NCBI GenBank assembly: GCA_964406435.1
Contig: CAYORY010000001.1
Location: forward strand, 1-38,760
DNA from: an uncultured Roseivirgaceae bacterium
Lineage (GTDB): Bacteria > Bacteroidota > Bacteroidia > Cytophagales > Cyclobacteriaceae
Direction: 5' to 3'
Length of the DNA stretch: 38,760 nt
In this document: positions 1 to 38,760 of the stretch, piece after piece
Position numbering within the stretch: the stretch's first letter is position 1
How the letters are laid out: each line of letters opens with the position of its first letter
Program-made: the position numbers and the translations under genes
The notes under the pieces: generated by a model
What the model was told of the DNA's origin: nothing
Seen by the model: the letters and a program-made list of their open reading frames with translations, nothing else
The model's database searches: none

Positions 1-202
1 CTACCATTCCACCAAAAGAAATTCCGATAATCACGAAGGGTTCGTTAGTGTTAATTTGTTCCGAAAATCGGATTGCATAGTCTTGAATTGTCTCGTTACG
101 TTCTGGTTCAATCCATTGCAGTGGTATTATCTCGAAATCGAGACTTAGCTCTGAAAAGACTCGTTCATCAACACCTAAGCCACCTATTCCGTATACTTTC
201 AA
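1..202 (-). CDS. alpha/beta-hydrolase fold protein, N-terminal part only (gene runs off the left edge); cassette-borne
   Basis: The minus frame is open to the window edge. From a TTG at 202-200 it reads LKVYGIGGLGVDERVFSELSLDFEIIPLQWIEPERNETIQDYAIRFSEQINTNEPFVIIGISFGGMV. GISFGG is a GxSxG nucleophile elbow. A stop codon lies immediately upstream, so the start must be non-ATG. Confidence 0.6.
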   Translation of the reverse strand, partial: MKVYGIGGLGVDERVFSELSLDFEIIPLQWIEPERNETIQDYAIRFSEQINTNEPFVIIGISFGGMV

Positions 203-224
203 AACTTGATCTGGGGATTATGAG

Positions 225-456
225 AGGTAACGACCATGTATGAGGCGTGTGCTCTCACTCAGTGGACAGCACTAAAATAGTGAAGTCTGCCGGTGCTTCC
301 AAAGTTTGTAGAAAGCAGTGCGTTCTGAAGTGAAAAAATCCCGCGAACTGATGTATCCAAACCGCACAAATCTTTCTCGGCGGCTGACTCACGGTCAAGT
401 CCTGATGTGGTTTGTAGAAAGCATGTAAGCACATGCCTTCATACATAATGTTACAG
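225..456 (-). repeat. attC-like recombination site A (232 nt)
   Basis: The arm TAACGACCATGTATGAGGC (228-246) pairs with GCCTTCATACATAATGTTA (435-453), leaving an unpaired spacer and one bulged base. The conserved module AGCACTAAAATAGTGAAGTCTGCC lies at 268-291. The site sits between two cassette ORFs. Confidence 0.75.
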
Positions 457-849
457 ACCGTTCTTCAGTTGGCCGTTTGCCTGTTGAGAAAGTTCGAGTT
501 CACCAGTTCCAGAAGCGACCAAGTTGAAAAGAGGTTCGCCAGTTAGATGTTCAGGGTACAAAATCCGAGAGTTAAAAAGAGTTGAGTTAGCCAGTTCAGG
601 TTGTAGATGACCGTTGAGTAGGCTTGAAAGTTCCGTCCAGAAAGTTGGATCGTTCGTCAAGTCGTTAGAAACCTCATAAAGTGTTCCGTTCGAGTCAATA
701 AAGACGAAAAAATAGTCGTCAACAAATGGCCCTCCTTCGATTGTGTATTCGCCGATAAGTTGAATGGACTCTAGTTCGATCGACCAAGAAGTTAGGTTGT
801 TCTCAGTTAGCTCCAGTTGTCCGTTCCGAATCTTGAGTTTTGCAGTCAT
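451..849 (-). CDS. hypothetical cytoplasmic protein (cassette cargo, about 132 aa)
   Basis: This is ORF 451..864 trimmed to MTAKLKIRNG (ATG 849-847), because the upstream codons fall inside attC-B. The stop TAA (453-451) lies inside the attC-A core GTTACAG. No recognisable motif. Confidence 0.55.
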   Translation of the reverse strand: MTAKLKIRNGQLELTENNLTSWSIELESIQLIGEYTIEGGPFVDDYFFVFIDSNGTLYEVSNDLTNDPTFWTELSSLLNGHLQPELANSTLFNSRILYPEHLTGEPLFNLVASGTGELELSQQANGQLKNGL

Positions 850-852
850 GGT

Positions 853-1087
853 CTGTAACGCCAAGCTAGCAGTTTGTGCGCCCTCGGCTTATAAAGAGCA
901 CTAAAGTAGCGAAACTGCCCAACCACCACAAAAGCCGCTACGAAGAAATGCGTTCCCCAAGATAAAGACCAGAACCACAGAAAGGGCTAGCAGCACAAAG
1001 GTCTCAGAATGGGTAGTGAAGCGGGCAATTAACCGATGAAACTTGCAGATTGCTCATTTGGCGCATAACTGCTAGCGATTGTTAGTA
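853..1087 (-). repeat. attC-like recombination site B (235 nt)
   Basis: The arm TAACGCCAAGCTAGCAGTTTGTGCGCC (856-) pairs with GGCGCATAACTGCTAGCGATTGTTA (-1084). The conserved module AGCACTAAAGTAGCGAAACTGCCC lies at 897-920. The interior closely resembles attC-D. Confidence 0.75.
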
Positions 1088-1113
1088 GCTTTATTTTCGT
1101 TTTTGTTAACCTG

Positions 1114-1605
1114 TTAGAAGATGGTCAGCACGATGGTCTCAAAAAAAGCAAAGATGTTAGCCTTCTTTGTTCGTGTACAGAGGCTGGTTGTTAAATACTC
1201 ATCTGTTTTAGTACCAAGTCGAAATAGTTCGTTAGTGAGGTATCCATAAACTAGATGAGTTGTCCCCTCATCAAACCAGTTCCCACAATCAGCCCCACCG
1301 CCGGTTGTTCTGATCTTTAAAACTTCAGAGTCCCTAAACCTGTTCTTGCCTTTCTGAATGGATTTTACTTCGAATTCAAATTCGTAAATGTTATAGTCAA
1401 TATTACGAGTCTCGCCAGTTCCAGTCGTATATGATTCAGTAGTTGGGTATTCGGTGATTTTCGTAACAGTTCCCCGAAAAACAATGTCTGAATGTTTTTG
1501 AGCTTTGAAAATCCCAACTCGTCCGCAAGAACAAGCCATCACCTCAGTTGTTCCGATGAGGAGAAAAATTAGTAAAGTCAGAAGAGTTCTCTGCGTGAAG
1601 GTCAT
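1114..1605 (-). CDS. secreted TIMP/NTR-like protein (cassette cargo, about 163 aa)
   Basis: This is ORF 1114..1656 trimmed to MTFTQRTLLTLLIFLLIGTTEVMA|CSCG, because the upstream codons lie in attC-C. The signal peptide has a VMA cleavage motif that would expose an N-terminal Cys-x-Cys. The following sequence, CSCGRVGIFKAQKHSDIVFRGTV, resembles the N-terminus of mature TIMP-2 as recalled from memory ([24 protein letters not shown]). Confidence 0.55.
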   Translation of the reverse strand: MTFTQRTLLTLLIFLLIGTTEVMACSCGRVGIFKAQKHSDIVFRGTVTKITEYPTTESYTTGTGETRNIDYNIYEFEFEVKSIQKGKNRFRDSEVLKIRTTGGGADCGNWFDEGTTHLVYGYLTNELFRLGTKTDEYLTTSLCTRTKKANIFAFFETIVLTIF

Positions 1606-1608
1606 TGC

Positions 1609-1843
1609 TACTAACGACCAGCTATCGGGCGTATGTCCGCAGCTAGTGAATAGCACTAAAGTAGTGAAATCTGCCGAAGCTCACAACGGTTCCAAATGGC
1701 ATTGCGTTCTGAAAATTAAAACTCCTGCGCTCAAAAGCTGGTAGAAAGCACCGCCGTATCTCAGCGGCAGATATCACGGTCGAGTTGCACTGAAACCATC
1801 CAGAATGCACTGAGACATATGCCCGATCAGCATTTTGTTAGCA
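1609..1843 (-). repeat. attC-like recombination site C (235 nt)
   Basis: The arm TAACGACCAGCTATCGGGCGTATGTC (1612-1637) pairs with GACATATGCCCGATCAGCATTTTGTTA (1814-1840). There is an inner pairing of GTGAAATCTGCCG with CGGCAGATATCAC. The conserved module lies at 1652-1675. Confidence 0.8.
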
Positions 1844-1846
1844 TCT

Positions 1847-2494
1847 TTATTTTAGTCGATAAGAAGCGGAAAATTGAAATGTTCTATTCTGAAATTTCGG
1901 GTTGTTATCACTCGATATTGGGTTACCGAATTCATCCGTTAACTGCGGTGCGCTAATGACAGATGTGAAGCCGTGAGTGTATCTCATTTCAAGCATTAGA
2001 TTATCACTCAGAGAATAGCTTAACCCAGCAGACAGACCAAAATCAAAATTATTATCAAAGTTTTCTTTAACATCAATTGTTTCAGAATCGAACTTTGACT
2101 TTGCAGATAATAAATACCCAAATTCCGGTCCAGCTAAAAATGAAAGTTTGTCAATGACTTTATAACTCACGAGCACTGGAAAATTTATGTAGTTCAGATG
2201 TATAGATCCATCTCCTGAAGGTTGAGCACCTTGAATTCCTTCGGATGAATAGCCCTTATTTGAAAAAAGTAATTCCGGCCTTATTGCAAAATTGTCTGAG
2301 AGTTTAATTTGTCCAAAAAGACCAGCATGATATCCCAACCTGTATTTGTTATCGCTATTACTTCCATCAGGAGTATTATCGACCACATTGTTGACATAGT
2401 TAACTCCTGCCTTGATACCAAACTGTGTTTGCGCTTGAGTATATTCAAAACTGGAGACAAGGATAAGCAATAGTATTGTGGCTCTATTTTTCAT
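1847..2494 (-). CDS. outer-membrane beta-barrel (porin-family / OMP_b-brl_2-like) protein (cassette cargo)
   Basis: Signal peptide MKNRATILLLILVSSFEYTQAQ. The body shows alternating hydrophobic beta-strand patterns (FGIKAGVNY, GYHAGLFGQ, RPELLFSNKG). It ends in an aromatic-rich terminal strand (FSASYRLK). Confidence 0.65.
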   Translation of the reverse strand: MKNRATILLLILVSSFEYTQAQTQFGIKAGVNYVNNVVDNTPDGSNSDNKYRLGYHAGLFGQIKLSDNFAIRPELLFSNKGYSSEGIQGAQPSGDGSIHLNYINFPVLVSYKVIDKLSFLAGPEFGYLLSAKSKFDSETIDVKENFDNNFDFGLSAGLSYSLSDNLMLEMRYTHGFTSVISAPQLTDEFGNPISSDNNPKFQNRTFQFSASYRLK

Positions 2495-2515
2495 TACTTC
2501 GTTTGGTTTTATTGA

Positions 2516-2747
2516 TGCTAACGACCAGCTATGCGCCGTGTGTCCACAGCTGCTAGATCATGATAAAGATAGCGGAACTGCCCAACACCGATGAAGTGTC
2601 TACGAAGAAATGCGTTCCACAAGTCTAAGTCCAGAAGTAAAGAAGGAGGGGCGGGAGATGAAATATCAGAATGGGCGGTGTAGCGGGCGAGTCCCGATGC
2701 ACTTTCAGAAAGCACTATGACACATGGCGGATGAGCGTCTGTTAGAT
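2516..2747 (-). repeat. attC-like recombination site D (232 nt)
   Basis: The arm TAACGACCAGCTATGCGCCG (2519-) pairs with the CGGATGAGCGTCTGTTA end at 2744. A degenerate conserved module, ATGATAAAGATAGCGGAACTGCCC, lies at 2560-2583. The stop codon of the upstream cassette ORF (2744-2742) lies inside the GTTAGAT core. Confidence 0.75.
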
Positions 2748-3272
2748 GCTTTTAATTATGTGTTTTAATTCGTTCAGAAGTTCGTTCTCCTGTTCAGTTG
2801 GTTCAAGATAGCTTCCCTCAAGTCGAAATAGGTTGATCTTGTGTTCGGAGGTTAGACGCAGTTGAATGCTGTGAATGTATTCTTGAGAAGTTGGTTTAGT
2901 TGCAGTTGCATATTCATCAAAAAATTTCGAATGAAAGCCGATTTCTTTAATGTCCTCAAAACGTCTTGCCATTCTACCCCAGCGTTCTTCGATTGATTCA
3001 AATTTTCGATCTTTTAAGTTCAGAGTTAGGCTAGATTTCCCAGCAGTCTTAGATCCGGTTTTCAGCGTTATTATTATAACACCTATTAGAACAAGAATTC
3101 CCAAAATCAGAGAGAATGCCATTAGAAATAGAGATGGAAAAATCATGAAAACACCAAAAATTATGATCAAATAGCGGTTAGTGTTCGAATGCTTAATAGT
3201 AATCAGCTCCTCGGTCTGTTCAACCTTGTAGCCATTGTCGTTGAGAAGTTCGATAGAAGGTTTACTAAACAT
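2742..3272 (-). CDS. hypothetical membrane protein with a hydrophobic hairpin (2 TM) and a soluble C-terminal domain (cassette cargo)
   Basis: 176-aa ORF starting MFSKPSIELL. It has a long hydrophobic stretch, LIIIFGVFMIFPSLFLMAFSLILGILVLIGVIIITL. No family motif recognised. Confidence 0.55.
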   Translation of the reverse strand: MFSKPSIELLNDNGYKVEQTEELITIKHSNTNRYLIIIFGVFMIFPSLFLMAFSLILGILVLIGVIIITLKTGSKTAGKSSLTLNLKDRKFESIEERWGRMARRFEDIKEIGFHSKFFDEYATATKPTSQEYIHSIQLRLTSEHKINLFRLEGSYLEPTEQENELLNELKHIIKSI

Positions 3273-3289
3273 GCGGTAGTCAAAATTGC

Positions 3290-3421
3290 ATCTAACGGTC
3301 TCGTGTATGAGCAGTAGCGGATTTCAAGCCACATAACTGTCAGGTAGCACCGGCCTTTGATTAATAGTTTTAAGTTTCAAAATAGCACTGAACCCGCTAT
3401 TGCTTATACACAATGTTGTAT
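3290..3421 (-). repeat. attC-like recombination site E (132 nt; attC of the 5.2-kb cassette)
   Basis: The arm TAACGGTCTCGTGTATGAGCAGTAGCGG (3293-) pairs with CCGCTATTGCTTATACACAATGTTG (-3418). The length is classical for an attC. Its outer core, AATGTTGTATGCC (3412-3424), is the exact reverse complement of 8516-8528. Confidence 0.8.
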
Positions 3422-3542
3422 GCCCGTGCTTTTTCATTTTCTTTTTTGTCAGCGTTGGGGCAGCCGTACTCTTTGGCAAGTTTTGGCTTGTGTGGCTGCT
3501 TTGAGCGACTTGCCAATGTGTATGGATGCTTGCGGTTGCCAT

Positions 3543-6500
3543 TTAGTATCGTTCCAAGAATCTCCGTTGTCTTTCCCAGTCACCACTTTTTAAACAGCTT
3601 TCTATTCGCTCATTCAAATATTTCTTAATCGGGAGTAGTTTTATTCCCATTTGAGACTTATTGACTATAGCGAGAATATTTCGCCAGTCAGCTGCCTCAA
3701 TGTCTGCAAGTATTACATCCCCTGTTCCACTCGTTCCACTTCCTCTCCACATGATTTTGGAAAAAACCCCAACTTCCTGATTTATGGAAAGAAACAGCAA
3801 TAGCATTTCTTCAAATACTTCCTTCATTGAATGTCTTGCGATGTCCACAGCAACATTTACTTTTTGATGATCACTGTTGTTTGCTCGTACAAACTGAAAT
3901 AGAAAGTCCTTTGCCTTTTCCTTTGAATCTTCTGGTATATTTCTAAAGAAGGAGTTACAGAAGTGGTCGAGAATTCCGAAGTATGGTTCTCGCTCAATTA
4001 CTAAATCAAACACTTCAGTCAACACTGGTTCAATGCCATCTACTTGCCAAACAAATCCTAATCTTCTGTGATCTCCCGATAATCCAAATTTTCTTTCTGA
4101 GAATAAACTTTCTACGTATTCCATTAAGAACTGAGGGTCTTGCTTTAGAATGTTGAACATTCCTTTCCCTTCATAGTCAAAGTGGTTGTGAATCTTATCT
4201 TGTTGGATATACGCTTTCTTGATTAGGTCAATGTTATCCCCCAATTTGTCAAAATGAGTGCTGAAAAAGTCCATCCAAACCTGCAAGCCTGTGCCGTTCT
4301 CATTTTTCTCTACAATTTTTCTCAGAACAACTTGAAACAGGTTGGGTTCAATTGATAGAAACCGTTGCAGCCTGTCAAAATGGACTGTGTTCGAACCACT
4401 CATATTGCTTACCGTGTTCACTATAGCGTCAACGTAGCCCTTAGTCAGCAATGAATCCTCCAAATAATCGTAGAACGATAGCTCCCAATGAGCTTTAAGA
4501 TTGAAATCTTTACTTTGGATTATTGCCCAAATGTGCTCTGAAGATTCTGCAGTTTTCAGATGGTTTCGAAATACAACTCTCGGAATGTAATTTATTGTGT
4601 TATCAATTGCGATAACCTGATTTAATAGTTCACAGCCCAAATGAAAATCAAGACTGCAATTTTCGTCAATCACGAAATCAAGTGAATTATTATAATTCCA
4701 TTCATTCTTAGCTTTCTCCTTCAAGAACGTGAAAACTTTGATGAATTCTTCTACCTCAGTCCTTGTTTTGAAAACAAACGAAGTTCTTATTTCAGCTTCC
4801 TTCAGTCTTTCGTACTCTCGATAATCTTCGTATTCGTACATTTCCTTATCACGCAATATATCCCAATCAATTTTTAAATAGGTTTCGTAATCTGCATTGG
4901 TAAATGACTCTGCTAATGATGAAAATGAAGGGTGCAAAACAGAGTTCCTCTTACACCATCTTATCTGTTCGTGAACATACCTACAGTGTTCGAAATTATC
5001 GGGTGATAAATGCCTTTCAATTATGTCAATAACGTAAGGAACATCAAATTCCATTACCTCCCTAAGCACGTCTGGACTTACACTGGCATAACTCTGAAGG
5101 AGGCTGAAAGACTCGGCAGGAGAGTTGTTGAAGTCGTTTGCTACCGACACCCAAATATTTTTTCGGAACTCCTGGATTTCTTGACTATTTGGAATGGGAT
5201 ACTCATACCAATAAAACGAGTGATTGCGGCCTCCTTTTGTGTGTCGGAATTTGAAGGATAAAAATGTTTTAGATAATTCATAAAAAATAGAGGCACAGAG
5301 GTTGTCCTTTTTGTTTAAACCATCCAATAGTATTTGAAACAAAATTGACTGTCTTGCAAATCTGAACCTCTCATCATCTCTGTCAAACAGAAGCTGCTCA
5401 CGAATTTTGTGAATCAGTTCCGGTACATGCTCCGGCTTTTTCCGTACATATTCAATAGCCAATTCTAATGCATCGTTTAGATTGTTTGGAAATCGAAAAA
5501 ACTCTCCAAGCAACTCAATGACTTTATTCTTTTCATATGAAAAAGCATTGTTCTCATAAGTCACCTCAAAGCTTTCAGAAGTGGCATTTTCTAATGATTC
5601 TATAATGCCATAAATAAACGCCAATGATTCAGTTGACAGATAATACCAAAAAGCCGACAGAAATTTGAACCCTTTTTCTTCGTCATTCTTGATAGACTTC
5701 CAATGGTTTTGCAGATGTGGACGCAGTTTGTCCATTACTTTTTGCACTCCAAACGTGTTGTTTGCCGGAATCACACAATCTTTGAAGCGACTACTGTTGC
5801 TATCAAAATATTTACTCAGCAATACTTCAAATGAAAGTAGATTGTCCTTGATGAATGCCTTATAGAAGAAATAGGTTGATAAATTTTGCTCAGGAATTTT
5901 CACATGTTCAAACTGTATTTCAACCAATTCCAGTTTGTCTAGTTTATCTATAGCATCTATAAAGTGTGCATAGTCAATTTCAAAATTGTCAAGTATGGAG
6001 GTCACTAATTCCTTGTTCTTGTATGGGATGGTATAGAAGAATGCAATCAGACCAAGGCAGTTAATATTCAAGTCTTTCGCAAACTCCCCATCATCCTTGA
6101 TAAACGTTGAGAAGTAGTTTTCAAATAAATCTGATACATCTGCCAAGGCATATATATTCTGTTCAGCCTTTGCAAGTAGGGCAGTCATTATTGCCAATCG
6201 CGGATTTCCATCCGCAATGCGAACAATTTCATTGTGATAATCCTGATTTAGAATTTCGAAAGGCGTTGCCTTAACAATATCCGTAATCTGCTCATCTGAG
6301 AACTTGGATAAGTCTATTCTTTTGGGCGAAAATTCTTGACATAGTATTCCAATATCTTGGAACGCATAGTCTCTGACTGTAATCAGAATCTTTAACTTGC
6401 CTTTTTGGGTTGCTCTATAAAAAGTTGTTATTTGATTGAAAGCATCAATCCTATTTGCATCATCAACGAAAAGTATATGGTCCTTTTCGGAATCGAAATA

Positions 6501-7265
6501 CTGAAACAAATCATCGAGTAGTGTATGATGCTTATACGAAACACAATAAGCATCAAATTCATTGTTCTCCGCAAGGAATGCTTTTATCGCTTCGAGAGCT
6601 AATTTGGTTTTGCCAATTCCTGGCGCACCAGTCAGAATAATAAAATCATTCTGATGTATTGATTCGTTGAGGGTCTTGAGTTCTTCTTCCCGATGCAGGA
6701 ACGTATTATCAAGAGGGGTAGAGATGCCCGCGGATGCCTTGTTGTATTCTGCAATGAATTTTTCTATTGAAACAATTTGTCCAGTGTCTAATGGTAACCC
6801 CAAATACTCGTGGGTTAAATCCCTATGGTTCAAATGGAGTTCTATTGCCAACCAATCCAGATTGTAAATAGTAAGTACAATTCGGGTGTTAGCCAAAAGG
6901 TCATTTAACGCTTTTGTTTCCTTTGCTTTAGGATTGAAATTGACACAAAGAATAATCTCGGCTATTTGATTTACAGGAATGCCAGTCTTCGATTCATTGA
7001 GGCACTTTTGTACATCTTTTTTTAACTTGGAGAATCCATCTGAAACATTTGTAGAATGTTCAACGAAAATGAACTTACCATTTGGAAGAAGCAAAAAGGT
7101 ATCGGGAGTACCAGGTACAGTTTTCTGTTTGCCACTTTGGCTCCCGGCTCTTACTAAAGCCGAATAGTTACTATTCCTCAAAGCAAGAAAACTATCGCAT
7201 AACTCTTGGAAAGCAGCCGAGTTAATTGCTTTTAAAGCTTCTTCTATTGATTGTAGTCTACTCAC
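3543..7265 (-). CDS. STAND-class P-loop NTPase with a nuclease-like N-terminal domain and a long helical C-terminal domain (Avs/NLR-like candidate defence protein)
   Basis: 1240-aa ORF. Walker A is LTGAPGIGKTKLA (GAPGIGKT = nt 6606-6629). Walker B is HILFVDDANR (aa 263-272). A GxP-type motif, ADGNPRLAIM (GNPRLA = nt 6192-6209), resembles the NB-ARC GLPLA motif. The N-terminal about 170 aa contain PGTPDTF...FIFVEHST, reminiscent of PD-(D/E)xK nucleases. The C-terminal about 850 aa are helix-rich, with no catalytic motif seen. Confidence 0.85.
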   Translation of the reverse strand: MSRLQSIEEALKAINSAAFQELCDSFLALRNSNYSALVRAGSQSGKQKTVPGTPDTFLLLPNGKFIFVEHSTNVSDGFSKLKKDVQKCLNESKTGIPVNQIAEIILCVNFNPKAKETKALNDLLANTRIVLTIYNLDWLAIELHLNHRDLTHEYLGLPLDTGQIVSIEKFIAEYNKASAGISTPLDNTFLHREEELKTLNESIHQNDFIILTGAPGIGKTKLALEAIKAFLAENNEFDAYCVSYKHHTLLDDLFQYFDSEKDHILFVDDANRIDAFNQITTFYRATQKGKLKILITVRDYAFQDIGILCQEFSPKRIDLSKFSDEQITDIVKATPFEILNQDYHNEIVRIADGNPRLAIMTALLAKAEQNIYALADVSDLFENYFSTFIKDDGEFAKDLNINCLGLIAFFYTIPYKNKELVTSILDNFEIDYAHFIDAIDKLDKLELVEIQFEHVKIPEQNLSTYFFYKAFIKDNLLSFEVLLSKYFDSNSSRFKDCVIPANNTFGVQKVMDKLRPHLQNHWKSIKNDEEKGFKFLSAFWYYLSTESLAFIYGIIESLENATSESFEVTYENNAFSYEKNKVIELLGEFFRFPNNLNDALELAIEYVRKKPEHVPELIHKIREQLLFDRDDERFRFARQSILFQILLDGLNKKDNLCASIFYELSKTFLSFKFRHTKGGRNHSFYWYEYPIPNSQEIQEFRKNIWVSVANDFNNSPAESFSLLQSYASVSPDVLREVMEFDVPYVIDIIERHLSPDNFEHCRYVHEQIRWCKRNSVLHPSFSSLAESFTNADYETYLKIDWDILRDKEMYEYEDYREYERLKEAEIRTSFVFKTRTEVEEFIKVFTFLKEKAKNEWNYNNSLDFVIDENCSLDFHLGCELLNQVIAIDNTINYIPRVVFRNHLKTAESSEHIWAIIQSKDFNLKAHWELSFYDYLEDSLLTKGYVDAIVNTVSNMSGSNTVHFDRLQRFLSIEPNLFQVVLRKIVEKNENGTGLQVWMDFFSTHFDKLGDNIDLIKKAYIQQDKIHNHFDYEGKGMFNILKQDPQFLMEYVESLFSERKFGLSGDHRRLGFVWQVDGIEPVLTEVFDLVIEREPYFGILDHFCNSFFRNIPEDSKEKAKDFLFQFVRANNSDHQKVNVAVDIARHSMKEVFEEMLLLFLSINQEVGVFSKIMWRGSGTSGTGDVILADIEAADWRNILAIVNKSQMGIKLLPIKKYLNERIESCLKSGDWERQRRFLERY

Positions 7266-7272
7266 GATGATT

Positions 7273-7989
7273 TTAAATAAGCTTGTTAAGTTCGATTTTT
7301 AGCGAGTCCTTGAGTGTTTTTGAATCGGAATAGATTAAGAATCTTTGAGATTGGATATCAATAGGCAGATCTTTAGGTTCCTTTGAAATTAGTATGACTG
7401 ATTTGTCCAGTGCTTGAGCCACCCCAAGCTCATATAAGACATTAGGATTCCTTCCATTAATGTTAGCTATTATGATTCTTGCCTTGACCATATACCTAAG
7501 CATTTCAGGGAATATATCACCCTTAAACTCTTGTTCATCTCCTCTGATGCAATTAAACCCTGCACTTGAACAAACCTCCTTGATGGTCATAAACTCATTA
7601 TAAAATTGGCTATTAAAAGGAGTTAAGACAAAAACCAATCTGTTATCGATTTTAAGTTCATTCTCAGATATTCCATTTGCCTGAAGAAATTCGGAATAAT
7701 GAATTCTTCGATTAGTGCCCAAAGACTGATTATTTTCAAGATATTCCTGTCGTAGTAAAAGATGATTAACATCCCTCCATCGTTCTTCATTTTGCACTAA
7801 TCTGTCATTTAGTCCATACATTTTTTGCTCAAGAGAATGCCTTATGCTTTCAAGCATGGCCTTATTTTCTTCGCTATCATATCTGCTTTTCTTGAGATTG
7901 GAGTACAAAATGAAAGCTATTACACTAACGGAAATGCTTGCAATTGCTGTTATGATTATCGTAATGCTGCTAATTTCCATTTGACTCAT
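7273..7989 (-). CDS. membrane-anchored protein with a C-terminal nucleoside 2-deoxyribosyltransferase-like / TIR-like domain
   Basis: This is ORF 7273..8028; the likely start is MSQMEISS (ATG 7989-7987) or MEISS (7980). It has one N-terminal TM helix (ITIIITAIASISVSVIAFILY) and a coiled-coil linker. The domain (aa 129-240) reads VFVLTPFNSQ...KARIIIANINGRNPNVLYELGVAQALDKSVILISKE...LPIDI. The NVxYExG motif, with Glu at nt 7429-7431, is typical of that fold. Confidence 0.75.
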   Translation of the reverse strand: MSQMEISSITIIITAIASISVSVIAFILYSNLKKSRYDSEENKAMLESIRHSLEQKMYGLNDRLVQNEERWRDVNHLLLRQEYLENNQSLGTNRRIHYSEFLQANGISENELKIDNRLVFVLTPFNSQFYNEFMTIKEVCSSAGFNCIRGDEQEFKGDIFPEMLRYMVKARIIIANINGRNPNVLYELGVAQALDKSVILISKEPKDLPIDIQSQRFLIYSDSKTLKDSLKIELNKLI

Positions 7990-8392
7990 TTTTTGGTTCG
8001 ATATTCTCAATTTGGGCTTTTTCTTCACTATTCAACAGAATATCCATTGATTGTATTAAGGAGAAAATTGATATTGCCATATTCAAACAAAGTAGAAGCA
8101 CCCAGTAGTTGCTTTTATTTTCAAATAGCTTTAAACTTTTTCGCCACAAAATCACAACTACAACGGCCAGAACGATAAAAGCAATCGTGTAGAATAGCCC
8201 CGCACTCGGGTCTTTAGGTTCAGATATAGTAAATGCAATTAGAAATGATATAGAAAGGAAAATCATGTCAACCGGCAGTTCGCATATTGCCTGAATTAAA
8301 TTGGGAACCTCAATGTTTCTGTCAATCGCCAGTTTCAGAACGAATGCTAATACAAGCAATGTCAGGGGTAATATTATTTCCAAATGTTCCAT
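7970..8392 (-). CDS. small integral membrane protein (about 4 TM), first gene of the three-gene cassette operon
   Basis: 140-aa ORF starting MEHLEIILPLTLLVLAFVLKLAI. Four hydrophobic segments are followed by an acidic/polar tail. Its stop overlaps the start region of the next gene, which suggests translational coupling. Confidence 0.6.
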   Translation of the reverse strand: MEHLEIILPLTLLVLAFVLKLAIDRNIEVPNLIQAICELPVDMIFLSISFLIAFTISEPKDPSAGLFYTIAFIVLAVVVVILWRKSLKLFENKSNYWVLLLCLNMAISIFSLIQSMDILLNSEEKAQIENIEPKNESNGN

Positions 8393-8518
8393 TTATCTCA
8401 TTTCAGTTATTCTGTCGAGCGTTGGCAAAAAAATAGCTCTTTTGGTTTTTCTTGCGTTGGCTCTGCGTGTCTGCAAAAACCAAATGTGCTATTTGTGCGG
8501 TCGGCTTTTTTGCATGGC

Positions 8519-8758
8519 ATACAACATTAATATAACGCGCACAGTGCGCGTTATTTCCATTTCATATTTTCGAGTGGTTACAGACCTATCTTTCTGATAG
8601 TCAGTGATAAATCCAAGTAATAAACGTTTGTAAGCGTTTATTGTCGGATATAAGCGCCACTCTCCCCACCAAGATAGCACCTATTCATGAATGACGGGGT
8701 GGTCGAGAACCTTTCGTATACCTAGGCGTCACTGAGCGTTTCGCCCCCATCGTTAACT
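8519..8758 (-). repeat. attC-like recombination site F (240 nt; outermost site of the array)
   Basis: The ends are ATACAAC (8519-8525) and GTTAACT (8752-8758). The right half is homologous to attC-A/C: GGTCGAG at 8701-8707 versus 1778-1784, CACTGAG at 8730-8736 versus 1808-1814, and a CGCCC..CGTTA end. It contains a perfect 11-bp-stem palindrome, ATAACGCGCAC-A-GTGCGCGTTAT, at 8532-8554. It is more diverged than A-E. Confidence 0.6.
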
Positions 8759-8787
8759 CCAAATTCTGCCCTGAGTATTTTTGATTG

Positions 8788-9567
8788 TCATCTGCGTTGG
8801 CTGGACATGTGTTTGTTGATTTTCAAGGTGAGCCACCGTGGCGAGAAGCGCGGAGTGTTCACCAAAAATTGATTCATCAACCCAACGACCTTCGTGCGAG
8901 TTCCCTTCAGCATGGCGTCCACGCCCTGCTTTGCTACTACCTTTGCAGGAACGGACTTCATGCTGCCGTACGCATTGGTATTTAGGATTTCCTCGGTGTT
9001 GAATTCCGTGTCTGTGGGGCCAGGGCAGAGGTTGGTCACCGTCACGCCTGTACCGTCCAGTTCGGTTTTCAATGACTCAGAAAAGGAAAGAACGAATGCC
9101 TTAGTAGCGGCATAGACAGCATAGTTCGGAAAGGGAAAGAAAGACAGGATGGACGCCACGTTCATGATTCGGCCTTTTCCGGCGGTCTTCATTTCATCGG
9201 CAAAAAGGCGGGTTAGTACCATGAGTGACGATATGTTCACCTGAATCATATTTAGCTGAGTAGCCAAATCAGTTGCCACGAAATCTCCATAGGTCCCAAA
9301 CCCGGCGTTGTTGATCAGGGCGGTCACCTTCAGCTCCTTCTCCCGGATTTCATCATAGAGCGTCTGAGCGTTTTTTGGATCAGATAGATCCTTGGGCATG
9401 ACATGCGCCATGATGCCGTATTGCAGCTCCAGTTCGTCTTTCAACTCCAGTAATCTTTCGGTACGTCTGGCCACCAAAATCAGGTGAAAATCTTTGGCGG
9501 CCAATTGCCGGGCGATCTCCAGCCCTATGCCGGAGGACGCCCCTGTGATCAATGCTAATTCTCTCAT
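8788..9567 (-). CDS. SDR-family (short-chain dehydrogenase/reductase) oxidoreductase
   Basis: TGASSGIGLEIARQL is a Rossmann TGxxxGxG motif, NNAG is present, and YAATKAFV is the catalytic YxxxK motif. 259 aa. Confidence 0.9.
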   Translation of the reverse strand: MRELALITGASSGIGLEIARQLAAKDFHLILVARRTERLLELKDELELQYGIMAHVMPKDLSDPKNAQTLYDEIREKELKVTALINNAGFGTYGDFVATDLATQLNMIQVNISSLMVLTRLFADEMKTAGKGRIMNVASILSFFPFPNYAVYAATKAFVLSFSESLKTELDGTGVTVTNLCPGPTDTEFNTEEILNTNAYGSMKSVPAKVVAKQGVDAMLKGTRTKVVGLMNQFLVNTPRFSPRWLTLKINKHMSSQRR

Positions 9568-9576
9568 CGTGATAGA

Positions 9577-11994
9577 TTAAAATTGGATTCGGTACATCAT
9601 GTCCGGGAAGAAACCGATTTGGTTGACCGGGTTAATCTGATCGGTGACGCTGTTGTATCGTCGCACAAATTCGTTCTCGCGGTTGGTCACATTTTGCAGA
9701 TCTACGAAGAACTGGTGGGATACTTTCTTGCGGTTCAATCGCACGCCGAACTTCACATCCCAACGGAAATACTCGCCATAACTTTGGCTGAAGGCCTGAT
9801 CTTCGAACCGAACCTCCCGGCCTGCATTGGCGCGTGTGCCATCAATATCGATCGGGGTGAAAGGTCGTCCTCCCGCTGAGGTCACTTTGGAATCGAAAGT
9901 CCAGGCGTTTTGGTTGTTGGAACCAAATTTCCATTCTTTACCGAAGAGGATGTTCGCTACATAGTTGCTATTGAATGCCGTGTTTCGCTGCACCCCGTCG
10001 CTACCCTTGTATTGCGAGTCGAAAATGGAAGTAGTGAAAAGCAGGTAGTAATCCCGGCTGAAGAATTTTTCCAGTGTCAATTCTACTCCGATATTCTGAC
10101 CGGTTCCACCATTCACCAATGAGCCTTTTTCTTCGAAAATGAAATCTGATCCTTCGTTCAGCACAGAGTAGCTGGTGGGCGTTGCATCCACAGGCACATC
10201 GTACAGACTTTGGTAATACAGCTCCGTTTTCAGTCTCCAATCGGGGGCGAGCTTTCGGTCATATCCTAGCACAAAATGATGTGCATTCATGAAATCAAGT
10301 TGGTCGTTGGTGGCCTCCGTCACACCGGGTGAGACTTCCTCCCGATAGAACAGAACAGGGGCGGGGATGGCTTGACCGTGAAGGCCGTAAGCCAAACTCC
10401 ATCGTTGTTCGGGTGAGCTTTGCCAGCTTATCGCTGCGCGTGGTTCTAGTATGAAATCATTGGTATAGCCGTGGTACTGGCTGTGTAGCCCAAAGGTCAC
10501 GTCCAGGTCGTTGGTGATTTTGTATTCCGCTTGCGCAAAAGCCTGTGTCAGCTGATAGATTTCGTTCAGGTCATTGTATCGAATGAAATAATCAGGGATA
10601 GAGTCGTTGTTTGCATCCGGAATCTCGGCACGGTCGTCTCGGTCTTCGCCGAAAAGATTCATGTCGTAGGTCTCATTCAGAATGCCCACGTTCATACTCC
10701 AGCGTGCGTTGAATTTATGATTGAATCGAGTGAAAAAGGTGTACCGATTTTCACGGGTCTCTGAATTCACGGCCCGGTAGTCTTTGATCAGTTCGTCATT
10801 GTCGTCCAAAATTCGATTGTCCTGGTAGTAGCTATTGAAATTGGTCGAAGAGGCAATCGACGTTTTAAGGAAACTATTCTGACCAAATCGAATGGTGTTG
10901 GTCAGCCCGATCAGCCCGATTTCACTTTCCACGAAAGCATCCTGCATGGGGTCTGCGAAAAGGTCGTCCTCGTTGATTTCTTCACCAAGGAAATCAATGT
11001 TGCTCAGGCCATACAACCCGAACAGCTCCACCCGACCGATCGGTGTTTCACCAAGATTTGCTTTGAAAGAAAGATCCTGATAATAGGGAGCAGCCGATGT
11101 GCCGGTAGCGGCCAAGCTGGCAATTCCGTAGCGGTAAGAGGTCACGAAGGATGAGCCATTTTTTCGGCTGATCGGTCCCTCAGCCATGAACTCCAGCCCA
11201 GTATAGGCCGAAAGCTGACCAGTGAATTCGTAGGTGTCCGTGTTTCCATTTCGGAAGTTGATATCAAAAACTGCGGCGTTGGCATTGCCATATTCGGCAG
11301 GGAAGGCGCCTGTAAGGAAGTCGGAGGTGCGGAGCATGTTGGTGTTCAGCGCATTCACCGGACCGCCAGTGGTGCCCAGCGTGGAGAAGTGGTTGGTAGT
11401 GGGCACGGGGATGCCTTCCACTCTCCAAAGCAACCCGACCGGCGAGTTGCCACGAACGACAATGTCATTTCTGGCGTCATTGGTAGAATTGACCCCCGCG
11501 AACGAGGAAGCCAGTTTGGCCACATCATTTCGCCCGCCTGAGAAACGTGTCACTTCCTCCAAACTAAACGTGCGCGCGCTCACTTTCGCCAGATTATTGA
11601 TCGGTTGGTCTTTGTCTGCCTCGGCGGTGACCACTACTTCGGCGAGCTTTTCCACAGATTCTTCCATGGTTAAGCGCAAAACCACTTCTTTTCCTGAGGT
11701 TACCAGCACATTCGGCACAGTGAACGTCTCGTACCCTATGGACTGAACAACAAAAGTCTGTCGGCCCACCGGCACGTTCGGGATTCGGAAAATCCCATCG
11801 ATATCCGTGACAGCACCGAGTGGCGGATCAGAGTCAACGAGGATGACGGTCGCGCCAATCAACGGATACTCCGATTGTACATCGACGATGGTTCCTTTGA
11901 CGGTTTGCGTTTGCTGCGCAAATGCGGATGACAGCAAAAGGGTCAGCATCGCATAGGAGATAAAGGCAAGGGCTGTTTTGATACGTGGGTTCAT
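9577..11994 (-). CDS. TonB-dependent receptor with an N-terminal carboxypeptidase-regulatory-like domain
   Basis: The start is trimmed to MNPRIKTALAFISYAMLTLLLSSAFAQ (signal peptide, ATG 11994). The CarboxypepD_reg-like segment is GTIVDVQSEYPLIGATVILVD...DGIFRIPNVPVG. Plug motifs (RFSGGRNDV, VVRGNSP) are present, and the protein ends in the beta-barrel terminus YRIQF. Confidence 0.9.
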   Translation of the reverse strand: MNPRIKTALAFISYAMLTLLLSSAFAQQTQTVKGTIVDVQSEYPLIGATVILVDSDPPLGAVTDIDGIFRIPNVPVGRQTFVVQSIGYETFTVPNVLVTSGKEVVLRLTMEESVEKLAEVVVTAEADKDQPINNLAKVSARTFSLEEVTRFSGGRNDVAKLASSFAGVNSTNDARNDIVVRGNSPVGLLWRVEGIPVPTTNHFSTLGTTGGPVNALNTNMLRTSDFLTGAFPAEYGNANAAVFDINFRNGNTDTYEFTGQLSAYTGLEFMAEGPISRKNGSSFVTSYRYGIASLAATGTSAAPYYQDLSFKANLGETPIGRVELFGLYGLSNIDFLGEEINEDDLFADPMQDAFVESEIGLIGLTNTIRFGQNSFLKTSIASSTNFNSYYQDNRILDDNDELIKDYRAVNSETRENRYTFFTRFNHKFNARWSMNVGILNETYDMNLFGEDRDDRAEIPDANNDSIPDYFIRYNDLNEIYQLTQAFAQAEYKITNDLDVTFGLHSQYHGYTNDFILEPRAAISWQSSPEQRWSLAYGLHGQAIPAPVLFYREEVSPGVTEATNDQLDFMNAHHFVLGYDRKLAPDWRLKTELYYQSLYDVPVDATPTSYSVLNEGSDFIFEEKGSLVNGGTGQNIGVELTLEKFFSRDYYLLFTTSIFDSQYKGSDGVQRNTAFNSNYVANILFGKEWKFGSNNQNAWTFDSKVTSAGGRPFTPIDIDGTRANAGREVRFEDQAFSQSYGEYFRWDVKFGVRLNRKKVSHQFFVDLQNVTNRENEFVRRYNSVTDQINPVNQIGFFPDMMYRIQF

Positions 11995-12220
11995 GATTTT
12001 GAATTTGTTTGTCCGAAAGTACGGGGGTAGAGAAGGGCTATAAATAGGATTGGGCATGAGACCGGAAACCGGCTAGGTGAAAGTGGAAATCGGCGATTCG
12101 AAGAGGATTTCGGCGTTTTTGAAAATTCATCTTTTATTTTTCCCGTTTCAGCGATCATTTCCACAGCTTCATTCGAGTTTGATAGAAGGAATCCCTTCGG
12201 GCTTGGTTATTTTTATCGGA

Positions 12221-13255
12221 ATGAAACTGCGAGAAGTACATGTTCGGTGGATGGCGATCCCGCTTTTGGCACTCATAGCCATGAAAGCGGATGATGGCCA
12301 TATGGCCGCCGATCCTGTGTGGTATCAGTACGTGGTGGCGCTTGTTTTTACTGCCGTGTATTGGAATGGTGCCTGTCTGGTTATTTATTACTTCCGAAGG
12401 AAATTTCCTGAGATCTCCAAGACTGGCCGCAGGTTGATGCTCACAGGGCTGGGTATTGTGACCTGGATGTCTGTAGGCGGCATTCCAATCAAGCTGCTGT
12501 TTGGACTCTGCACGCTCGAGGAGGCGTTCACGTGGAATCAACATGCACAGTTTCTTCCTTTCAATTTTATTGCCGCTGCGGTGGTCAGCTTGTCCTACGA
12601 GGCGTTCTATTTTTTCGATAAATGGAAAGAGACCTTTCGCCTCAATGAAGAATTGAAAAACCGCCAGATCAGGACACAGTACGAAGTGCTGCAAAACCAA
12701 ATGAGTCCGCACTTTCTCTTTAACAGCCTTAACACCCTCACCACCATCATCGCCGAAGATCCTAAGTCAGCCATCAAGTTTACGGAGAAATTATCTGAGG
12801 TATATCGCTATATTCTACACAACAAAGAGCGCGAATTGGTGACCCTGCGCGATGAGGTGGAATTCGCAAAAGCCTACATGTTTTTGCTGAGCATCAGATA
12901 CCCGGAGAATTTGACGGTGGACTATCGCGTTGAGGAAAAATCACTGGACATGAACTTGCCCCCATTGACGCTTCAGATGCTCCTCGAAAACGCCATCAAG
13001 CACAATGTGATTTCGAAATCCAAGCCACTAAAAGTGGAAGTGTATGTGGAAAATGGAAAGTCAGTGATTGTGCGAAATAACCTGCAAGTGAAAGAAACAA
13101 TGGCCAAAGGCACCAAGACCGGACTAGAGAATATCAAGAAGCGCTACGGCATCCTTGGTGGGCTTGAAATCAATGTTCTGGCCGATGCAACCAACTTTAT
13201 GGTGACCGTTCCGCTCATCGACGTGCTGGAAGAAAAAGACCTGCGATTTTCATGA
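12221..13255 (+). CDS. LytS/YehU-type sensor histidine kinase (His_kinase + HATPase)
   Basis: The start is trimmed to MKLREVHVRW (ATG 12221). It has multiple TM segments. SPHFLFNSLNTLTTII is the PF06580-type H-box, and LLENAIKHN is the N-box. Confidence 0.85.
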   Translation: MKLREVHVRWMAIPLLALIAMKADDGHMAADPVWYQYVVALVFTAVYWNGACLVIYYFRRKFPEISKTGRRLMLTGLGIVTWMSVGGIPIKLLFGLCTLEEAFTWNQHAQFLPFNFIAAAVVSLSYEAFYFFDKWKETFRLNEELKNRQIRTQYEVLQNQMSPHFLFNSLNTLTTIIAEDPKSAIKFTEKLSEVYRYILHNKERELVTLRDEVEFAKAYMFLLSIRYPENLTVDYRVEEKSLDMNLPPLTLQMLLENAIKHNVISKSKPLKVEVYVENGKSVIVRNNLQVKETMAKGTKTGLENIKKRYGILGGLEINVLADATNFMVTVPLIDVLEEKDLRFS

Positions 13256-14007
13256 AAGTGCTGATCATAGAGGACGAGGCACCCGCGTATCGGCGGTTGG
13301 AGAAAATCCTGCTGGAGATAGACCCTTCGATCAAAATCTTAGAGGTAATCGACACGGTGGAGGAAGCGGTGAATTGGTTTGGTCAGAACTCATGCGATTT
13401 GGTTTTGATGGATATTCAGATCAGCGACGGCATCAGCTTTCAGATTTTTGACAAAATCGAAGTGAAGTGCCCGGTGGTTTTTACGACCGCCTTTGATGAA
13501 TACCTCCTCCGAGCCTTCAAAGTCAACAGCATCGACTATTTGCTCAAGCCGATAAAAAAGGAGGATCTGGTACGAGCACTGAACAAATACAAACGCCTGC
13601 ATGGCCACTCCATGCCGGAGGCCGACCTTTCAGCTATTTTGAAAAAGATTTCTTTGACGGAAGTCAACTACAAAAATCGGTTTTTGGTGAAGCAGGGGGA
13701 GAAGATGCTCTCTATCAAGTCGCAGGATGTGGTGTGCTTCCATAGCCGGCACGGGGTGGTGCATATCGTCACCAATTCCGGCAAAACGTACTTGTCTGAC
13801 TTCACGCTGGATGATCTTGGAAGCCAGCTGGATCCTAAGAACTTCTTTCGGGCCAACCGCCAGTTTATGGTCAATGCTGACTATGTGGGCACGGTACACA
13901 AGTATTTCAAAGGCAAGCTATTGGTAGAACTCAATGGCTTTGATGCGGAGGATATTGTGGTGAGCACGGAGAAAGCCAGCAGCTTCAAAGAGTGGTTGGA
14001 TCAGTAA
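13252..14007 (+). CDS. LytR/AlgR-family response regulator (REC + LytTR DNA-binding domain)
   Basis: MKVLIIEDE...DLVLMDIQISDGISF is the receiver domain with its phospho-acceptor Asp. The C-terminal segment FLVKQGEKMLSIKSQDVVCF...FFRANRQFMVN is LytTR-like. An ATGA overlap links it to the kinase gene. Confidence 0.9.
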   Translation: MKVLIIEDEAPAYRRLEKILLEIDPSIKILEVIDTVEEAVNWFGQNSCDLVLMDIQISDGISFQIFDKIEVKCPVVFTTAFDEYLLRAFKVNSIDYLLKPIKKEDLVRALNKYKRLHGHSMPEADLSAILKKISLTEVNYKNRFLVKQGEKMLSIKSQDVVCFHSRHGVVHIVTNSGKTYLSDFTLDDLGSQLDPKNFFRANRQFMVNADYVGTVHKYFKGKLLVELNGFDAEDIVVSTEKASSFKEWLDQ

Positions 14008-14055
14008 TTGACAGTTTGGATGACCCTTTTGTCATCAGTATTAATAGCTTTCTCC

Positions 14056-14841
14056 CTACTTCTCGGCCCGATAGATTATTTCTTCTTCGGGAAGAGCATA
14101 TTTTTTCACCTCTTCCGCATCGAGCTCAAAGACCAGTCTGTCTTCTACGACCTGAAAACCTGTGCTGCGGATTCTATCGGCATAGTCCTTTCCATAAAGC
14201 CGCACGTGATCGTCCTGCCCAAATAATCGCTCTCTTTCCTTCGGATCGGTAATGGTAGGATCTTCGGTAGTCTCGTCATTAAGTGGGTAGAAGAGGGGAA
14301 TCTGTAGAATAGCCCACCCTCCAGGTTTCAGCACCCGTCTCATTTCTTCCATCGCACGGATGTCGCTTTCCACATGCTCCAGCACGTGATTGCAGAAAAT
14401 GATATCGAAAGTATTCTCCTCGAATGGGATGTCATGAATGTCCATTTTCACTTTGGCCAGCGGCGACTCTATGTCCCCTGTGATGTAATCAAGGTTGTTC
14501 AATGCCTCAAACCTATCCATGAAGCAAAGCTCCGGTGCTATGTGTAGCATCTTGGCTGGTTTAGTGAAGAAATCCGTCTTTTGCTTCAGGTAAAGCCAAA
14601 TGAGTCTGTGACGTTCTAGGGCTAGGCAATTGGGACAAAGGGCATTGCTTCGGGATTTCCGACCGTAAGGAAGAAACTTACGAAATCGCGACTCGCACAC
14701 CGGACATTCGACCTTATTGCCTCGATAGAAAACAGCTAATATTTTCAGCACAAAATGACTGAAAAGCTGGAGGTACTTTCGAGGGATATGTCGTAAGAAA
14801 AAGGAAATTAAAAATTTCAACTGAAGGAATTTCAGGGTCAA
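14056..14841 (-). CDS. class I SAM-dependent methyltransferase with an N-terminal Zn-ribbon
   Basis: CPVCESRF...CPNC forms a Cys4 ribbon. DIIFCNHVLEHV and LKPGGWAILQIP match Methyltransf_11-type motifs. The start is non-ATG (TTG) in the ORF track, so it is uncertain. Confidence 0.75.
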   Translation of the reverse strand: MTLKFLQLKFLISFFLRHIPRKYLQLFSHFVLKILAVFYRGNKVECPVCESRFRKFLPYGRKSRSNALCPNCLALERHRLIWLYLKQKTDFFTKPAKMLHIAPELCFMDRFEALNNLDYITGDIESPLAKVKMDIHDIPFEENTFDIIFCNHVLEHVESDIRAMEEMRRVLKPGGWAILQIPLFYPLNDETTEDPTITDPKERERLFGQDDHVRLYGKDYADRIRSTGFQVVEDRLVFELDAEEVKKYALPEEEIIYRAEK

Positions 14842-14880
14842 AGTTATTCAAGATAGGAGCAAACCCCTATTTTTAGACTC

Positions 14881-15273
14881 ATGATTCGAGGCGTCCTCTC
14901 CCTGCTGTTTTTGATATGTTTTATGCTCCTTTCTGGTGCACAAACCATCCAGGAGGATTTGCCTACCAACAATACCGTCGAAAAGAAAGTCAATCACAAA
15001 AAGTACGAACCAAAACGTAAAAACTACGACGTGCTCTACACCAGAAAAACTAAGGGTACGCTATACGGAAACCCCTGTGCTATTGACGTCACCCACAAGA
15101 TGGGATTTCACTATGTACCGCTCACTCAGGAGGGTAAGACCAAAATGGGCTATTTTCTAAATAACTTAATGGTGAAGACAAAACTCTGCGTGACTCGAAC
15201 ACCTTTTTGGAAGGCAATTTTAAATAAGCGATTGGACGATTGCCGTTTGAAAAGCGGAGATGGGATTGGCTAG
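14881..15273 (+). CDS. hypothetical secreted protein
   Basis: 130-aa ORF with signal peptide MIRGVLSLLFLICFMLLSGAQ. No motif recognised. Confidence 0.5.
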   Translation: MIRGVLSLLFLICFMLLSGAQTIQEDLPTNNTVEKKVNHKKYEPKRKNYDVLYTRKTKGTLYGNPCAIDVTHKMGFHYVPLTQEGKTKMGYFLNNLMVKTKLCVTRTPFWKAILNKRLDDCRLKSGDGIG

Positions 15274-15276
15274 TAT

Positions 15277-15495
<219 letters not shown>

Positions 15496-15507
<12 letters not shown>

Positions 15508-15909
15508 TTCCTTTCGCCACATAAATTTCAACCCTGACCAGTCGTGATCTACTGCGCATACTTTGGTATCGACCAACCCGCCCTTCAGACCAAGTTCTCG
15601 AACCTTATTACCATTCAATTCAGTAGCAAGGGCTGACGTTTGCTTCGGCCAAGAAAACCAAAGCATTCCGGTCTTTTTCAGATTCTTTTTCCAACTAGCC
15701 CAACCCTCAGTAATGTGTTTTTCATCCGTCACAAATATGTGGATGAAGTCGAAAGGTCCTTCATTAACGTTATCGGTAAATTCTGAACCCGAAGGAATTT
15801 CTTCTAGTAAATCAACGTAATGAGAAGGTTCATTTACTATCAGACATTTGAAGTTTTCCTTGATGCCTAGCTTCTTGATGAGTGGATTTGGGGAATATCC
15901 TGCGGGCAT
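15496..15909 (-). CDS. DUF3052-like protein
   Basis: 137-aa ORF. The N-terminus GYSPNPLIKKLGIKENFKCLIVNEP and the WFSWPKQTS motif match what I recall of DUF3052-family proteins. Confidence 0.6.
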
Positions 15910-17237
15910 TATTTCTTAATTATTCTTGAGTAATTAAGGCCTTCATTGGTATGAAGACTGAGAAAGTATAAGCCAGGTTCAAGCCCTTCCAATGACTGAG
16001 TAAAGGAGTGATTCCCGGCCTCTAGAAACCCAAGATGAATCATTTTTACTAGTTGTCCTGAGGAATTAAAAAGCTCGAGCCTTGTCCGCGTGAATTGAGC
16101 AATTTGAACGTCTATTGAAATTGAGCTATTGGTTGGGTTTGGCGAGACGCTAAGCTCATGGAATGATTCTTCGGAAGACAGTACCACCTCTTCATCAGGA
16201 TAGCTCTCATCGTATTTGTATACTCGCTTTCCGGTGAGAAAAATGAGCTCATCGGAAACCATAAAAAACCTATTGAAGGTGGAATTGCCATAGGTTTCTA
16301 TTTTCTCCCAAGTGATACCACCATCATTTGTTTCAAAAAGTGCAGTTTCGCTTCCTTCCAATGGGTTTGCCGTTCCTCCTGTCCATCCTGTTAATTCATC
16401 CTTGAAGCCCACCATTTGCATGTAGTTCCATTTGTCTGCCTTCACAGTGTGGATAGTCCAATTTTGACCTCCATCTGTTGATTTTACAACCCTCACATTG
16501 TTAGTCGAGGGAGACGATTGGATGCTTCCAAAAAAATTCACCGAATCAGGTGTCTGAATTTTCCAAATGTAGTCTCCCGCCACTCCTGTCTCGAGTACAG
16601 TCGTCCATGTGTCTCCACCATCATCGGTGTGGAGGATCACCCCACCTTTTTCATTTCCTACAGGATCATTCTGACCGGTCAAGAATCCTTCATTTTCATT
16701 AAGAAAAAGGACATCCACCAGTTGGGTAGCCATTGAGGTCATGTCTGTGGTTACCCAATTGTCGCCTGAATCAACTGATTTGGCTACATAAGGAGGCTCA
16801 GCACCGGACCAGATCGCACAAGCAAATACGACATTTTCCGAAGGTGCCGAGAGGCCACATGCTCCCGGCACTTCAGTGTATCTAATGCCGTTGTAAGTGA
16901 TATCAAAATCCACATTTTCCGAAATGTTCTCCCAGGTTTCGCCACCATCTAGTGTTCGATATATGCTGTTTCTGAGGGAACCGACATATCCGAGCATAGG
17001 TGTGGCAAACTCTATACTTCTGAGGTAATTATCTGCCTGAAACTTCAAGGTCCAGGTAGCACCACCGTCCGTAGTTTTATATATCCTACTTTGGTTATTG
17101 ACCGCCCATCCGGTAGTTTCATCGATAAAAAAAACATCGTCGTATCGAGTTGCTTGTGGAATATCCAACGGCCTCCATTGGGCTAAAATCCCAAGAGGAA
17201 GGAGATAGATAAATAGTAGAAAAATTGTTCGATACAT
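15909..17237 (-). CDS. BNR/Asp-box repeat (Ycf48/sialidase-like beta-propeller) protein with a T9SS C-terminal sorting domain
   Basis: It has a signal peptide and six Asp-box motifs (TTDGGATW, TLDGGETW, SVDSGDNW, TDDGGDTW, STDGGQNW, TNDGGITW). The C-terminal tail (SPNPTNSSISIDV...GLYFLSLHT...RIIKK) is Por_Secre_tail-like. Confidence 0.85.
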   Translation of the reverse strand: MYRTIFLLFIYLLPLGILAQWRPLDIPQATRYDDVFFIDETTGWAVNNQSRIYKTTDGGATWTLKFQADNYLRSIEFATPMLGYVGSLRNSIYRTLDGGETWENISENVDFDITYNGIRYTEVPGACGLSAPSENVVFACAIWSGAEPPYVAKSVDSGDNWVTTDMTSMATQLVDVLFLNENEGFLTGQNDPVGNEKGGVILHTDDGGDTWTTVLETGVAGDYIWKIQTPDSVNFFGSIQSSPSTNNVRVVKSTDGGQNWTIHTVKADKWNYMQMVGFKDELTGWTGGTANPLEGSETALFETNDGGITWEKIETYGNSTFNRFFMVSDELIFLTGKRVYKYDESYPDEEVVLSSEESFHELSVSPNPTNSSISIDVQIAQFTRTRLELFNSSGQLVKMIHLGFLEAGNHSFTQSLEGLEPGLYFLSLHTNEGLNYSRIIKK

Positions 17238-18437
17238 CTACCGGCAATTTACTGGCAGTGGCTCAGAAAAGCCCAATTTCCGAAGTTCTTCGTACTCTTT
17301 GCAAGCTTTGGAAAGATCGCCCATCCGCAGATAAGACTCGGCGGCAAGCTTGTATGGCGCCACACTATCCTGCCATATTCGCTTCATCCAATTGCTGGCG
17401 CCAATAGACTCCTCTGGCTGATCCATTCGATTGTAAATTTTGGCGAGATTTTCATACAAAAAGTAATGCTCTAATGGGATGAATTTCTCACTGACTATCA
17501 TCATGTAGGCCTTTCCATATTTATTGGAATAGTCTCGTATGGCTACATCCCTGGCCAATTCCAGGTAGTCTCTGGAATGATTCAGGTCGCCTAATCCTTC
17601 GTCATACACCTCAGCGATTTGCACCAGCGTGGGAATCACCTGATAGTTTTCTTCGATCAATTCTTTCAGCTTTCTAATGGAAAGTTCCGGTTTATCTACA
17701 TAGCGATAGGATTGTGCCAGTCTGGCTCGCATCGCCATGGGACGGTAAGGGGAGAACTGCTCCACAAGTTCGTAGTATCTGATGGCGCTTGCAAAATCTT
17801 TCTTCAAATAAGAATCTTCCCCCTTGAAAATAATGTCCTCCATTTTGCCACTTCTGAATTCCTTCATGTCCTGCTCCTCCGGCTTGAAGGGAGCCAAATC
17901 GGCGAGCATAATCATGGAAGCTCGGATTTGATCCTGATCATAAAGTGACTGTGCCTCTACAAAAATCTCACGCCGATTAGCCAACAAGTCATCGTACTTT
18001 TTTTGTAGGTACAAGTCGTACATGCCCTTGGCAAACATCACCATGAGTGCTATGCCGAAGGTGATCCCAAAAGCATAGAGAGTAGCCTTGTTATTTTCTC
18101 GGTGATTGATGGGAGGAGCCGTGTAGTAGGGGCGGCCTCCGTACCGTTTTGTCTTGGGAGGCTGATAATGATAGGGCTGCCGAGGAGGCGCAGAAGTAGT
18201 GGATCTCTGGGATGCGTGGAAATGCTCGTACTGAAGCTGTAGGTCAAATTGCGCTTTTTTATACGGATCGGATAGAATCTGATAGGCCTGATTGACGGAC
18301 TTGAATATTTCCTCCATGCCCCGATCGCCCATGTGCTTGTCTGGGTGATATTTGACTGCAAGTCTTTTGAAAGCCGCCTTTATCTCATCTGGAGATGCGC
18401 TTTCGGAGAGTCCGAGCGTGTGGTAATGATTCTGCAT
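17238..18437 (-). CDS. J-domain (DnaJ-like) membrane protein with a TPR-like C-terminal region
   Basis: NHYHTLGLSESASPDEIKAAFKRLAVKYHPDKH is a J domain with the HPD motif. One TM helix (LYAFGITFGIALMVMFA) is followed by a helical repeat region. Confidence 0.8.
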   Translation of the reverse strand: MQNHYHTLGLSESASPDEIKAAFKRLAVKYHPDKHMGDRGMEEIFKSVNQAYQILSDPYKKAQFDLQLQYEHFHASQRSTTSAPPRQPYHYQPPKTKRYGGRPYYTAPPINHRENNKATLYAFGITFGIALMVMFAKGMYDLYLQKKYDDLLANRREIFVEAQSLYDQDQIRASMIMLADLAPFKPEEQDMKEFRSGKMEDIIFKGEDSYLKKDFASAIRYYELVEQFSPYRPMAMRARLAQSYRYVDKPELSIRKLKELIEENYQVIPTLVQIAEVYDEGLGDLNHSRDYLELARDVAIRDYSNKYGKAYMMIVSEKFIPLEHYFLYENLAKIYNRMDQPEESIGASNWMKRIWQDSVAPYKLAAESYLRMGDLSKACKEYEELRKLGFSEPLPVNCR

Positions 18438-18467
18438 TCGTGGAAAAATAACGCTCCTTCGTGTTGA

Positions 18468-18836
18468 TTAGTTTACTAACTGTTTGCCGAGCCATAGCCC
18501 CATCATACACAGCAATAATCCCCCAATCAGACTTAGGGTAGAATAGCCCACAAAAGTCATCCACATTTCGTTTTTGATTAGTCTCACTCCGTCCATTGAA
18601 AAGGTAGAAAAGGTAGTGAATCCACCGCAGAGTCCAACCACCGCAAACCAGTAGACCGGCTGGTCGTCCTTGACTGCCATGCCTACAAGGAATCCAATGA
18701 TCAGGCTCCCCAGGAGATTGACCAAGGTGGTGCCCACTGGAAAACCGGCGGATGCTTTCATGGACCACAACCCAACGCCATATCTCAAAATACTACCTAG
18801 GAACCCGCCCAGTCCGACAAAAAGAAGCTGTTTCAT
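18468..18836 (-). CDS. crcB: fluoride efflux channel CrcB
   Basis: 122 aa with 4 TM helices. GGFLGSILRY and GGFTTFSTFS are CrcB signature motifs. Confidence 0.9.
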   Translation of the reverse strand: MKQLLFVGLGGFLGSILRYGVGLWSMKASAGFPVGTTLVNLLGSLIIGFLVGMAVKDDQPVYWFAVVGLCGGFTTFSTFSMDGVRLIKNEMWMTFVGYSTLSLIGGLLLCMMGLWLGKQLVN

Positions 18837-19420
18837 TTTTCATTAGATATAAATGCCTCGCAGTGCCGCTCCAAGTCAGGAAAGAACTCATGAAATTCCT
18901 CTCCAAATTCTTCGTAGTGCGTCCTCAGAGCTACCACCGCATGTTCCATTCGTGAATCAAAAGTAGTGCGCCTCGCCATTCCGGATAGCGCTCGTTGCAT
19001 CCCCTCCACCAATCTGTAATTGAATAGCCAATTGTCGCGCTTCATGTAGGTGAGCATGTGCCTGGCCGCATGGGGGAATTGATCGCGGTACTTTTCGGTG
19101 GTCTGATAAAAATTTTGTGTAAACTTTTCCAAATCAATTTTCGAGAATTTTAACCAATCTCTCGCCAGAAAATGGTCGTAGAAAACATCCGTGATCACTG
19201 GCGAATAGTGGCGAAAATCAGGACGTAAGCGTTCTTTGCTTCTGAGCACTACCGGATGTGTGTCAGTGTATTGGTCGATGGAGCGATGAAGCTGAATGCC
19301 TCTTTGGATGTCCTCAGGAAAATGATCGAATTGGGAGCCTTTCACAAAATCGCCAATGAAATTGCCCATGGTCAGTTCTTCGTTTGATCCTGAAAGGTAG
19401 ATGTGGGCAAGGAAGTTCAT
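18833..19420 (-). CDS. acpH: acyl carrier protein phosphodiesterase
   Basis: MNFLAHIYLSG...GNFIGDFVKG...LHRSIDQYTD...VFYDHFLARDW is collinear with the E. coli AcpH N-terminus (MNFLAHLHLA...). A 4-nt overlap links it to crcB. Confidence 0.85.
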   Translation of the reverse strand: MNFLAHIYLSGSNEELTMGNFIGDFVKGSQFDHFPEDIQRGIQLHRSIDQYTDTHPVVLRSKERLRPDFRHYSPVITDVFYDHFLARDWLKFSKIDLEKFTQNFYQTTEKYRDQFPHAARHMLTYMKRDNWLFNYRLVEGMQRALSGMARRTTFDSRMEHAVVALRTHYEEFGEEFHEFFPDLERHCEAFISNEK

Positions 19421-19902
19421 TGATTTATAAAGCTGAATCTAATAGATTTGTTGGTGGTATAGGTAAGTTAGAAGTTTTAAATCAAACTCAGTTGGCCAAC
19501 GGAAGCACATCTCGCTCGCATATTAATATTCTCGTTCAGCTCGCCCGAATTGATGGGGTAGTGGTGCAAGAAGAAATCGATCTGATCACCCAGATAGCCA
19601 ATGGTTTTGGGATGACTTCAGAAGAAATAAGCGCATGCTTCGAGGATCCTGATGACATTGGTGACTTAACTAAGCTGCCGAATGATGAGAAGTATGAGCA
19701 TATCTATAATATGGTGCAGCTCATGAAAATCGATGGGAGATTGTACAAAGAGGAGATTCAGTACTGCGCAAAAATGGCCACCAAACTGGGCTATGACGAG
19801 GAGGTGCTTACCGAGCTAATGCTAAAAATCTACAGCGACCCCCACATCACCACAGATAAACAGTCACTCAAATCAGCGATTCAGAAATACCTGAAAAAAT
19901 GA
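19384..19902 (+). CDS. TerB-like (tellurite-resistance TerB family) protein; start uncertain
   Basis: It has two tandem helical units with the pattern LVQLARIDGVVVQEEIDLI and MVQLMKIDGRLYKEEIQYC. The ORF-track start (TTG 19384) overlaps the divergent acpH start. The true start may be an in-frame TTG at 19420 or 19492. Confidence 0.55.
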   Translation: MILKGRCGQGSSLIYKAESNRFVGGIGKLEVLNQTQLANGSTSRSHINILVQLARIDGVVVQEEIDLITQIANGFGMTSEEISACFEDPDDIGDLTKLPNDEKYEHIYNMVQLMKIDGRLYKEEIQYCAKMATKLGYDEEVLTELMLKIYSDPHITTDKQSLKSAIQKYLKK

Positions 19903-20312
19903 AAGCGCTAATTCTTGCTTTTTTTGTTTCCGTTTCATTTTTGGCTTTTGGTCAGGAAGAGGAGATCAGGAAAGTGATGAGCGATCAGGAGCAATGTTGG
20001 AACAATGGCGACCTGGAATGCTTCATGCAGGGCTATTATAAATCTGACGATCTGATTTTTGTGGGCTCTTCCGGGCCGAAATATGGCTGGCAGGTGACCC
20101 TGAATAACTACAAGAAGAGCTACCCCTCCAATGCCGCCATGGGAACACTTTCGTTCGATTTGCTCAGGCTTATCCCGCTCGGGAAAAAGAACTACCTCGT
20201 GGTGGGCAAGTGGAGCCTAAAGCGGGAATCCGATAATCCTAACGGCCACTTTTCTCTGGTTTTTGAAAAAATCAAAGGTGAGTGGAAGATCATTGCTGAT
20301 CATTCGAGTTAG
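19899..20312 (+). CDS. NTF2-like / SnoaL-DUF4440 family protein, secreted
   Basis: 137 aa with signal peptide MKALILAFFVSVSFLAFGQ. Motifs EQCWNNGDLECFMQGY and GHFSLVFEKIKGEWKIIADHSS are typical of DUF4440. Confidence 0.65.
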   Translation: MKALILAFFVSVSFLAFGQEEEIRKVMSDQEQCWNNGDLECFMQGYYKSDDLIFVGSSGPKYGWQVTLNNYKKSYPSNAAMGTLSFDLLRLIPLGKKNYLVVGKWSLKRESDNPNGHFSLVFEKIKGEWKIIADHSS

Positions 20313-21897
20313 ATTTTCGAACGATGTATACAAGGTAGTCTCTATGGCGTCCTATTGATTCATAGCCAAACTGGGGTAATTCGTTGGTTATAGTCTCATG
20401 AAAATTTCTCCTGCCTCTGTTTTCAACTAAAATTAATGGTGGATCTGGCTGGGTAGAGTTCCTTTCTATTAATGTGCTTACTTCCTTACCTCCAATTCTT
20501 TGGGTGGCAAAAAGCAACTCACTTTTTGGGAAATCATAAGGGATAATTTTGGCTCGATCTTTAACAGATCTTATTACCACAATTATTTTCTCTGAACTAT
20601 TATTGAGTTGCTGAAGGTTTGGTTCGGTGATCCAGTATTGAATTAAATCCTTAGAATTCTTGCTGCCAACGTGTCCCAAAGTCAGGTTCCAAATTGGGGT
20701 GATAAAGAGCACAATAGCAATCAACAAAAAACCAATTTTTGAATGTCTAATTAGGTGCCTGCAGCATAGAACCGGAAGTACAAAAAGTAGTGGTGCGACC
20801 ATGCTGCCGTACCGGTGAAGCGTAGCGTTCACAGGAACAAACTGATACAGCAAAAAGTATGTGACGATTCCTAAGACCCCAATGCTGAGTGCTGTGTAAT
20901 TGAAGGGTTGCCTTTTTTTGTTGATAAAGCTATAGATCAAGCCAATTCCTGATATGATAAGGATTGGTGGCGTAAGTAGGTGATCAACTATATTGACAAA
21001 TGCACCATCGAGCTTACTTGTCACTTCTTCTATTTTGGTCAACTTTGATTGAACCTTGATTGAAATACCATCACTGGTGATGTCCCTTATAACATTCGGA
21101 TAAATAAAATAAGATACGGCTATGGCTACCAGGGAAGTAATTCCATAGTTGACCACATTCATCCAATTCCTTTTAATAATCCCGTGCCATACAAGAAGTA
21201 AAAGTCCGACCATTCCTAACACCAGATAGGAGAAGTAATGGGTAAGAAGCATGGAGGTTACAAGCAACGCAGTTAGAAAATAATCCTTCAATCCGAGATG
21301 TATCTTCATGTGCTGTTTCACCAGAACTAATGTTAAAATCAGTGTCAATAGTTCAAGCAGAACATATGATTTCACTAATATGACCGTAGTTATTGTGGAC
21401 AAACAAAGACAGTAAATCATAAGAGAGATTAGCTCAAGCTTAGGATCACTAAATAGCCAATGCGATAGCTTCATAAAAATAAAAGCAGCACAAATCCACA
21501 ATGCGAAGTTGAGGAGATACCCTATCTCCATTATGGAGAGTCCGAAGCTCGTCAATGGGGTTAAAGTATGATAAATATAATAGTAGAGGGGAGGGTGATT
21601 ACTTGCTTCTAGCTGTTCCTTTAGGCTCGAATAATTAATGCCGTCCGGTGGTTTCAAATTCCCATTAAGATGTTTGGCTGATGTCCAATTACCAATACTA
21701 CTACTCAATTCTTCATTAATTCTGACAAAGTTGAGTGAGACTTTAGAATGAGTATATATAGAATCAATATGTGGCTGGGTAAGTTCGGAAGTGCAATAAA
21801 CTCTGATACATAGTCCAATAAGGATTATGACGAATGGAGTAAAAGACTTCCTTTCAAAACCGAAGTAGTTGTTCATTTTAGTGTTGAGGTTGGGCAT
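20290..21897 (-). CDS. polytopic membrane protein, GT-C (GT39/ArnT-like) glycosyltransferase candidate
   Basis: It has at least 10 hydrophobic helices. A loop motif (NHPPLYYYIYH) after the first helices resembles the PMT_2/ArnT family. An alternative start, MNNYFGF (ATG 21876), would remove the overlap with the upstream gene. Confidence 0.5.
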   Translation of the reverse strand: MPNLNTKMNNYFGFERKSFTPFVIILIGLCIRVYCTSELTQPHIDSIYTHSKVSLNFVRINEELSSSIGNWTSAKHLNGNLKPPDGINYSSLKEQLEASNHPPLYYYIYHTLTPLTSFGLSIMEIGYLLNFALWICAAFIFMKLSHWLFSDPKLELISLMIYCLCLSTITTVILVKSYVLLELLTLILTLVLVKQHMKIHLGLKDYFLTALLVTSMLLTHYFSYLVLGMVGLLLLVWHGIIKRNWMNVVNYGITSLVAIAVSYFIYPNVIRDITSDGISIKVQSKLTKIEEVTSKLDGAFVNIVDHLLTPPILIISGIGLIYSFINKKRQPFNYTALSIGVLGIVTYFLLYQFVPVNATLHRYGSMVAPLLFVLPVLCCRHLIRHSKIGFLLIAIVLFITPIWNLTLGHVGSKNSKDLIQYWITEPNLQQLNNSSEKIIVVIRSVKDRAKIIPYDFPKSELLFATQRIGGKEVSTLIERNSTQPDPPLILVENRGRRNFHETITNELPQFGYESIGRHRDYLVYIVRKSNSNDQQ

Positions 21898-23329
21898 TTT
21901 TCGAGATTGTCAGCAACCCAACAAAAGTCAACAAACCATTCACCAGCAGTATCGTGAAGCCAAACTTGTGCCCCCAAAACCATGCTTCGGAATTTTGATT
22001 GAGAATAAAGGAAAGAACAGGTGCAACCAAACAAACGACCGGCACCCATTTATCCTTCAAGTCCAACTTTGTCAGGATGCCGAAAGAGAACAGCCCAAGC
22101 AGTGGCCCGTAGGTGTAGCCAGCCGCTATGAAGATATTTGTGATCACGCTTCGGTCATTGATGCCGTTGAATACCAATATCACGATAAAGAGCAGCACCG
22201 AAAACCCGAAGTGCACAGCCATTCTCAGTTTTCTGTTTTTCTGATAATTCTCAGATTTGAAACCAAGAAAGTCTACACAAAAGCTAGTAGTAAGTGCTGT
22301 TAGCGCAGAGTCAGCACTGGAGTAGGCAGCCGCCGTTATTCCGAGCAAGAACACCACTCCGCCCATGACGGAAAAATGTTCTGTCGCCAGCATTGGGAAC
22401 AAGCCGTCTGTTCGGTCGGGAAGTACAATGCCGCCAACCTCCGCATATTGATACAGCAGCACCCCAAGGGTAAGGAAAAGAATGTTGGCGAAAATCAGAA
22501 TCACAGAGAACCAAAACATATTTTTCTGAGCTTCCCCGATCGTTTTGCAGGTCAGGTTTTTTTGCATCATGTCCTGATCCAACCCGGTCATCACTATGGC
22601 AATAAATGCCCCCGATAGAAACTGCTTGAAGAAATTATTTCCACTCTGCCAGTCCCAGTCAAATATGGTGCTTCGAGTGTCACTCGTTACACTACTGATC
22701 AATTCGCCCCAGCCCCAGTTGAGCTCGTCTTTGATAAACCAGATACTAATCACCACTGCTGCCAGCATAAAGGTAGTTTGTAGCGTGTCGGTAAACACGA
22801 TCGTTTTGATGCCACCCTTGACGGTGTACAGCCAGATTAAAATAATGGTGGTAAGGACTGCCACCCAAAAGGGTAAACCGAAGGAATCGAAAAAGGTGAT
22901 TTGTAGCACTCCAGCGACAAGGAAAAGCCTAAATGATGCACCGACCACCCGACTCACCAAGAAGAAAAACGCACCGGATTTGTAAGACCAAAATCCGAAT
23001 CGCTGCTCCAGATAGGTATAAATCGATACCAAATTCAAGCGATAGTAAAGCGGCATGAGCACAGCCCCAATCACTAAATAGCCGAGCAAATACCCCAATA
23101 CGACCTGGAAATAATGAAAATTGGAATTGGCCACTTCACCCGGTACCGATATGAAAGTCACCCCGGAGAGAGACGCTCCTATCATCCCAAAAGCCACCAA
23201 ATACCAGGGCGACTGACGATGGGCGGTATAGAAATCGTCTGGCGAGGATTTGCGTGATGTTACCCACGAAATGCCTATCAAAAGGGCGAAATATCCGAGA
23301 ATTATGCTGCCAACAAGGGTAGGACTCAT
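21878..23329 (-). CDS. sodium:solute symporter family transporter
   Basis: 483 aa with about 13 TM helices. The N-terminus (ILGYFALLIGISWVTSRK...DFYTAHRQSPWYLVAFGMIGASLSGVTFISVPG) matches the SSF pattern. Confidence 0.85.
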   Translation of the reverse strand: MSPTLVGSIILGYFALLIGISWVTSRKSSPDDFYTAHRQSPWYLVAFGMIGASLSGVTFISVPGEVANSNFHYFQVVLGYLLGYLVIGAVLMPLYYRLNLVSIYTYLEQRFGFWSYKSGAFFFLVSRVVGASFRLFLVAGVLQITFFDSFGLPFWVAVLTTIILIWLYTVKGGIKTIVFTDTLQTTFMLAAVVISIWFIKDELNWGWGELISSVTSDTRSTIFDWDWQSGNNFFKQFLSGAFIAIVMTGLDQDMMQKNLTCKTIGEAQKNMFWFSVILIFANILFLTLGVLLYQYAEVGGIVLPDRTDGLFPMLATEHFSVMGGVVFLLGITAAAYSSADSALTALTTSFCVDFLGFKSENYQKNRKLRMAVHFGFSVLLFIVILVFNGINDRSVITNIFIAAGYTYGPLLGLFSFGILTKLDLKDKWVPVVCLVAPVLSFILNQNSEAWFWGHKFGFTILLVNGLLTFVGLLTISKNAQPQH

Positions 23330-23337
23330 ACTTGATT

Positions 23338-23367
23338 TTTGAAGGTGTCAAAGTAACTGTATTTTTG
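23338..23367 (+). promoter_or_regulatory. Candidate Bacteroidota sigma-A promoter for clpS-recR
   Basis: TTTG at 23338-23341 (-33-like) and TATTTTTG at 23360-23367 (an exact match to TAnnTTTG) are separated by 18 nt. The ATG follows at 23372, implying a very short leader. Confidence 0.4.
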
Positions 23368-23371
23368 CATT

Positions 23372-23662
23372 ATGGAATTGACAACAATGGATTGGTCAAC
23401 AGAAGTAGAAGTAGTAGAGGAGGTCATTTCCGACACGGAGGAGGCGCGCGACCTCATTGTCTACAACGATGATTTCAACACCTTCGAGCATGTGATAGAA
23501 ACGCTCATTCGAGTATGCAAGCACGACGTGGTGCAAGCCGAGCAGTGTACCCACCTCATTCATTTTAAAGGAAAGTGCGCTGTGAAGAAAGGCAGCTACA
23601 CCGAGCTAAAGCCAATGCGTGAGGGCATCACCGAGGCGGGTATTAAAGCCACAATTGAATAA
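23372..23662 (+). CDS. clpS: ATP-dependent Clp protease adaptor ClpS
   Basis: LIVYNDDFNTFEHVIETLIRVCKHDVVQAEQCTHLIHFKGKCAVKKG is the canonical ClpS core. Confidence 0.9.
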   Translation: MELTTMDWSTEVEVVEEVISDTEEARDLIVYNDDFNTFEHVIETLIRVCKHDVVQAEQCTHLIHFKGKCAVKKGSYTELKPMREGITEAGIKATIE

Positions 23663-24268
23663 ATGGAATACCCTTCCAAGTTGATTGAGCGGGCAGTGGA
23701 AGAAATTTCCCGTCTTCCGGGGATCGGAAAAAAAACTGCACTGAGACTGGCGCTACATCTGCTAAAGCAGCCTGAGGAGGAAACGGCGAATTTGTCTTTC
23801 GCCTTGCAGGAGCTGAGAAACAAAATTCAATACTGCAAAAAGTGCCACATGATCTCAGACGGTGAGATCTGCAGCACGTGTAATAGCGCCTATCGAGACC
23901 CCTCGATGATCTGCGTGGTGGAGGACAGCCCAGATGTACTTGCCATTCTGAATACGGCTCAGTACAGCGGGCATTTCCATGTGCTGGGAGGACGGATTTC
24001 GCCAATGGACGGCATTGGGCCGGATCAGATAAATATCGAAACGCTCATCCGCAGGGTTAAAGCTGGAGGAATAGCAGAAATAGTCCTTGCTTTGAGTGCC
24101 ACGATGGAGGGGGACACTACTTCCTATTACATTACCAAAATGCTCAAGGATGAAGGAGTGAAGGTGACTACCATTACACGCGGAATTCCGGTCGGAAGCG
24201 AAATTGAATATGCCGATGAGGTAACCCTCGGTCGCAGTATTTTGACCAGAACAGAAGTCAAGGATTAA
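23663..24268 (+). CDS. recR: recombination protein RecR
   Basis: [17 protein letters not shown] is a helix-hairpin-helix. [16 protein letters not shown] is a Cys4 zinc finger. The Toprim segment [11 protein letters not shown] is present. The gene starts 1 nt after the clpS stop. Confidence 0.92.
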
Positions 24269-24314
24269 TCCAAAGAGTAATACCAAACTAATCTATTTGA
24301 AAAGCGTAATGGAG

Positions 24315-24322
24315 TAAATTTG
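24315..24322 (+). promoter_or_regulatory. Candidate -7 box (TAAATTTG) upstream of 24345..24698
   Basis: It matches TAnnTTTG exactly, 23 nt upstream of the ATG. The nearest upstream TTTG (24296-24299) is only 15 nt away, which is shorter than the usual spacing. Confidence 0.25.
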
Positions 24323-24344
24323 ATTTGACAGTAAACAAAAAACA

Positions 24345-24698
24345 ATGAAAAAACTACTTACAATTTCGGCATTGGGATTATGTATGATTCTTGCAAATGA
24401 TGCCAATTCACAGCTTCTGGATACCAAACTTCAGGTGACCGTAAGGAATGACCTTGGTAACATTGTTGAAGGAGCAACGGTGACGCTATACAAGACCATG
24501 ACCGAATACGAAAAAGAAGAGAATGCGGTGCAATCCGGAACAACGGACAAGAAGGGCAGGGTGAAATTCACTAAACTCGCCTCCAAGGCCTATTTCATGC
24601 ATGTAGAAAAGGGTGATTTGACCAACATCGGACGTGGCGTACAAACCTCGAAATTGATCTCTAAGAAGAAGAACATACTCAACGTCATTATCGAATAA
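24345..24698 (+). CDS. small secreted protein with a carboxypeptidase-regulatory-like (prealbumin-fold) segment
   Basis: It has a signal peptide (MKKLLTISALGLCMILANDANSQ). The segment VTVRNDLGNIVEGATVTLYK...TDKKGRVKFTKL matches the CarboxypepD_reg pattern. Confidence 0.55.
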   Translation: MKKLLTISALGLCMILANDANSQLLDTKLQVTVRNDLGNIVEGATVTLYKTMTEYEKEENAVQSGTTDKKGRVKFTKLASKAYFMHVEKGDLTNIGRGVQTSKLISKKKNILNVIIE

Positions 24699-24699
24699 C

Positions 24700-27546
24700 A
24701 TGCGAAAAGTTCTCATTTGCACGGTGTGCATTATTCTGGTTGCTGATAATTTCTTAGAAAAGCCTACCGAAGGTTTTGAGTCAGTAAGGCCAGAATACTC
24801 CATTTCAACAAACGAGAACCCCAACGCACGACATGAATTTGAGCTACGTCAGGTCATCAACCCCAAGACTCGTCAGCTCCCAAAAGAGATTCGCAAGAAA
24901 GAACTCAGATTCAGCCAGTCCCATTTGACTAGAGGCGAGTTTGCTTCCTTAAGGGGGGATGATATAAATGAGGAATCTTGGGAATCCTTGGGGCCATTTA
25001 ATGTTGGCGGCCGCACGCGAGCAGTTGCCATAGATGTTACCGACCCTACGGAAAACACAATTTTGGCGGGAGGTGTTTCCGGGGGTGTATGGAAAACGAC
25101 CGACGGAGGAGCGACTTGGAGAAGAACCTCCGATCCCGAACTTAGGAATAGTGTGACCGCCATTGTACAAGACACGCGTGCCGGTAAGGAGAACATTTGG
25201 TACTACGGAACGGGTGAATTGCTCGGTAACTCCGCAAGAGGAGGTGCGGCTCCTTATCGGGGCGATGGTATTTTCAAATCCATAGACGGAGGCGAAAGCT
25301 GGTTTCAATTAGAGTCTACACAGGATTCAGATCCTTCAGTTTTTGGAAGTCAATTTCAGTACACTTGGAGATTGGTCATTGATCACACCGATCAAGAAAA
25401 TGACGTATTGCTCGCAGCTACTTACGGTGCAATTTTAAAGTCAATTGACGGTGGAAACTCATGGGTGACAGAATTGGGAGTTACGCTCAACAACTTACCT
25501 GATGGTACCGATCTCAACGAGTCCAATGCGCCATTTTACACAGATATAATTCAAACAGAGGCGGGCTATTTCTATGCTTTTTTGAGTGATCAGACCTCTA
25601 TCAATCAGCCGTTCATAGGGTCAGGGGTATTTTTCTCCACTGACGCAGATACATGGCATAGTATATCCGGGCCGACAGGAGTATTTCAAACGGAGAGGGG
25701 AGTATTGGATGCGCTGGGGAATGATCTCTATTTTTTCTTCAACACTCAGGAAGTTGTCACTGAAAATGGTGAGCAAACTTCAGTAGATAGCCCACAACTA
25801 TTCAAGTCTCGGTTGACAAATGTTGATGAGTTTGGAATCCCGACTGGGAGTTGGACTGAATTAACCGACAACCTCCCGGAATTCGAAGAGCTGGGTGAGT
25901 TCAATGTGCAGGGAGGGTACAATATGATGGTGAAAATAATGCCTACAAATCCCAATGTTGTCCTGCTGGGTGCTACCAACCTCTACCGCTCCACAAATGG
26001 CTTTAGCTCAGGCAATAACACCGAATGGGTAGGAGGATATAACCCAGATGAAGAAGGAGGTAATTTGTATCCCAATCATCATCCCGATCAACACGATATT
26101 ATTTTTTTTGAGGGAAATGCCAATAAAGTCCTTTCTGCTAACGATGGAGGCCTGCAAATTTCTAACAACATTCTGGCGAGTGATGTGCAATGGATTTCTT
26201 TGAATAGAGGCTTTATTACCAGCCAGTTCTACACCATCGATATTCCCAAGTCGAACGATTCAAACATTGTAACAGGAGGGTTACAGGACAATGGAACACA
26301 TCTCACACAGAGCACAGGCTCAGATGCCACATGGAATTTGATTCTGGGTGGTGATGGCTCGTTCTCTGCAAGCGTTCCCTTCAATCTGCATTGGTACTTC
26401 TCTTTTCAGAATAGCCAGATATACCGAATCACCTTTGGCGAGGAATCGTCCACTTTCGCCCGAGTGGATCCTACGGGGGGCGCTCAAGGATCTGATTATT
26501 TGTTCATCAATCCGTATGTGCTCGACCCCATCAATGCCAACATCATGTACCTGGCTGGCGGCAATGCCATTTGGAAAAACAAGAATCTGTCTCAGATCAA
26601 AGATGGGTCACAGGAAACGACAAGTTTGAATTGGGAGATAATTGAAGAGTCCTTAATCCCTCAACCAGAGGAGCAAGGAGTCAGGAGACTTATTACTGCT
26701 TTGGAAGTAAGTCGTAACTCTGAGTATCTCTATTTTGGCACATCGGATAATCTTATTTACCGATTGAACGATCCATCTAAGAGAAACCCTTCTGAGGTTA
26801 TTGATTTGAGCAGTGAGGATTTACCGGGAGGTTACGTTTCTTGTATCGCATCTAACCCGGAGAATGACGATGAAGTCATCACGGTTTTTTCCAACTATGG
26901 AATCCCTTCTCTTTTCCATTCGACAAACGCAGGTTCTTCATGGACAAGCATAGGCGGCAATCTAGAAGAATTTGCAGACGGTACCGGAAATGGCCCAAGT
27001 ATCAGATGGGCAGAAATAGTACCTCTCGTGAATGGAACGCGCTATTTCGTGGGGACAAGTGTCGGCCTTTATAGCACAGACGAACTAGACGGTGATGCCA
27101 CTGTTTGGGTGAAAGAAAGCCCAGAAGCCATTGGCAAGAGCGTAATCCGCATGATGGACTACCGTCCTTTGGATGGACGTTTGGTGGTAGCGACACATGG
27201 CAATGGCGTTTTTACGACCAATGTTCAAGGCTTCAAGCAATTGTCCCCGATTTCGCCCAATGCCCCTGAAAAGCTGAACGTGACCAATGCTTTTCCTAAC
27301 CCATTTTCTGAATCGATTGAAATCGAAATCGAAATTCCGGAGACAAACTATGTAAGGATCGACATCTACGATACCGGAGGGAATTTTGTGAAAAACCTGT
27401 TTTACAACGTCCAGTTTAGCGGCAATAATGTGGTATCGTGGGACGGCTCCAACCAAAAGGGGTACAAGGTGCCACCAGGAATGTACTTCTATCGGCTGTA
27501 CTACGGCGGTAAAGTGGAATCGGGGCGAGTGGTCTATACGCCTTAA
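24700..27546 (+). CDS. large BNR/Asp-box (sortilin-VPS10 / xyloglucanase-like) beta-propeller protein with a T9SS C-terminal sorting domain
   Basis: 948 aa. Asp-box motifs include TTDGGATW, SIDGGESW, SIDGGNSW and STNAGSSW. The C-terminal tail (NAFPNPFSESIEIEI...IDIYDTGGNFV...GMYFYRLYYGGKV) is Por_Secre_tail-like. Confidence 0.85.
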   Translation: MRKVLICTVCIILVADNFLEKPTEGFESVRPEYSISTNENPNARHEFELRQVINPKTRQLPKEIRKKELRFSQSHLTRGEFASLRGDDINEESWESLGPFNVGGRTRAVAIDVTDPTENTILAGGVSGGVWKTTDGGATWRRTSDPELRNSVTAIVQDTRAGKENIWYYGTGELLGNSARGGAAPYRGDGIFKSIDGGESWFQLESTQDSDPSVFGSQFQYTWRLVIDHTDQENDVLLAATYGAILKSIDGGNSWVTELGVTLNNLPDGTDLNESNAPFYTDIIQTEAGYFYAFLSDQTSINQPFIGSGVFFSTDADTWHSISGPTGVFQTERGVLDALGNDLYFFFNTQEVVTENGEQTSVDSPQLFKSRLTNVDEFGIPTGSWTELTDNLPEFEELGEFNVQGGYNMMVKIMPTNPNVVLLGATNLYRSTNGFSSGNNTEWVGGYNPDEEGGNLYPNHHPDQHDIIFFEGNANKVLSANDGGLQISNNILASDVQWISLNRGFITSQFYTIDIPKSNDSNIVTGGLQDNGTHLTQSTGSDATWNLILGGDGSFSASVPFNLHWYFSFQNSQIYRITFGEESSTFARVDPTGGAQGSDYLFINPYVLDPINANIMYLAGGNAIWKNKNLSQIKDGSQETTSLNWEIIEESLIPQPEEQGVRRLITALEVSRNSEYLYFGTSDNLIYRLNDPSKRNPSEVIDLSSEDLPGGYVSCIASNPENDDEVITVFSNYGIPSLFHSTNAGSSWTSIGGNLEEFADGTGNGPSIRWAEIVPLVNGTRYFVGTSVGLYSTDELDGDATVWVKESPEAIGKSVIRMMDYRPLDGRLVVATHGNGVFTTNVQGFKQLSPISPNAPEKLNVTNAFPNPFSESIEIEIEIPETNYVRIDIYDTGGNFVKNLFYNVQFSGNNVVSWDGSNQKGYKVPPGMYFYRLYYGGKVESGRVVYTP

Positions 27547-27705
27547 CTACTTTATGGTCACAAGCAGGAGGGCATAAGCAAGCACCATCACCCAGAATTC
27601 ATCCACCACGTCCACGAAGGGCAAGAACCCAAAGTACATGGCTACAATGACTAGTGCGAGCAGAACGGAAATCAGGCGAAGCGTACTTCTTAATTTATCG
27701 GACAT
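27547..27705 (-). CDS. possible small membrane protein (52 aa, 2 TM), below the ORF-track cutoff
   Basis: Hand translation gives MSDKLRSTLRLISVLLALVIVAMYFGFLPFVDVVDEFWVMVLAYALLLVTIK*. It fills an otherwise empty 215-nt gap. There is no other support. Confidence 0.35.
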   Translation of the reverse strand: MSDKLRSTLRLISVLLALVIVAMYFGFLPFVDVVDEFWVMVLAYALLLVTIK

Positions 27706-27761
27706 AATAATCGGCTGGTTGGTTCGCAGGTAAAATTAGAAAAAGCAGTCAAATTTGCCGC

Positions 27762-28706
27762 ATGGCAGAAATAGGTCAGGACATCAAAAAGGCTGTGGAG
27801 ATTCTCCGCCGGGGAGACCTGATCGGTATGCCCACAGAAACGGTGTATGGTCTGGCTGGAAACGCCCTTGATGAAAAGGCTGTATTGGAAATTTTCAAAG
27901 TCAAGAACCGTCCGAGGTTTGACCCACTTATACTCCACACAGATACTCTTGAAAAGATCCAACAGTGGATACAAGAAATGCCTGAACAGGCCAGCCGACT
28001 TGCCGAGGTATTCTGGCCCGGCCCTATGACCTTGCTGCTGGACAAGAAAACCTTAATTCCTGACCTAGTCACCTCCGGGTTGCCACGAGTGGCTGTTCGG
28101 ATTCCTGCTTTGGGTATGGCGAGAGAGTTACTCTCCAAGCTAGACTTTCCGCTTGCTGCACCCAGCGCGAATCCGTTTGGATTTGTTTCTCCTACTTCCG
28201 CTCAGCATGTTCAGGATCAGCTTGGACCTCAAATTCCCTATATTCTAGACGGAGGAACTTGTAAGGTCGGCCTGGAGTCAACTGTCATCGGATTCGAGGG
28301 GAATGACGTGATTATTCACCGATTAGGCGGACTGCAAGTGGAGCAAATAGAGGAGGTCATAGGCGAAAAGGTAAAGGTTCAGCTAAACCAAAGCTCCAAT
28401 CCGTCAGCGCCGGGGATGCTCAAGTCCCATTATTCACCGGGGAAACCTGTAATTATTGGGGATATTCATGAGGAGCTTTCAAAAAATGAAAACGCTGGTG
28501 TGATTTCGTTCAATCAGGACTTTGGGATCAAGCACCAGGTCATTCTTTCCCCGGATGGGGACTTGTCTGAGGCAGCTGCCGGATTGTTTGCGGCACTTAG
28601 AAAAATGAAGGAATCGGAAGTATCATTGATTTTGACTCAAAAATTTCCCGATATAGGACTAGGCCGTGCAATAAATGATCGATTGCAACGAGCTGCCGCC
28701 AAATGA
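27762..28706 (+). CDS. tsaC: L-threonylcarbamoyladenylate synthase (Sua5/YwlC long form: YrdC domain + Sua5 C-terminal domain)
   Basis: The YrdC-type motifs are LRRGDLIGMPTETVYGLAGNA, KNRPRFDPLILH, AVRIP and APSANPFG. The SHYSP motif lies in the C-terminal domain. 314 aa. Confidence 0.88.
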   Translation: MAEIGQDIKKAVEILRRGDLIGMPTETVYGLAGNALDEKAVLEIFKVKNRPRFDPLILHTDTLEKIQQWIQEMPEQASRLAEVFWPGPMTLLLDKKTLIPDLVTSGLPRVAVRIPALGMARELLSKLDFPLAAPSANPFGFVSPTSAQHVQDQLGPQIPYILDGGTCKVGLESTVIGFEGNDVIIHRLGGLQVEQIEEVIGEKVKVQLNQSSNPSAPGMLKSHYSPGKPVIIGDIHEELSKNENAGVISFNQDFGIKHQVILSPDGDLSEAAAGLFAALRKMKESEVSLILTQKFPDIGLGRAINDRLQRAAAK

Positions 28707-28758
28707 TTTGCTTTTATCCACGGATCGCTTTTGATTCGCTTAAAATTTAAAAACTCCC

Positions 28759-30196
28759 ATGAAGACTATTGACGATTTTTCCTTTGCCGACAAGAAAGCC
28801 CTCATCCGCGTTGACTTCAACGTGCCTCTCAACGAGAACTTTGAAGTGACTGATCAAACGAGATTGAAAGCCGCAGTTCCAACTATTCTTAAAATCTTGG
28901 CTGATGGAGGAAATCCAATCTTAATGAGCCATTTGGGCCGACCAAAAGGCGGTCCTGAGGATCGATATTCATTGAGACACGTCATTCCTGCGTTGAGCGA
29001 TTTGCTGGCAACCAATGTGAAATTTGCCAATGACTGTGTGGGCGATGTGGCGGTGGAGATGGCTGCCGGATTAGAAGAAGGAGATGTGTTGCTTTTGGAG
29101 AATGTTCGATTCTATAGTGAAGAGGAAAAAGGGGACGAAGGATTTGCTAAAAAGCTTGCCAGGCTTGGAGACATCTACGTGAATGACGCATTCGGAACGG
29201 CGCACCGTGCACACGCTTCCACGACTATCGTAGCAAAGCATTTCACTGACAAATGCTGCGGCTATGTGATGAGAAATGAGCTTGAGAATGCAAAGAAAGT
29301 GCTCGGTGGAGCTGGCTGCCGGATTAGAAGAAGGAGATGTGTTGCTTTTGGAGAATGTTCGATTCTATAGTGAAGAGGAAAAAGGGGACGAAGGATTTGC
29401 TAAAAAGCTTGCCAGGCTTGGAGACATCTACGTGAATGACGCATTCGGAACGGCGCACCGTGCACACGCTTCCACGACTATCGTAGCAAAGCATTTCACT
29501 GACAAATGCTGCGGCTATGTGATGAGAAATGAGCTTGAGAATGCAAAGAAAGTGCTCGGTGGAGCAGAGAAGCCTTTCACGGCAATAATGGGTGGTGCTA
29601 AGATTTCTGACAAGATTTTGATCATCGAGAAGTTGCTCGATAACGTGGACAACCTGATCATTGGAGGAGGAATGTCCTACACGTTTTCTAAGGCCAAAGG
29701 AGGCCAAATCGGCGATTCCCTTTTGGAAGCGGACAAGATGGAATTGACCAAAGAAATTGAGAAGAAAGCGGCTGAAAAAGGCGTGAAATTGTTCTTGCCT
29801 GTGGACACTGTAATTGCTGATGATTTCAACAAAGACGCTAAAACAGATACCGTAAAAGCAGGTGAAATTCCTGATAACTGGCAGGGTCTGGACATTGGTC
29901 CTGAGACGGTGAAACTTTTCGCTTCAGTGATCGAAGGTTCTAAAACTATTCTTTGGAATGGCCCGATGGGTGTATTCGAATTCCCTGCATTTGCCAAGGG
30001 AACGGATGCCATCGCTGAGTCCGTTGTGAAAGCAACCAAGGCAGGTGGATTCTCCCTTATCGGAGGAGGTGATTCCGCCTCTGCGATCAATAACCTCGGC
30101 TATGGCGATGACGTGAGCTACGTTTCCACCGGAGGAGGTGCTTTGCTTGAGTACATGGAGGGCAAGGTGCTGCCAGGAGTTGCGGCGCTAGACTAA
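28759..30196 (+). pseudogene. pgk: phosphoglycerate kinase interrupted by a perfect 253-bp internal tandem duplication (frameshift), or an assembly artefact
   Basis: ORFs 28759..29370 and 29276..30196 are both PGK. The first reads RVDFNVPL...MSHLGRPKG...[14 protein letters not shown]. The second reads GGAKISDKI...GGGMSYTF...WNGPMGVFE...GGGDS. Removing one 253-bp copy restores a single 394-aa ORF. Confidence 0.9.
29060..29565 (+). repeat. Perfect direct tandem duplication, 2 x 253 bp (29060-29312 and 29313-29565)
   Basis: The two copies appear identical base for base when read side by side. GGTGGAG lies just 5' of copy 1 (29052-29058) and near the end of each copy (29305-29311, 29558-29564). 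Confidence 0.95.
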
Positions 30197-30202
30197 TCGA
30201 CC

Positions 30203-30919
30203 ATGGTGCGATCCTGCCTTTGGTTCGTCATCGCTCTCGTTTTTCTTGCTTCGTGCAAGGTGAGTTCGGTCGCTCCGACCACCACCAGTCGAAAGGAAAT
30301 TTCCCTTTGGGCTACCTACTATTATGTGCCGACTTTGGCGCATGATGAAGAGGGCATGCCTCTATTGGATATGGAGGAGCAGGAGCTGCCTTTGCGACTA
30401 CAAAAGCCCGATTGGTGCAATGCGGCCATTCAGGGTTCGGTGTATATTGTGAAGAATGATACGGTGTTTCTGGCGAGCTATGCAGGACGATCCAAATACA
30501 AACAATTCGATTGCAGGGAATGTGACCGCTATCTCAACTATCCAGGCTATGACCTGACGGGAAAGGTACGCTGGACCATCTCCAATGGAAAAGTGACTGG
30601 AAGTACTGGACTAAATTTAGTGCCACTAAAATCTCTTGCCGTAGACCCAAAAGTGATTCCTTACAAAAGCGTGGTTTTCATCCCTGCGGCAATCGGTACG
30701 ACCTATTTTAATGAAGAAGGTGTACTTGTTCAGCATGATGGCTATTTCCTTGCTGCTGACACAGGTAGCCTGATCAAAGGTCAACACATAGATGTGTACT
30801 TAGGAACTGGAAAAACCAATCCGTTTGCGTTTGTGAAGTCAGACCAGAGTCAGCCTTTTCAGGCGTTTGTAGTTAAGGATGAAGTGGTGCGGGAGAGGCT
30901 GCTGGAGATGCATAGGTAG
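30203..30919 (+). CDS. lipoprotein with a 3D (MltA-like) domain
   Basis: The signal/lipobox-like N-terminus is FLASC. The C-terminal AVDPKVIPYKSVVFIP...AADTGSLIKGQHIDVYLGTG matches the 3D-domain Asp pattern of MltA/RlpA-like proteins. Confidence 0.6.
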   Translation: MVRSCLWFVIALVFLASCKVSSVAPTTTSRKEISLWATYYYVPTLAHDEEGMPLLDMEEQELPLRLQKPDWCNAAIQGSVYIVKNDTVFLASYAGRSKYKQFDCRECDRYLNYPGYDLTGKVRWTISNGKVTGSTGLNLVPLKSLAVDPKVIPYKSVVFIPAAIGTTYFNEEGVLVQHDGYFLAADTGSLIKGQHIDVYLGTGKTNPFAFVKSDQSQPFQAFVVKDEVVRERLLEMHR

Positions 30920-31106
30920 ATTGCCGGACTTGTTCCGGCATCTCATAAAGATGAACGAAGATTCTTCACTTCGCTCAGAATGACGTGATGGAATAAATGA
31001 TGAACTCCACTGCTCATTCGTCACTCTGAGCCTGCCTGCGGCAGGCAGGTGCAACGAAGAGTCTCGGATGTTTGCCTGAAGCTGATGGTAGCAAAGATTC
31101 CTACGG
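30920..31106. repeat. Cluster of REP-like short palindromic elements
   Basis: A hairpin, GCCGGA-cttgt-TCCGGC, lies within 30920-30948. A 19-nt palindrome, CCTGCCTGC-G-GCAGGCAGG, lies at 31031-31049. GATTCCTACGG lies at 31096-31106. Each module recurs in the 37163-37336 cluster. Confidence 0.7.
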
Positions 31107-31116
31107 ATTGTCCTAC

Positions 31117-31851
31117 TTAGTCCAAAAACTTATTAATGAACCTATCAATTTGTTCATACGTCAAAAGTTTATTCAATGGTTCTGGGTACCATTCGGTGCA
31201 TCCGTAGCAGGAATAGGTTACCAAAGTGCTTGTCTGCACTTTCTCCATTTTGTATTCAATTTCTTCACTTAATACGTTACCTCTAGCCTTTAACAATGAT
31301 AATCCCAAATAGGCATATGCTTGACGAACTGGATTAATACTATTCAACCAGCTAACAAGCTCTTTTATATTGCTACCATTCACTAAATCTACCATTGCCT
31401 GCCCTTCTCTCGGAAGACTCCCTGCTGGACCACAAGCATACCCAAAAGTGCTTCGATAGGGGAGTCGAATTAAATGATCCTGAATAAAAAAAATGTCTTT
31501 TGATCCATCATGCCAAGTGGCATCTAAAATTTCATGCTCAAACCCATCGAAATCCTTATCAAAATCCCAACTATAACTCTCAGAGTAAATGACTTCATTG
31601 CCATTTGAAAGTATCAATAATCCAATCATTTCGGCCCTCTTTCTTCTCACAAGTCGATAATTGGTCTGTACGATTTCCGAATTCAGCAAATCCCAATGTT
31701 CTTTTTTGAATTTGTATTTCCCTTTGTAATTCTCAATTTCATCCAATGTTTTGGCTTGAAGAGCTTGCTGAATTGCAAGGTCAATTTCAGATTGGCCAGA
31801 TGAAGGAAAAGTGAAAATCGCTAGAATCACGATTATACAGAGATGTTTCAT
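31117..31851 (-). CDS. hypothetical secreted protein
   Basis: 244-aa ORF with signal peptide MKHLCIIVILAIFTFPSSGQ. No motif recognised. Confidence 0.55.
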   Translation of the reverse strand: MKHLCIIVILAIFTFPSSGQSEIDLAIQQALQAKTLDEIENYKGKYKFKKEHWDLLNSEIVQTNYRLVRRKRAEMIGLLILSNGNEVIYSESYSWDFDKDFDGFEHEILDATWHDGSKDIFFIQDHLIRLPYRSTFGYACGPAGSLPREGQAMVDLVNGSNIKELVSWLNSINPVRQAYAYLGLSLLKARGNVLSEEIEYKMEKVQTSTLVTYSCYGCTEWYPEPLNKLLTYEQIDRFINKFLD

Positions 31852-31872
31852 ATGAACAAGATATTAATTATC

Positions 31873-32436
31873 TCATTTATTCAATCCCTCATAAATCCTC
31901 AGCGCCACCCACGCATCGGTGGCGGCATAGATTTTTTGTGGTTCGGTGAGGGTTTCGTTTTCCCAGTTGGAGGTCTGCTGGGATTTGGAGAGGCGGCCAT
32001 TCAGGAAATAGGCCGTAAGGTTGCGCAACCCGAAGTAGGGGATGTCTTGTTCTTTCGCCAGTCTGGCCAAATCCAGGAATCCGGCAGGAGTGAAGGGGTG
32101 CATCCGCTTCAGTTCCAACAGGTCGTCCCGCACTGCCACGCCAAGCTTAGTGATATGGCCATTGCCAAGGAGGTCTCTCAGCGCAGGATGAAAACCAATA
32201 GCCGGCAATTGAAAAATGAAGGCTGCTTCGTCAGTCGCCAGTTGAATAAGTGCAGGGTGGTTGTACTCTCCTTTTTTGAAGGTGGGTTTCTTCTCAGTGT
32301 CGAAACCAAGAACGGTGAACTTTTCCAAATAGGAGATGGCTTTCTCTAAGCTCTTCTCATCGTTTACCACATGAATGGGCCCTTCATATTGAATGAGCGG
32401 AAGCTCCCGAATGCTCTCCTTGGTTAGCTCTTTCAA
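31873..32436 (-). CDS. 3'-5' exonuclease (DEDD / RNase D-like domain)
   Basis: VLGFDTEKKP is the ExoI DxE motif. ALIQLATDEAAFIFQL and YAATDAWVALRIY (ExoIII) are also present. The ORF-track start (32580) lies deep inside nhaC. I propose the TTG at 32436-32434, which overlaps the nhaC stop (TTGA) and gives MKELTKESIRELPLIQYEG. Confidence 0.75.
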   Translation of the reverse strand: MKELTKESIRELPLIQYEGPIHVVNDEKSLEKAISYLEKFTVLGFDTEKKPTFKKGEYNHPALIQLATDEAAFIFQLPAIGFHPALRDLLGNGHITKLGVAVRDDLLELKRMHPFTPAGFLDLARLAKEQDIPYFGLRNLTAYFLNGRLSKSQQTSNWENETLTEPQKIYAATDAWVALRIYEGLNK

Positions 32437-33920
32437 TCTTTCAGCTTTTTTATTTTGAAGCCTACATACGCCACCAACACAGTCATTATTGGGCTCACTA
32501 AATTGAAAATGCAGTAAGGCAGGTAGGTCAATGTAGCCACGCCTAAGACACTTGAATGATAAGCCCCGCAAGTGTTCCATGGCACAAGCACGGAGGTTAC
32601 GGTTCCTGAATCTTCCAGCGTCCGACTCAGGTTCTCAGGCGCAAGACCTTTTTCTTTATAAATATCCGCAAACATTCTGCCTGGCACCACAATCGCCAAG
32701 TACTGATCAGATGCGGTGATATTGAAGAAAATGCAACTTCCTGTGGTGGCCGTGATTAGGGAGCCGGTAGAGTTTACCAAACTTATTATGGCTTGAGCGA
32801 TTCTTTTCAGCATTCCTGACTTCTCCATCACGCCACCGAAAATCATCGCCGCTACGATCAACCAAACAGTTTTCAGCATGCCGTACATTCCTCCAGAGCT
32901 GAGCAGACCATTTTCATCCAAACTCGCAATTCCAATATCAAAATTGATTGAACCGAAGAGGGCTTGCATCATCCCCATGAAGGAAACGTAGAAACCAGAG
33001 GCATTTTCAATTCCGCCTAGGTTATTAAGAAGGATGCCGTCTCCACCTACCTGACGTCCCACTTCCATTACCAAATCAGGTTGAAAAATAAAGGCAAACA
33101 GAGCCGCAAGTAAAGTCCCGACGAGAAGAGCAGGAAGGGCGTCCACTTTTTTCACAATAAGAACGATGACCACCACGGGCACGATAAATAACCAGCCAGA
33201 AATGTTGAACCGACTATCAATTGCATCCAGAATCAAGGCCTTCTCTTCCAATGATCCGCTCGAGTTTCCTGTGAATCCTACGATCAGGAAGACGATCAAG
33301 GCGATGACAATAGAAGGGCCTGTCGTGATCGTCATGTATCGAATGTGAGTAAACAAATCCGTGCCGGCCATAGCTGGTGCAAGGTTGGTTGTGTCTGAGA
33401 GTGGAGACATTTTATCTCCAAAATAGGCGCCCGACAGAATCGCTCCTGCCACCCAGCCTACGGGAATTCCCAGAGTCGAACCAATTCCAATTAATGCGAT
33501 TCCGACCGTCGCAGCGGTGGTCCATGAACTTCCCGTGGCAATGGATACAATCGAACAAATGACGCAAGCGGCGAATAGAAAAATACCCGGGCTCAGAATT
33601 TGTAAGCCATAGTAGATCATGGCAGGCACTACGCCACTCAGCATCCATGCACCGGCAAGTGAGCCAATAAGAAGCAAAATCAAAATTGATCCCATAGCTG
33701 AGCTGATCGTTTTCACGATTCCTGACTGAAGTTCTGACCATGAGAATCCTAAGCGAAAAGCTACGATTGAGGCTACAGCTCCTGATAAGATCAGTACGAT
33801 TTGGTTGGAGCCATCCAAGGCATACGATCCAAACAATCCCACATTTAAAGAAAGAAGGAGGATCAGAAAGATGACAGGAATAAAAGCTTGAAAAAGCGTA
33901 GGGGTCTTGTGTGACGTCAT
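32433..33920 (-). CDS. nhaC: Na+/H+ antiporter NhaC family
   Basis: 495 aa with about 12 TM helices. Motifs typical of NhaC include GDKMSPLSDTTNLAPA and SGTVTSVLVPWNTCGAY. Confidence 0.85.
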   Translation of the reverse strand: MTSHKTPTLFQAFIPVIFLILLLSLNVGLFGSYALDGSNQIVLILSGAVASIVAFRLGFSWSELQSGIVKTISSAMGSILILLLIGSLAGAWMLSGVVPAMIYYGLQILSPGIFLFAACVICSIVSIATGSSWTTAATVGIALIGIGSTLGIPVGWVAGAILSGAYFGDKMSPLSDTTNLAPAMAGTDLFTHIRYMTITTGPSIVIALIVFLIVGFTGNSSGSLEEKALILDAIDSRFNISGWLFIVPVVVIVLIVKKVDALPALLVGTLLAALFAFIFQPDLVMEVGRQVGGDGILLNNLGGIENASGFYVSFMGMMQALFGSINFDIGIASLDENGLLSSGGMYGMLKTVWLIVAAMIFGGVMEKSGMLKRIAQAIISLVNSTGSLITATTGSCIFFNITASDQYLAIVVPGRMFADIYKEKGLAPENLSRTLEDSGTVTSVLVPWNTCGAYHSSVLGVATLTYLPYCIFNLVSPIMTVLVAYVGFKIKKLKD

Positions 33921-33953
33921 AGGATTAATTCAGATCGTCGAAAATAAGCAAAT

Positions 33954-34796
33954 TCAGGAGGACTGCCCATTGGATTTCTCCGAATGGGTCAGGCGATACC
34001 ACATTTCGAGAAAGGCAAGAAAGAATGGGGTATGATAAAACCAAACGCGAAGCGCCCTTAATTTTTTGCCTCTTAACTTCTTTCTGATAAAGCTTTTTTT
34101 ACTGAAATCCGACGCATGGGTTTCTGATGAATCTGGTTCGATTCCTTCCAGTTCTTTCTCCCACGACCTGTCCTTTTCGTATCCGAGTTTGATCAAGTCG
34201 TCTGATATGGAGCCATGATCCTGAATTTGTGCGAGTAGGCGGGGTTTGTGGTTTCGCCAGTTGCCAATGCTTTTGGTGTCAATCGGGCGCAAATCACCCA
34301 GGGCCAAGCGAGAATCTGAGGAAGGATTGGACACTCGATGATATTCACTGAACTTATGCTTTTGGGTAAGGAATGGAAGGTGAGTTGAAATCTTCTTCTG
34401 GATATTATCAGGCTGTGAGGTCAGGTCTTCGTATCGAATTTGCAAAAACCTAGGGTGAGTCCTTAGCGCATCCGCAAAGGGCATGAAATTATTCCAGTAA
34501 TCCAGATTGCTGTAATACAATTCACTGTCTGAGCCATGTTTGCTCACTATCATGTCGCGAGGGTCACGGAGCATGTAGATCACATGCAGGTTTTTCATCA
34601 TGTTCATGATCGGCTCTATCACGATGATGTCCTTGGGAGACTTAGTCAGGAAAATCTTTCCATTACGAGGTGGGCACTTACCAATGCGGTCTTCGTGATC
34701 CGTGTACAAATCAATGTCGAATGAACTAATCATCAATTCTGTAAGGAGCGTGGTGCCGGTTCGGGGGCCACAACCTACAATATGAATCCGCTGCAT
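33954..34796 (-). CDS. sulfotransferase family protein
   Basis: The start is trimmed to MQRIHIVGCGPRTGTTLL (ATG 34796, overlapping the upstream stop as TAATG). PRTGTT is the 5'-PSB loop and MLRDPRDMIVS is the 3'-PB motif. Confidence 0.75.
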   Translation of the reverse strand: MQRIHIVGCGPRTGTTLLTELMISSFDIDLYTDHEDRIGKCPPRNGKIFLTKSPKDIIVIEPIMNMMKNLHVIYMLRDPRDMIVSKHGSDSELYYSNLDYWNNFMPFADALRTHPRFLQIRYEDLTSQPDNIQKKISTHLPFLTQKHKFSEYHRVSNPSSDSRLALGDLRPIDTKSIGNWRNHKPRLLAQIQDHGSISDDLIKLGYEKDRSWEKELEGIEPDSSETHASDFSKKSFIRKKLRGKKLRALRVWFYHTPFFLAFLEMWYRLTHSEKSNGQSS

Positions 34797-35161
34797 TAGT
34801 CTTCGTTGGGGTAGGGAATGAACACGAAGTTGGTGAATTCCTCGTCCACCACAAAGAGACAGCAAAACTCCTCAGGATCTTTGTAGGCTTCTTTGAAGAC
34901 GTCAATGTTCTCGATCAACCCTCGCTGTTGAAACTCCTCGAGCATGGAGGCATAGTAGTGCCATTTATTCTCATCAAATCCCGGCTCATAGAGCAATTGG
35001 CCGATAGGGATTTGCACTTTTGAAACAGGAAAAATAGGATAGTCGGAGAACTTTCGCTTCCTGATCTGATAAGCCGCTTCCTTCAGATTGTCAGCGATCT
35101 TGACAAAGTCTGATGAAATGGTGCCGAGGTATTTGGGGTTGAGTTCAGGATCGTTGTGCAT
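34796..35161 (-). CDS. hypothetical protein
   Basis: 121-aa ORF, translationally coupled on both sides. No motif recognised. Confidence 0.5.
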   Translation of the reverse strand: MHNDPELNPKYLGTISSDFVKIADNLKEAAYQIRKRKFSDYPIFPVSKVQIPIGQLLYEPGFDENKWHYYASMLEEFQQRGLIENIDVFKEAYKDPEEFCCLFVVDEEFTNFVFIPYPNED

Positions 35162-35439
35162 TAAATTGATTTTTTCAGGTCACGATAGAAATTCTCATGT
35201 GAACCAAAGGCAAGCAATGTGAGCGTGATGGTTTGATCTTCAAAATGATAAGCTAATAGGGTTAATTGATTTATCATTTTGAATTTATGAACAGATATAC
35301 CCGCCAAGTCGCCAGTTTTTAATTCTCCAATTTTAGGATCATCGATGATGGTTTTTATAGCTTTATCCAATTCCGCTTTCTGGTTCTCATGCAGTTTCTT
35401 CACCGATTTTTTGAAGCTTCTGGTTTGGTTTATGATCAT
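35161..35439 (-). CDS. type II toxin, RelE/ParE superfamily
   Basis: 92 aa. The pattern FKKSVKKL...KAIKTIIDDPKIGELKTGDLAGISVHKF...LLAY...ITLLAFGSHENFY is typical of RelE/ParE toxins. It lies immediately downstream of a small antitoxin ORF. Confidence 0.75.
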   Translation of the reverse strand: MIINQTRSFKKSVKKLHENQKAELDKAIKTIIDDPKIGELKTGDLAGISVHKFKMINQLTLLAYHFEDQTITLTLLAFGSHENFYRDLKKSI

Positions 35440-35445
35440 ACCAAA

Positions 35446-35661
35446 TCAGCCAAACTCATAAGGAGTCACCTCACCTTCAGCCAATTCGGCTTTGGCGAGT
35501 AGAATGTCTTTGATAAAGCTATAAGACAAATCGGGGTTCTCCTCCGCTATTTTGCCGATAGAAGCCCAATACTCTATTTGCTTTGGAGTTGATCTACTAT
35601 AGACTTGACCGTACCTCCGAGCATCATTTATTATTTCATCTGAAAGACTAATAGTCGCCAT
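35446..35661 (-). CDS. ParD-like type II antitoxin
   Basis: 71 aa, located 6 nt upstream of the toxin. MATISLSDEIINDARRYGQVYSRSTPKQIEYWASIGKIAEENPDL resembles the ParD_like (PF11903) family. Confidence 0.65.
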   Translation of the reverse strand: MATISLSDEIINDARRYGQVYSRSTPKQIEYWASIGKIAEENPDLSYSFIKDILLAKAELAEGEVTPYEFG

Positions 35662-35726
35662 AGCTAAAAGTGTTTATTTACGCTAAAATACAATAAAATA
35701 ACGTTCAATAACTTATTTCGTTGTTT

Positions 35727-37133
35727 CTAGGGATTCGCTTTAAGCAAAATTACATTCTCCACATGTTGCGTGTGAGGGAACATATCCACGGGTTGGATTT
35801 GTTCCACCGTGAAAGCCTCAGAAAGCAGCTCTATATCCCGTGCCTGAGTAGCTGGATTGCAGCTCACATAGACAATTCTTTCGGGGCGGATACGAACCAA
35901 TGTTTCTACTACATCCTCATGCATGCCCGCTCGCGGGGGGTCGGTGATGATTACGTCAGGTTGACCGTGCTTCTTCACAAAAGCATCATTGAGAACGTCC
36001 TTCATGTCTCCCGCAAAGAAGCTGGTGTTTGAGATGCCATTGATTGCTGAATTCACTTTGGCGTCTTCGATCGCTTCTGGGACATATTCTACCCCCACCA
36101 CTTTTTTGGCTTTTCCTGCCACATAGTTGGCGATGGTGCCCGTGCCGGTGTAGAGGTCGTAGACAGTTTCCTCGCCTGTGAGTTGAGCCATCTCAGCGGC
36201 TACTTGATATAGCTGCTCGGCTTGTTTGGAGTTGGTTTGATAGAAGGATTTGGGCCCGATGCGGAAAGTCAAAGCGCCCATTTTCTCTTGGATGTAAGGG
36301 GTGCCGCTCACACAAACTACCTCCTGATCGAAGATTGTTTCGTTCTTCTTTTCGTTGATGATGTAGTTCAATGAAGTGATTTCAGGGAATTCAGTCTTGA
36401 GAAATTCCATGATGCCGTCTATCGCTTTTTGATCAGGCTCAAAGACCTGAAGCATGACCATTGTTTCACCTGTGGAAGTTGTACGGATGATCAGATTTCT
36501 CAGAAAACCATGTTGCTCGCGGATGTCGAAAAAAGTGAGATTGTTTTTTAGTGCATATTCCCTAACAGCATTTCGGATGGAGTTGGACGGTTCGGCTTGA
36601 TGGTAACAGTTTTTAATGTCCAGCACTTTATCGAACATCCGAGGAATGTGGAACCCAAGCCCGTTTCTATTTAAGTCACCCTCCGAGCCAATTTCTTCTT
36701 TGGTCAACCATCGCTTGTTTGAAAAAGTGTACTCTAGTTTATTCCTGTAGAAGCGTGTTTCCTCCGAACCCAGAATTGGGTTGATTTTTGGGAGATTCAG
36801 ACCACTGATCTTGGTCAGGTTTTCCTCTACGTGATCTTGCTTGAATTTGAGCTGACCTTCATACGAAAGGTGCTGCCACTTGCAGCCGCCACATGTCCCA
36901 AAATGCTCGCAGAAAGGTTCGCTCCTGTGCTCCGATGCTTTAACGAGGTTAGTGATTTTGCCTTCAAGGAATCGTCTTCGCTTGTAAGTGATTTCGACTT
37001 CCGCCACGTCACCAGGCACGCCTTCCTTTACAAAAACGACGATACCGTCATGCCTCCCTACACTTTTTCCATCAGCCGAAATTCCTGTGATTTCTAACGA
37101 CGATATGATGTCTCCTTTATTCATGCGGCGCAA
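35727..37133 (-). CDS. rlmD: 23S rRNA (uracil-C5)-methyltransferase RlmD/RumA family
   Basis: It has an N-terminal TRAM domain and a 4Fe-4S Cys cluster (CEHFGTCGGCKWQH). The SAM-binding motifs are DLYTGTGTI and IITDPPRAGMH, and the catalytic motif is VSCNPAT. Confidence 0.9.
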   Translation of the reverse strand: MRRMNKGDIISSLEITGISADGKSVGRHDGIVVFVKEGVPGDVAEVEITYKRRRFLEGKITNLVKASEHRSEPFCEHFGTCGGCKWQHLSYEGQLKFKQDHVEENLTKISGLNLPKINPILGSEETRFYRNKLEYTFSNKRWLTKEEIGSEGDLNRNGLGFHIPRMFDKVLDIKNCYHQAEPSNSIRNAVREYALKNNLTFFDIREQHGFLRNLIIRTTSTGETMVMLQVFEPDQKAIDGIMEFLKTEFPEITSLNYIINEKKNETIFDQEVVCVSGTPYIQEKMGALTFRIGPKSFYQTNSKQAEQLYQVAAEMAQLTGEETVYDLYTGTGTIANYVAGKAKKVVGVEYVPEAIEDAKVNSAINGISNTSFFAGDMKDVLNDAFVKKHGQPDVIITDPPRAGMHEDVVETLVRIRPERIVYVSCNPATQARDIELLSEAFTVEQIQPVDMFPHTQHVENVILLKANP

Positions 37134-37162
37134 AGGTATTTTAAATCCTCTACGTCATGGCG

Positions 37163-37336
37163 TTATGAGATGCCGGAATAAATCCGGCAATCCATAAGGC
37201 ATTTTATTTTGACCAAAGAGAGAGATAGTACTAAAATAAATAGGAAGATTTCTTCTTCTTCTTCTTCTTCTTCTTCGCCTGCCGCAGGCAGACATGACAA
37301 AAAGGAAGGACACGCTCAAGTCATTCCGTAGGAATC
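37163..37336. repeat. Cluster of REP-like short palindromic elements plus a (CTT)n microsatellite
   Basis: TTATGAGATGCCGGAATAAATCCGGCAAT lies at 37163-37191 (its reverse complement occurs at 30920-30948, differing only in the loop). A T/C tract, T(TTC)9 containing eight perfect CTT units, lies at 37249-37276. The palindrome GCCTGC-C-GCAGGC lies at 37277-37289. TTCCGTAGGAATC lies at 37324-37336. Confidence 0.75.
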
Positions 37337-37399
37337 TTAGCCCGGAAATCAAACAGGATTTCTACGCTGCGAAATGACGTAAGTATGCAAGAACTTCTA

Positions 37400-37819
37400 T
37401 TATGCGAGCCATCCTTTTGCTTTGCTGCTTTTGGCCAGCATGACCAACAAAAGTGCTATCAATGGAATCATGGCACTCATGGCGATTTCACCAGGGCCAT
37501 ACACCGTAGTATTTTCTGCAACACCTAGGTTGTAGATCATTTGAACAACAACTCCCAAAAAGGAAATGGCAAGAATAGGGAGCGCCAATACTTTTCGCAA
37601 CAGCAAAAAGACAGAACCAAAAGTGCCACCCCAAACAGCAAATGCAAATGCTGCGGTAGCCCAAGCGGGCATGGCTTCATACATTGCCTGGTCTTCTACC
37701 GAGAGAGAGTCTCTCATCATCGCTTGCATCAGGTAAGCCATTGCGCCCATGATATTCCAGATCAAAGCCAGAATGCTTACTATCCAGAACCAAACAGGAG
37801 GTTTAATTTTTCCAGTCAT
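37400..37819 (-). CDS. hypothetical integral membrane protein (4 TM)
   Basis: 139-aa ORF with four hydrophobic helices (WFWIVSILALIWNIMGAMAYL and others). Confidence 0.55.
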   Translation of the reverse strand: MTGKIKPPVWFWIVSILALIWNIMGAMAYLMQAMMRDSLSVEDQAMYEAMPAWATAAFAFAVWGGTFGSVFLLLRKVLALPILAISFLGVVVQMIYNLGVAENTTVYGPGEIAMSAMIPLIALLLVMLAKSSKAKGWLA

Positions 37820-37903
37820 AATTTTATAAGGTTAGTTTGAGTGAAAGTACCAAAATCGTGTGAGGAAAAGTAGCCAATCATCTCCTTTTTGGATGAACGG
37901 CTC

Positions 37904-38760
37904 TTAGGCCAATCGCCTCAGAAATTTCTGCGCTTTGACGATTTCAGCCTTCTTAATAGCGGGGAAATTGGCGATGCGGAAGGTGTCCACCTTCCATTGT
38001 CCATACCCTTTTCCAAACGTGATTCCGGATTCGGCGGCATTCTCAATTAGCGTTTGAGGGTCAGGGGTGTTTAAGGTCAATACAGTCTTTGACCTCAAAG
38101 ATTCATCTTCCACGAGAAAATTGATGTGCTGAGATTCTCCAAGAAAAGTTTGCCACTGCTCGTATCTCCTGACCACTTTGGCATGAATATCTTCTATGGA
38201 TTTCCCATCGCTCAGTGTACGGTTGAGAAGATAAATGCCGAGCACGTTGGGCGTGTAAGGTGACTGGTTTTTATTCCAGTTGTCCAATACAAACGGAAGG
38301 CTGTTGTAGCGCTTGTTGTCTCCTATTTCCTGTGCGCGTTCGACAGCCTTTGGAGACAATATCATTAGGCCCAATCCAGCGGGCAACCCAAAACACTTCT
38401 GCACGGAAGCGTACCACACATCTGCCAATTTGAAATCAAGAAATATACCCGCCATGGAGGAGGTGGCATCTGCGCAGATCAATTGGTCGGTTTTGTTTCG
38501 CAAGTTTCGGAGCGTTTCCATGGAAACCTGTGTCCCGTTGGATGTTTCGTTTTGGGTCACACAGATCACATCCGCCTTCTGGTTGACTTTGCCTGTTGGC
38601 AATTCTTCTTCTATGCCGAATCTGGTTTCAGAAGTCTCTGAAAGACGCCCCGCTCTGGCGCCCCACTTTTCACCAAAAGCACCATTATAGAAATGATGCG
38701 AGTGCTTTTTGGTCAATGACTGAGCGATTATTTCCCAGCATTCTGTGGCCGAAGAGGTGA
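37904..38760 (-). CDS. serC: class-V-fold PLP aminotransferase, probably phosphoserine aminotransferase; N-terminus outside the window
   Basis: The frame stays open beyond the track's TTG (38716) to the window edge (..TSSATECWEIIAQSLTKKH..). Motifs are VTQNETSNGTQV, ADATSSMAG and YASVQKCFGLPAGLGLMILS, with the QK being the PLP lysine region. Confidence 0.7.
   Translation of the reverse strand, partial: TSSATECWEIIAQSLTKKHSHHFYNGAFGEKWGARAGRLSETSETRFGIEEELPTGKVNQKADVICVTQNETSNGTQVSMETLRNLRNKTDQLICADATSSMAGIFLDFKLADVWYASVQKCFGLPAGLGLMILSPKAVERAQEIGDNKRYNSLPFVLDNWNKNQSPYTPNVLGIYLLNRTLSDGKSIEDIHAKVVRRYEQWQTFLGESQHINFLVEDESLRSKTVLTLNTPDPQTLIENAAESGITFGKGYGQWKVDTFRIANFPAIKKAEIVKAQKFLRRLA

Follow-up and report, generated by a model that had tools for sequence, protein, structure and literature searches.

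Positions 1-8586 of the window, that is, of the whole 38,760-nucleotide stretch of DNA that was analysed, are read here as the promoter-proximal end of a chromosomal integron-like array, whose enzyme is an insertion-less Xer/IntI-like recombinase and not a canonical IntI; we put the probability of this reading at about 0.7. The array lies on the minus strand and consists of an attI-like start, five complete cassettes and one truncated cassette, followed by the end of the contig. The evidence is of four kinds: a complementarity footprint at the cassette boundaries, the structure and covariation of the sites, the synteny of recombinase, attI-like site and array in related genomes, and the polymorphism and sharing of cassettes. 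An earlier note on this DNA had proposed an integron-style array with G|TT crossover, in which the 5' end of each cassette complements its own inverse core. That proposal is strongly supported, and the rule holds over about 30 genomes. A literature search returned no description of such arrays in the Cytophagales, and the family is apparently undescribed so far.

Array layout and cargo

The features of the array are listed in Table 1. All cassette ORFs of the window share one orientation, as had been claimed. The E0 site is 84-89% identical to its copies in Marinoscillum, Ekhidna and Reichenbachiella, and E2 is 92.6% identical to the copy in Marivirga lumbricoides. On the plus strand, E2 features a 6-bp R box, followed by a 4-nt spacer, a 17-bp L stem and one bulged C at about 1828. 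The E4 site has the same plan of R box, spacer and long stem as the long sites, but lacks their conserved interior of about 170 nt. The content of the 5.2-kb cassette, three genes, is probable anti-phage cargo.

Table 1. Features of the array region and its leader (window coordinates).
Feature	Position	Strand	Remarks
Further cassette, 5' part	1..230	-	runs off the contig end; junction G 231 recovered by the array walker
Partial ORF in the 1..230 cassette	2-202	-	TTG start; alpha/beta-hydrolase-like N-terminus by eye; no Pfam match
E0, long attC-like site	231..459	-	R' G at 231; R'' box GGTCTGTAAC at 459-450
Cassette ORF, 132 aa, without known family	451..849	-	start codon abuts the 10-nt box; stop codon within the R'' box
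E1, long attC-like site	859..1089	-	
Cassette ORF, 163 aa	1114..1605	-	probable secreted protein or lipoprotein; weak TIMP-like match at most
E2, long attC-like site	1615..1845	-	fold -37.7 kcal/mol, z -2.88
Cassette ORF, 215 aa, outer-membrane beta-barrel protein	1847..2494	-	PF13568
E3, long attC-like site	2522..2749	-	
Cassette ORF, 176 aa, membrane protein without assigned family	2742..3272	-	stop codon within the R'' box
E4, short attC-like site, 129 nt	3296..3424	-	plus strand -20.8 kcal/mol, z -3.70; recovered by the walker
Coding part of the 5.2-kb cassette 3296-8524 (attC = E4)	3425..8524	-	three genes; boundaries GTTGTATGCC / GGCATACAAC confirmed
Membrane protein in the 5.2-kb cassette	7970-8392	-	
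TIR-like / nucleoside-deoxyribosyltransferase-like protein in the 5.2-kb cassette	7273-8028	-	
nSTAND3 NTPase, 1240 aa, in the 5.2-kb cassette	3543-7265	-	
attI-like site	8525..8575	-	homology to the recombinase-proximal site of other genomes; hairpin -12.3 kcal/mol, z -4.7
R''-like 10-mer GGTCTGTAAC	8577..8586	-	same as the box of cassette 450-859; within the 16-nt insertion of the attI-like region
Conserved leader upstream of the attI-like site	8587..8705	-	94.9% identity over 118 nt to L123

Boundary complementarity

The five reverse-complementary boundary pairs described earlier (850-859/450-459, 1607-1615/1081-1089, 2514-2522/1837-1845, 3288-3296/2741-2749 and 8516-8528/3412-3424) are all exact. 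The fifth pair had been noted to run 3 nt past the AAC/GTT. The additional complementarity is real, but it pairs the spacer of the attI-like site with that of E4 (ATT/AAT), and neither stretch belongs to the travelling box. The stop codons at 451-453 and 2742-2744 are indeed situated within R'' boxes. The ORF starts, placed by the earlier note 3-25 nt after a site, are found 10-28 nt after the junction G, and 133 nt after it in the 5.2-kb cassette. An array walker, started at the attI-like G 8525 and seeking only the reverse complement of each 10-mer, yields the junction Gs 8525, 3296, 2522, 1615, 859 and 231.

The boundary statistic was computed for 54 intervals shorter than 1.3 kb from the window and related arrays. 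At least 8 perfect nucleotides after the junction G complement the cassette's own downstream R'' box in 45 of these short cassettes, compared to 0.45% of 2862 non-own control pairings. The complementary run is 8-9 nt in the cassettes obeying the rule, and 11 nt in one. Inside a single element, R' and R'' match over only 2-4 nt (68 of 74 elements). The footprint puts the crossover at the conserved GTT, with a resolution short of the exact phosphodiester bond. In all 54 cassettes the array strand carries the longest open frame, which covers a median of 97% of the cassette, and among the 40 loci with elements, 27 hold more than one element and none mixes strands.

Structure and spread of the attC-like elements

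Besides the window, 39 loci contain its long element; they come from about 30 Cytophagales species genomes. A pattern scan of genomes provided 118 fetched loci, about two thirds of them chance matches; 37 hold the element according to nhmmer. There are two size classes, the long one (about 235 nt) with a covarying inner helix and the short one of 100-137 nt. The AAC/GTT is invariant in 68 of 68 copies. Compensatory changes are seen in 14 of the 17 pairs of the L stem and in 7 of the 11 pairs of the inner helix. Overall, 86.7% of the cells are paired, compared to 75.0% in shuffles (none of 500 reaches the observed value) and 21-44% with slid partners. The earlier description of imperfect palindromes with TAAC/GTTA, an unpaired spacer and bulged bases agrees with these data: the spacer is 4-5 nt, the stem is long, and a single bulge is seen on the R''-L'' arm in E0 and E2. 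The elements thus have the anatomy of attC sites, that is, AAC/GTT, a spacer, an extrahelical base on one arm and a conserved structure.

On the plus strand G.T pairs outnumber A.C pairs, 279 to 67, a bias resting largely on two invariant G.T pairs, and folding of the plus strand is slightly better than that of the minus strand. Both hint, indirectly, at the folded plus (bottom) strand as the putative substrate of recombination.

The usual length of attC sites is 57-141 nt, and the sites of about 235 nt fall outside this range. The default IntegronFinder limit of 200 nt is also below most sites considered here. A long interior conserved between genera points to an extra function, possibly binding of a host factor, regulation or genesis of cassettes; none such is known for classical attC sites. 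A coding role was considered and rejected: open frames of 50-70 codons are present in the long elements, but the frame varies between near-identical copies.

Alternatively, the elements might be ordinary repeats between genes (REP/BIME, MITE-like) or represent a structured RNA (a terminator or an sRNA), with no cassette recombination. The identity of the long elements across genera, 85-92%, and the covarying inner helix are compatible with this, and the elements could hold an added RNA-level or protein-binding role. However, repeats or RNAs do not predict that the 5' flank of a gene would complement the box downstream of the same gene, nor do they predict a conserved attI-like junction or the sharing of cassettes from junction to junction. 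REP/BIME and MITE elements are dispersed in either orientation and unrelated to gene boundaries, whereas here the elements are confined to co-oriented arrays and the complementarity is tied to each ORF. Further, the wobble pairs speak for the strand that is antisense to the genes, and the elements have no Rfam matches either at the gathering thresholds or at E<=1. Thus this explanation is highly improbable, and as the sole one it is effectively refuted.

The attI-like site

The attI-like site comprises the junction G at 8525, the spacer ATTAAT (8526-8531), a 10-bp palindrome (8532-8541 / 8545-8554) and a degenerate upstream box. Initially the segment 8516-8586 was a candidate for an ordinary short attC (E5); this was dropped, since the segment is homologous to the recombinase-proximal site of other genomes (L059, L119-L122, L125-L128, L032, L105), and it is therefore read as attI-like. 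In ten related loci, situated in different chromosomal contexts, the homologous site directly follows the stop codon of a recombinase gene, with the insertion point 25-50 nt past the stop. Hence the relatives have an insertion point adjoining an integrase gene, as expected of attI, and the window has the site (8525-8575) with no such gene beside it. The arms of the palindrome covary between genomes. In L032, L059, L120, L122 and L125, the 10-mer after the attI-like G|TT complements the R'' box of the first attC, and in L125 the site is followed by 11 consecutive perfect cassettes with long attCs. Scans of metagenomes for the attI leader of the window and for the attI palindrome found nothing.

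Integrons have a Pc promoter from which their promoterless cassettes are expressed. With regard to such a promoter, the box GGTATATTTGAAAGG upstream of the palindrome contains TAnnTTTG, the Bacteroidetes -7 consensus, in 13 of 14 sites; in the window this conserved box is degenerate and is split by a 16-nt insertion. The leader contains a hairpin at 8623-8646 and an 11-nt stretch, TTGGATTTATC, resembling the 3' end of the recombinase gene. It was also compared with L109 and L120; relative to L123, the DNA on either side of the leader is far more diverged than the leader itself.

Given the 16-nt insertion, the platform of the window may be decaying. A stronger version of this is that the array was built by the same mechanism but is now an inactive relic, with the recombinase lost, the attI-like region damaged and the cassettes fixed. 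The absence of a recombinase, of which only the stretch resembling its 3' end is left, and the interrupted box are in line with this, as is the relative L123, which has the same arrangement with an SDR protein only 83% identical, suggesting that the arrangement is old. On the other hand, the boundary boxes are perfect over 9-13 nt in five cassettes out of five, and the attI-like site has kept its palindrome, spacer and GTT. Moreover, in the genome OZ245881 an array linked to a recombinase (L120) coexists with one at an orphan attI-like site (L109), and the contig breaks described below are also more in keeping with a living array. We consider a relic unlikely, if not negligibly so, and infer that the array of the window is still active.

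The recombinase

As noted earlier, there is no tyrosine recombinase in the window; this was borne out by tblastn with IntI1 and an array-linked recombinase as queries. In the ten related loci, the array-linked tyrosine recombinase is about 290 aa long and is transcribed in the same direction as the cassettes, and in eight of them it is paired with a divergent zinc-ribbon gene. The alignment shows that the catalytic residues are kept, and that about 30 residues of the IntI1 insertion and the stretch VVRRHHMYD are missing. The array-linked recombinases score 189-197 bits with the integron-integrase model TIGR02249 (cut-off 265), whereas the IntI1 control scores 508 bits. The match comes in two stretches, covering profile positions 242-315 for the L003 protein and 38-179 for the repaired L105 protein. 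Among solved structures, its best relatives are XerA (5hxy and 4a8e), followed by IntI4 (2a3v). Hence the attribution of the footprint to IntI, made in the earlier note, is not upheld: the recombinase adjoining the homologous attI-like site lacks the IntI-specific insertion and falls below the model's cut-off. If an integron is defined by an integrase with the IntI-specific additional domain (sensu Messier & Roy 2001; IntegronFinder definition), neither the window nor the recombinases beside homologous arrays conform to it.

The synteny in other genomes suggests that this insertion-less recombinase acts on the arrays. The IntI insertion reportedly contacts the extrahelical bases, so that the reading of bulged hairpins by an enzyme without it is a difficulty for this view. 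Two recombinases were left out of the support for an array integrase. The one in L109 is paired with an IS91-like gene and looks like a part of another mobile element; the one in L003 has another recombinase next to it and an IS110 at the distal end of the array, and also probably belongs to another mobile element.

A canonical CALIN-type array, ordinary but for its long attCs, would have a true IntI encoded elsewhere, the short recombinase being unrelated or secondary. This is consistent with the attC-type anatomy of the sites and the G|TT footprint, with the lack of a recombinase in the window, and with the reports of integrons in the wider Bacteroidota (PMC8618304), including Salinibacter ruber (PMC9024848). 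However, in ten loci the attI-like insertion point follows the stop codon of the insertion-less recombinase, with the first cassette obeying the rule. Tblastn with IntI1 over the 118 fetched loci provided the short type or, in chance-match loci, unrelated recombinases alone. In the Bacteroidetes proper, IntegronFinder surveys yielded only In0 and, later, one complete integron. Thus a canonical array is distinctly improbable.

With the insertion-less recombinase as the enzyme, the following scheme may be suggested. A cassette would be one gene or a small operon with its own folded recombination site, excised as a circle by recombination between successive attC-like hairpins, with the attI-like G|TT as its point of insertion. 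With the crossover at the invariant GTT, the first 9 nt of the linear cassette (TTNNNNNNN) would be those paired with its own R'' box (NNNNNNNAAC) in the circular form. The enzyme would be the Xer/IntI-like tyrosine recombinase of about 290 aa, whose gene, in related genomes, directly precedes the attI-like site, is oriented like it and adjoins the divergent zinc-ribbon gene. For the window, another locus presumably provides the enzyme in trans, in line with the two kinds of array in OZ245881, or else the array is an orphan.

Mobility of cassettes

Between L120 and L121 the recombinase and the attI are identical, and the first cassette behind them differs. L110 and L122 share a cassette, 88.8% identical from junction to junction, with different neighbours. 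In L032, one cassette is duplicated within the array. Strain polymorphism was sought behind recombinase P0021, and the neighbours were the same at all places listed.

In the source genome, where the window makes up the entire contig, and in its relative, the contigs end within or at the array, which fits repeats or population heterogeneity. An exact look-up of three proteins of the window gave no record.

Implications and comparison with known systems

Both the definition of integrons and the search for them rely on the IntI-specific domain, which is considered to enable recognition of the folded attC via extrahelical bases. Here, a platform of integrase, attI-like site and cassettes with the G|TT footprint is seen over about 30 species genomes. 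It is somewhat more probable than an even chance that these arrays form a distinct, previously unrecognised class of integrons, widespread in marine Cytophagales and carrying defence-type cargo. The class would be characterised by a Xer/IntI-like integrase that never had or has lost the IntI domain, shares the orientation of its cassettes and has a zinc-ribbon protein as its partner; the folded sites would have an R box of 10 bp and, for the most part, a conserved structured interior of about 170 nt. Standard detection, which looks for the IntI insertion and for attC sites of at most 200 nt, would miss this class. If the platform does run on a domain-less recombinase, then integron-type recombination can dispense with the IntI domain, the derivation of integrons from Xer-like enzymes can be tested directly, and current surveys undercount the cassette arrays of Bacteroidota. 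The arrays also present a pool of compact defence, toxin and surface-protein cassettes.

Clusters of attC sites lacking an integron integrase are known as CALINs (Cury et al. 2016, PMC4889954). With five attC-like sites within 3.4 kb and no recombinase across 38.8 kb, the window is such a cluster in the sense of at least two attC sites with no integrase nearby. Unlike a CALIN, it keeps an attI-like site, and its sites are mostly above the size accepted by the standard detector.

CTX phage integration by XerCD and the pdif modules of Acinetobacter plasmids are cases in which Xer-type recombinases act on modules or on folded single-stranded DNA. The resemblance is in an insertion-less, Xer/XerA-like tyrosine recombinase and a hairpin-like or dif-like site; those systems, however, lack unidirectional cassette arrays, an attI/attC pair and a boundary footprint centred on GTT. 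Xer/dif modules have 28-bp sites with two 11-bp arms and a 6-bp centre, flanking in inverted orientation; the sites here are 100-240 nt hairpins in direct orientation. The recombinase is nonetheless XerA-like by sequence.

Integrons of the Treponema denticola type reportedly have an "inverted" integrase, transcribed in the direction of the cassettes, and in this they resemble our arrays; their integrases, however, have the IntI insertion and use attC of ordinary size.

Another close parallel is given by sedentary chromosomal integrons (the Vibrio cholerae superintegron with VCR attC and IntIA). Both have long co-oriented arrays of compact, mostly single-ORF cassettes. The sites are imperfect palindromes with the invariant AAC/GTT, an unpaired spacer, a covarying stem and a one-arm bulge, and form homogeneous families. 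The crossover is of the G|TT type, each cassette carrying the complement of its own inverse core; attI is situated beside the integrase gene; and the cargo is of the toxin, restriction-modification and defence type. In contrast to these integrons, the integrase of our arrays is devoid of the IntI-specific additional domain and below the TIGR02249 cut-off, is transcribed in the direction of the cassettes, is flanked 3' by the attI-like site, and is accompanied by a conserved zinc-ribbon gene of divergent orientation. Further, the R box is sharply delimited at 10 bp, the majority of attCs measure about 235 nt and have a conserved structured interior common to several genera, and the hosts are Cytophagales.

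Cassette boundaries

On the minus strand, every cassette ORF in the window is closely preceded by a 5' box GTTNNNNNN(N) and closely followed by the matching 3' box (N)NNNNNNAAC. The five reverse-complementary boundary pairs described in the earlier note are each exact in sequence and position. An independent walker, which begins at the rightmost junction and seeks nothing but the reverse complement of each 10-mer, recovered junction Gs (the G of the conserved G|TT, the putative crossover point) at 8525, 3296, 2522, 1615, 859 and 231. The G+C content of the array region is 0.37–0.43, versus 0.40–0.51 for most of the remaining contig. The array extends past the left end of the contig, of which the window is the complete sequence.

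The same rule was assessed in 54 intervals of less than 1.3 kb that separate successive elements in the window and related genomes. In 45 of them the cassette's own downstream R'' box is perfectly complementary to a run of 8 nt or more that follows the junction G, the commonest length being 9 nt, which yields a sharp 10-nt box. As a control, the same complementarity is reached by 0.45% of 2862 non-own pairings. Within a single element, the match between R' and R'' is merely 2–4 nt in 68 of 74 elements. The longest open frame lies on the array strand in all 54 cassettes, with a median coverage of 97% of the cassette. Cassettes that circularise and re-insert through a crossover at the conserved GTT, in the manner of integrons, would be expected to leave such a footprint.

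Structure of the attC-like elements

The window contains four long attC-like elements and a short one, E4. The long elements are mutually alignable, with the mean column identity of 71%. Folded as single-stranded DNA, the plus strand of the long element E2 (−37.7 kcal/mol, z −2.88) forms a 6-bp R box (CTAACG/TGTTAG) followed by a 4-nt spacer, a 17-bp stem whose 3' arm carries one bulged C, and a large terminal structure; E4 shares this architecture, its terminal structure being small. None of the elements matches Rfam, even at E ≤ 1.

Coordinates of the elements, the attI-like site and selected genes. Element lengths include the junction G at one end and the whole R'' box at the other.
Feature	Sequence	Coordinates	Strand	Length	Comment
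Four long attC-like elements	window	231–459, 859–1089, 1615–1845, 2522–2749		229–231 nt each	between cassettes
Short element E4	window	3296–3424		129 nt	
attI-like site	window	8525–8575	minus		junction G at 8525
Genes of the 5.2-kb cassette	window	3543–8392	minus		membrane protein; TIR-like / nucleoside-deoxyribosyltransferase-like protein (weak hits); 1240-aa nSTAND3 NTPase
Zinc-ribbon gene	L119	9515–9925			
Zinc-ribbon gene	L120	9504–9920			
Zinc-ribbon gene	L122	9524–9925			
Zinc-ribbon gene	L125	9515–9925			
Zinc-ribbon gene	L126	9471–9887			
Zinc-ribbon gene	L127	5526–5924			

For the structural alignment, 68 distinct element copies were taken as the plus (bottom) strand. AAC and GTT are invariant in all of them. 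Compensatory changes are seen in 14 of the 17 pairs of the L stem and in seven of the 11 pairs of an inner helix (alignment columns 64–76 with 174–186). Paired cells make up 86.7%, against 75.0% in shuffles, none of 500 reaching the observed value, and their fraction falls to 21–44% on sliding the partners.

Two plus-strand positions are invariant G.T in 66–68 of the 68 copies, where the gene strand would have A.C mismatches; these might serve in recognition instead of being plain wobbles. They occupy A2 columns 11–252 and 27–234 (e.g. the 1616/1835 region of the window), one adjoining the R box and the other halfway along the L stem. The wobble totals on the plus strand, 279 G.T versus 67 A.C, and folding energies slightly better for the plus than for the minus strand hint that the folded strand may be the one antisense to the genes, as for the attC bottom strand; much of this hint comes from the two invariant G.T positions. 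A coding role for the element interior was rejected: open frames are present, but the frame is not kept between near-identical copies.

The attI-like site

The rightmost element (8516–8590) is not an attC, judging by its homology to the recombinase-proximal site of other loci. Its 3' part reads AAATAACGCGCACTGTGCGCGTTATATTAAT G|TTGTATGCC. In related genomes the homologous site follows a tyrosine recombinase gene, 25–50 nt past its stop codon (loci L032, L059, L105, L119, L120, L121, L122, L125, L126 and L127/L128). In order, the components of the site are the conserved box GGTATATTTGAAAGG, a palindrome, a 6–7 nt A+T-rich spacer and GTT. The palindrome arms covary between genomes: TAACGCGCAC/GTGCGCGTTA, TAAACGCC/GGCGTTTA, TAAGCGGAA/TTCCGCTTA and TATCACGC/GCGTGATA.

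In L032, L059, L120, L122 and L125 the R'' box of the first attC is complementary to the 10-mer beginning at the attI-like GTT, and in L125, a closed Ekhidna chromosome, the site is followed by 11 perfect cassettes with long attCs. Both observations argue that the attI-like site behaves as the insertion point. Together with the boundary rule and the stem covariation, this supports the integron-style interpretation of the array proposed in the earlier note.

The conserved box is found after the recombinase stop codon and before the attI palindrome (L119 10873–10887, L120 10877–10891, and equivalents elsewhere). At 13 of 14 sites it contains TAnnTTTG, the Bacteroidetes −7 promoter consensus; in the window the box is degenerate. 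The box is a candidate cassette promoter.

Recombinase and its partner

The array-linked recombinases make up one large family; they are about 287–296 residues long, carry Pfam domains PF13495 and PF00589 and retain the catalytic residues. Alignment to IntI1 shows that they lack some 30 residues of the IntI1 insertion, as well as VVRRHHMYD. With the integron-integrase model TIGR02249 they score 189–197 bits in two separate stretches, under the cutoff of 265, compared with 508 bits for the IntI1 control. The family that fits them best is NF040815, named by NCBI 'site-specific tyrosine recombinase/integron integrase', and the nearest solved structures are XerA (5hxy, 4a8e), then IntI4 (2a3v). 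Thus the attribution of the array to IntI, made initially, is not supported; judging by synteny in the related loci, the insertion-less enzyme is probably the recombinase of the arrays. An alternative is a canonical intI elsewhere in the genome, which would make the array a CALIN; we consider this unlikely.

The recombinase gene and the cassettes share one orientation. In L119–L122 and L125–L128 the recombinase gene is preceded by a divergent zinc-ribbon gene (about 135 aa, DUF2116-like), whose product is conserved, 56–60% identical between genomes. This gene was found in every full-length platform considered and is absent from the window. The upstream housekeeping genes are different in each genome, so that the partner, recombinase, attI and array travel as one unit.

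The platform of the window and orphan attI-like sites

Upstream of the attI-like site of the window there is an SDR gene and a hairpin, and no recombinase gene. As initially noted, no tyrosine recombinase is detectable in the window (tblastn with IntI1 and the array-linked recombinase as queries). The only trace of similarity to the recombinase gene is an 11-nt stretch TTGGATTTATC, which resembles its 3' end; the situation is alike at the orphan attI-like sites in L109. Supply of the recombinase in trans seems plausible, since in the genome OZ245881 a recombinase-linked array (L120) occurs alongside an orphan attI-like site that also has an array (L109).

The same arrangement as in the window is observed in L123, from a relative with an 83% identical SDR protein. 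The 118-nt leader (window 8587–8705, L123 5912–6029; hairpin at 8623–8646) is 94.9% identical, and may be either a functional leader or recently exchanged DNA. In the window the conserved box is broken by a 16-nt insertion. This insertion recreates the R'' 10-mer of the cassette 450–859, GGTCTGTAAC (top strand, 8577–8586 and 450–459). In the window it stands just upstream of the attI-like site; L123 shares the sequence (6020–6029), and the L123 contig ends at this point.

L109 has further peculiarities. At 6930–7700, a 3' fragment of an AraC gene and the attI-like site are tandemly duplicated with one cassette between the copies, and beside the duplicated site there are insertions of an IS91-like gene and of a recombinase gene.

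Distribution and mobility

Species-representative genomes were scanned with a motif from the conserved interior, and the results were searched with an nhmmer profile. About 30 assemblies, every one from Cytophagales or unclassified Bacteroidota, contributed the 37 retrieved loci in which the long element was found; among them are Marinoscillum, Reichenbachiella, Ekhidna, Fulvivirga, Marivirga, Rapidithrix, and MAGs of Cyclobacteriaceae, Flammeovirgaceae and Roseivirgaceae. The match of these loci to the window is limited to the elements (85–92% identity), and none of the window cassette genes was matched in them. Of the 40 element-holding loci (these 37, the window and two loci retrieved later), 27 have more than one copy, and none has copies on mixed strands.

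L120 and L121 encode the same recombinase protein and have identical attI up to GTTATG, followed by different first cassettes. One cassette is common to L110 (3937–4475) and L122 (20004–20546), being 88.8% identical from junction to junction (539/543 nt) with different neighbours, and one is present twice in L032 (2197 and 5143). The contigs of L119, L123 and L128 end at or just past the attI junction, a pattern compatible with repeats or a heterogeneous population.

Genes of IS110-family transposases occur within or beside arrays (L003 598–1638; L122 15615–16544 and 17996–18925; L126 13693–14760). They recall the IS1111-attC elements, which target attC sites of classical integrons.

Cargo

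The window cassettes encode small proteins without known families and an outer-membrane beta-barrel protein. The 5.2-kb cassette, whose nSTAND3 NTPase has an N-terminal PD-(D/E)xK-like motif (identified by eye), looks like an anti-phage system packaged as a single cassette. Restriction-modification pairs and PIN toxins are encoded in related arrays, a cargo similar to the defence genes reported in sedentary chromosomal integrons (bioRxiv 10.1101/2024.07.02.601686).

Comparison with integrons

A search of the literature for such Cytophagales arrays yielded no description. IntegronFinder surveys of the Bacteroidetes at first reported only In0; a single complete integron, in Salinibacter, was added later (PMC9024848). 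Surveys rely on the additional domain of integron integrases as the defining feature: intI was chosen by this domain in Nemergut 2008 (PMC2426708), and the insertion was called 'essential for integron function' in Smyshlyaev 2021 (PMC8138268). It is this domain that is missing from the array-linked recombinases. However, the arrays share with integrons attI, structure-defined attC sites, the G|TT footprint and compact co-oriented cassettes, and by these features the array appears to be an integron in function and anatomy.

What the first reader, a model, noticed from the sequence alone, without database searches (positions are those of the whole stretch)
225..2747. attC-like sites are 232-240 nt long and share a conserved internal module, outside the size range normally searched
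Site lengths measured core to core are A 232, B 235, C 235, D 232 and F 240 nt. Only E (132 nt) falls in the classical 57-141-nt range.
Sites A-C carry a near-identical 24-nt module, AGCACTAAA(A/G)TAG(T/C)GAA(A/G)(T/C)CTGCC, which starts 40-41 nt after the TAAC (268-291, 897-920, 1652-1675). Site D has a degenerate copy at 2560-2583.
The interiors fall into two sub-families. B and D share ..CTACGAAGAAATGCGTTCC..CAGAATGGG..AGCGGGC... A and C (and the right half of F) share ..TGCGTTCTGAA..CACGGTC(G/A)AG...
Default integron detectors with a length cap near 200 nt would probably miss this array.
On the cassette-sense strand the module reads ..TA(C/T)TTTAG.. in A-C (TATCTTTA in D). That is one mismatch from the Bacteroidota -7 box TAnnTTTG, and it lies about 50-70 nt upstream of the next cassette's start codon. 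A speculative role is an attC-embedded promoter that frees cassettes from dependence on Pc. The module could equally be an integrase or host-factor binding or folding element.
Basis: partly seen in the sequence, partly recalled or inferred. Interest (0 to 1): 0.65.

Follow-up and report, generated by a model that had tools for sequence, protein, structure and literature searches.

The report
Long cassette recombination sites in Bacteroidota
The 232-235-base repeats are real integron-style cassette recombination sites, about twice the usual length, and they belong to a cassette-array system common in Bacteroidota whose neighbouring recombinase lacks the domain that defines integron integrases.

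Summary
Sites A-D (232, 235, 235, 232 nt) and E (132 nt) sit exactly where stated, and A-D share the module. "Site F" is mis-delimited. What lies there is an attI-like insertion site at 8523-8554.

About 170 homologous ~240-nt sites occur in co-oriented arrays in Cytophagales genomes. In an alignment of 119 copies, the terminal stems and one internal 8-bp helix covary strongly.

The 6-7 nt before each site's AAC pair (~90%) with the 7 nt after GTT of the upstream site, but only 25-40% with the adjacent GTT flank. So cassettes are discrete mobile units that cross over within GTT, as in integrons.

No recombinase is in the window. In related loci the array starts 20-40 nt after a XerA-like tyrosine recombinase. 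This has 32-35% identity to IntI1 and an intact catalytic set, but lacks the IntI-specific domain. A divergent zinc-ribbon gene accompanies it.

The module has two halves. CGGCAGAT is one arm of the covarying helix, so it is a folding element. CACTAYTTTAGTG together with an invariant TTG 19-20 nt upstream is promoter-like and faces the next cassette. It is never a perfect TAnnTTTG, and its function is untested.

The parts
225..456 (-). Long attC-type site A (232 nt). It closes the cassette with ORF 451-849/864.
   Evidence: Fold. nhmmer E=3.5e-63. Its R'' flank GGTCTGT+AAC is complementary to the leader after GTT of site B (sequence; rule).
853..1087 (-). Long attC-type site B (235 nt).
   Evidence: Fold. 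nhmmer E=1.6e-39. Complementary to its own leader, found after site C's GTT, at 6 of 7 positions.
1609..1843 (-). Long attC-type site C (235 nt).
   Evidence: Fold. nhmmer E=1.5e-63. Complementary to its own leader, found after site D's GTT, at 6 of 7 positions.
2516..2747 (-). Long attC-type site D (232 nt).
   Evidence: Fold. nhmmer E=3.1e-38. Complementary to its own leader, found after site E's GTT, at 6 of 7 positions.
3290..3421 (-). Short attC-type site E (132 nt), from a different sequence family. It closes the 5.2-kb first cassette.
   Evidence: Fold. Its R'' flank GGCATAC+AAC is complementary at 7 of 7 positions to GTT+GTATGCC at the attI-like junction 8516-8525.
8523..8554 (-). attI-like insertion site at the head of the array. 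It consists of palindrome 8532-8554 (ATAACGCGCA/TGCGCGTTAT), spacer 8526-8531 and GTT 8523-8525. No recombinase gene lies next to it in this window.
   Evidence: The same layout (palindrome, 5-6 nt, GTTR) lies just 3' of the recombinase stop codon in L074, L078, L083, L058 and about 20 further loci. The leader rule links it to site E.
1652..1675 (-). Conserved module in site C. Copies also lie at 268-291 (A), 897-919 (B) and 2560-2583 (D, degenerate).
1669..1676 (-). 3' arm of the covarying internal helix in site C (CGGCAGAT on the minus strand). It is the 'CTGCC' end of the module and pairs with 1765-1772.
   Evidence: Alignment columns 88-95 and 197-204. Seven of 8 pairs show changes on both sides, and 89.9% of cells are paired.
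1765..1772 (-). 5' arm of the internal helix in site C (ATCTGCCG on the minus strand).
1656..1686 (-). Promoter-like element in site C, read on the minus strand: TTG (1686-1684), 20 nt, then TACTTTAG (1663-1656). It points to the next ORF, whose ATG is at 1595. The equivalents are 272-302 in A and 901-931 in B. D has TATCTTTA (2564-2571) but no TTG.
   Evidence: The TTG and the TT of the box are invariant or nearly so. 99 of 119 family members carry TTG-N19/20-(TAnnTTTG with one mismatch), found in 101 members on the top strand against 2 on the bottom strand.
306..423 (-). Central expansion of site A. It is bounded by a 14-nt direct repeat: GTTTGTAGAAAGCA on the plus strand at 306-319 and 410-423.
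   Evidence: Short relatives such as L110 and L029 equal the long form minus this interval.
3296..8524 (-). Cassette 1 (5,229 nt). It carries a 140-aa membrane protein (7970-8392), a 251-aa TIR-like protein (7273-8028) and a 1240-aa nSTAND3 NTPase (3543-7265).
   Evidence: Pfam, PADLOC, and boundaries from the leader rule.
231..3295 (-). Cassettes 2-5, with one ORF each: 2742-3272; 1847-2494 (outer-membrane beta-barrel protein); 1114-1595/1656; 451-849/864. A sixth cassette runs off the start of the window.
   Evidence: Stop codons abut R'', and start codons lie 5-25 nt after R'.

Best explanation
What it is. A-D are cassette-associated, structure-specific recombination sites: attC-type sites of a long (~240 nt) family specific to Cytophagales. 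They belong to an integron-like cassette system that is widespread in Bacteroidota.

How each site is built. On the gene-sense (minus) strand a site reads (N6-7)AAC, a 4-nt spacer, a ~17-bp L stem, the interior, the L stem, a 5-nt spacer, then GTT.

Which strand folds. An invariant A.C mismatch in the L stem becomes a G.T wobble on the plus strand. A frequent one-base bulge adds to the asymmetry. I infer from this that the plus (bottom) strand is the one that folds and recombines.

Where exchange occurs. Exchange happens within GTT, so each cassette carries its own TT+leader together with its downstream site. This step is shown by comparative sequence analysis.

The window's array. It starts at an attI-like hairpin site (8523-8554) and has no recombinase of its own. 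It is a recombinase-less array that depends on an enzyme supplied in trans, or is now inactive.

The likely enzyme. In relatives the enzyme encoded right at that site is a XerA-like tyrosine recombinase without the IntI-specific domain. It is partnered by a small zinc-ribbon (treble-clef, DUF2116-like) protein. That this enzyme does the recombination is inferred from conserved position only.

The extra length. It comes from a ~110-nt central segment that has become part of the structure. I infer that this folds the centre into a side branch and brings the recombination arms together.

The rest of the module. TTG-N19/20-TAnnTT(A/T)(G/A) is conserved as sequence, not as structure, and on one strand only. 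My tentative reading is a weak Bacteroidota-type promoter that reads into the next cassette (about 35% likely). Otherwise it is a protein-binding site.
For: 1. Family and arrays. There are 176 nhmmer hits, mostly full length, in Marinoscillum, Ekhidna, Reichenbachiella, Fulvivirga, Marivirga and Cyclobacteriaceae. Every locus has all its copies in one orientation. In 61 of 62 inter-site segments the dominant ORF lies on the site's top strand. Median ORF length is 177 aa, the stop codon abuts the next site, and the ATG lies about 16 nt after the previous one.

2. Structure. 89.6% of cells are paired, against 31-42% when partners are slid. 609 cells show changes on both sides, against 192+-14 in shuffles (0 of 500 shuffles reach the observed value).

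3. Crossover. The base before AAC correlates with the base after GTT of the upstream site (odds ratio 90, p=1e-6). With the adjacent GTT the correlation is weak (odds ratio 2.9, p=0.04). Flank positions 1-6 are Watson-Crick complementary in 87-93% of cases with the cassette's own leader; with the adjacent flank, positions 2-6 pair in 25-40% and position 1 in 73%. All five window sites obey the rule, including E with the attI-like junction.

4. Strand asymmetry. A34.C249 is present in 117 of 119 copies. Spacers are 4 and 5 nt in 116 of 119.

5. Recombinase in relatives. It lies immediately upstream of the first cassette in L078, L083, L058 and L074, survives as a remnant in L039, and is divergent in L004. 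It scores 217-232 bits on NF040815, but only about 200 bits (cut-off 265) on the integron-integrase model TIGR02249, with profile positions 179-241 missing. The alignment shows gaps of 31 and 11 aa where the IntI domain lies, while the catalytic residues R, K, H, R, H and Y are kept.

6. Wider platform. Homologues at 55-62% identity in Flavobacteriia and Cytophagia are all followed by palindrome+spacer+GTTR. Walking from leader to R'' recovers arrays of up to 6 cassettes. This works for 9 of 20 loci, against 2.65% with random leaders. The zinc-ribbon gene is adjacent in 46 of 80 loci.

7. Module. The helix half covaries. The small CACTA/TAGTG hairpin does not: 80.7% paired, and changes break it. 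The promoter-like element is present in 99 of 119 copies and is strand-specific. The host does use TAnnTTTG upstream of genes.
Against: - No recombination or transcription was measured. Everything here is comparative.
- The window holds no recombinase, no remnant of one and no accessory gene. Many related arrays or solo sites also lack one nearby.
- The L083-type recombinase loci I fetched contain no ~240-nt sites. The link between the long family and this recombinase rests on six loci.
- Classical work holds the IntI-specific domain to be necessary for attC recombination (Messier and Roy 2001, as cited in PMC9668308). A domain-less enzyme doing this job would therefore be unexpected.
- None of the 119 -7-like boxes is a perfect TAnnTTTG. 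Site D lacks the TTG.
- Several other conserved interior islands are unexplained: GACCG, GCAGGA-T run, ACGCAGTGC, and AGTGC repeated at five alignment columns.
Confidence: 0.72

Rival explanations
1. This is an ordinary integron array lacking its integrase (a CALIN). A canonical IntI carrying the additional domain, encoded elsewhere in the genome, does the recombination. The XerA-like recombinase next to related arrays is a bystander or serves another element.
For: The window has no recombinase. Many related copies have several kb of upstream sequence without one. CALINs are common in integron-bearing genomes (PMC9024848).
Against: In about 20 loci the recombinase stop codon is 20-40 nt from the junction at which the first cassette's leader begins. 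That leader matches the first cassette's own R''. tblastn with IntI1 found no domain-bearing IntI in the 118 loci from the module-pattern scan. Surveys found almost no IntI in Bacteroidetes (PMC9024848).
Confidence: 0.12
2. The internal module and the centre serve only recombination, through folding or through binding of the recombinase or an accessory protein. The resemblance to a promoter is coincidental.
For: Half of the module is a covarying helix. No box is a perfect TAnnTTTG. AGTGC(TTTCT) recurs at five columns on one strand, as arm-type binding sites would. Other conserved islands have no promoter reading.
Against: The two best-conserved interior elements are exactly TTG and the TT of a TAnnTT box, at the canonical 19-20-nt spacing. 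They occur on the strand that faces the next ORF (101 members against 2). Two sub-families keep TAnnTT in different registers even though the local hairpin is lost.
Confidence: 0.45
3. The repeats are MITE- or REP-like intergenic elements, or ordinary short attCs that each received an unrelated mobile insertion, with no role as long recombination sites.
For: Short (~125 nt) relatives lack the central ~110 nt. In A-type sites the centre is bounded by a 14-nt direct repeat.
Against: The centre pairs with the flanking module through a covarying helix. It is conserved across genera as part of the whole unit. Copies sit only behind ORFs, in one orientation. The leader rule shows exchange at the outer cores.
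Confidence: 0.04

Closest known systems
Integron attC sites, especially the long homogeneous families of sedentary chromosomal integrons (for example Vibrio VCRs of about 120-130 nt)
   Same: Imperfect palindrome with AAC/GTT cores, an unpaired spacer and an L stem. One ORF per cassette. Co-oriented arrays. Crossover within GTT. High similarity within a lineage.
   Different: The sites are 232-235 nt, against the classical range of 57-141 nt. Strand asymmetry comes from an invariant A.C / G.T position plus an optional bulge, not the canonical pair of extrahelical bases. The interior is conserved and partly structured across genera.
Integron platform (intI-attI-Pc), including the 'inverted' Treponema type in which intI and the cassettes point the same way (the Treponema orientation is from my own knowledge, not checked here)
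   Same: A tyrosine recombinase 32-35% identical to IntI1 lies next to the cassette insertion point. Cassettes accumulate downstream of it.
   Different: The recombinase lacks the IntI-specific domain and scores as XerA-like. Its 3' end usually abuts the insertion site. The attI-like site is a perfect hairpin, then 5-6 nt, then GTT. A conserved divergent zinc-ribbon gene accompanies it.
CALIN (cluster of attC sites lacking an integron integrase)
   Same: The window holds at least 5 sites and no recombinase.
   Different: The array still has an intact attI-like head. The sites are longer than the 200-nt default cap of IntegronFinder (the default value is from my own knowledge; the option itself is shown in PMC13616975).
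Outward-facing promoters of group IIC-attC introns (PMC3001079)
   Same: A promoter located at an attC site that can drive the downstream cassette independently of Pc.
   Different: Here the candidate promoter is part of the site itself, not of an inserted intron. It is also unproven.
IS1111-attC insertion sequences (PMC11187229)
   Same: In related loci an IS110-family element sits exactly at G|TT of these sites, in several copies per genome.
   Different: It targets this Bacteroidota site family. It is not present in the window.

Membership tests
attC site (integron cassette recombination site) | Imperfect inverted repeats R''-L'' / L'-R' with conserved AAC and GTT cores, able to fold as a single-strand hairpin | tested here: met
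   Folds. Covariation: R, L and internal helices, 89.6% of cells paired, 0 of 500 shuffles reach the observed value.
attC site (integron cassette recombination site) | Cassette boundary and crossover inside GTT (G|TT), so that the bases after GTT belong to the next cassette | tested here: met
   Own-leader complementarity is 87-93% (flank positions 1-6), against 25-40% for the adjacent flank (positions 2-6). Odds ratio 90, p=1e-6. The rule holds for all five window sites.
attC site (integron cassette recombination site) | Follows a single, usually promoterless ORF; sites and ORFs co-oriented in arrays | tested here: met
   61 of 62 ORFs are co-oriented. No locus has mixed orientation.
attC site (integron cassette recombination site) | Unpaired central spacer and extrahelical bases that mark the recombining bottom strand | tested here: inconclusive
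   A 4/5-nt spacer is present in 116 of 119 copies. About 40% have one bulged base on the L'' arm. An invariant A.C (G.T on the other strand) is present in 117 of 119. This is not the canonical two-base pattern.
attC site (integron cassette recombination site) | Length within the classical 57-141 nt | tested here: not met
   A-D are 232-235 nt. The family mode is about 240 nt. E (132 nt) is within range.
attC site (integron cassette recombination site) | Recombined by an integron integrase | not testable with these tools
   This needs an in vivo or in vitro assay.
Integron (intI + attI + Pc) | Tyrosine recombinase carrying the IntI-specific additional domain | tested here: not met
   There is none in the window. 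In related loci TIGR02249 scores about 200 bits, below the 265 cut-off, with profile positions 179-241 absent. Gaps of 31 and 11 aa are seen against IntI1.
Integron (intI + attI + Pc) | attI insertion site next to the recombinase gene | tested here: met
   This is met in relatives. In the window the attI-like site (8523-8554) stands alone.
Integron (intI + attI + Pc) | Pc promoter reading into the array | not tested
   No promoter was mapped. In co-directional platforms read-through from the recombinase gene is possible.
CALIN | Two or more attC sites with no integrase nearby | tested here: met
   Five sites are present. There is no recombinase anywhere in the 38.8 kb.
Bacteroidota housekeeping promoter (-33 TTG / -7 TAnnTTTG) | TTG, then 19-21 nt, then TAnnTTTG (consensus and spacing from my own knowledge of the Bacteroides and Flavobacterium promoter literature, not checked in a paper here) | tested here: inconclusive
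   TTG and the 19/20-nt spacing are present in 99 of 119 copies. The box always carries one mismatch (TAnnTTAG or TAnnTTTA), and none is perfect.
Bacteroidota housekeeping promoter (-33 TTG / -7 TAnnTTTG) | A transcription start a few nt downstream of the box | not testable with these tools
   No transcript data are available.
MITE / REP element | Dispersed copies in varied contexts and orientations, with terminal inverted repeats and target duplications | tested here: not met
   Copies occur only behind ORFs, in one orientation per locus. Their flanks obey the cassette leader rule.

The most novel reading that the evidence does not exclude
Bacteroidota (Flavobacteriia and Cytophagia) carry a widespread cassette-capture system that works like an integron and has so far been overlooked. 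It is run by a XerA-like tyrosine recombinase without the IntI-specific domain, together with a small zinc-ribbon partner. It uses a hairpin-type attI at the 3' end of the recombinase gene. In Cytophagales its recombination sites have doubled in length and carry their own promoter, so that every stored cassette is expressed independently of a Pc promoter.
Probability: 0.4. Interest if true: 0.9.

Novelty: new variant of a known kind. Interest (0 to 1): 0.8.

Why it matters
- Integrons are defined by IntI and its extra domain, and surveys report them as nearly absent from Bacteroidetes. These arrays behave like integron arrays at the sequence level, including the crossover position. Yet they sit next to a recombinase without that domain, and their sites exceed the length that default detectors accept.
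- If the recombinase assignment holds, the domain thought necessary for hairpin-site recombination is dispensable or has been replaced. A large reservoir of mobile cassettes in marine Bacteroidota has then been missed. That reservoir includes a defence-like NTPase/TIR cassette in this window.
- If the embedded promoter is real, it would change the cost-and-expression logic of stored cassettes.
- Cultured strains carry the family, so all of this can be tested directly. Examples are Marinoscillum furvescens DSM 4134, M. luteum KCTC 23939, Reichenbachiella agariperforans DSM 26134 and Ekhidna sp. To15.

Tried and rejected
- Rfam scan of the window: no family matched.
- Peptide encoded in the interior: stop-free stretches are barely longer than in shuffles, and the frames and peptides are inconsistent between copies. 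Rejected.
- Small hairpin CACTA/TAGTG as the reason the module is conserved: there is no covariation and changes break it. Rejected in favour of sequence-level conservation.
- Site F as a sixth long site: there is no profile hit and one 'core' lies inside an ORF. It is re-interpreted as flanking the attI-like site.
- G|ATATCTATGAT ends as a primordial attI half: they are the end of an IS110-family element inserted at G|TT. In UBA6059 the array continues beyond the IS (coordinates).
- Plain repeat search downstream of flavobacterial recombinases: no arrays were seen. The leader-to-R'' walk did recover them.
- Sigma-70 promoter and terminator scan of 1-3500: nothing above shuffles.
- Looking for the source contig: an exact 33-mer was absent from genome and metagenome contigs, and the exact protein was not on record. 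The organism is unidentified beyond Cytophagales-like Bacteroidota.
- My first regex for TAnnTTTA gave zero window hits, because the box is TAnnTTAG. This was corrected.
- One literature query timed out. The others found no description of this system.


Full report
**Observation.** I re-read bases 1-6000 and re-measured every site from core to core. A is 225-456 (232 nt), B 853-1087 (235), C 1609-1843 (235), D 2516-2747 (232) and E 3290-3421 (132). The 24-nt module is exact at 268-291 and 1652-1675. B carries it with a 1-nt deletion, and chance expectation is zero. The A/C and B/D sub-families show up as direct repeats and in the four-site alignment, which has 71% column identity. All genes in this region lie on the minus strand. 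Each stop codon overlaps or abuts the xxTAAC end of a site, and the next start codon lies 5-25 nt beyond the GTTAxxx end. As single strands, the two ends of each site pair with each other.

**The family elsewhere.** About 70 of them carry the repeat (73 sources with profile hits, the window included), nearly all Cytophagales: Marinoscillum, Ekhidna, Reichenbachiella, Fulvivirga, Marivirga, and Cyclobacteriaceae and Flammeovirgaceae MAGs. A profile built from A-D found 176 hits there, most of them full length, with E-values down to 1e-59 and several per 8-kb locus. Within every locus all copies have the same orientation. In 61 of 62 inter-site segments the dominant ORF is on the same strand as the site's top strand. 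The median ORF is 177 aa, the stop codon abuts the next site, and the ATG lies about 16 nt after the previous one. This is integron cassette architecture.

**Structure.** I aligned 119 full-length copies (A2). RNAalifold and my own scan of column pairs picked out the same helices. These are the AAC/GTT box, a ~17-bp L stem in three segments, and one internal 8-bp helix (columns 88-95 with 197-204; ATCTGCCG with CGGCAGAT). Counting the named structure gave 89.6% paired cells, against 31-42% when partners were slid. It gave 609 cells with changes on both sides, against 192+-14 in shuffles (0 of 500), and a covariation score of 0.423 against 0.178. By contrast the small hairpin CACTA/TAGTG inside the module does not covary: 80.7% of cells are paired, and departures break the pairing.

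The L stem contains an invariant A.C mismatch on the gene-sense strand (117 of 119 copies). On the complementary strand this is a G.T wobble. The spacers are 4 and 5 nt in 116 of 119 copies, and about 40% of copies have one bulged base on the 5' arm. The plus strand of the window should therefore fold better, and it plays the role of the integron 'bottom' strand. That assignment is an inference.

**Where exchange happens.** If cassettes move as in integrons, the bases after GTT belong to the next cassette, and they should pair with that cassette's own downstream site rather than with the site they touch. That is what is seen. The base before AAC matches the base after GTT of the upstream site with an odds ratio of 90 (p=1e-6), against 2.9 (p=0.04) for the adjacent GTT. 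Over flank positions 1-6, Watson-Crick complementarity to the cassette's own leader is 87-93%; for the adjacent flank it is 25-40% at positions 2-6 (73% at position 1).

All window sites obey the rule:
- A: GGTCTGT-AAC with GTT-ACAGACC after B.
- B with C, C with D and D with E: 6 of 7 positions each.
- E: GGCATAC-AAC with GTT-GTATGCC at 8516-8525, 7 of 7 positions.

The cassettes are discrete units that exchange within GTT.

**The head of the array, and 'site F'.** The partner of E lies in a structure at 8523-8554 on the minus strand. It is a perfect palindrome (ATAACGCGCA / TGCGCGTTAT), a 6-nt spacer and GTT. The same layout occurs immediately after the stop codon of a tyrosine recombinase in L074, L078, L083 and L058 and in about 20 further loci. 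I therefore read it as an attI-like insertion site. It is not a member of the family.

Cassette 1 is thus 5.2 kb (8524 down to 3296). It encodes a small membrane protein, a TIR-like protein and a 1240-aa nSTAND3 NTPase, so its content looks like an anti-phage defence system.

**The recombinase.** The window has none, and no remnant of one. tblastn with it found 30-33% identical proteins directly upstream of the first cassette in several long-site arrays. One array has a 38-aa remnant (L039), and one has the gene in divergent orientation (L004).

These proteins score 217-232 bits on NF040815 (XerA-type, cut-off 220). They score only about 200 bits on the integron-integrase model TIGR02249 (cut-off 265), in two pieces that skip profile positions 179-241. 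An alignment with IntI1 shows that all catalytic residues are kept, with gaps of 31 and 11 residues exactly where the IntI-specific domain lies. That domain defines IntI and is reported as necessary for activity (Messier and Roy 2001, as cited in PMC9668308). Membership in the integron family in the strict sense is therefore tested and not met.

**The platform across Bacteroidota.** Homologues of the Ekhidna recombinase (55-62% identity) are found in many Flavobacteriia and Cytophagia. All are followed by palindrome+spacer+GTTR, and many contigs break just beyond that point. A divergent ~140-aa zinc-ribbon (DUF2116-like) gene lies directly upstream in 46 of 80 loci, including all 42 of the best-matching ones.

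Plain repeat search saw no arrays there. Walking from each leader to its complementary R'' recovered chains of up to six cassettes, with sites mostly 120-126 nt long (range 60-282). The first step succeeded in 9 of 20 loci, against 2.65% with random leaders. The ~240-nt family is therefore a long Cytophagales variant within a broader system that has ordinary site lengths.

**Origin of the extra length.** Some relatives are only 122-128 nt long and equal the long form minus its central ~110 nt. In A-type sites the centre is bounded by a 14-nt direct repeat, at plus-strand 306-319 and 410-423 in site A. Long and short forms can therefore interconvert by duplication or deletion. The centre is not an unrelated insertion. 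It is conserved across genera, and it supplies one arm of the covarying helix whose other arm lies in the module that the short forms also carry.

**The promoter idea.** After weighting the sequences, the best-conserved unpaired interior positions include TTG (columns 187-189) and the TT of TAnTTTA. In 99 of 119 sites the motif TTG-N19/20-(TAnnTTTG with exactly one mismatch) sits at this place. It occurs in 101 family members on the gene-sense strand against 2 on the other. It ends about 38 nt before GTT and about 60 nt before the next ATG. Two sub-families keep TAnnTT in different registers even though the local hairpin is lost. The host does place TAnnTTTG upstream of genes.

Against the idea, no box is perfect and D lacks the TTG. 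Other conserved islands have no promoter explanation: GACCG, GCAGGA plus a T run, ACGCAGTGC, and AGTGC at five columns on one strand. I put the promoter reading at about 35%; protein binding is the alternative. A known precedent for promoters located at attC sites is the outward-facing promoter of group IIC-attC introns (PMC3001079).

**Literature.** Full-text searches found no description of long attC sites, of Bacteroidota cassette arrays of this kind, or of attC-embedded Bacteroidota promoters. The IntegronFinder 2.0 paper reports only In0 elements and one Salinibacter integron for Bacteroidetes (PMC9024848). The attC size cap is a user option, and one study raised it to 300 (PMC13616975). 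The default of 200 is from my own knowledge.

**Verdict.** What is new is the size and the structured interior of the sites. Beyond the finding's own coordinates, the arrays are also linked to a recombinase that fails the defining IntI test. I rate this a new variant of a known kind, with high interest. The enzyme assignment and the promoter remain inferences that ordinary experiments can settle.

Noticed in passing
window 3296-8524 (minus strand): The first cassette is unusually large (5.2 kb). It carries a 1240-aa nSTAND3 NTPase, a TIR-like 251-aa protein and a 140-aa membrane protein, which looks like an anti-phage defence system stored as a cassette.
   Followed up: partly
L004:598-1638 and the ends of L039, L025, L031, L077 and L105: An IS110-family insertion sequence (346-aa transposase with DEDD_Tnp_IS110 and Transposase_20 domains) is inserted exactly at G|TT of the long sites. 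There are at least 5 copies in Marinoscillum sp. MHG1-6. It is a Bacteroidota counterpart of IS1111-attC. In UBA6059 the array continues on the far side of the IS.
   Followed up: partly
L083:2151-2567, L078:2714-3139 and about 44 further loci (positions ~9500-9900 of L119-L160): A conserved ~140-aa zinc-ribbon (DUF2116-like, CxxC) gene lies divergently, right upstream of the recombinase. It is a likely accessory factor of the platform.
   Followed up: partly
window 29051-29556: A perfect 253-bp tandem duplication inside the phosphoglycerate kinase gene splits it into two overlapping ORFs (28759-29370 and 29276-30196). It could be an assembly artefact or a very recent duplication.
   Followed up: no
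window 15274-15526: A block of short tandem repeats in an intergenic region: TTATTGG-type units with 15-nt spacing, then CCTAAAA/CCTAATC units with 7/14/21-nt spacing.
   Followed up: no
window 8578-8587 (minus strand): The 10-mer GGTCTGTAAC, identical to the R'' end of site A, lies about 25 nt upstream of the attI-like palindrome, where relatives have the recombinase 3' end. It could be chance (about 0.07 expected) or a scar of the event that removed the recombinase.
   Followed up: no
window 8400-8526 and 3440-3470; L132 after 11177: The leader of cassette 1 carries A/T runs next to a GCCAACGC motif. A similar ~130-nt leader follows the attI-like site of an unrelated Crocinitomicaceae MAG. 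Function unknown.
   Followed up: no
window 14839-14846 and 37131-37138 (minus strand): Two TTG 'start codons' in the mechanical ORF list are the last bases of perfect TAnnTTTG boxes. These are probably promoters, with the true start codons further downstream.
   Followed up: no
L004:3604-4431 versus L078, L083 and L058: The platform occurs in two layouts. In most loci the recombinase points the same way as the cassettes, with its 3' end at the insertion site. In UBA6059 it is divergent, as in classical integrons.
   Followed up: no

Follow-up and report, generated by a model that had tools for sequence, protein, structure and literature searches.

The locus analyzed here poses the question of what three tightly linked genes, held together in one unusually long integron-type gene cassette, do for the bacterium that carries them, and whether they make up one system or two. 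The cassette lies in a Bacteroidota chromosome, occupies 3296..8524 (minus strand, 5229 nt) of the window, by which we mean the whole 38,760-nt stretch of DNA that was analyzed, and encodes a four-transmembrane (4-TM) protein (gene 1), a membrane-anchored protein with a nucleoside 2'-deoxyribosyltransferase (NDT)/DNPH1 fold (gene 2) and a 1240-aa nSTAND3 NTPase (gene 3). The architecture and genomic neighborhood of the three-gene operon suggest that its most likely role is anti-phage immunity. The reading we favor, to which we give an even chance, is that an Avs-like single-protein sensor/nuclease has brought in a membrane N-glycosidase module that is separable from it, and that the combination has spread partly as an integron cassette.

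A preliminary description of this DNA had proposed a single integron cassette between these limits, and the attC site, the R''-complementary start and the rule followed by the neighboring cassette bear this out. The attC (3290..3421, minus strand, 132 nt), read directly from the sequence, extends from the R'' box ATACAAC to the R' box GTTAGAT, the G of which forms the 3' boundary of the cassette. Its bottom strand (3421-3290) folds into an imperfect hairpin in which the R and L boxes pair with bulges (fold z = -3.7; equaled by 0/200 shuffles). The 5' end of the cassette, G|TTGTATGCC at 8525-8516, is the exact reverse complement of its own R'' box, such that the 10 bases GTTGTATGCC at these positions mirror GGCATACAAC, the R'' end of the attC. 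This complementarity is the pattern expected of a cassette that has been circularized and re-inserted, and the adjacent cassette follows the same rule, beginning with TTAGAT and having ATCTAAC as its R''. Among the related loci (L numbers), cassette signatures are found in L001, L002, L006 and L009 as well as in the window; the complementarity of the 5' end to the own R'' (the G|TT crossover signature) covers 10/10 bases in the window and L001 and 8/8 in the other three. At 5229 bp the cassette is indeed 6-8 times longer than its neighbors (~628, 756, 907 and 774 bp), and its attC is unlike the 232-235-nt attC family of these four. The reported AT-richness also holds, with a GC content of 0.355-0.392 in 1-kb intervals over 3001-8000 and 0.415 over 8001-9000, against 0.446-0.534 in the flank at 9001-15000. 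Because no integron integrase gene or tyrosine recombinase was found within the 38,760-nt window, and what precedes the first cassette is a gene for a short-chain dehydrogenase together with a perfect 10-bp hairpin, we take the array to be of the CALIN type. The recombinase encoded upstream in L009 is Xer/IntI-like, but its 194 bits fall short of the IntI cut-off of 265.

Two further elements bracket the genes. A 5' leader (8393..8524, minus strand), present as described earlier and at 132 nt somewhat longer than the ~125 nt then given, may be the cassette's own promoter or a 5' UTR element. It contains a conserved motif, GCCGACCGCACAAATAGCACATTTGG, at 8480-8505 and can be aligned to the sequence that precedes the operon in L002, L008, L009 and L092; the L008 version, TACATTTG, agrees with the Bacteroidota -7 box TAnnTTTG, and a promoter role is suggested by these sequence features. 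Past the STAND stop codon and ahead of the attC lies a 3' hairpin (3460..3529, minus strand; inverted repeat I7, DNA fold z = -2.5), which is kept in L009, L002 and L092, has no Rfam match, and has a consensus stem of 19 pairs, 3 of them with compensatory changes.

All three minus-strand ORFs reported beforehand are present. Gene 3 (7265-3543, minus strand, 1240 aa) is built around a STAND P-loop NTPase core at residues 195-325 (6291..6683, minus strand); this assignment, made at the outset, is confirmed by a match to Pfam nSTAND3 (PF20720, E 2.7e-11; 43.8 bits, above the cut-off of 27.2). The Walker A residues G213, G216, G218 and K219 and the Walker B pair D268-D269 are invariant in 22 gene 3 members with identities down to ~25%. 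Residues 1-165 (6771..7265, minus strand) form an N-terminal domain with a PD-(D/E)xK-like (restriction-endonuclease) fold in an AF2 model (pLDDT 79), as foreseen by the suggestion of a nuclease-like N-terminus. The best Foldseek PDB match of this model is Avs4 (8dgf_B; E 1.3e-3, prob 1.0), followed by EcoO109I, EcoT38I, MspJI, Mus81/XPF and Card1. With an E-value of 1.3e-3 the likeness of the model to Avs4 is marginal and confined to the fold; neither sequence nor profile comparisons connected the domain with Mrr_cat or with a PDB chain. Within the family, down to 25% identity, G41, G52, P54, D55, T72, K80 and D84 of this domain are invariant and K48 and E69 are at least 90% conserved. The canonical (D/E)xK lysine is missing from the putative nuclease motif, which reads E69-H-S, and K80 or K48 would have to stand in for it if the domain is a nuclease. 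The large C-terminal region, a presumed sensor (residues 326-1240 plus stop; 3543..6290, minus strand), aligns colinearly in the family. A long helical make-up with sensor repeats, suggested earlier for this part, stays putative: TPR or other repeat families were matched neither by its ~900 residues in Pfam at E <= 1 nor, among the 120 homologues listed, by any precomputed Pfam domain, and a PDB sequence match was likewise absent. The gene 3 family comprises 1370 clusters at 50% identity, is uniform in length and aligns colinearly from end to end, its N-terminal domain being swapped in none of these clusters. The whole protein, presumed sensor included, is unusually conserved, at 58-85% identity across Bacteroidota families. 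The preliminary description had recognized no named system in the operon, and a scan against PADLOC-DB 2.0.0 (2023) likewise returned no system match; at E <= 1, gene 3 met only mad8 (over the P-loop stretch, 2.8e-6) and MkoA (0.016), and no Avs or bNACHT HMM.

Gene 2 (7273..7980, minus strand) lies in an ORF extendable to 8028. Judging by its homologues, it begins with the Met codon at 7980 and so has 235 aa, overlapping gene 1 by 11 nt (20 nt with a start at 7989), which exceeds the gaps or overlaps of 7 nt or less reported earlier. One source names a homologue of this gene 'CAP12/Pycsar effector TIR domain'. The AF2 model (pLDDT 75) has one TM helix (5-28), a long helix (42-75) and a Rossmann-like domain (112-234), with the conserved motif EERWRDVNHL in the long helix between membrane anchor and domain. 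NDTs, DNPH1 and the CMP N-glycosidase BcmB are its top Foldseek PDB matches (E 1.6e-5); the 39 PDB chains at E <= 1e-3 are nearly all NDT, DNPH1/Rcl or BcmB (target-normalized TM-score at most 0.76), and N-glycosidases and transferases make up nearly all of the best 50 matches, a few flavodoxin-like flavoprotein chains being the exception. PF05014 is matched weakly by 37/37 family members (best E 2.8e-6), the window protein reaching 20.9-21.1 bits under a gathering score of 28.8. Of the NDT/TIR-like label given to this protein before, the NDT part therefore stands and the TIR part does not: a canonical TIR is rejected by 0/37 members matching any TIR Pfam family and by the absence of any TIR from the best 50 Foldseek matches, the sole TIR link being a partial match to the PADLOC CBASS-type 'Effector TIR' model PDLC00733 (E 3.7e-7). 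Invariant residues comprise RGDE at 146-149 and, within NINGRNPNVLYELG, N173, N175-R177, N180, V181 and Y183-G186. The last of these stretches, YELG, includes E184 (E200 in the 251-aa ORF), lies within the segment aligned to PF05014 positions 47-103, with E184 at the catalytic-Glu position of that match. The residues singled out in advance as functionally important, K219, D55 and E69 of gene 3 and Glu200 of gene 2 (E184 in the 235-aa numbering), all proved to be conserved across their families.

Gene 1 (7970..8392, minus strand) encodes a 140-aa protein with hydropathy peaks at residues 5-23, 36-54, 64-82 and 98-116. It matches no family in Pfam, NCBIfam or PADLOC. Of its 51 homologues, 20 were aligned, and in these the motif CELPVD (E38, D42), K20 and D24 are invariant.

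The combination of genes is not peculiar to the window. The same three genes, in the order TM, NDT, STAND, recur in ~20 other loci, and operon loci may include an optional fourth gene, an XRE regulator. Proximity to known defense genes is seen repeatedly: the family recurs in defense islands, amid RM, Abi, bSEFIR and PDC-S31 genes and integrases. L092 neighbors a Type IIG/ISP enzyme, a Type IV REase and PDC-S31; L010 lies beside AbiTii, L009 beside bSEFIR, L098 beside an AriA/GajA-like ATPase and PDC-S31, and L099 beside a Type III RM system. The distribution of the gene 3 family is patchy and crosses phyla on plasmids, in cassettes and in one prophage, and includes a B. cereus megaplasmid (57% identity) and Leptospira plasmids; the family is essentially absent from the phage collections searched.

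Under the reading we favor, the cassette operon would consist of two joined modules, each able to exist alone. Module A would be a 1240-aa Avs-like (bacterial NLR-like) immune sensor whose C-terminal domain binds a phage-derived ligand. Upon binding, the nSTAND3 NTPase would oligomerize, thus gathering and activating the restriction-endonuclease-fold domains to cut DNA, and the infection would be arrested or aborted. Module B would be a cytoplasm-facing N-glycosidase of the NDT/DNPH1 fold, anchored in the membrane through a single TM helix and partnered by the small 4-TM protein with its conserved intramembrane charges. It may provide a second effector arm, acting by cleavage of nucleotide or NAD-type N-glycosidic bonds and/or by membrane damage, possibly with cross-talk between the modules. 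In the clade of the window, module B would be coupled to the STAND gene transcriptionally and probably translationally, and horizontal transfer of the unit would take place in part as an integron cassette that brings along a conserved leader of its own. More tentatively, and leaning somewhat against it ourselves, we suggest that the 4-TM and NDT-fold pair may be an unrecognized autonomous abortive-infection module that the NLR-like sensor captured as a second, membrane-located effector arm. If so, this would be a dual-effector NLR system, combining DNA cleavage with nucleotide N-glycosidase activity or membrane damage, that travels among Bacteroidota in one 5.2-kb integron cassette, promoter included, and the upstream effector genes used by one NLR-like family (TM-NDT, caspase, Mrr-like nuclease) would be interchangeable.

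The proposal of a single three-gene system has to give way to a divisible one. The STAND gene occurs without the TM and NDT genes in 14 loci (L001, L003-L006, L093, L094, L096-L102); it forms single-gene cassettes in L001, L003 and L006, and is solitary also in L005, L093 and L094 and on plasmids. The L001 cassette has core sites identical to those of the window (GTTGTATGCC ... GGCATACAAC) and contains the STAND gene only. In turn, among metagenomic loci that extend far enough downstream, 15 have the TM+NDT pair and no STAND gene, one of these pairs adjoining an EcoRI-type methylase and a GmrSD/HNH enzyme. Since each module is found independently, their coupling in the cassette may be mere co-packaging of two independent defense systems, co-transcribed and co-inherited yet without mutual signaling: a single-gene Avs-like STAND nuclease, and a two-gene 4-TM plus 1-TM NDT-like N-glycosidase whose layout may be analogous to that of small TM plus TM-TIR pairs. 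Incongruent identities between loci (TM 46% and STAND 74% in L002; TM 79% and STAND 68% in L007) are consistent with this, which we regard as doubtful rather than improbable. It accords poorly with the strict co-occurrence inside one NDT subclade, where the STAND gene lies downstream in 13/13 metagenomic loci that have an NDT at least 54% identical to the window protein and room downstream. The NDT-STAND junctions, moreover, are conserved and overlap or nearly abut (-8 to +26 nt), the common 5' leader and 3' hairpin bracket the three genes in several loci, and distant STAND relatives too have a dedicated upstream partner, namely a caspase (L097), an Mrr_cat protein (L098) or a prophage multi-TM protein (L100). 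Modular partners of this sort are typical of NLR-like systems and speak for the reading we favor.

Other readings dispense with the enzyme or with immunity altogether. The NDT-fold domain might be a nucleotide-ligand-binding (SLOG-like) regulator with the role of gating the 4-TM protein, or of keeping the STAND protein tethered or restrained at the membrane, making genes 1 and 2 a regulator/sensor module. The invariance of the acidic residues at the enzyme positions (E184 in YELG, D148/E149 in RGDE), the predominance of N-glycosidases and transferases among the best 50 structural matches, and the absence from the cassette of a cyclase, TIR or similar gene that would generate a nucleotide signal make this improbable, even though the PF05014 match stays under the gathering score, the nearest PADLOC match is a model of a ligand-activated effector (PDLC00733), the EERWRDVNHL helix resembles a transmission element, and the optional XRE gene suggests a need for expression control. 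Quite unlikely, in our view, is a non-immune operon, whether an addiction or stabilization module of the cassette array or a signaling ATPase with a membrane nucleotide-salvage enzyme retained through horizontal transfer. High conservation and uniform length do make the 1240-aa protein look more like a fixed-partner machine than a fast-evolving sensor, the NDT and DNPH1 relatives are metabolic enzymes, and the near absence from phage collections would fit such a role. The repeated embedding among RM, Abi, bSEFIR and PDC-S31 genes and integrases nevertheless argues for defense, as do the patchy cross-phylum spread, the swappable upstream partners of toxic type (caspase, Mrr-like nuclease) and the frameshifted copies in L001 and L006, which are expected of costly accessory genes.

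Comparison with known systems bears on both modules. Gene 3 shares with Avs proteins the tripartite layout of an N-terminal nuclease fold, a STAND P-loop NTPase and a very large C-terminal domain, as well as stand-alone occurrence in many genomes and a defense-island location. Avs4 (Mrr-like nuclease, STAND, sensor) provides the chain, 8dgf, that best matches its N-terminus, and the NTPase family of Avs5, reported to be Pfam nSTAND3, is common to both. It differs from Avs in that no PADLOC Avs HMM matches it, its C-terminal 900 residues show no match to TPR or other repeat families, the nuclease motif is without a lysine at the (D/E)xK position, and two dedicated membrane genes lie upstream in the window clade. 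The fixed N-terminal domain and the unusually high conservation of the whole protein also appear, from the sequences, to be unlike classical Avs families, and we count both against our favored reading.

An NDT-like effector has been reported in anti-phage defense as the toxic arm of retron Ec86 (Retron-Eco1). The fold of gene 2 is that of this effector and of the DNPH1, NDT and BcmB N-glycosidases, and its catalytic-position Glu is conserved as well. In contrast to Ec86, the cassette contains no RT-like ORF and no msr/msd, and positions 1-9000 gave no Rfam match at E <= 1; in contrast to both the retron effector and the NDT family, gene 2 is membrane-anchored, paired with a 4-TM protein, and under the curated cut-off for PF05014. 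Rst_2TM_1TM_TIR-type systems consist of a small TM protein and a TM-anchored TIR protein, and genes 1 and 2 may resemble them in layout. As in these systems and in the TM/TIR effectors of CBASS/Pycsar, a small multi-TM protein accompanies a single-pass protein with a cytoplasmic Rossmann-like domain of nucleotide-processing type, but the fold of gene 2 is that of NDT/DNPH1 rather than a canonical TIR and, unlike CBASS/Pycsar, the cassette has no cyclase gene.

Defense modules have been reported in integron cassettes, and also outside integrons, as BRiCs. The present candidate, known here from sequence alone, differs from these in its Bacteroidota host, integrons being reported as rare in Bacteroidota, in its size of 5.2 kb and three genes (6-8 times that of neighboring cassettes) and in a window devoid of an integrase; it is like them in that a candidate defense module exists as an integron cassette and is also found outside integrons.

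Our analysis identifies the three-gene operon of the large cassette (window 3296-8524, minus strand) as a real and interesting defence candidate, and the claim in the preliminary description that it forms a single three-gene system has only partial support. Three co-directional minus-strand ORFs were found where they had been described. Gene 1 (8392-7970) encodes a 140-aa protein (the TM protein) with four transmembrane segments by hydropathy; gene 2 (8028-7273), the NDT protein, is an ORF of 251 aa with one such segment, its homologues beginning at the methionine at 7980 to give 235 aa; and gene 3 (7265-3543) encodes the 1240-aa STAND protein, with no transmembrane segment by hydropathy. The gene junctions had been put at 7 nt or less, which holds for the 7-nt gap between the NDT and STAND genes but not for the TM/NDT overlap of 11 nt, or 20 nt with a start at 7989.

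The unit that carries this operon is a real integron-type cassette, and the decisive test is the complementarity between its start and its own attC. The unit opens with G|TTGTATGCC (8525-8516), ten bases that are exactly reverse-complementary to GGCATACAAC, the R'' end of that attC, as expected when a circular cassette recombines at G|TT. This test was used in place of an ad hoc attC stem score, since that score failed to discriminate (shuffled 95th percentile 22 versus 16-25 for real sites). When the bottom strand of the attC (3421-3290, minus strand; 132 nt; R'' ATACAAC ... R' GTTAGAT) is folded, it forms a hairpin with bulges, as such a site should (-20.8 kcal/mol, z = -3.7, none of 200 shuffles equal). 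Downstream cassettes obey the same start/R'' rule (GTTAGAT/ATCTAAC, GTTAGCA/TGCTAAC, GTTAGTA/TACTAAC and GTTACAG/CTGTAAC), and every ORF of window 1-3545, in minus-strand reading, is followed by an imperfect palindrome that starts ...YAAC and ends GTTRRRY. At least five co-oriented integron-type cassettes occupy window 1-8525, with attC sites at 225-456, 853-1087, 1609-1843, 2516-2747 and 3290-3421; the first four, belonging to the neighbouring cassettes, form one 232-235-nt repeat family, from which the shorter site of the large cassette differs. At 5229 nt against about 628-907 bp for these four neighbours, the unit is indeed a single cassette of outsized length, and its described AT-richness relative to the flank is equally clear (GC 0.355-0.392 in 1-kb windows over 3001-8000 versus 0.446-0.534 across 9001-15000).

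The array runs off the window start, and no tyrosine recombinase or integron integrase gene lies anywhere in the 38.7-kb window; the array, at the window edge, is therefore classed as a CALIN-type cluster, given that the window holds no recombinase. Integrons have been reported to be rare in Bacteroidetes. The sequence upstream of 8525 contains a perfect 10-bp hairpin and genes for a short-chain dehydrogenase and a TonB-dependent receptor, and the remaining window is chromosomal Bacteroidota housekeeping sequence (T9SS sorting domains, PGK, Sua5). The hairpin (8532-8554; arms TAACGCGCAC / GTGCGCGTTA) lies downstream of the dehydrogenase gene, with 7 nt separating it from the GTT of the first cassette; no attC or attI is recognisable there, and one possibility is a terminator that was used for insertion as a non-canonical site.

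Relatives of the STAND gene, of the TM+NDT pair or of both were collected from other loci (L001-L102), several of which bear the cassette signature of an attC and a start complementary to its own R''. The units so marked comprise three genes in the window and L002, four genes (the fourth encoding an HTH protein) in L009, and the STAND gene only in L001 and L006. The L009 unit stands beside an Xer/IntI-like recombinase that scores under the IntI cut-off and is not callable as an integron integrase. At L001 2947-6778, the closest STAND relative (85% identity, with a frameshift near residue 57) is the only gene of a cassette whose core sites are identical to those of the window cassette (GTTGTATGCC ... 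GGCATACAAC). The cassette signature is missing from the copies in L092 and L010, which means that the module also exists outside integrons, as has been reported for the defence cassettes carried by mobile integrons. By the start/R'' complementarity test, no evidence was found that loci with the TM+NDT pair only are cassettes.

Upstream of gene 1, a leader of about 100 nt is conserved in the window, L002, L008, L009 and L092, and the five loci have in common the motif GCC(A/G)ACCGCACA..AG.ACATTTG (window 8480-8505); this motif resembles the Bacteroidota -7 promoter box (TAnnTTTG), with which the L008 version, TACATTTG, agrees. At the other end, a conserved hairpin (window 3460-3529; L009 13739-13822; L002 13752-13803; L092 13758-13810) occupies the stretch that, in the window, separates the STAND stop codon from the attC. 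It has a 19-pair stem, three pairs of which show compensatory changes, and no T-run, and it is kept even in L092, whose operon lies in no cassette. An Rfam search of window 1-9000 found nothing, including no match for this hairpin. Leader and hairpin bracket the operon even outside integrons, a conservation pattern that fits a self-contained transcription unit. A CACATT core is common to the leader motif and the 3' hairpin region.

The order TM-NDT-STAND recurs in about 20 loci (L002, L007-L013, L015-L020, L022-L026, L092 and L095), with NDT-STAND junctions of -8 to +26 nt, and when metagenomes were scanned with the NDT family as seed, the STAND gene followed in 13 of 13 loci that have an NDT protein at least 54% identical and downstream room. 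An XRE-family HTH gene is an optional fourth member directly upstream of the TM gene (L007 8659-8865, L009 8657-8866, L012 343-549 and, with a weaker match, L010 8197-8370) and is missing from the window cassette. The three genes do not form an indivisible system, as the STAND gene also occurs without the pair (L001, L003-L006, L093, L094, L096-L102), and the pair without the STAND gene at 35-53% NDT identity (L031-L066), some of the NDT proteins there being C-terminally extended. The two are separable modules. Other genes stand directly before distant STAND relatives: one for a caspase-like Peptidase_C14 in L097 (4940-5683) and, upstream in L098 (5510-6004), one for a 164-aa Mrr_cat protein that overlaps the STAND start by 4 nt. 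On the prophage-like contig L100, a 242-aa multi-TM protein (5179-5907) is encoded upstream of the STAND relative, after lysis genes.

The STAND family comprises 1370 clusters at 50% identity, 739 of them at E <1e-30. Nearly all its members have a length of about 1240 aa and a colinear alignment in which the NTPase begins near residue 186; this makes the N-terminal domain a constant feature of the family and not an exchangeable effector. Close relatives (58-85% identity over full length) occur in many Bacteroidota families and in Ignavibacteria, and others in Bacillus, Leptospira and cyanobacterial plasmids. The family crosses phyla on plasmids: a 57%-identical copy, with a restriction endonuclease and AAA ATPases as neighbours, lies on a B. 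cereus megaplasmid (L101; NZ_CP085502, 111818-115540), and there are 41%-identical copies on several Leptospira plasmids, such as Leptospira interrogans pLiSL7 (L102), all these plasmid copies being without TM and NDT genes. Phage collections gave one distant STAND relative, on a prophage-like IMG/VR contig, and no NDT relative, GenBank phages giving no match, so the module is not typically phage-borne. The STAND member of L098 (P0325, 6001-10191, 1396 aa) carries an extra N-terminal domain of about 160 aa, which precedes the nuclease-like domain typical of the family; Pfam gives no match for this extra part, and by eye it looks like a TIR/flavodoxin-like beta-alpha domain.

Gene 3 scores above the curated cut-off for Pfam nSTAND3 (E 2.7e-11), the family to which the Avs5 NTPase has been reported to belong. 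The AF2 model of residues 1-190 (pLDDT 79) has an alpha/beta core that comes closest in the PDB to the Avs4 chain 8dgf_B (E 1.3e-3, probability 1.0, TMq 0.55), with restriction endonucleases, Mus81/XPF and Card1 next, and the model thus predicts a PD-(D/E)xK-type fold. Across 22 aligned family members, with identities reaching down to about 25%, G41, G52, P54, D55, T72, K80, D84, the Walker A K219 and the Walker B D268/D269 are invariant, and K48 and E69 are at least 90% conserved. E69 is followed by H-S, the classical lysine two residues on being missing, and K80 or K48 would have to stand in for it if the nuclease works; the nuclease activity is for this reason putative. The assignment rests on the predicted fold because sequence and profile searches gave no link: the STAND protein, full-family profile and N-terminal profile found nothing usable in the PDB, gene 3 could not be tied at sequence level to Mrr_cat or any PDB chain, and hhalign of the N-terminal profile with the L098 Mrr_cat protein aligned the first helix alone (probability 0.6%). 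No family or repeat is detectable in the C-terminal 900 or so residues, for which helical sensor repeats had been proposed.

Gene 2 had been described as NDT/TIR-like, and the first half of that description holds. Its AF2 model (pLDDT 75) shows a TM helix (5-28), a long helix (42-75) bearing the conserved motif EERWRDVNHL, and a Rossmann-like domain (112-234) whose Foldseek kin are nucleoside 2'-deoxyribosyltransferases, DNPH1/Rcl and the CMP N-glycosidase BcmB (39 PDB chains at E <=1e-3). PF05014 is matched, weakly, by all 37 aligned family members, and by sequence the NDT protein found nothing usable in the PDB. A canonical TIR domain is ruled out, as none of the 37 matches a TIR family and no TIR structure is found within the top 50 Foldseek matches. 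E184 (E200 in 251-aa numbering), within YELG, and the RGDE motif are invariant. Of the residues earlier picked for mutation, K219, D55 and E184 are invariant and E69 is at least 90% conserved. A basic KKSR stretch after the TM helix suggests, by the positive-inside rule, that the domain faces the cytoplasm. Gene 1 matched no family in any library searched; its CELPVD motif is invariant, and charged residues within TM1 and TM2 are conserved.

PADLOC places established or candidate defence genes beside the relatives. In L092 a PDC-S31 (DUF2971) gene flanks the three genes at one end, and a Type IIG/ISP enzyme with a Type IV restriction enzyme at the other; AbiTii lies downstream in L010. The flanks include bSEFIR in L009, a Type III RM system in L099, and an AriA/GajA-like ATPase, PDC-S31 and a Upx-like gene in L098. 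L031, with the pair only, adjoins an EcoRI-type methylase and a GmrSD/HNH enzyme. Such flanking genes are the usual guilt-by-association evidence for a conflict system. DUF2971 proteins occur near STAND members in four unrelated loci (L092 7567-8514, L094 18280-19179, L098 10225-11640, L100 9977-10798), the candidate PDC-S31 label applying to the PADLOC-scanned L092 and L098.

We give an even chance to the reading in which the 1240-aa protein is an Avs-like sensor to which this clade has added a second effector arm, formed by the membrane NDT-fold enzyme and its 4-TM partner. The C-terminal region of the sensor would bind a ligand and drive NTP-dependent oligomerisation, the clustered N-terminal nuclease-fold domains would thereby be activated, and the second arm would be co-translated with the sensor. 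Avs4/Avs5-type NLR-like proteins offer the working likeness for the sensor part. Retron Ec86, with its known NDT-type toxic effector, may be comparable in that component, and the operon differs from it in having no RT or ncRNA and from CBASS/Pycsar in having no cyclase. A retron is accordingly ruled out, the cassette having no RT and Rfam giving nothing in 1-9000, and so is a CBASS/Pycsar operon, for which the cassette would need a cyclase gene that it does not have; by sequence membership the operon fits none of the named families tested, as the preliminary description had anticipated.

The main rival reading, less likely than not, is that the STAND and TM+NDT modules are independent systems merely sharing one cassette; the loci in which each stands apart speak for it, and the shared gene order in about 20 loci speaks for a single system. 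As lesser alternatives, the NDT-fold domain, with its enzyme kin and invariant E184 and RGDE, may be a regulator that binds a ligand and has no enzymatic role, or the operon, for all its defence neighbours, may have a non-immune role. The immune reading is a candidate one and calls for caution, as no named family matches, the nuclease motif is non-canonical and the presumed sensor is unusually conserved. The separability of the modules makes the coupling question directly testable with deletions and point mutants. Were the defence role of the sensor and its second arm confirmed, a large uncharacterised STAND family would gain a function, one NLR-like sensor family with interchangeable neighbouring effector genes would have a natural case, and the idea of integrons as defence biobanks would reach Bacteroidota and multi-gene 5-kb cassettes. 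It would also define a new membrane-bound NDT-fold effector pair that exists alone as well. In three loci without the STAND gene, the NDT-like proteins (L031 5968-7299, L038 2992-4107, L047 995-2065) carry C-terminal extensions of 110-200 aa that have no Pfam match and may be alternative sensor or regulatory domains.

What the first reader, a model, noticed from the sequence alone, without database searches (positions are those of the whole stretch)
3543..7265. 1240-aa tripartite protein: PD-(D/E)xK-like N-terminus, NB-ARC-like NTPase and about 850-aa helical C-terminus
Seen directly in the translation:
- Walker A, GAPGIGKT (aa 213-220)
- Walker B, ILFVDDA (aa 264-270)
- a downstream LKILITVRDY strand
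- ADGNPRLAIM (aa 351-360), which resembles the GLPLA motif that closes the NB-ARC/STAND module
The first about 170 aa contain TPD(55)TF..x13..FVE(69)HST followed by a Lys-rich helix (SKLKKD). This is compatible with a restriction-endonuclease fold in which the canonical Lys has migrated, but the match is weak.
The remaining about 850 aa are rich in L/F/Y/E/K heptad-like helices with no catalytic motif, as expected for a ligand or phage-protein sensor.
Many antisense ORFs of 60-85 aa overlap it and are noise.
Basis: partly seen in the sequence, partly recalled or inferred. Interest (0 to 1): 0.75.

Follow-up and report, generated by a model that had tools for sequence, protein, structure and literature searches.

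The report
Uncharacterised nuclease-STAND antiviral sensor protein

Summary
The ORF is real.

- **NTPase:** It passes Pfam's threshold for nSTAND3, the STAND clade also found in Avs5. It does not pass for NB-ARC.
- **N-terminal domain (aa 1-~160):** An AlphaFold2 model matches only PD-(D/E)xK folds, with Avs4's nuclease domain best, but weakly (E 9e-3). D55, E69, T72, K80 and D84 are near-invariant. The canonical Lys position is Ser/Thr.
- **Rest of the protein (aa 187-1240):** It models confidently (pLDDT 88.5) as NBD, helical domain and winged helix, then an exportin-like alpha-solenoid. It is not a coiled coil.
- **Family:** More than 1000 clusters at 50% identity share the N-terminal domain, and most full-length ones are about 1240 aa. 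Copies occur on Bacillus and Leptospira plasmids and next to integrases and restriction genes. No PADLOC Avs model matches.
- **New here:** In 6 of 9 independently sampled loci the gene ends a three-gene operon. The first gene encodes a 4-TM protein and the second a membrane-anchored nucleoside-deoxyribosyltransferase/TIR-like protein. Each part also occurs without the other.

Best reading: an uncharacterised Avs-type nuclease STAND. Defence activity, nuclease activity and the trigger are all untested.

The parts
3543..7265 (-). Full ORF of the 1240-aa STAND protein (GTG start at 7265, stop codon at 3543-3545)
   Evidence: Full-length homologues are 61-85% identical.
6786..7265 (-). aa 1-~160: restriction-endonuclease-like (PD-(D/E)xK, Mrr/Avs4-like) putative effector domain. 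Candidate active-site residues are D55, E69, T72, K80 and D84. A near-invariant Gly/Lys loop lies at aa 41-49.
   Evidence: AlphaFold2 model, pLDDT 80.8. Foldseek best hit is Avs4 8dgf_B (E 9e-3, TMq 0.53), followed by other PD-(D/E)xK folds. 18 of 27 members give weak hits to Pfam L_protein_N.
5841..6707 (-). aa 187-~475: STAND NOD module made of a P-loop NBD, a helical domain and a winged helix. The NBD carries Walker A 213-220, Walker B 264-270 and sensor-1 R298. The helical domain carries the GxP-type motif GNPRLA at 353-358. The winged helix carries invariant Q460.
   Evidence: Pfam nSTAND3 PF20720 matches aa 195-325 with E 2.7e-11, above the gathering score. Foldseek hits are Avs5 (9jap, 9nc9), SSO1545, Orc1/Cdc6, NRC3 and MalT.
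3546..5840 (-). aa 476-1240: all-alpha solenoid with about 45 helices and one beta-hairpin at aa 672-690, the presumed ligand sensor. It is conserved along its whole length, with no hypervariable patch.
   Evidence: AlphaFold2 pLDDT is mostly above 90. Foldseek hits are CRM1/exportin/karyopherin-type solenoids (E 1e-5, TM 0.17-0.24). No Pfam hit. Column identity is 0.63-0.95.
7273..7980 (-). Gene B, 235 aa (the ORF list extends it to a GTG at 8028). It has an N-terminal TM helix, a coiled coil and a C-terminal nucleoside 2-deoxyribosyltransferase/TIR-like domain with an invariant YELG Glu (E184). It ends 7 nt before the STAND start codon.
   Evidence: B is found immediately upstream of the STAND gene in the window, L001, L004/5, L006, L011, L012, L013, L014 and L015.
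7970..8392 (-). Gene A, 140 aa, a four-TM membrane protein with no family assignment. It overlaps the start of gene B by 11 nt.
   Evidence: Hydropathy analysis. Homologues are 39-76% identical at the same position in L001, L004/5, L006, L011 and L012. No significant Pfam hit and no PADLOC or PHROGs hit.
8532..8554 (.). Perfect 10-bp GC-rich hairpin in the 395-nt gap between the upstream SDR gene and gene A. It is the likely boundary of the A-B-STAND transcription unit.
   Evidence: G+C falls to 0.355-0.395 across 2001-8000, against 0.40-0.53 in the rest of the window.

Best explanation
The gene encodes an uncharacterised, horizontally mobile antiviral STAND (bacterial NLR-like, 'Avs-type') receptor. 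Its architecture is a restriction-endonuclease-like effector, an nSTAND3 NTPase switch and an alpha-solenoid sensor.

Proposed mechanism, by analogy with Avs3/Avs4 and Avs5:
1. The resting protein is an autoinhibited monomer.
2. The solenoid binds a conserved phage protein that has not been identified.
3. Binding releases the NOD module to bind ATP and oligomerise.
4. Oligomerisation brings the N-terminal PD-(D/E)xK domains together into active nuclease assemblies.
5. These cut DNA and abort the infection.

Shown here: the three-module architecture, intact ATPase motifs, near-invariant acidic and basic residues in the N-terminal fold, mobility, and frequent defence-island or mobile-element context.

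Inferred: the trigger, oligomerisation, nuclease activity and the abortive outcome.

In many Bacteroidota the gene is the third cistron of an operon. The first two products are a 4-TM protein and a membrane-anchored NDT/TIR-like N-glycosidase-fold protein. These are most likely a separable accessory or second effector module, because each part also occurs without the other.
For: **NTPase**
- nSTAND3 scores above Pfam's threshold.
- Walker A, Walker B, sensor-1 Arg and the GNPR Arg are invariant in 107 relatives with 19-73% identity.

**Structure**
- The model of aa 187-1240 has pLDDT 88.5 and shows NBD, helical domain, winged helix and solenoid.
- Its closest defence structures are EfAvs5 9jap_A (E 7.8e-5, 634 columns) and the AVAST5 filament 9nc9.
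- The Avs5 NTPase is also annotated as nSTAND3 (10.1101/2025.07.08.663546).
- The N-terminal model's best PDB hit is Avs4 8dgf_B, and its named hits are otherwise mostly PD-(D/E)xK nuclease folds.
- D55, E69, T72, K80 and D84 are near-invariant.

**Mobility**
- The cassette sits in a low-GC stretch.
- A Bacillus cereus plasmid carries a copy 57% identical, next to a restriction endonuclease. Leptospira plasmids carry copies 41% identical.
- The N-terminal domain has been swapped between otherwise 81-91% identical alleles.

**Neighbours elsewhere**
- Type ISP restriction enzyme, DUF2971, AbiTii, integrases, AAA_15/21 ATPase, HD and SEFIR/TIR genes.
- Solo copies exist (L002, L007, L009, L016-L019), so the protein must carry its own effector.
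Against: - No experiment exists for any member of the family.
- No PADLOC Avs model matches. The only hit is a P-loop-only match to mad8.
- The nuclease-fold assignment rests on weak Foldseek scores (best E 9e-3, none <=1e-3). There is no sequence-level hit to any nuclease family.
- The canonical (D/E)xK lysine is replaced by Ser/Thr. I could not inspect model coordinates to see whether K80 or K46 reaches the acidic pair.
- The sensor is unusually uniform (63-95% column identity, fixed length), with no diversifying patch.
- In the window itself the neighbours are housekeeping-type genes (OMP, SDR, TonB receptor), not defence genes.
Confidence: 0.62

Rival explanations
1. This is an integrated three-component, membrane-coupled system. 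The STAND protein is mainly the sensor and switch. Its REase-like head acts as an adaptor or DNA-binding module. The real killing activity is gene B's membrane-anchored NDT/TIR-like N-glycosidase (NAD+ or nucleotide depletion), working with the 4-TM protein A.
For: - A-B-STAND are contiguous or overlapping cistrons (11-nt overlap, 7-nt gap) in the window. The same order is found in 6 of 9 unbiased loci and in 3 of 3 loci found through B.
- All 47 B homologues hit PF05014, and the catalytic YELG Glu aligns with DNPH1/Rcl.
- PADLOC's TIR effector model hits B at E 3.7e-7.
- NDT-like proteins are the effector genes associated with type II retrons (PMC7736814).
- Rare relatives carry a TIR_2-like domain fused to the N-terminus of the same STAND, and the one such locus inspected lacks A/B.
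- The canonical nuclease Lys is missing.
Against: - The STAND occurs alone in Fibrella, L007, L009, and on Bacillus cereus and Leptospira plasmids.
- An A-like plus B-like pair occurs alone on a Bacillus albus plasmid, with no STAND within 6 kb.
- A/B and STAND identities are discordant between loci, which suggests shuffling of independent modules.
- The polar residues of the REase-like domain are invariant, as expected of an enzyme.
- The TIR_2 hit is below Pfam's threshold, and the extension shows no similarity to B.
Confidence: 0.2
2. This is a non-immune STAND/AAA+ protein. It could be a signal-transducing regulator or a DNA-transaction factor (MalT-, Orc1/Cdc6- or SSO1545-like) carried by mobile elements for their own maintenance. 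In that case the REase-like head would bind DNA rather than destroy it.
For: - Foldseek also returns SSO1545 (TMt 0.50), Orc1/Cdc6 (0.47), ORC, RuvB and MalT for the NTPase.
- The protein is very uniform in length and sequence, with no diversifying sensor.
- The Leptospira plasmid copy lies near parA/parB.
- The window neighbours are not defence genes.
Against: - Pfam places the NTPase in nSTAND3, with ATPase_2, AAA_16 and NB-ARC all below threshold.
- No HTH or other output domain was found.
- The distribution is patchy and crosses phyla, with 57% identity between Bacteroidota and Bacillus.
- Restriction, Abi, integrase and DUF2971 genes recur as neighbours.
- Pseudogenisation (L010) and domain swapping are typical of dispensable defence genes.
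Confidence: 0.1

Closest known systems
Avs4 (AVAST type 4; EcAvs4, PDB 8dgf), an Mrr-type nuclease STAND that senses the phage portal
   Same: It has the same tripartite logic: an N-terminal PD-(D/E)xK-fold effector, a STAND NTPase and a large helical sensor in one polypeptide of more than 1200 aa. Avs4 is the best structural match of the N-terminal domain.
   Different: - The match is weak (E 9e-3, 14% identity).
- Avs4 is not among the 50 best structural matches of aa 187-1240.
- No PADLOC Avs model hits.
- The active-site signature differs: E-x-S/T with Lys on the next helix, instead of (D/E/Q)xK.
- The trigger is unknown.
Avs5 (AVAST type 5; SIR2-STAND; PDB 9jap, 9nc9)
   Same: It shares the Pfam NTPase family, nSTAND3 PF20720. 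It is the closest defence-STAND structure for the NOD and the proximal sensor (E 7.8e-5, 520-634 aligned columns). Its sensor is also alpha-helical.
   Different: - The effector here is REase-like, not SIR2.
- Sequence similarity outside the Pfam model is undetectable.
- No PADLOC hit.
- The sensor's other structural matches are exportin/karyopherin-type solenoids, whereas the Avs5 preprint describes TPR, Sel1-like or PPR repeats.
- It is often co-operonic with two membrane proteins.
NDT-like effector proteins of type II retrons (for example Retron-Sen2 and Retron-Eco1), and Cap12/PycTIR-type TIR effectors. These are relevant to gene B only.
   Same: Gene B has a nucleoside 2-deoxyribosyltransferase/TIR-type Rossmannoid fold with a conserved catalytic Glu, encoded beside a sensor or switch gene. 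The retron NDT-like proteins are also predicted to have a single TM helix.
   Different: - B has an N-terminal TM helix and a coiled coil, and no DNA-binding or cyclic-nucleotide-binding domain.
- It is paired with a 4-TM protein.
- The window's B scores below Pfam's threshold (21 against 28.8 bits).
- Its substrate is unknown.

Membership tests
STAND NTPase, Pfam nSTAND3 (PF20720) | Profile HMM score above the curated gathering threshold | tested here: met
   43.8 bits against 27.2, E 2.7e-11, aa 195-325. All 120 listed homologues carry PF20720.
STAND NTPase, Pfam nSTAND3 (PF20720) | Intact Walker A, Walker B, sensor-1 Arg and GxP-type motif, followed by a winged helix and a C-terminal repeat superstructure | tested here: met
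   G213, G216, G218, K219, D268, D269, R298 and R356 are invariant. AlphaFold2 shows NBD, helical domain, winged helix and solenoid.
NB-ARC / AP-ATPase clade (PF00931) | Profile HMM score above the gathering threshold | tested here: not met
   20.3 bits against 23.5, and only aa 197-240 (the P-loop) aligned.
PD-(D/E)xK nuclease superfamily (Mrr-like) | alpha-beta-beta-beta-alpha-beta core fold | tested here: inconclusive
   The AlphaFold2 topology fits. Avs4 is the top hit, and the named Foldseek hits are mostly PD-(D/E)xK folds, but the best E is 9e-3 and none reaches 1e-3. No sequence-profile hit to a nuclease family passes threshold.
PD-(D/E)xK nuclease superfamily (Mrr-like) | Catalytic D ... 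(D/E)xK triad | tested here: inconclusive
   PD55 and E69 are near-invariant and lie on adjacent strands. The K position (71) is S/T. K80 and D84 on the following helix, and K46 in the preceding loop, are near-invariant candidates. Their spatial proximity could not be checked because no coordinates were available.
PD-(D/E)xK nuclease superfamily (Mrr-like) | Metal-dependent nuclease activity | not testable with these tools
   This needs a biochemical assay.
Named Avs families in PADLOC-DB v2 (AVAST types I-V) | Match to the family's HMM | tested here: not met
   The only PADLOC hit is mad8, E 2.8e-6, restricted to aa 191-279.
Avs-type antiviral STAND (functional class) | Phage protection, and activation by a phage protein | not testable with these tools
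   Only context evidence is available: restriction, Abi, integrase and DUF2971 neighbours and plasmid carriage.
Defence-associated STAND clades and sensor clusters of Lee et al. 2026 (PMC13581612) | Placement in one of the 198 defence-scored clades or 684 sensor clusters | not tested
   The supplementary tables are not held. The main text mentions neither Bacteroidota nor this architecture.
Nucleoside 2-deoxyribosyltransferase-like (PF05014), gene B | HMM score above threshold and a conserved catalytic Glu | tested here: inconclusive
   The window's B scores 20.9-21.1 bits against 28.8. All 47 homologues hit PF05014 (best 7.3e-7), and many carry a precomputed PF05014 assignment. E184 in YELG is invariant and aligns with the DNPH1/Rcl Glu.

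The most novel reading that the evidence does not exclude
A-B-STAND is one integrated machine and a previously undescribed class of STAND immunity. A cytoplasmic NLR-like sensor carries its own nuclease. On activation it also engages a membrane-anchored NDT/TIR-like N-glycosidase and its 4-TM partner. DNA cleavage would then be coupled to nucleotide or NAD+ destruction, or to a membrane event. The rare TIR-fused relatives would be the single-chain version of the same design.
Probability: 0.2. Interest if true: 0.7.

Novelty: new variant of a known kind. Interest (0 to 1): 0.5.

Why it matters
STAND/NLR-like receptors are now recognised as a major arm of bacterial immunity, but the characterised families come almost entirely from Proteobacteria.

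This family is large. More than 1000 clusters at 50% identity share the N-terminal domain. It has a fixed architecture, is centred on Bacteroidota and has spread to Bacillus, Leptospira and cyanobacterial plasmids.

It combines an Avs4-like nuclease head with an Avs5-type NTPase and an exportin-like sensor. No defence-annotation model captures it.

It offers three things:
- A tractable candidate for finding a new phage trigger in Bacteroidota.
- A variant PD-(D/E)xK active site.
- A natural experiment on how a cytoplasmic STAND and a membrane NDT/TIR-like module combine or work apart, because solo, paired and fused forms all exist.

Tried and rejected
- **+ strand translation** of the stated coordinates is full of stops, so the gene is on the minus strand.
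- **PDB sequence and profile searches** gave nothing useful. The whole protein, the family profile and the N-terminal profile returned only P-loop matches or nothing.
- **Pfam on the N- and C-terminal parts alone** gave nothing above threshold.
- **hhalign** of the N-terminal profile against an Mrr_cat_2 domain from L001 found no similarity.
- **BLASTP** of the extra N-terminal extension of P0385 against gene B found no similarity, so the 'fusion of B' idea is not supported at sequence level.
- **NCBIfam and PADLOC** gave only P-loop-level hits.
- **PHROGs and the phage genome collection** show that the STAND protein is not phage-encoded.
- **The sigma-70 promoter scan** was no better than shuffles, and it is not suited to Bacteroidota.
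- **The search for related loci with a single protein** returned only 7 loci. Co-occurrence statistics therefore rest on a small sample plus a lower bound from contig-length matching: 34 of 120 clusters.
- **The supplementary tables of Lee et al. 2026** were not available, so placement among their 589 clades could not be checked.
- **A coiled-coil reading of the C-terminus** was rejected in favour of a solenoid.
Full report
**1. Observation**

The stated interval is riddled with stops on the + strand. On the minus strand it is a single ORF, 3543..7265, with a GTG start and 1240 codons. Homologues begin MSRLQ..., which matches the window's (V→M)SRLQ start.

The few + strand ORFs that overlap it (for example 5010..5261) have no support.

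The gene lies in a low-GC stretch, 0.355-0.395 across 2001-8000, against 0.40-0.53 in the rest of the window. The surrounding genes are ordinary Bacteroidota chromosomal genes: OMP beta-barrel, SDR, TonB-dependent receptor, a LytTR two-component system, a T9SS-sorted BNR protein, Sua5 and DnaJ.

**2. The NTPase**

Pfam places aa 195-325 in nSTAND3 (PF20720) at 43.8 bits against a gathering score of 27.2. NB-ARC, ATPase_2, AAA_16, nSTAND5 and nSTAND6 all fall below their thresholds.

In an alignment of 107 relatives with 19-73% identity, these residues are invariant:
- G213, G216, G218 and K219 (Walker A)
- D268 and D269 (Walker B)
- R298 (TVR, sensor-1 position)
- Q460 and R701

An AlphaFold2 model of aa 187-1240 has mean pLDDT 88.5. 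It shows a five-stranded P-loop NBD, a helical domain, a winged helix with a beta-wing, and then about 45 helices.

Foldseek against the PDB returns, for the NOD region:
- EfAvs5 9jap_A (E 7.8e-5, 634 columns)
- AVAST5 filament 9nc9 (TMt 0.31-0.32)
- The archaeal AAA+ protein SSO1545 (TMt 0.50)
- Orc1/Cdc6, NRC3 and MalT

The Avs5 NTPase is itself annotated as nSTAND3 (10.1101/2025.07.08.663546). 'NB-ARC-like' is therefore right at superfamily level, but the clade is nSTAND3.

**3. The C-terminus**

Residues ~476-1240 have no Pfam hit. Structurally they resemble HEAT/ARM-type solenoids such as CRM1/exportin, transportin and importin-13 (E about 1e-5, TM 0.17-0.24). This is generic solenoid similarity, not homology.

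The region is not a heptad coiled coil. It is also not hypervariable: column identity among 112 close homologues is 0.63-0.95 throughout.

**4. The N-terminus**

The AlphaFold2 model of aa 1-190 has pLDDT 80.8. It has two helices and then a low-confidence loop (aa 38-51, part of a near-invariant stretch). A beta-hairpin follows (56-59 and 65-71), then a helix (77-89), a strand (101-108), a helix, a strand (130-134) and further helices.

Foldseek's named hits are mostly PD-(D/E)xK folds:
- **PDB:** Avs4 8dgf_B first (E 9e-3, probability 1.0, TMq 0.53, 167 columns), then MUS81-EME1, XPF, EcoT38I, Card1, MspJI, YaeQ and the RPB5 N-domain.
- **Viral library:** ERCC4, 'restriction endonuclease', Mrr-domain proteins, VRR-NUC and the bunyaviral L protein.

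No hit reaches E 1e-3. At sequence level the only signal is weak: 18 of 27 family members hit L_protein_N, the N-terminus of the viral L protein (best E 1.7e-3).

G41, K46, G52, P54, D55, E69, T72, K80, D84 and C88 are invariant or nearly so, even in 20-40% identical relatives. D55 precedes strand 1 and E69 lies in strand 2, as in PD...(D/E)xK. The K position is Ser/Thr. K80-x3-D84 sits on the next helix, reminiscent of the K-x3-D part of the ERCC4 motif; I recall that motif from memory and did not test it.

I could not inspect the coordinates.

**5. Family and distribution**

A HMMER scan of 1.84 billion cluster representatives with aa 1-185 found 1012 clusters at E<=1e-3. Of the 150 listed, 99 are 1190-1300 aa long and the rest are mostly shorter, apparently truncated proteins. 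This head domain is therefore essentially dedicated to this architecture.

Named members are Flavobacteriaceae, Pontimicrobium, Arcicella, Fibrella, Empedobacter, Lewinella, Draconibacterium, Ohtaekwangia and Chitinophagaceae. They also include MAGs labelled Ignavibacteriae, Saprospiraceae, Cyclobacteriaceae and Haliscomenobacter, and Stomatobaculum.

Plasmid copies are found in three genera:
- Bacillus cereus: 57% identity over the full length, beside a restriction endonuclease and AAA ATPases.
- Leptospira: 13 plasmids, 41% identity.
- Aulosira.

There is no phage-genome copy. One allele, P0002, is 81-91% identical to the window protein over aa 141-1240 but 43% over aa 61-140, which indicates a head-domain swap. 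L010 carries a pseudogenised copy.

**6.

Two genes lie immediately upstream on the same strand.

- **Gene A** (7970..8392, 140 aa) has four hydrophobic segments.
- **Gene B** (7273..7980, 235 aa) has one N-terminal TM helix, a coiled coil and a C-terminal domain.

The evidence on B's C-terminal domain is:
- It hits Nuc_deoxyrib_tr PF05014 in all 47 homologues tested (best 7.3e-7).
- It hits PADLOC's TIR effector model (E 3.7e-7).
- It aligns its invariant YELG glutamate with the corresponding Glu of DNPH1/Rcl, which I take from memory to be the catalytic residue.

A overlaps B by 11 nt, and B ends 7 nt before the STAND start codon. A perfect 10-bp hairpin at 8532-8554 separates the cassette from the SDR gene.

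The same A-B-STAND order is present in L001, L004/5, L006, L011 and L012. It is also present in three loci reached through B homologues.

The association is facultative:
- The STAND gene is solo in Fibrella (L002/3), L007, L009, L016, L017, and on the Bacillus cereus and Leptospira plasmids.
- An A-like plus B-like pair stands alone on a Bacillus albus plasmid, with no STAND within 6 kb.
- Identities are discordant. L011 shows A 76%, B 77% and STAND 68%. L001 shows A 39%, B 63% and STAND 74%.
- Rare relatives (P0385, P0284/P0411) carry an extra ~160-aa N-terminal extension. In P0284 it gives a sub-threshold, full-length TIR_2 match (E 9e-4). The P0385 locus lacks A/B and lies beside an integrase, an AAA_15/21 ATPase and DUF2971.

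**7. Mechanism**

Most likely (confidence 0.62) this is an Avs-type immune receptor. The solenoid binds a phage protein, the nSTAND3 module binds ATP and oligomerises, and the clustered REase-like heads cut DNA, aborting infection.

The architecture, the intact motifs, mobility and frequent defence or mobile-element neighbours are shown here. The trigger, oligomerisation, nuclease activity and outcome are inferred from Avs3/4/5 precedent.

Solo copies argue that the protein carries its own effector. A/B is best seen as a separable membrane NDT/TIR-like module, either an independent two-gene system that has become operon-linked in Bacteroidota or a second effector arm. NDT-like proteins are the effector genes associated with type II retrons (PMC7736814).

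There are two rivals:
- An integrated three-component system in which B is the main effector (0.2).
- A non-immune STAND/AAA+ regulator or maintenance factor (0.1).

**8. Comparison and novelty**

The protein works like Avs4 (nuclease head) and shares its NTPase family with Avs5, but it fails membership of either. No PADLOC Avs model hits. Avs4 is not among the 50 best structural matches of aa 187-1240. There is no SIR2 domain.

Databases label it only 'nSTAND3 domain-containing NTPase', 'ATP-binding protein' or 'hypothetical protein'.

I rate it a new variant of a known kind. It is an uncharacterised head, NTPase and sensor combination with a non-canonical nuclease signature and a facultative membrane module.

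A specialist would not be very surprised by another nuclease-STAND. The operon with A/B and the existence of solo, paired and fused forms are the more interesting part. Interest: 0.5.

Noticed in passing
L020 5385-6588 (Bacillus albus plasmid NZ_CP128151.1): An A-like multi-TM protein (144 aa, 30% identity, E 7e-12) and a B-like TM-NDT protein (259 aa, 37-40% identity, E 1e-52) overlap as a pair. No STAND homologue lies within 6 kb. A/B therefore looks like an autonomous two-gene membrane module and possibly a system in its own right.
   Followed up: partly
L018 5001-8723 (Bacillus cereus plasmid NZ_CP085502.1); L019 (Leptospira interrogans pLiSL7): Full-length STAND homologues sit on plasmids of other phyla: 57% identity in Bacillus, and 41% in 13 Leptospira plasmids. 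This implies cross-phylum horizontal transfer. The Bacillus copy lies beside a restriction endonuclease and AAA ATPases.
   Followed up: partly
Protein P0002 compared with window 3543-7265: The closest homologue is 81-91% identical over aa 141-1240 but only about 43% over aa 61-140. The REase-like head has been exchanged between two allelic types, 'VE-Y/H-ST-N' and 'VE-I/T-TT-D'.
   Followed up: partly
Proteins P0385 (1396 aa, L016 5001-9191) and P0284/P0411 (1411 aa): Rare relatives carry an extra ~160-aa N-terminal extension before the REase-like domain. In P0284 it gives a sub-threshold but full-length TIR_2 match (E 9e-4). The P0385 locus has no A/B genes and lies next to an integrase, an AAA_15/21 ATPase and DUF2971.
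   Followed up: partly
Window 7119-7145 (aa 41-49 of the STAND protein): The loop GSQSGKQKT is near-invariant across the family but modelled with very low confidence (pLDDT about 40). It sits just before the PD55 motif. It could be a flexible DNA- or phosphate-binding or regulatory loop.
   Followed up: no
Window 8532-8554: A perfect 10-bp GC-rich inverted repeat (ATAACGCGCAC...GTGCGCGTTAT) lies in the gap between the SDR gene and gene A. It is probably a bidirectional terminator marking the edge of the low-GC cassette.
   Followed up: no
L010 6001-9713 (Haliscomenobacter MAG): The STAND homologue there is broken into several ORFs, so it is a pseudogene. A small TIR-like ORF (10299-10700, 'ILELGYSIGKL') lies just downstream.
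   Followed up: no
L001, L002 and L016: DUF2971 genes recur within a few kb of the STAND gene in three unrelated loci, alongside a Type ISP restriction enzyme (L001) or integrases (L002, L016).
   Followed up: no
L001, L004, L006, L011 and L012 compared with the window: Sequence identities of A/B and of the STAND gene are discordant between loci. L011 has the most similar A/B (76-77%) but a less similar STAND (68%). L001, L006 and L012 show the reverse. This suggests recombination between the two modules.
   Followed up: partly
Window 2742-3272 (-) and 1114-1656 (-): Two ORFs downstream of the STAND gene (176 and 180 aa) have no significant family hit. The 176-aa one lies inside the low-GC stretch, and its relation to the cassette is unknown.
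   Followed up: no

Follow-up and report, generated by a model that had tools for sequence, protein, structure and literature searches.

The active sites of the nucleoside 2-deoxyribosyltransferase (NDT) family need dimerisation or oligomerisation, and the nucleophile of NDT and DNPH1 enzymes is a glutamate at the start of the helix that follows strand 4 (E98 in LlNDT, E104 in DNPH1). CBASS, Pycsar and Thoeris II, in turn, often use transmembrane (TM) effectors gated by nucleotide-binding domains. In NDT and DNPH1 a strand-1 Tyr, hydrogen-bonded to the Glu, sets the specificity for 2'-deoxy substrates (PMC11204291). Type II retrons, too, have NDT-like effectors, which depend on dimerisation and draw down the adenine nucleotides (10.1101/2023.08.16.553469). 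A role as NADase effectors has been suggested for DrHyd domains; cyclic ADPR-type signals can be made by DrHyd and TIR enzymes, and those members of the TIR/DrHyd/SLOG class that are inactive serve as sensors (PMC9503650). The AC1 system of a P2-like phage, made up of a TIR protein and transmembrane proteins, protects against lambda, LF82_P8 and P2, and a division of labour was proposed for it in which the TIR protein makes a signal and a TM protein kills (PMC9122126).

We analysed a window of 38,760 nucleotides in which a gene for an NDT-like membrane protein lies between genes for a small four-TM protein and a STAND NTPase (Table 1). The constant partner of the NDT-like enzyme is the four-TM protein, which the first-pass annotation had overlooked, rather than the STAND protein. 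The pair looks like a candidate anti-phage module, undescribed so far; neither the PADLOC system models nor the literature (searched for TM plus NDT defence, PF05014 and nSTAND3) gave a description of it. The explanation that we prefer, and to which we would assign an even chance, is a two-protein membrane module of the abortive-infection type, in which a cytoplasmic N-glycosidase would cleave NAD+ or a nucleotide when triggered, and which in one clade has been joined to an Avs-like STAND protein.

Table 1. Positions of the features discussed in the text (numbered from the first nucleotide of the window)
Feature	Position	Strand	Description and basis
NDT-like gene	7273..7980	minus	235-aa single-pass membrane protein with C-terminal NDT-like domain; ORF list, homologues, AF2 model
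N-terminal TM helix (aa 5-33)	7882..7968	minus	AF2 helix; hydropathy peak at aa 6-24
Juxtamembrane helix (aa 36-75)	7756..7875	minus	Alignment; AF2 helix with low pLDDT; motif EERWRDVNHLLL
NDT/DrHyd-like alpha/beta domain (aa 112-235)	7276..7647	minus	Foldseek against PDB and BFVD, PF05014, conservation
Putative nucleophile Glu codon	7429..7431	minus	E184 in the 235-aa numbering (E200 in the first-pass annotation), in NVLYELG
Partner gene	7970..8392	minus	140 aa, four hydrophobic helices; ORF, alignment, four hydropathy peaks
STAND NTPase gene (nSTAND3)	3543..7265	minus	1240 aa; PF20720, E 2.7e-11; downstream of the NDT-like gene
STAND N-terminal domain (aa 1-160)	6786..7265	minus	Restriction-endonuclease-like fold, weak match; AF2 pLDDT 78, Foldseek
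Imperfect hairpin, 22-nt arms	3460..3529		Just past the STAND stop codon; inverted repeat search
Two inverted repeats	8431..8567		8431-8494, and a perfect palindrome with 10-bp stem at 8532-8554; between the SDR gene and the partner gene

The NDT-like gene probably starts at the ATG at 7980 (MEISS..., 235 aa) rather than at 7989 or 8028, because the gene product in the window (P0001) has 235 aa and because the homologues listed, mostly of 232-241 aa, align from MEISS; the earlier residue numbers were counted from the GTG at 8028, that is, in a 251-aa open reading frame. Homologues number 378 at E <= 1e-3 in a 90%-identity collection, and the family comprises at least 290 clusters (50% identity, E <= 1e-30), indicating that this is a real gene and not a chance reading frame. 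The family is large and spread over many phyla, and it is absent from the defence-system models searched. Some of its members have variable C-terminal additions, among them a CHAT protease domain.

A C-terminal alpha/beta domain had been proposed, with the motifs VFVLTPF, GDEQEF, ARIIIANI, NPNVLYELGVAQALDKSVILI and LPIDI in that order. All five are present as described, and the AF2 model (helices at aa 5-33 and 36-75) places the domain at aa 112-234 with a pLDDT of about 80-90, in a three-layer alpha/beta fold with a five-stranded parallel sheet, as in NDT and DNPH1. The best 24 Foldseek matches in the PDB are all NDT, DNPH1 or BcmB structures (E 1.5e-5 to 7e-4, target-normalised TM 0.52-0.77), including CtNDT 8qc0 (E 1.5e-5), BpNDT 6evs, DpNDT 7o62, TbNDT 2a0k, DNPH1 and the CMP N-glycosidase BcmB 4jen (target-normalised TM 0.77), and the matches among viral structures (BFVD, Foldseek) include a CMP/hydroxymethyl-CMP hydrolase and NDTs. 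PF05014 is matched by all 24 aligned family members. The window protein itself scores 20.8 bits against a gathering threshold of 28.8, which marks a divergent branch and not a core member; the cut-off is reached by some relatives (P0293 at 29.3 bits, others by precomputed annotation). Together with the alignment of the glutamate described below, these matches uphold the placement in the NDT-like clade, and flavodoxin folds lacking the Glu, fixed beforehand as the outcome that would count against that placement, were not the best matches. As judged from profile and model comparisons, the C-terminal domain belongs to the NDT (DrHyd) branch of the TIR/DrHyd/SLOG class.

The term 'TIR-like' used in the first-pass annotation is apt only in the broad superfamily sense: TIR Pfam families (PF01582, PF13676, PF08937) gave no match at E <= 1 with the window protein or at E <= 0.1 with 24 members, and TIR structures were absent from the best 50 Foldseek PDB matches. 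PF10137 (the TIR-like family of Cap12 and PycTIR) was likewise not matched at E <= 1 by the window protein or at E <= 0.1 by the 24 members. The name of that family is carried by one relative, P0003, in UniRef and by a BFVD protein at rank 5.

The glutamate singled out as the invariant hallmark of the family, E184, is conserved in 100% of 99 diverged representatives (each from a separate 50%-identity cluster) and aligns with the DNPH1 nucleophile E104 in YELG in phmmer, hmmsearch and hhalign comparisons, of which the hhalign run against human DNPH1 (an approximate sequence) aligned a core of only 45 columns. R146, D148, E149, R177, N178, N180, Y183, E184, K193 and D208 are conserved in at least 91% of the same representatives, and by motif the conserved polar residues read R146-G-D-E149, G176-R-N178, N180, Y183, E184, K193 and D208. 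In strand 1, which the profile alignments do not span, the invariant residues of this family are F117 and F122, and a conserved Tyr is not seen. It is conceivable that the domain is a nucleotide sensor and not an enzyme: it would bind a nucleotide or messenger, as SLOG and STING do, and gate a channel to which its own TM helix and the four-TM protein would both contribute, much as the nucleotide-gated TM effectors common in CBASS, Pycsar and Thoeris II. That inactive TIR, DrHyd and SLOG members serve as sensors speaks for this arrangement (PMC9503650). We consider it very improbable, however: the invariance of the Glu and of the full polar residue set over wide divergence is typical of an active enzyme, and the two-gene module has no conserved neighbour that is a cyclase, CD-NTase or TIR signal-maker.

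The enzyme reading that we prefer places the domain at the membrane. The segment for which a single TM helix had been claimed (aa 19-43 in the 251-aa numbering) is ISSITIIITAIASISVSVIAFILYS. The protein has a single hydrophobic helix (aa 5-33 in the AF2 model), followed by NLKKSRY, and both observations support the proposed tether. From the KK.R cluster after the helix we predict, on a positive-inside reading, that the enzyme domain is cytoplasmic, which would make the protein a type-III-like (N-out, C-in) single-pass membrane protein. Of the charged coiled-coil linker of about 80 aa proposed between helix and domain, only aa 36-75 are helical, and the segment ranks with the best-conserved ones in the protein: R47 is conserved in 100% and E51 in 99% of the 99 diverged representatives, and these two and the motif RWxDVNHLL are its near-invariant residues. 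By its conservation, the 'linker' is a functional segment and not a spacer. Related NDT-like domains are fused to N-terminal regions with 6-9 TM helices in Nitrosomonas, Methylococcaceae and Accumulibacter; BLAST comparison of the four-TM partner with these polytopic N-termini gave noise only.

The stop codon of the partner gene overlaps the start of the NDT-like gene, and in 28 of 31 loci a homologue of the partner lies upstream of, and abuts or overlaps, the NDT-like start codon. Paired loci span Bacteroidota, Pseudomonadota, Actinomycetota, Bacillota, Chloroflexota, NC10 and Acidobacteriota, and the pairwise identities of the two proteins are correlated (r = 0.90). The partner has two characteristic motifs, E-L-P-V-D (aa 38-42, nt 8267-8281) and W-R/K-x-S after helix 3; searches of Pfam, NCBIfam, PADLOC and PHROGs returned nothing usable for it, and no informative name. 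It could equally be the effector (a pore) instead of the sensor. In such an arrangement, for which there is a precedent in the gene content of AC1, the NDT-like domain would make a nucleotide messenger on infection, in the manner of ThsB and other TIR proteins, and the four-TM protein would kill as a pore or depolariser. The conservation of the four-TM protein next to the NDT-like gene is compatible with this, and cyclic ADPR-type signals are within reach of DrHyd and TIR enzymes (PMC9503650). Against it, the four-TM protein is small (about 140 aa), its loops are short, and a ligand-binding domain cannot be recognised in it; the phage collection showed no sequence similarity at E <= 0.01 beyond a domain fragment; and with both proteins embedded in the membrane and their translation coupled, direct contact is simpler than a diffusible signal. 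We regard a messenger-and-pore division of labour as distinctly unlikely.

The STAND gene begins 7 nt past the stop codon of the NDT-like gene. Its product has an Avs-like architecture (a P-loop NTPase, a putative N-terminal effector domain, a long putative C-terminal sensor and occurrence on its own). The N-terminal domain matches that of Avs4 best in Foldseek, weakly (8dgf_B, E 6e-3, query-normalised TM 0.46), with further matches to Mus81/XPF, Card1, EcoT38I and the SFTSV endonuclease; D55 (in TPD), E69 (in VE) and K80 are invariant in the alignment. Like Avs4-type proteins, the STAND protein combines an N-terminal restriction-endonuclease-like domain, a central P-loop NTPase (PF20720) and a long C-terminal region, and can stand alone; unlike them, it has the catalytic motif D...E-x-(S/T) in place of the canonical D...(D/E)xK, and a C-terminal sensor related to nothing in Pfam.

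An integrated three-gene system, in which the STAND protein would sense a phage protein in the cytoplasm and the membrane pair would form a downstream or parallel effector arm, would account for the tight operon (the 7-nt gap and the overlapping start), for the retention of the STAND gene downstream of the pair in 14 fetched Bacteroidota loci and in Empedobacter, and for the correlated identities of the NDT-like and STAND proteins (r = 0.80). Simple co-transfer, however, also predicts correlated divergence. Moreover, the pair occurs without any STAND gene in about 19 loci from other phyla; lone STAND proteins of 62-67% identity are found in Fluviicola, Lewinella, Fibrella and one metagenome contig; and the STAND protein has a nuclease-like domain of its own, as Avs4 does. 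Because the pair and the STAND protein are separable and the latter has its own putative effector domain, an integrated system seems unlikely to us. The proposal that the NDT-like protein acts with or downstream of the STAND protein was too strong, since in most phyla the pair has no STAND protein to act with; were the three genes an integrated system, it would hold to the letter in the clade of the window. By sequence, predicted fold and lone occurrence, the STAND protein is Avs-like and autonomous, and its linkage to the pair is confined to a Bacteroidota clade.

The three genes form a low-GC island (about 36% GC, against 39-50% in the flanks) with a patchy distribution across phyla, both of which speak for a conflict system, as do the operon with an Avs-like STAND gene and the match of the domain core to a CBASS effector profile described below. 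In the window the flanking genes are ordinary chromosomal ones (an SDR, a TonB-dependent receptor and an OMP), and there is no defence island; in other genomes the neighbours of the pair include some defence genes, namely MkoA, AriA, PtuA, a type II-A retron, methyltransferases and PDC candidates (listed as families), as well as AbiTii and AIPR, and many others are housekeeping genes. A Bacillus albus plasmid carries the pair among IS and prophage remnants. The hairpin past the STAND gene may mark the end of the operon, and the inverted repeats upstream of the partner gene could be the terminator of the SDR gene or an operator. A search for mobile-element ends as flanking direct repeats gave only short repeats at chance level, and a sigma-70 promoter scan, which does not cover Bacteroidota promoters, stayed at the level of shuffled sequence. 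The NDT-like gene does not appear to be phage-borne: neither a set of 50,697 phage records nor IMG/VR contains the full-length family, the relatives there being domain-level ones only, and tblastn against the 50,697 records gave two weak domain matches, both in Streptococcus prophages.

Such ordinary surroundings, and the metabolic enzymes that are the nearest solved structures, would suit a function outside conflict, whether housekeeping salvage of nucleosides or nucleotides, clearance of modified bases (as by DNPH1 or MilB) or a toxin-antitoxin-like addiction pair with no part in phage defence. We hold this to be the least probable of the readings considered, and highly improbable in itself, given the patchy distribution in a low-GC island, the plasmid location, the link to an Avs-like STAND protein and sometimes to other defence genes, the variable C-terminal fusions, and a membrane anchor and dedicated four-TM partner for which a salvage enzyme has no obvious need.

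In the two-protein membrane module that we favour, the four-TM and NDT-like proteins would form a complex in the inner membrane, in which the juxtamembrane helix (R47, E51, RWxDVNHLL) and the ELPVD and WRxS motifs of the partner, both predicted to face the cytoplasm, would separate the enzyme domains or hold them inactive; both this autoinhibition and the physical interaction are conjectural. Phage entry, a perturbation of the membrane or another trigger acting there would then let the enzyme domains dimerise or oligomerise, a step that we propose as the activating one because NDT-family active sites need it. The active enzyme would cleave the N-glycosidic bond of NAD+ or a nucleotide, starving the cell or the phage. 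In the Bacteroidota clade that includes the window, the joining of the pair to the autonomous Avs-like STAND gene in one operon would have produced a compact cassette of three genes that moves horizontally. The analysis shows the architecture, the fold, the conserved residues of catalytic type, the pairing of the genes and the separability of the pair from the STAND gene, whereas substrate, trigger, defence role and direction of control are what we infer. A bolder version, which we consider rather unlikely, holds that the pair is an autonomous and widespread immune module of a kind not described before, which senses a membrane event (entry of the phage genome, for instance, or a loss of membrane potential) and switches on the N-glycosidase; in the Bacteroidota operons with the STAND gene, both membrane and cytoplasm would then be watched. 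In a more specific variant, drawn by analogy with DNPH1 and MilB, the enzyme would destroy modified nucleotides of the phage (hydroxymethyl-dUMP or -dCMP) and not NAD+, and would thereby protect the cell without killing it.

If the proposed module is correct, it would add a membrane-resident branch to the immune effectors that cleave NAD+ or nucleotides (TIR, SIR2, the retron NDT), under the control of a dedicated small membrane protein and not of a soluble sensor or diffusible signal, and it would offer a first functional handle on poorly studied defence cassettes of Bacteroidota. The pair and the Avs-like STAND protein, which occur alone and together, also provide a test case for whether operon fusion of immune modules creates cooperation.

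Compared with the described systems, the NDT-like protein is closest in its domain to the NDT, DNPH1 (Rcl) and BcmB-MilB enzymes, with which it shares the alpha/beta fold and the Y-E-L-G nucleophile motif at the equivalent position. Its identity to solved NDT-superfamily structures is only 14-20%, and relative to NDT and DNPH1 the RGDE and GRNxN motifs are specific to the new family; those enzymes, moreover, are soluble metabolic proteins of about 130-170 aa, whereas the NDT-like protein has a TM anchor, a juxtamembrane helix and a four-TM partner. The effectors of type II retrons (Retron-Eco1/Ec86, Sen2 RcaT) share the NDT-superfamily domain, which there is a dimeric defence effector, but they are soluble and have a DNA-binding lobe where the NDT-like protein has its TM anchor. 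We rejected the assignment as a retron effector: PADLOC gave no NDT_II-A match at E <= 1, a Pfam scan of window ORFs detected no RT domain, and beside the NDT-like gene the operon consists of the four-TM and STAND genes alone, with no RT or ncRNA.

In all family members that were compared with it, the profile of a CBASS 'TIR' effector, PDLC00733, matches the domain core, a stretch of about 80 residues centred on the NPNV-YELG helix (E 3e-7 to 2e-10), the match covering only the C-terminal quarter of its 388 positions. Unlike the CBASS effectors of this profile, the NDT-like locus has no CD-NTase nearby, and the N-terminal architecture differs. An assignment to CBASS, Pycsar or Thoeris was likewise rejected, as no CD-NTase, cyclase, ThsB or ThsA is found in the window and none recurs among 150 neighbours in 28 loci.

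The AC1 system, which is presumably the Rst_2TM_1TM_TIR system of DefenseFinder, is similar in overall layout. AC1-type similarity was not detected in the phage collection (from which AC1 may be absent), and no PADLOC system was matched (models of AC1 are perhaps lacking there). In both, a TIR-class enzyme is encoded together with small membrane proteins in a short operon, and for AC1 protection has been shown experimentally; AC1 consists of three separate genes, whereas here the TM helix is fused to the enzyme, which is accompanied by a single four-TM partner.

The AlphaFold2 model of the NDT-like protein was built on 24 homologues (mean pLDDT 73.7, and 76-92 across most of the C-terminal domain), and its top 24 matches in the Protein Data Bank (PDB) all belong to the nucleoside 2-deoxyribosyltransferase (NDT) superfamily, including the NDTs of Chroococcidiopsis (8qc0, E 1.5e-5), Bacillus psychrosaccharolyticus, Desulfotalea and Trypanosoma, human and rat DNPH1/Rcl, and the CMP N-glycosidase BcmB (target-normalised TM up to 0.77). 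Within the top 50 the one other fold was the flavodoxin-like domain of flavodiiron proteins. A viral structure library agrees, giving a CMP/hydroxymethyl-CMP hydrolase and NDTs, and its fifth-ranked match carries the name Cap12/PycTIR TIR-like domain. Pfam family PF05014 matches the window's protein at 20.8 bits (E 4e-4), short of the 28.8-bit threshold, and matches all 24 aligned relatives (best 2.8e-6), at least one of them above threshold. In phmmer, family-profile and hhalign alignments ..NVLYELG.. falls on ..GVGYELG.. of DNPH1, which places E184 on the catalytic nucleophile E104. The first-pass annotation had proposed an NDT/TIR-like domain. The NDT assignment is borne out by these matches and by E184, and the best PDB matches are not flavodoxin-like folds lacking the catalytic glutamate; 'TIR-like' is right only at the superfamily level, that of the TIR-DrHyd-SLOG class (PMC9503650). 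A canonical TIR was rejected, with no TIR structure among the top 50 PDB matches.

Among 99 representatives, each from a separate 50%-identity cluster, F117, L119, P121, F122, R146-G-D-E149, G176-R-N178, N180, V181, Y183, E184, L185, G186, K193 and D208 are 91-100% conserved. The domain may be a sensor and not an enzyme; the conservation pattern is what would be expected of an active enzyme, not of a degenerate binding domain, and the modelled domain has an NDT-type fold with the nucleophile glutamate and a conserved set of polar residues. A tyrosine hydrogen-bonded to the glutamate goes with 2'-deoxy specificity in NDT and DNPH1, and NAD-cleaving TIRs have Phe or Ala in its place (PMC11204291). 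The NDT-like family has invariant Phe residues in and after strand 1 and no conserved Tyr there, a region that may correspond to the NDT/DNPH1 position.

The start of the gene is most likely the ATG at 7980, because the window's own gene product is 235 aa long and MEISS is where the alignment with the listed homologues (mostly 232-241 aa) begins. The first-pass annotation had counted residues on the 251-aa reading frame from the GTG, so that its E200 is E184 here; in its numbering, the hydrophobic stretch claimed for aa 19-43 is present (ISSITIIITAIASISVSVIAFILYS), the glutamate at aa 200 is that of NVLYELG (nt 7429-7431), and all its motifs occur in the order given. We found 378 relatives at E <= 1e-3 in a 90%-identity protein collection, and an exhaustive profile search returned 290 clusters (50% identity) at E <= 1e-30, nearly all with full-length coverage, the enzyme domain being common to 8,038 clusters at E <= 1e-10. 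The gene is real and conserved.

Coordinates of the features discussed (window nucleotides, unless given as residues of the 235-aa NDT-like protein or with the number of a locus fetched from another genome)
Feature	Position	Strand	Remarks
NDT-like gene, longest ORF	7273-8028	-	251 aa, GTG start
Membrane-anchor helix	aa 5-33		AlphaFold2 model of NDT-like protein
Second long helix	aa 36-75		same model
Poorly defined segment	aa 76-110		same model
Beta-alpha-beta domain	aa 112-234		same model
Four-TM partner gene	7970-8392	-	directly upstream of NDT-like gene; 140 aa, four hydrophobic helices
STAND gene	3543-7265	-	begins 7 nt downstream of NDT-like gene; 1240 aa; nSTAND3 P-loop domain (PF20720, E 2.7e-11)
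Hairpin	3460-3529		14 nt downstream of STAND stop codon; 22-nt arms, 82% complementary
Inverted repeat	8431-8450 / 8475-8494		20-nt arms; 395-nt gap upstream of operon
Palindrome	8532-8554		perfect 10-bp stem, ATAACGCGCAC-AGT-GTGCGCGTTAT; same gap
Phosphoglycerate kinase	28759-29370 and 29276-30196	+	two overlapping ORFs
Fused proteins (L036-L069)	e.g. L052:8804-10414		Nitrosomonas communis; membrane region, helical segment and NDT-like domain (GRNPNVLYELGIA) in one chain

The first-pass annotation had overlooked the four-TM partner. The NDT-like gene's opening codons contain the partner's stop codon (ATGGAAATTAG), an overlap that suggests translational coupling. Contigs from one genome per species supplied 79 related loci, 31 of them full-length with enough upstream DNA; because a small polytopic ORF ends within ~90 nt of the NDT-like start in 28 of these 31 (mostly overlapping it or ending within ~25 nt), the unit is the pair, with the partner obligate, and not the NDT-like gene alone. 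Two exceptions (L007 and L019) retain partner fragments detectable by BLAST, and in the third (L034, a high-GC locus) the partner is masked by an over-long ORF. The loci span Bacteroidota, Gamma- and Alphaproteobacteria, Actinomycetota (Solicola), Bacillota (Rossellomorea), Dehalococcoidales, NC10, Holophagaceae and others, and a Bacillus albus plasmid carries the pair with both genes annotated 'hypothetical protein'. The partner falls into no Pfam, NCBIfam, PADLOC or PHROG family and is not informatively named; its family motifs, E-L/V-P-V-D where helix 2 begins and W-R/K-x-S after helix 3, would both lie at the cytoplasmic face by the positive-inside rule.

What had been described as a linker after the membrane helix is a helix holding some of the protein's best-conserved residues (R47, 100%; E51, 99%; N72 and L74), and closer relatives keep the block NDRLxQNEERWRDVNHLLL there. 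AlphaFold2 confidence is low over this helix, as would be expected of a segment that needs a partner. The protein is membrane-anchored, with its enzyme domain predicted to lie in the cytoplasm. We propose that the two proteins would assemble as a membrane complex, in which the juxtamembrane helix and the partner's cytoplasmic motifs would hold the enzyme domains inactive; a trigger at membrane level would free these domains to dimerise, and the active enzyme would cut NAD+ or a nucleotide, aborting infection. Dimerisation is needed by NDT-family enzymes and likewise by the NDT-like effector of retron Ec86 (10.1101/2023.08.16.553469). Alternatively, the enzyme may produce a signal and the four-TM protein form a pore, by analogy with the arrangement proposed for the phage AC1 TIR and TM system (PMC9122126).

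The pair and STAND may form one integrated three-gene system: STAND lies directly after the pair in 14 fetched Bacteroidota loci and Empedobacter, and pairwise identities co-vary (NDT-STAND, r = 0.80; NDT-four-TM partner, r = 0.90). Lone STAND genes 62-67% identical to the window's occur in Fluviicola, Lewinella and one metagenome contig, and ~19 loci outside the STAND-linked Bacteroidota clade have the pair without any STAND, on which grounds the two are separable units. In Fibrella sp. (L083:5639-5986) an unrelated 115-aa soluble, coiled-coil-looking protein replaces the membrane pair before a lone STAND (67% identical). A TonB-dependent receptor and a methyltransferase lie beside that STAND too, resembling the window's surroundings. 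A Hanamia sp. MAG (L018:9512-10540) lacks the four-TM gene together with the 5' third of the NDT-like gene and has the downstream STAND intact, a natural 'STAND only' derivative; the replacing ORF (138 aa) resembles by eye an IS200/IS605-type transposase. The model of the first 195 STAND residues (pLDDT 78) best matches Avs4 bound to phage portal (8dgf_B, a weak E 6e-3), followed by Mus81/XPF, Card1, EcoT38I and bunyavirus endonuclease; these weak scores point to a restriction-endonuclease-like fold, and D55, E69 and K80 are invariant. The ~900-residue C-terminal part (aa 331-1240; 3543-6275, minus strand) has no Pfam, NCBIfam or PADLOC match and is presumably the ligand-sensing region; most relatives keep STAND within 1238-1245 aa, a striking constancy of length. 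In our reading STAND is autonomous and Avs-like, and became joined to the pair in a single lineage of Bacteroidota; the two may cooperate functionally.

The pair's function may have nothing to do with defence: the window's neighbours are ordinary chromosomal genes (SDR, TonB-dependent receptor, two-component system, OMP, T9SS-sorted proteins), and in 28 other loci many of the 150 genes beside the pair are housekeeping genes. Some of these 150 are defence genes, namely MkoA (twice), AriA (twice), PtuA, methyltransferases, PDC-M34/M62 candidates and a type II-A retron RT accompanied by its NDT effector, and there are integrases as well; AbiTii and AIPR genes occur in the vicinity of two STAND loci. 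GC is 36-39% in the cassette (about 3500-8500) versus 39-50% in its flanks. The hairpin behind STAND is likely the operon end, and the two inverted repeats (8431-8567) could be the SDR gene's terminator or a regulatory site for the cassette. Elsewhere in the window, the first phosphoglycerate kinase ORF is normal for ~175 residues and then has an out-of-frame tail; the split is a frameshift, either an assembly error or a pseudogene.

Conflict systems typically show recurrent membrane tethering and modular variation. The same clade of NDT-like domain is fused to 6-9-TM N-terminal regions in proteins of 520-590 aa (Nitrosomonas, Methylococcaceae, Accumulibacter, Methylomicrobium and others). These could represent the two-gene module in single-chain form; compared by BLAST, their membrane part showed no homology to the four-TM partner. 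Some one-TM members are extended at the C terminus: roughly one in four of the best full-length relatives (P0293-P0326) have a further 90-300 residues there, which are of several unrelated kinds: a CHAT protease domain in P0313, a small beta-rich domain weakly like DnaJ-like_C11_C shared by two members, and no Pfam match in the remainder. In one Bacteroidota MAG (L026:7818-9260) a 480-aa protein directly upstream of the pair has an N-terminus (PRLFIGSSVEGL...) that resembles, by eye only, a Cap12/PycTIR-type TIR-like domain.

The full-length family was not found in the phage and IMG/VR collections, which with PHROGs hold enzyme-domain relatives only (phrog_3634, E 2e-19). All tested members match one PADLOC profile, PDLC00733, a CBASS effector labelled TIR, over its last ~80 positions only (E 3e-7 to 2e-10); the pair is not covered by any PADLOC system model, and no description of the pair was found in open-access papers or the defence-model library (PADLOC v2, 2023). 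Identity as a retron effector and membership of a CBASS, Pycsar or Thoeris locus were rejected; the NDT-like protein belongs to the NDT/DrHyd superfamily as a divergent member and would work like the rest of it. The closest system-level analogue is the AC1 system (PMC9122126); its components are arranged differently and homology was not detected. We rate the enzyme chemistry and the STAND neighbours as known and the membrane-embedded two-protein arrangement as new. To a specialist the pair would be a good candidate rather than a surprise. As it is separable from STAND, one can test directly whether immune modules cooperate.
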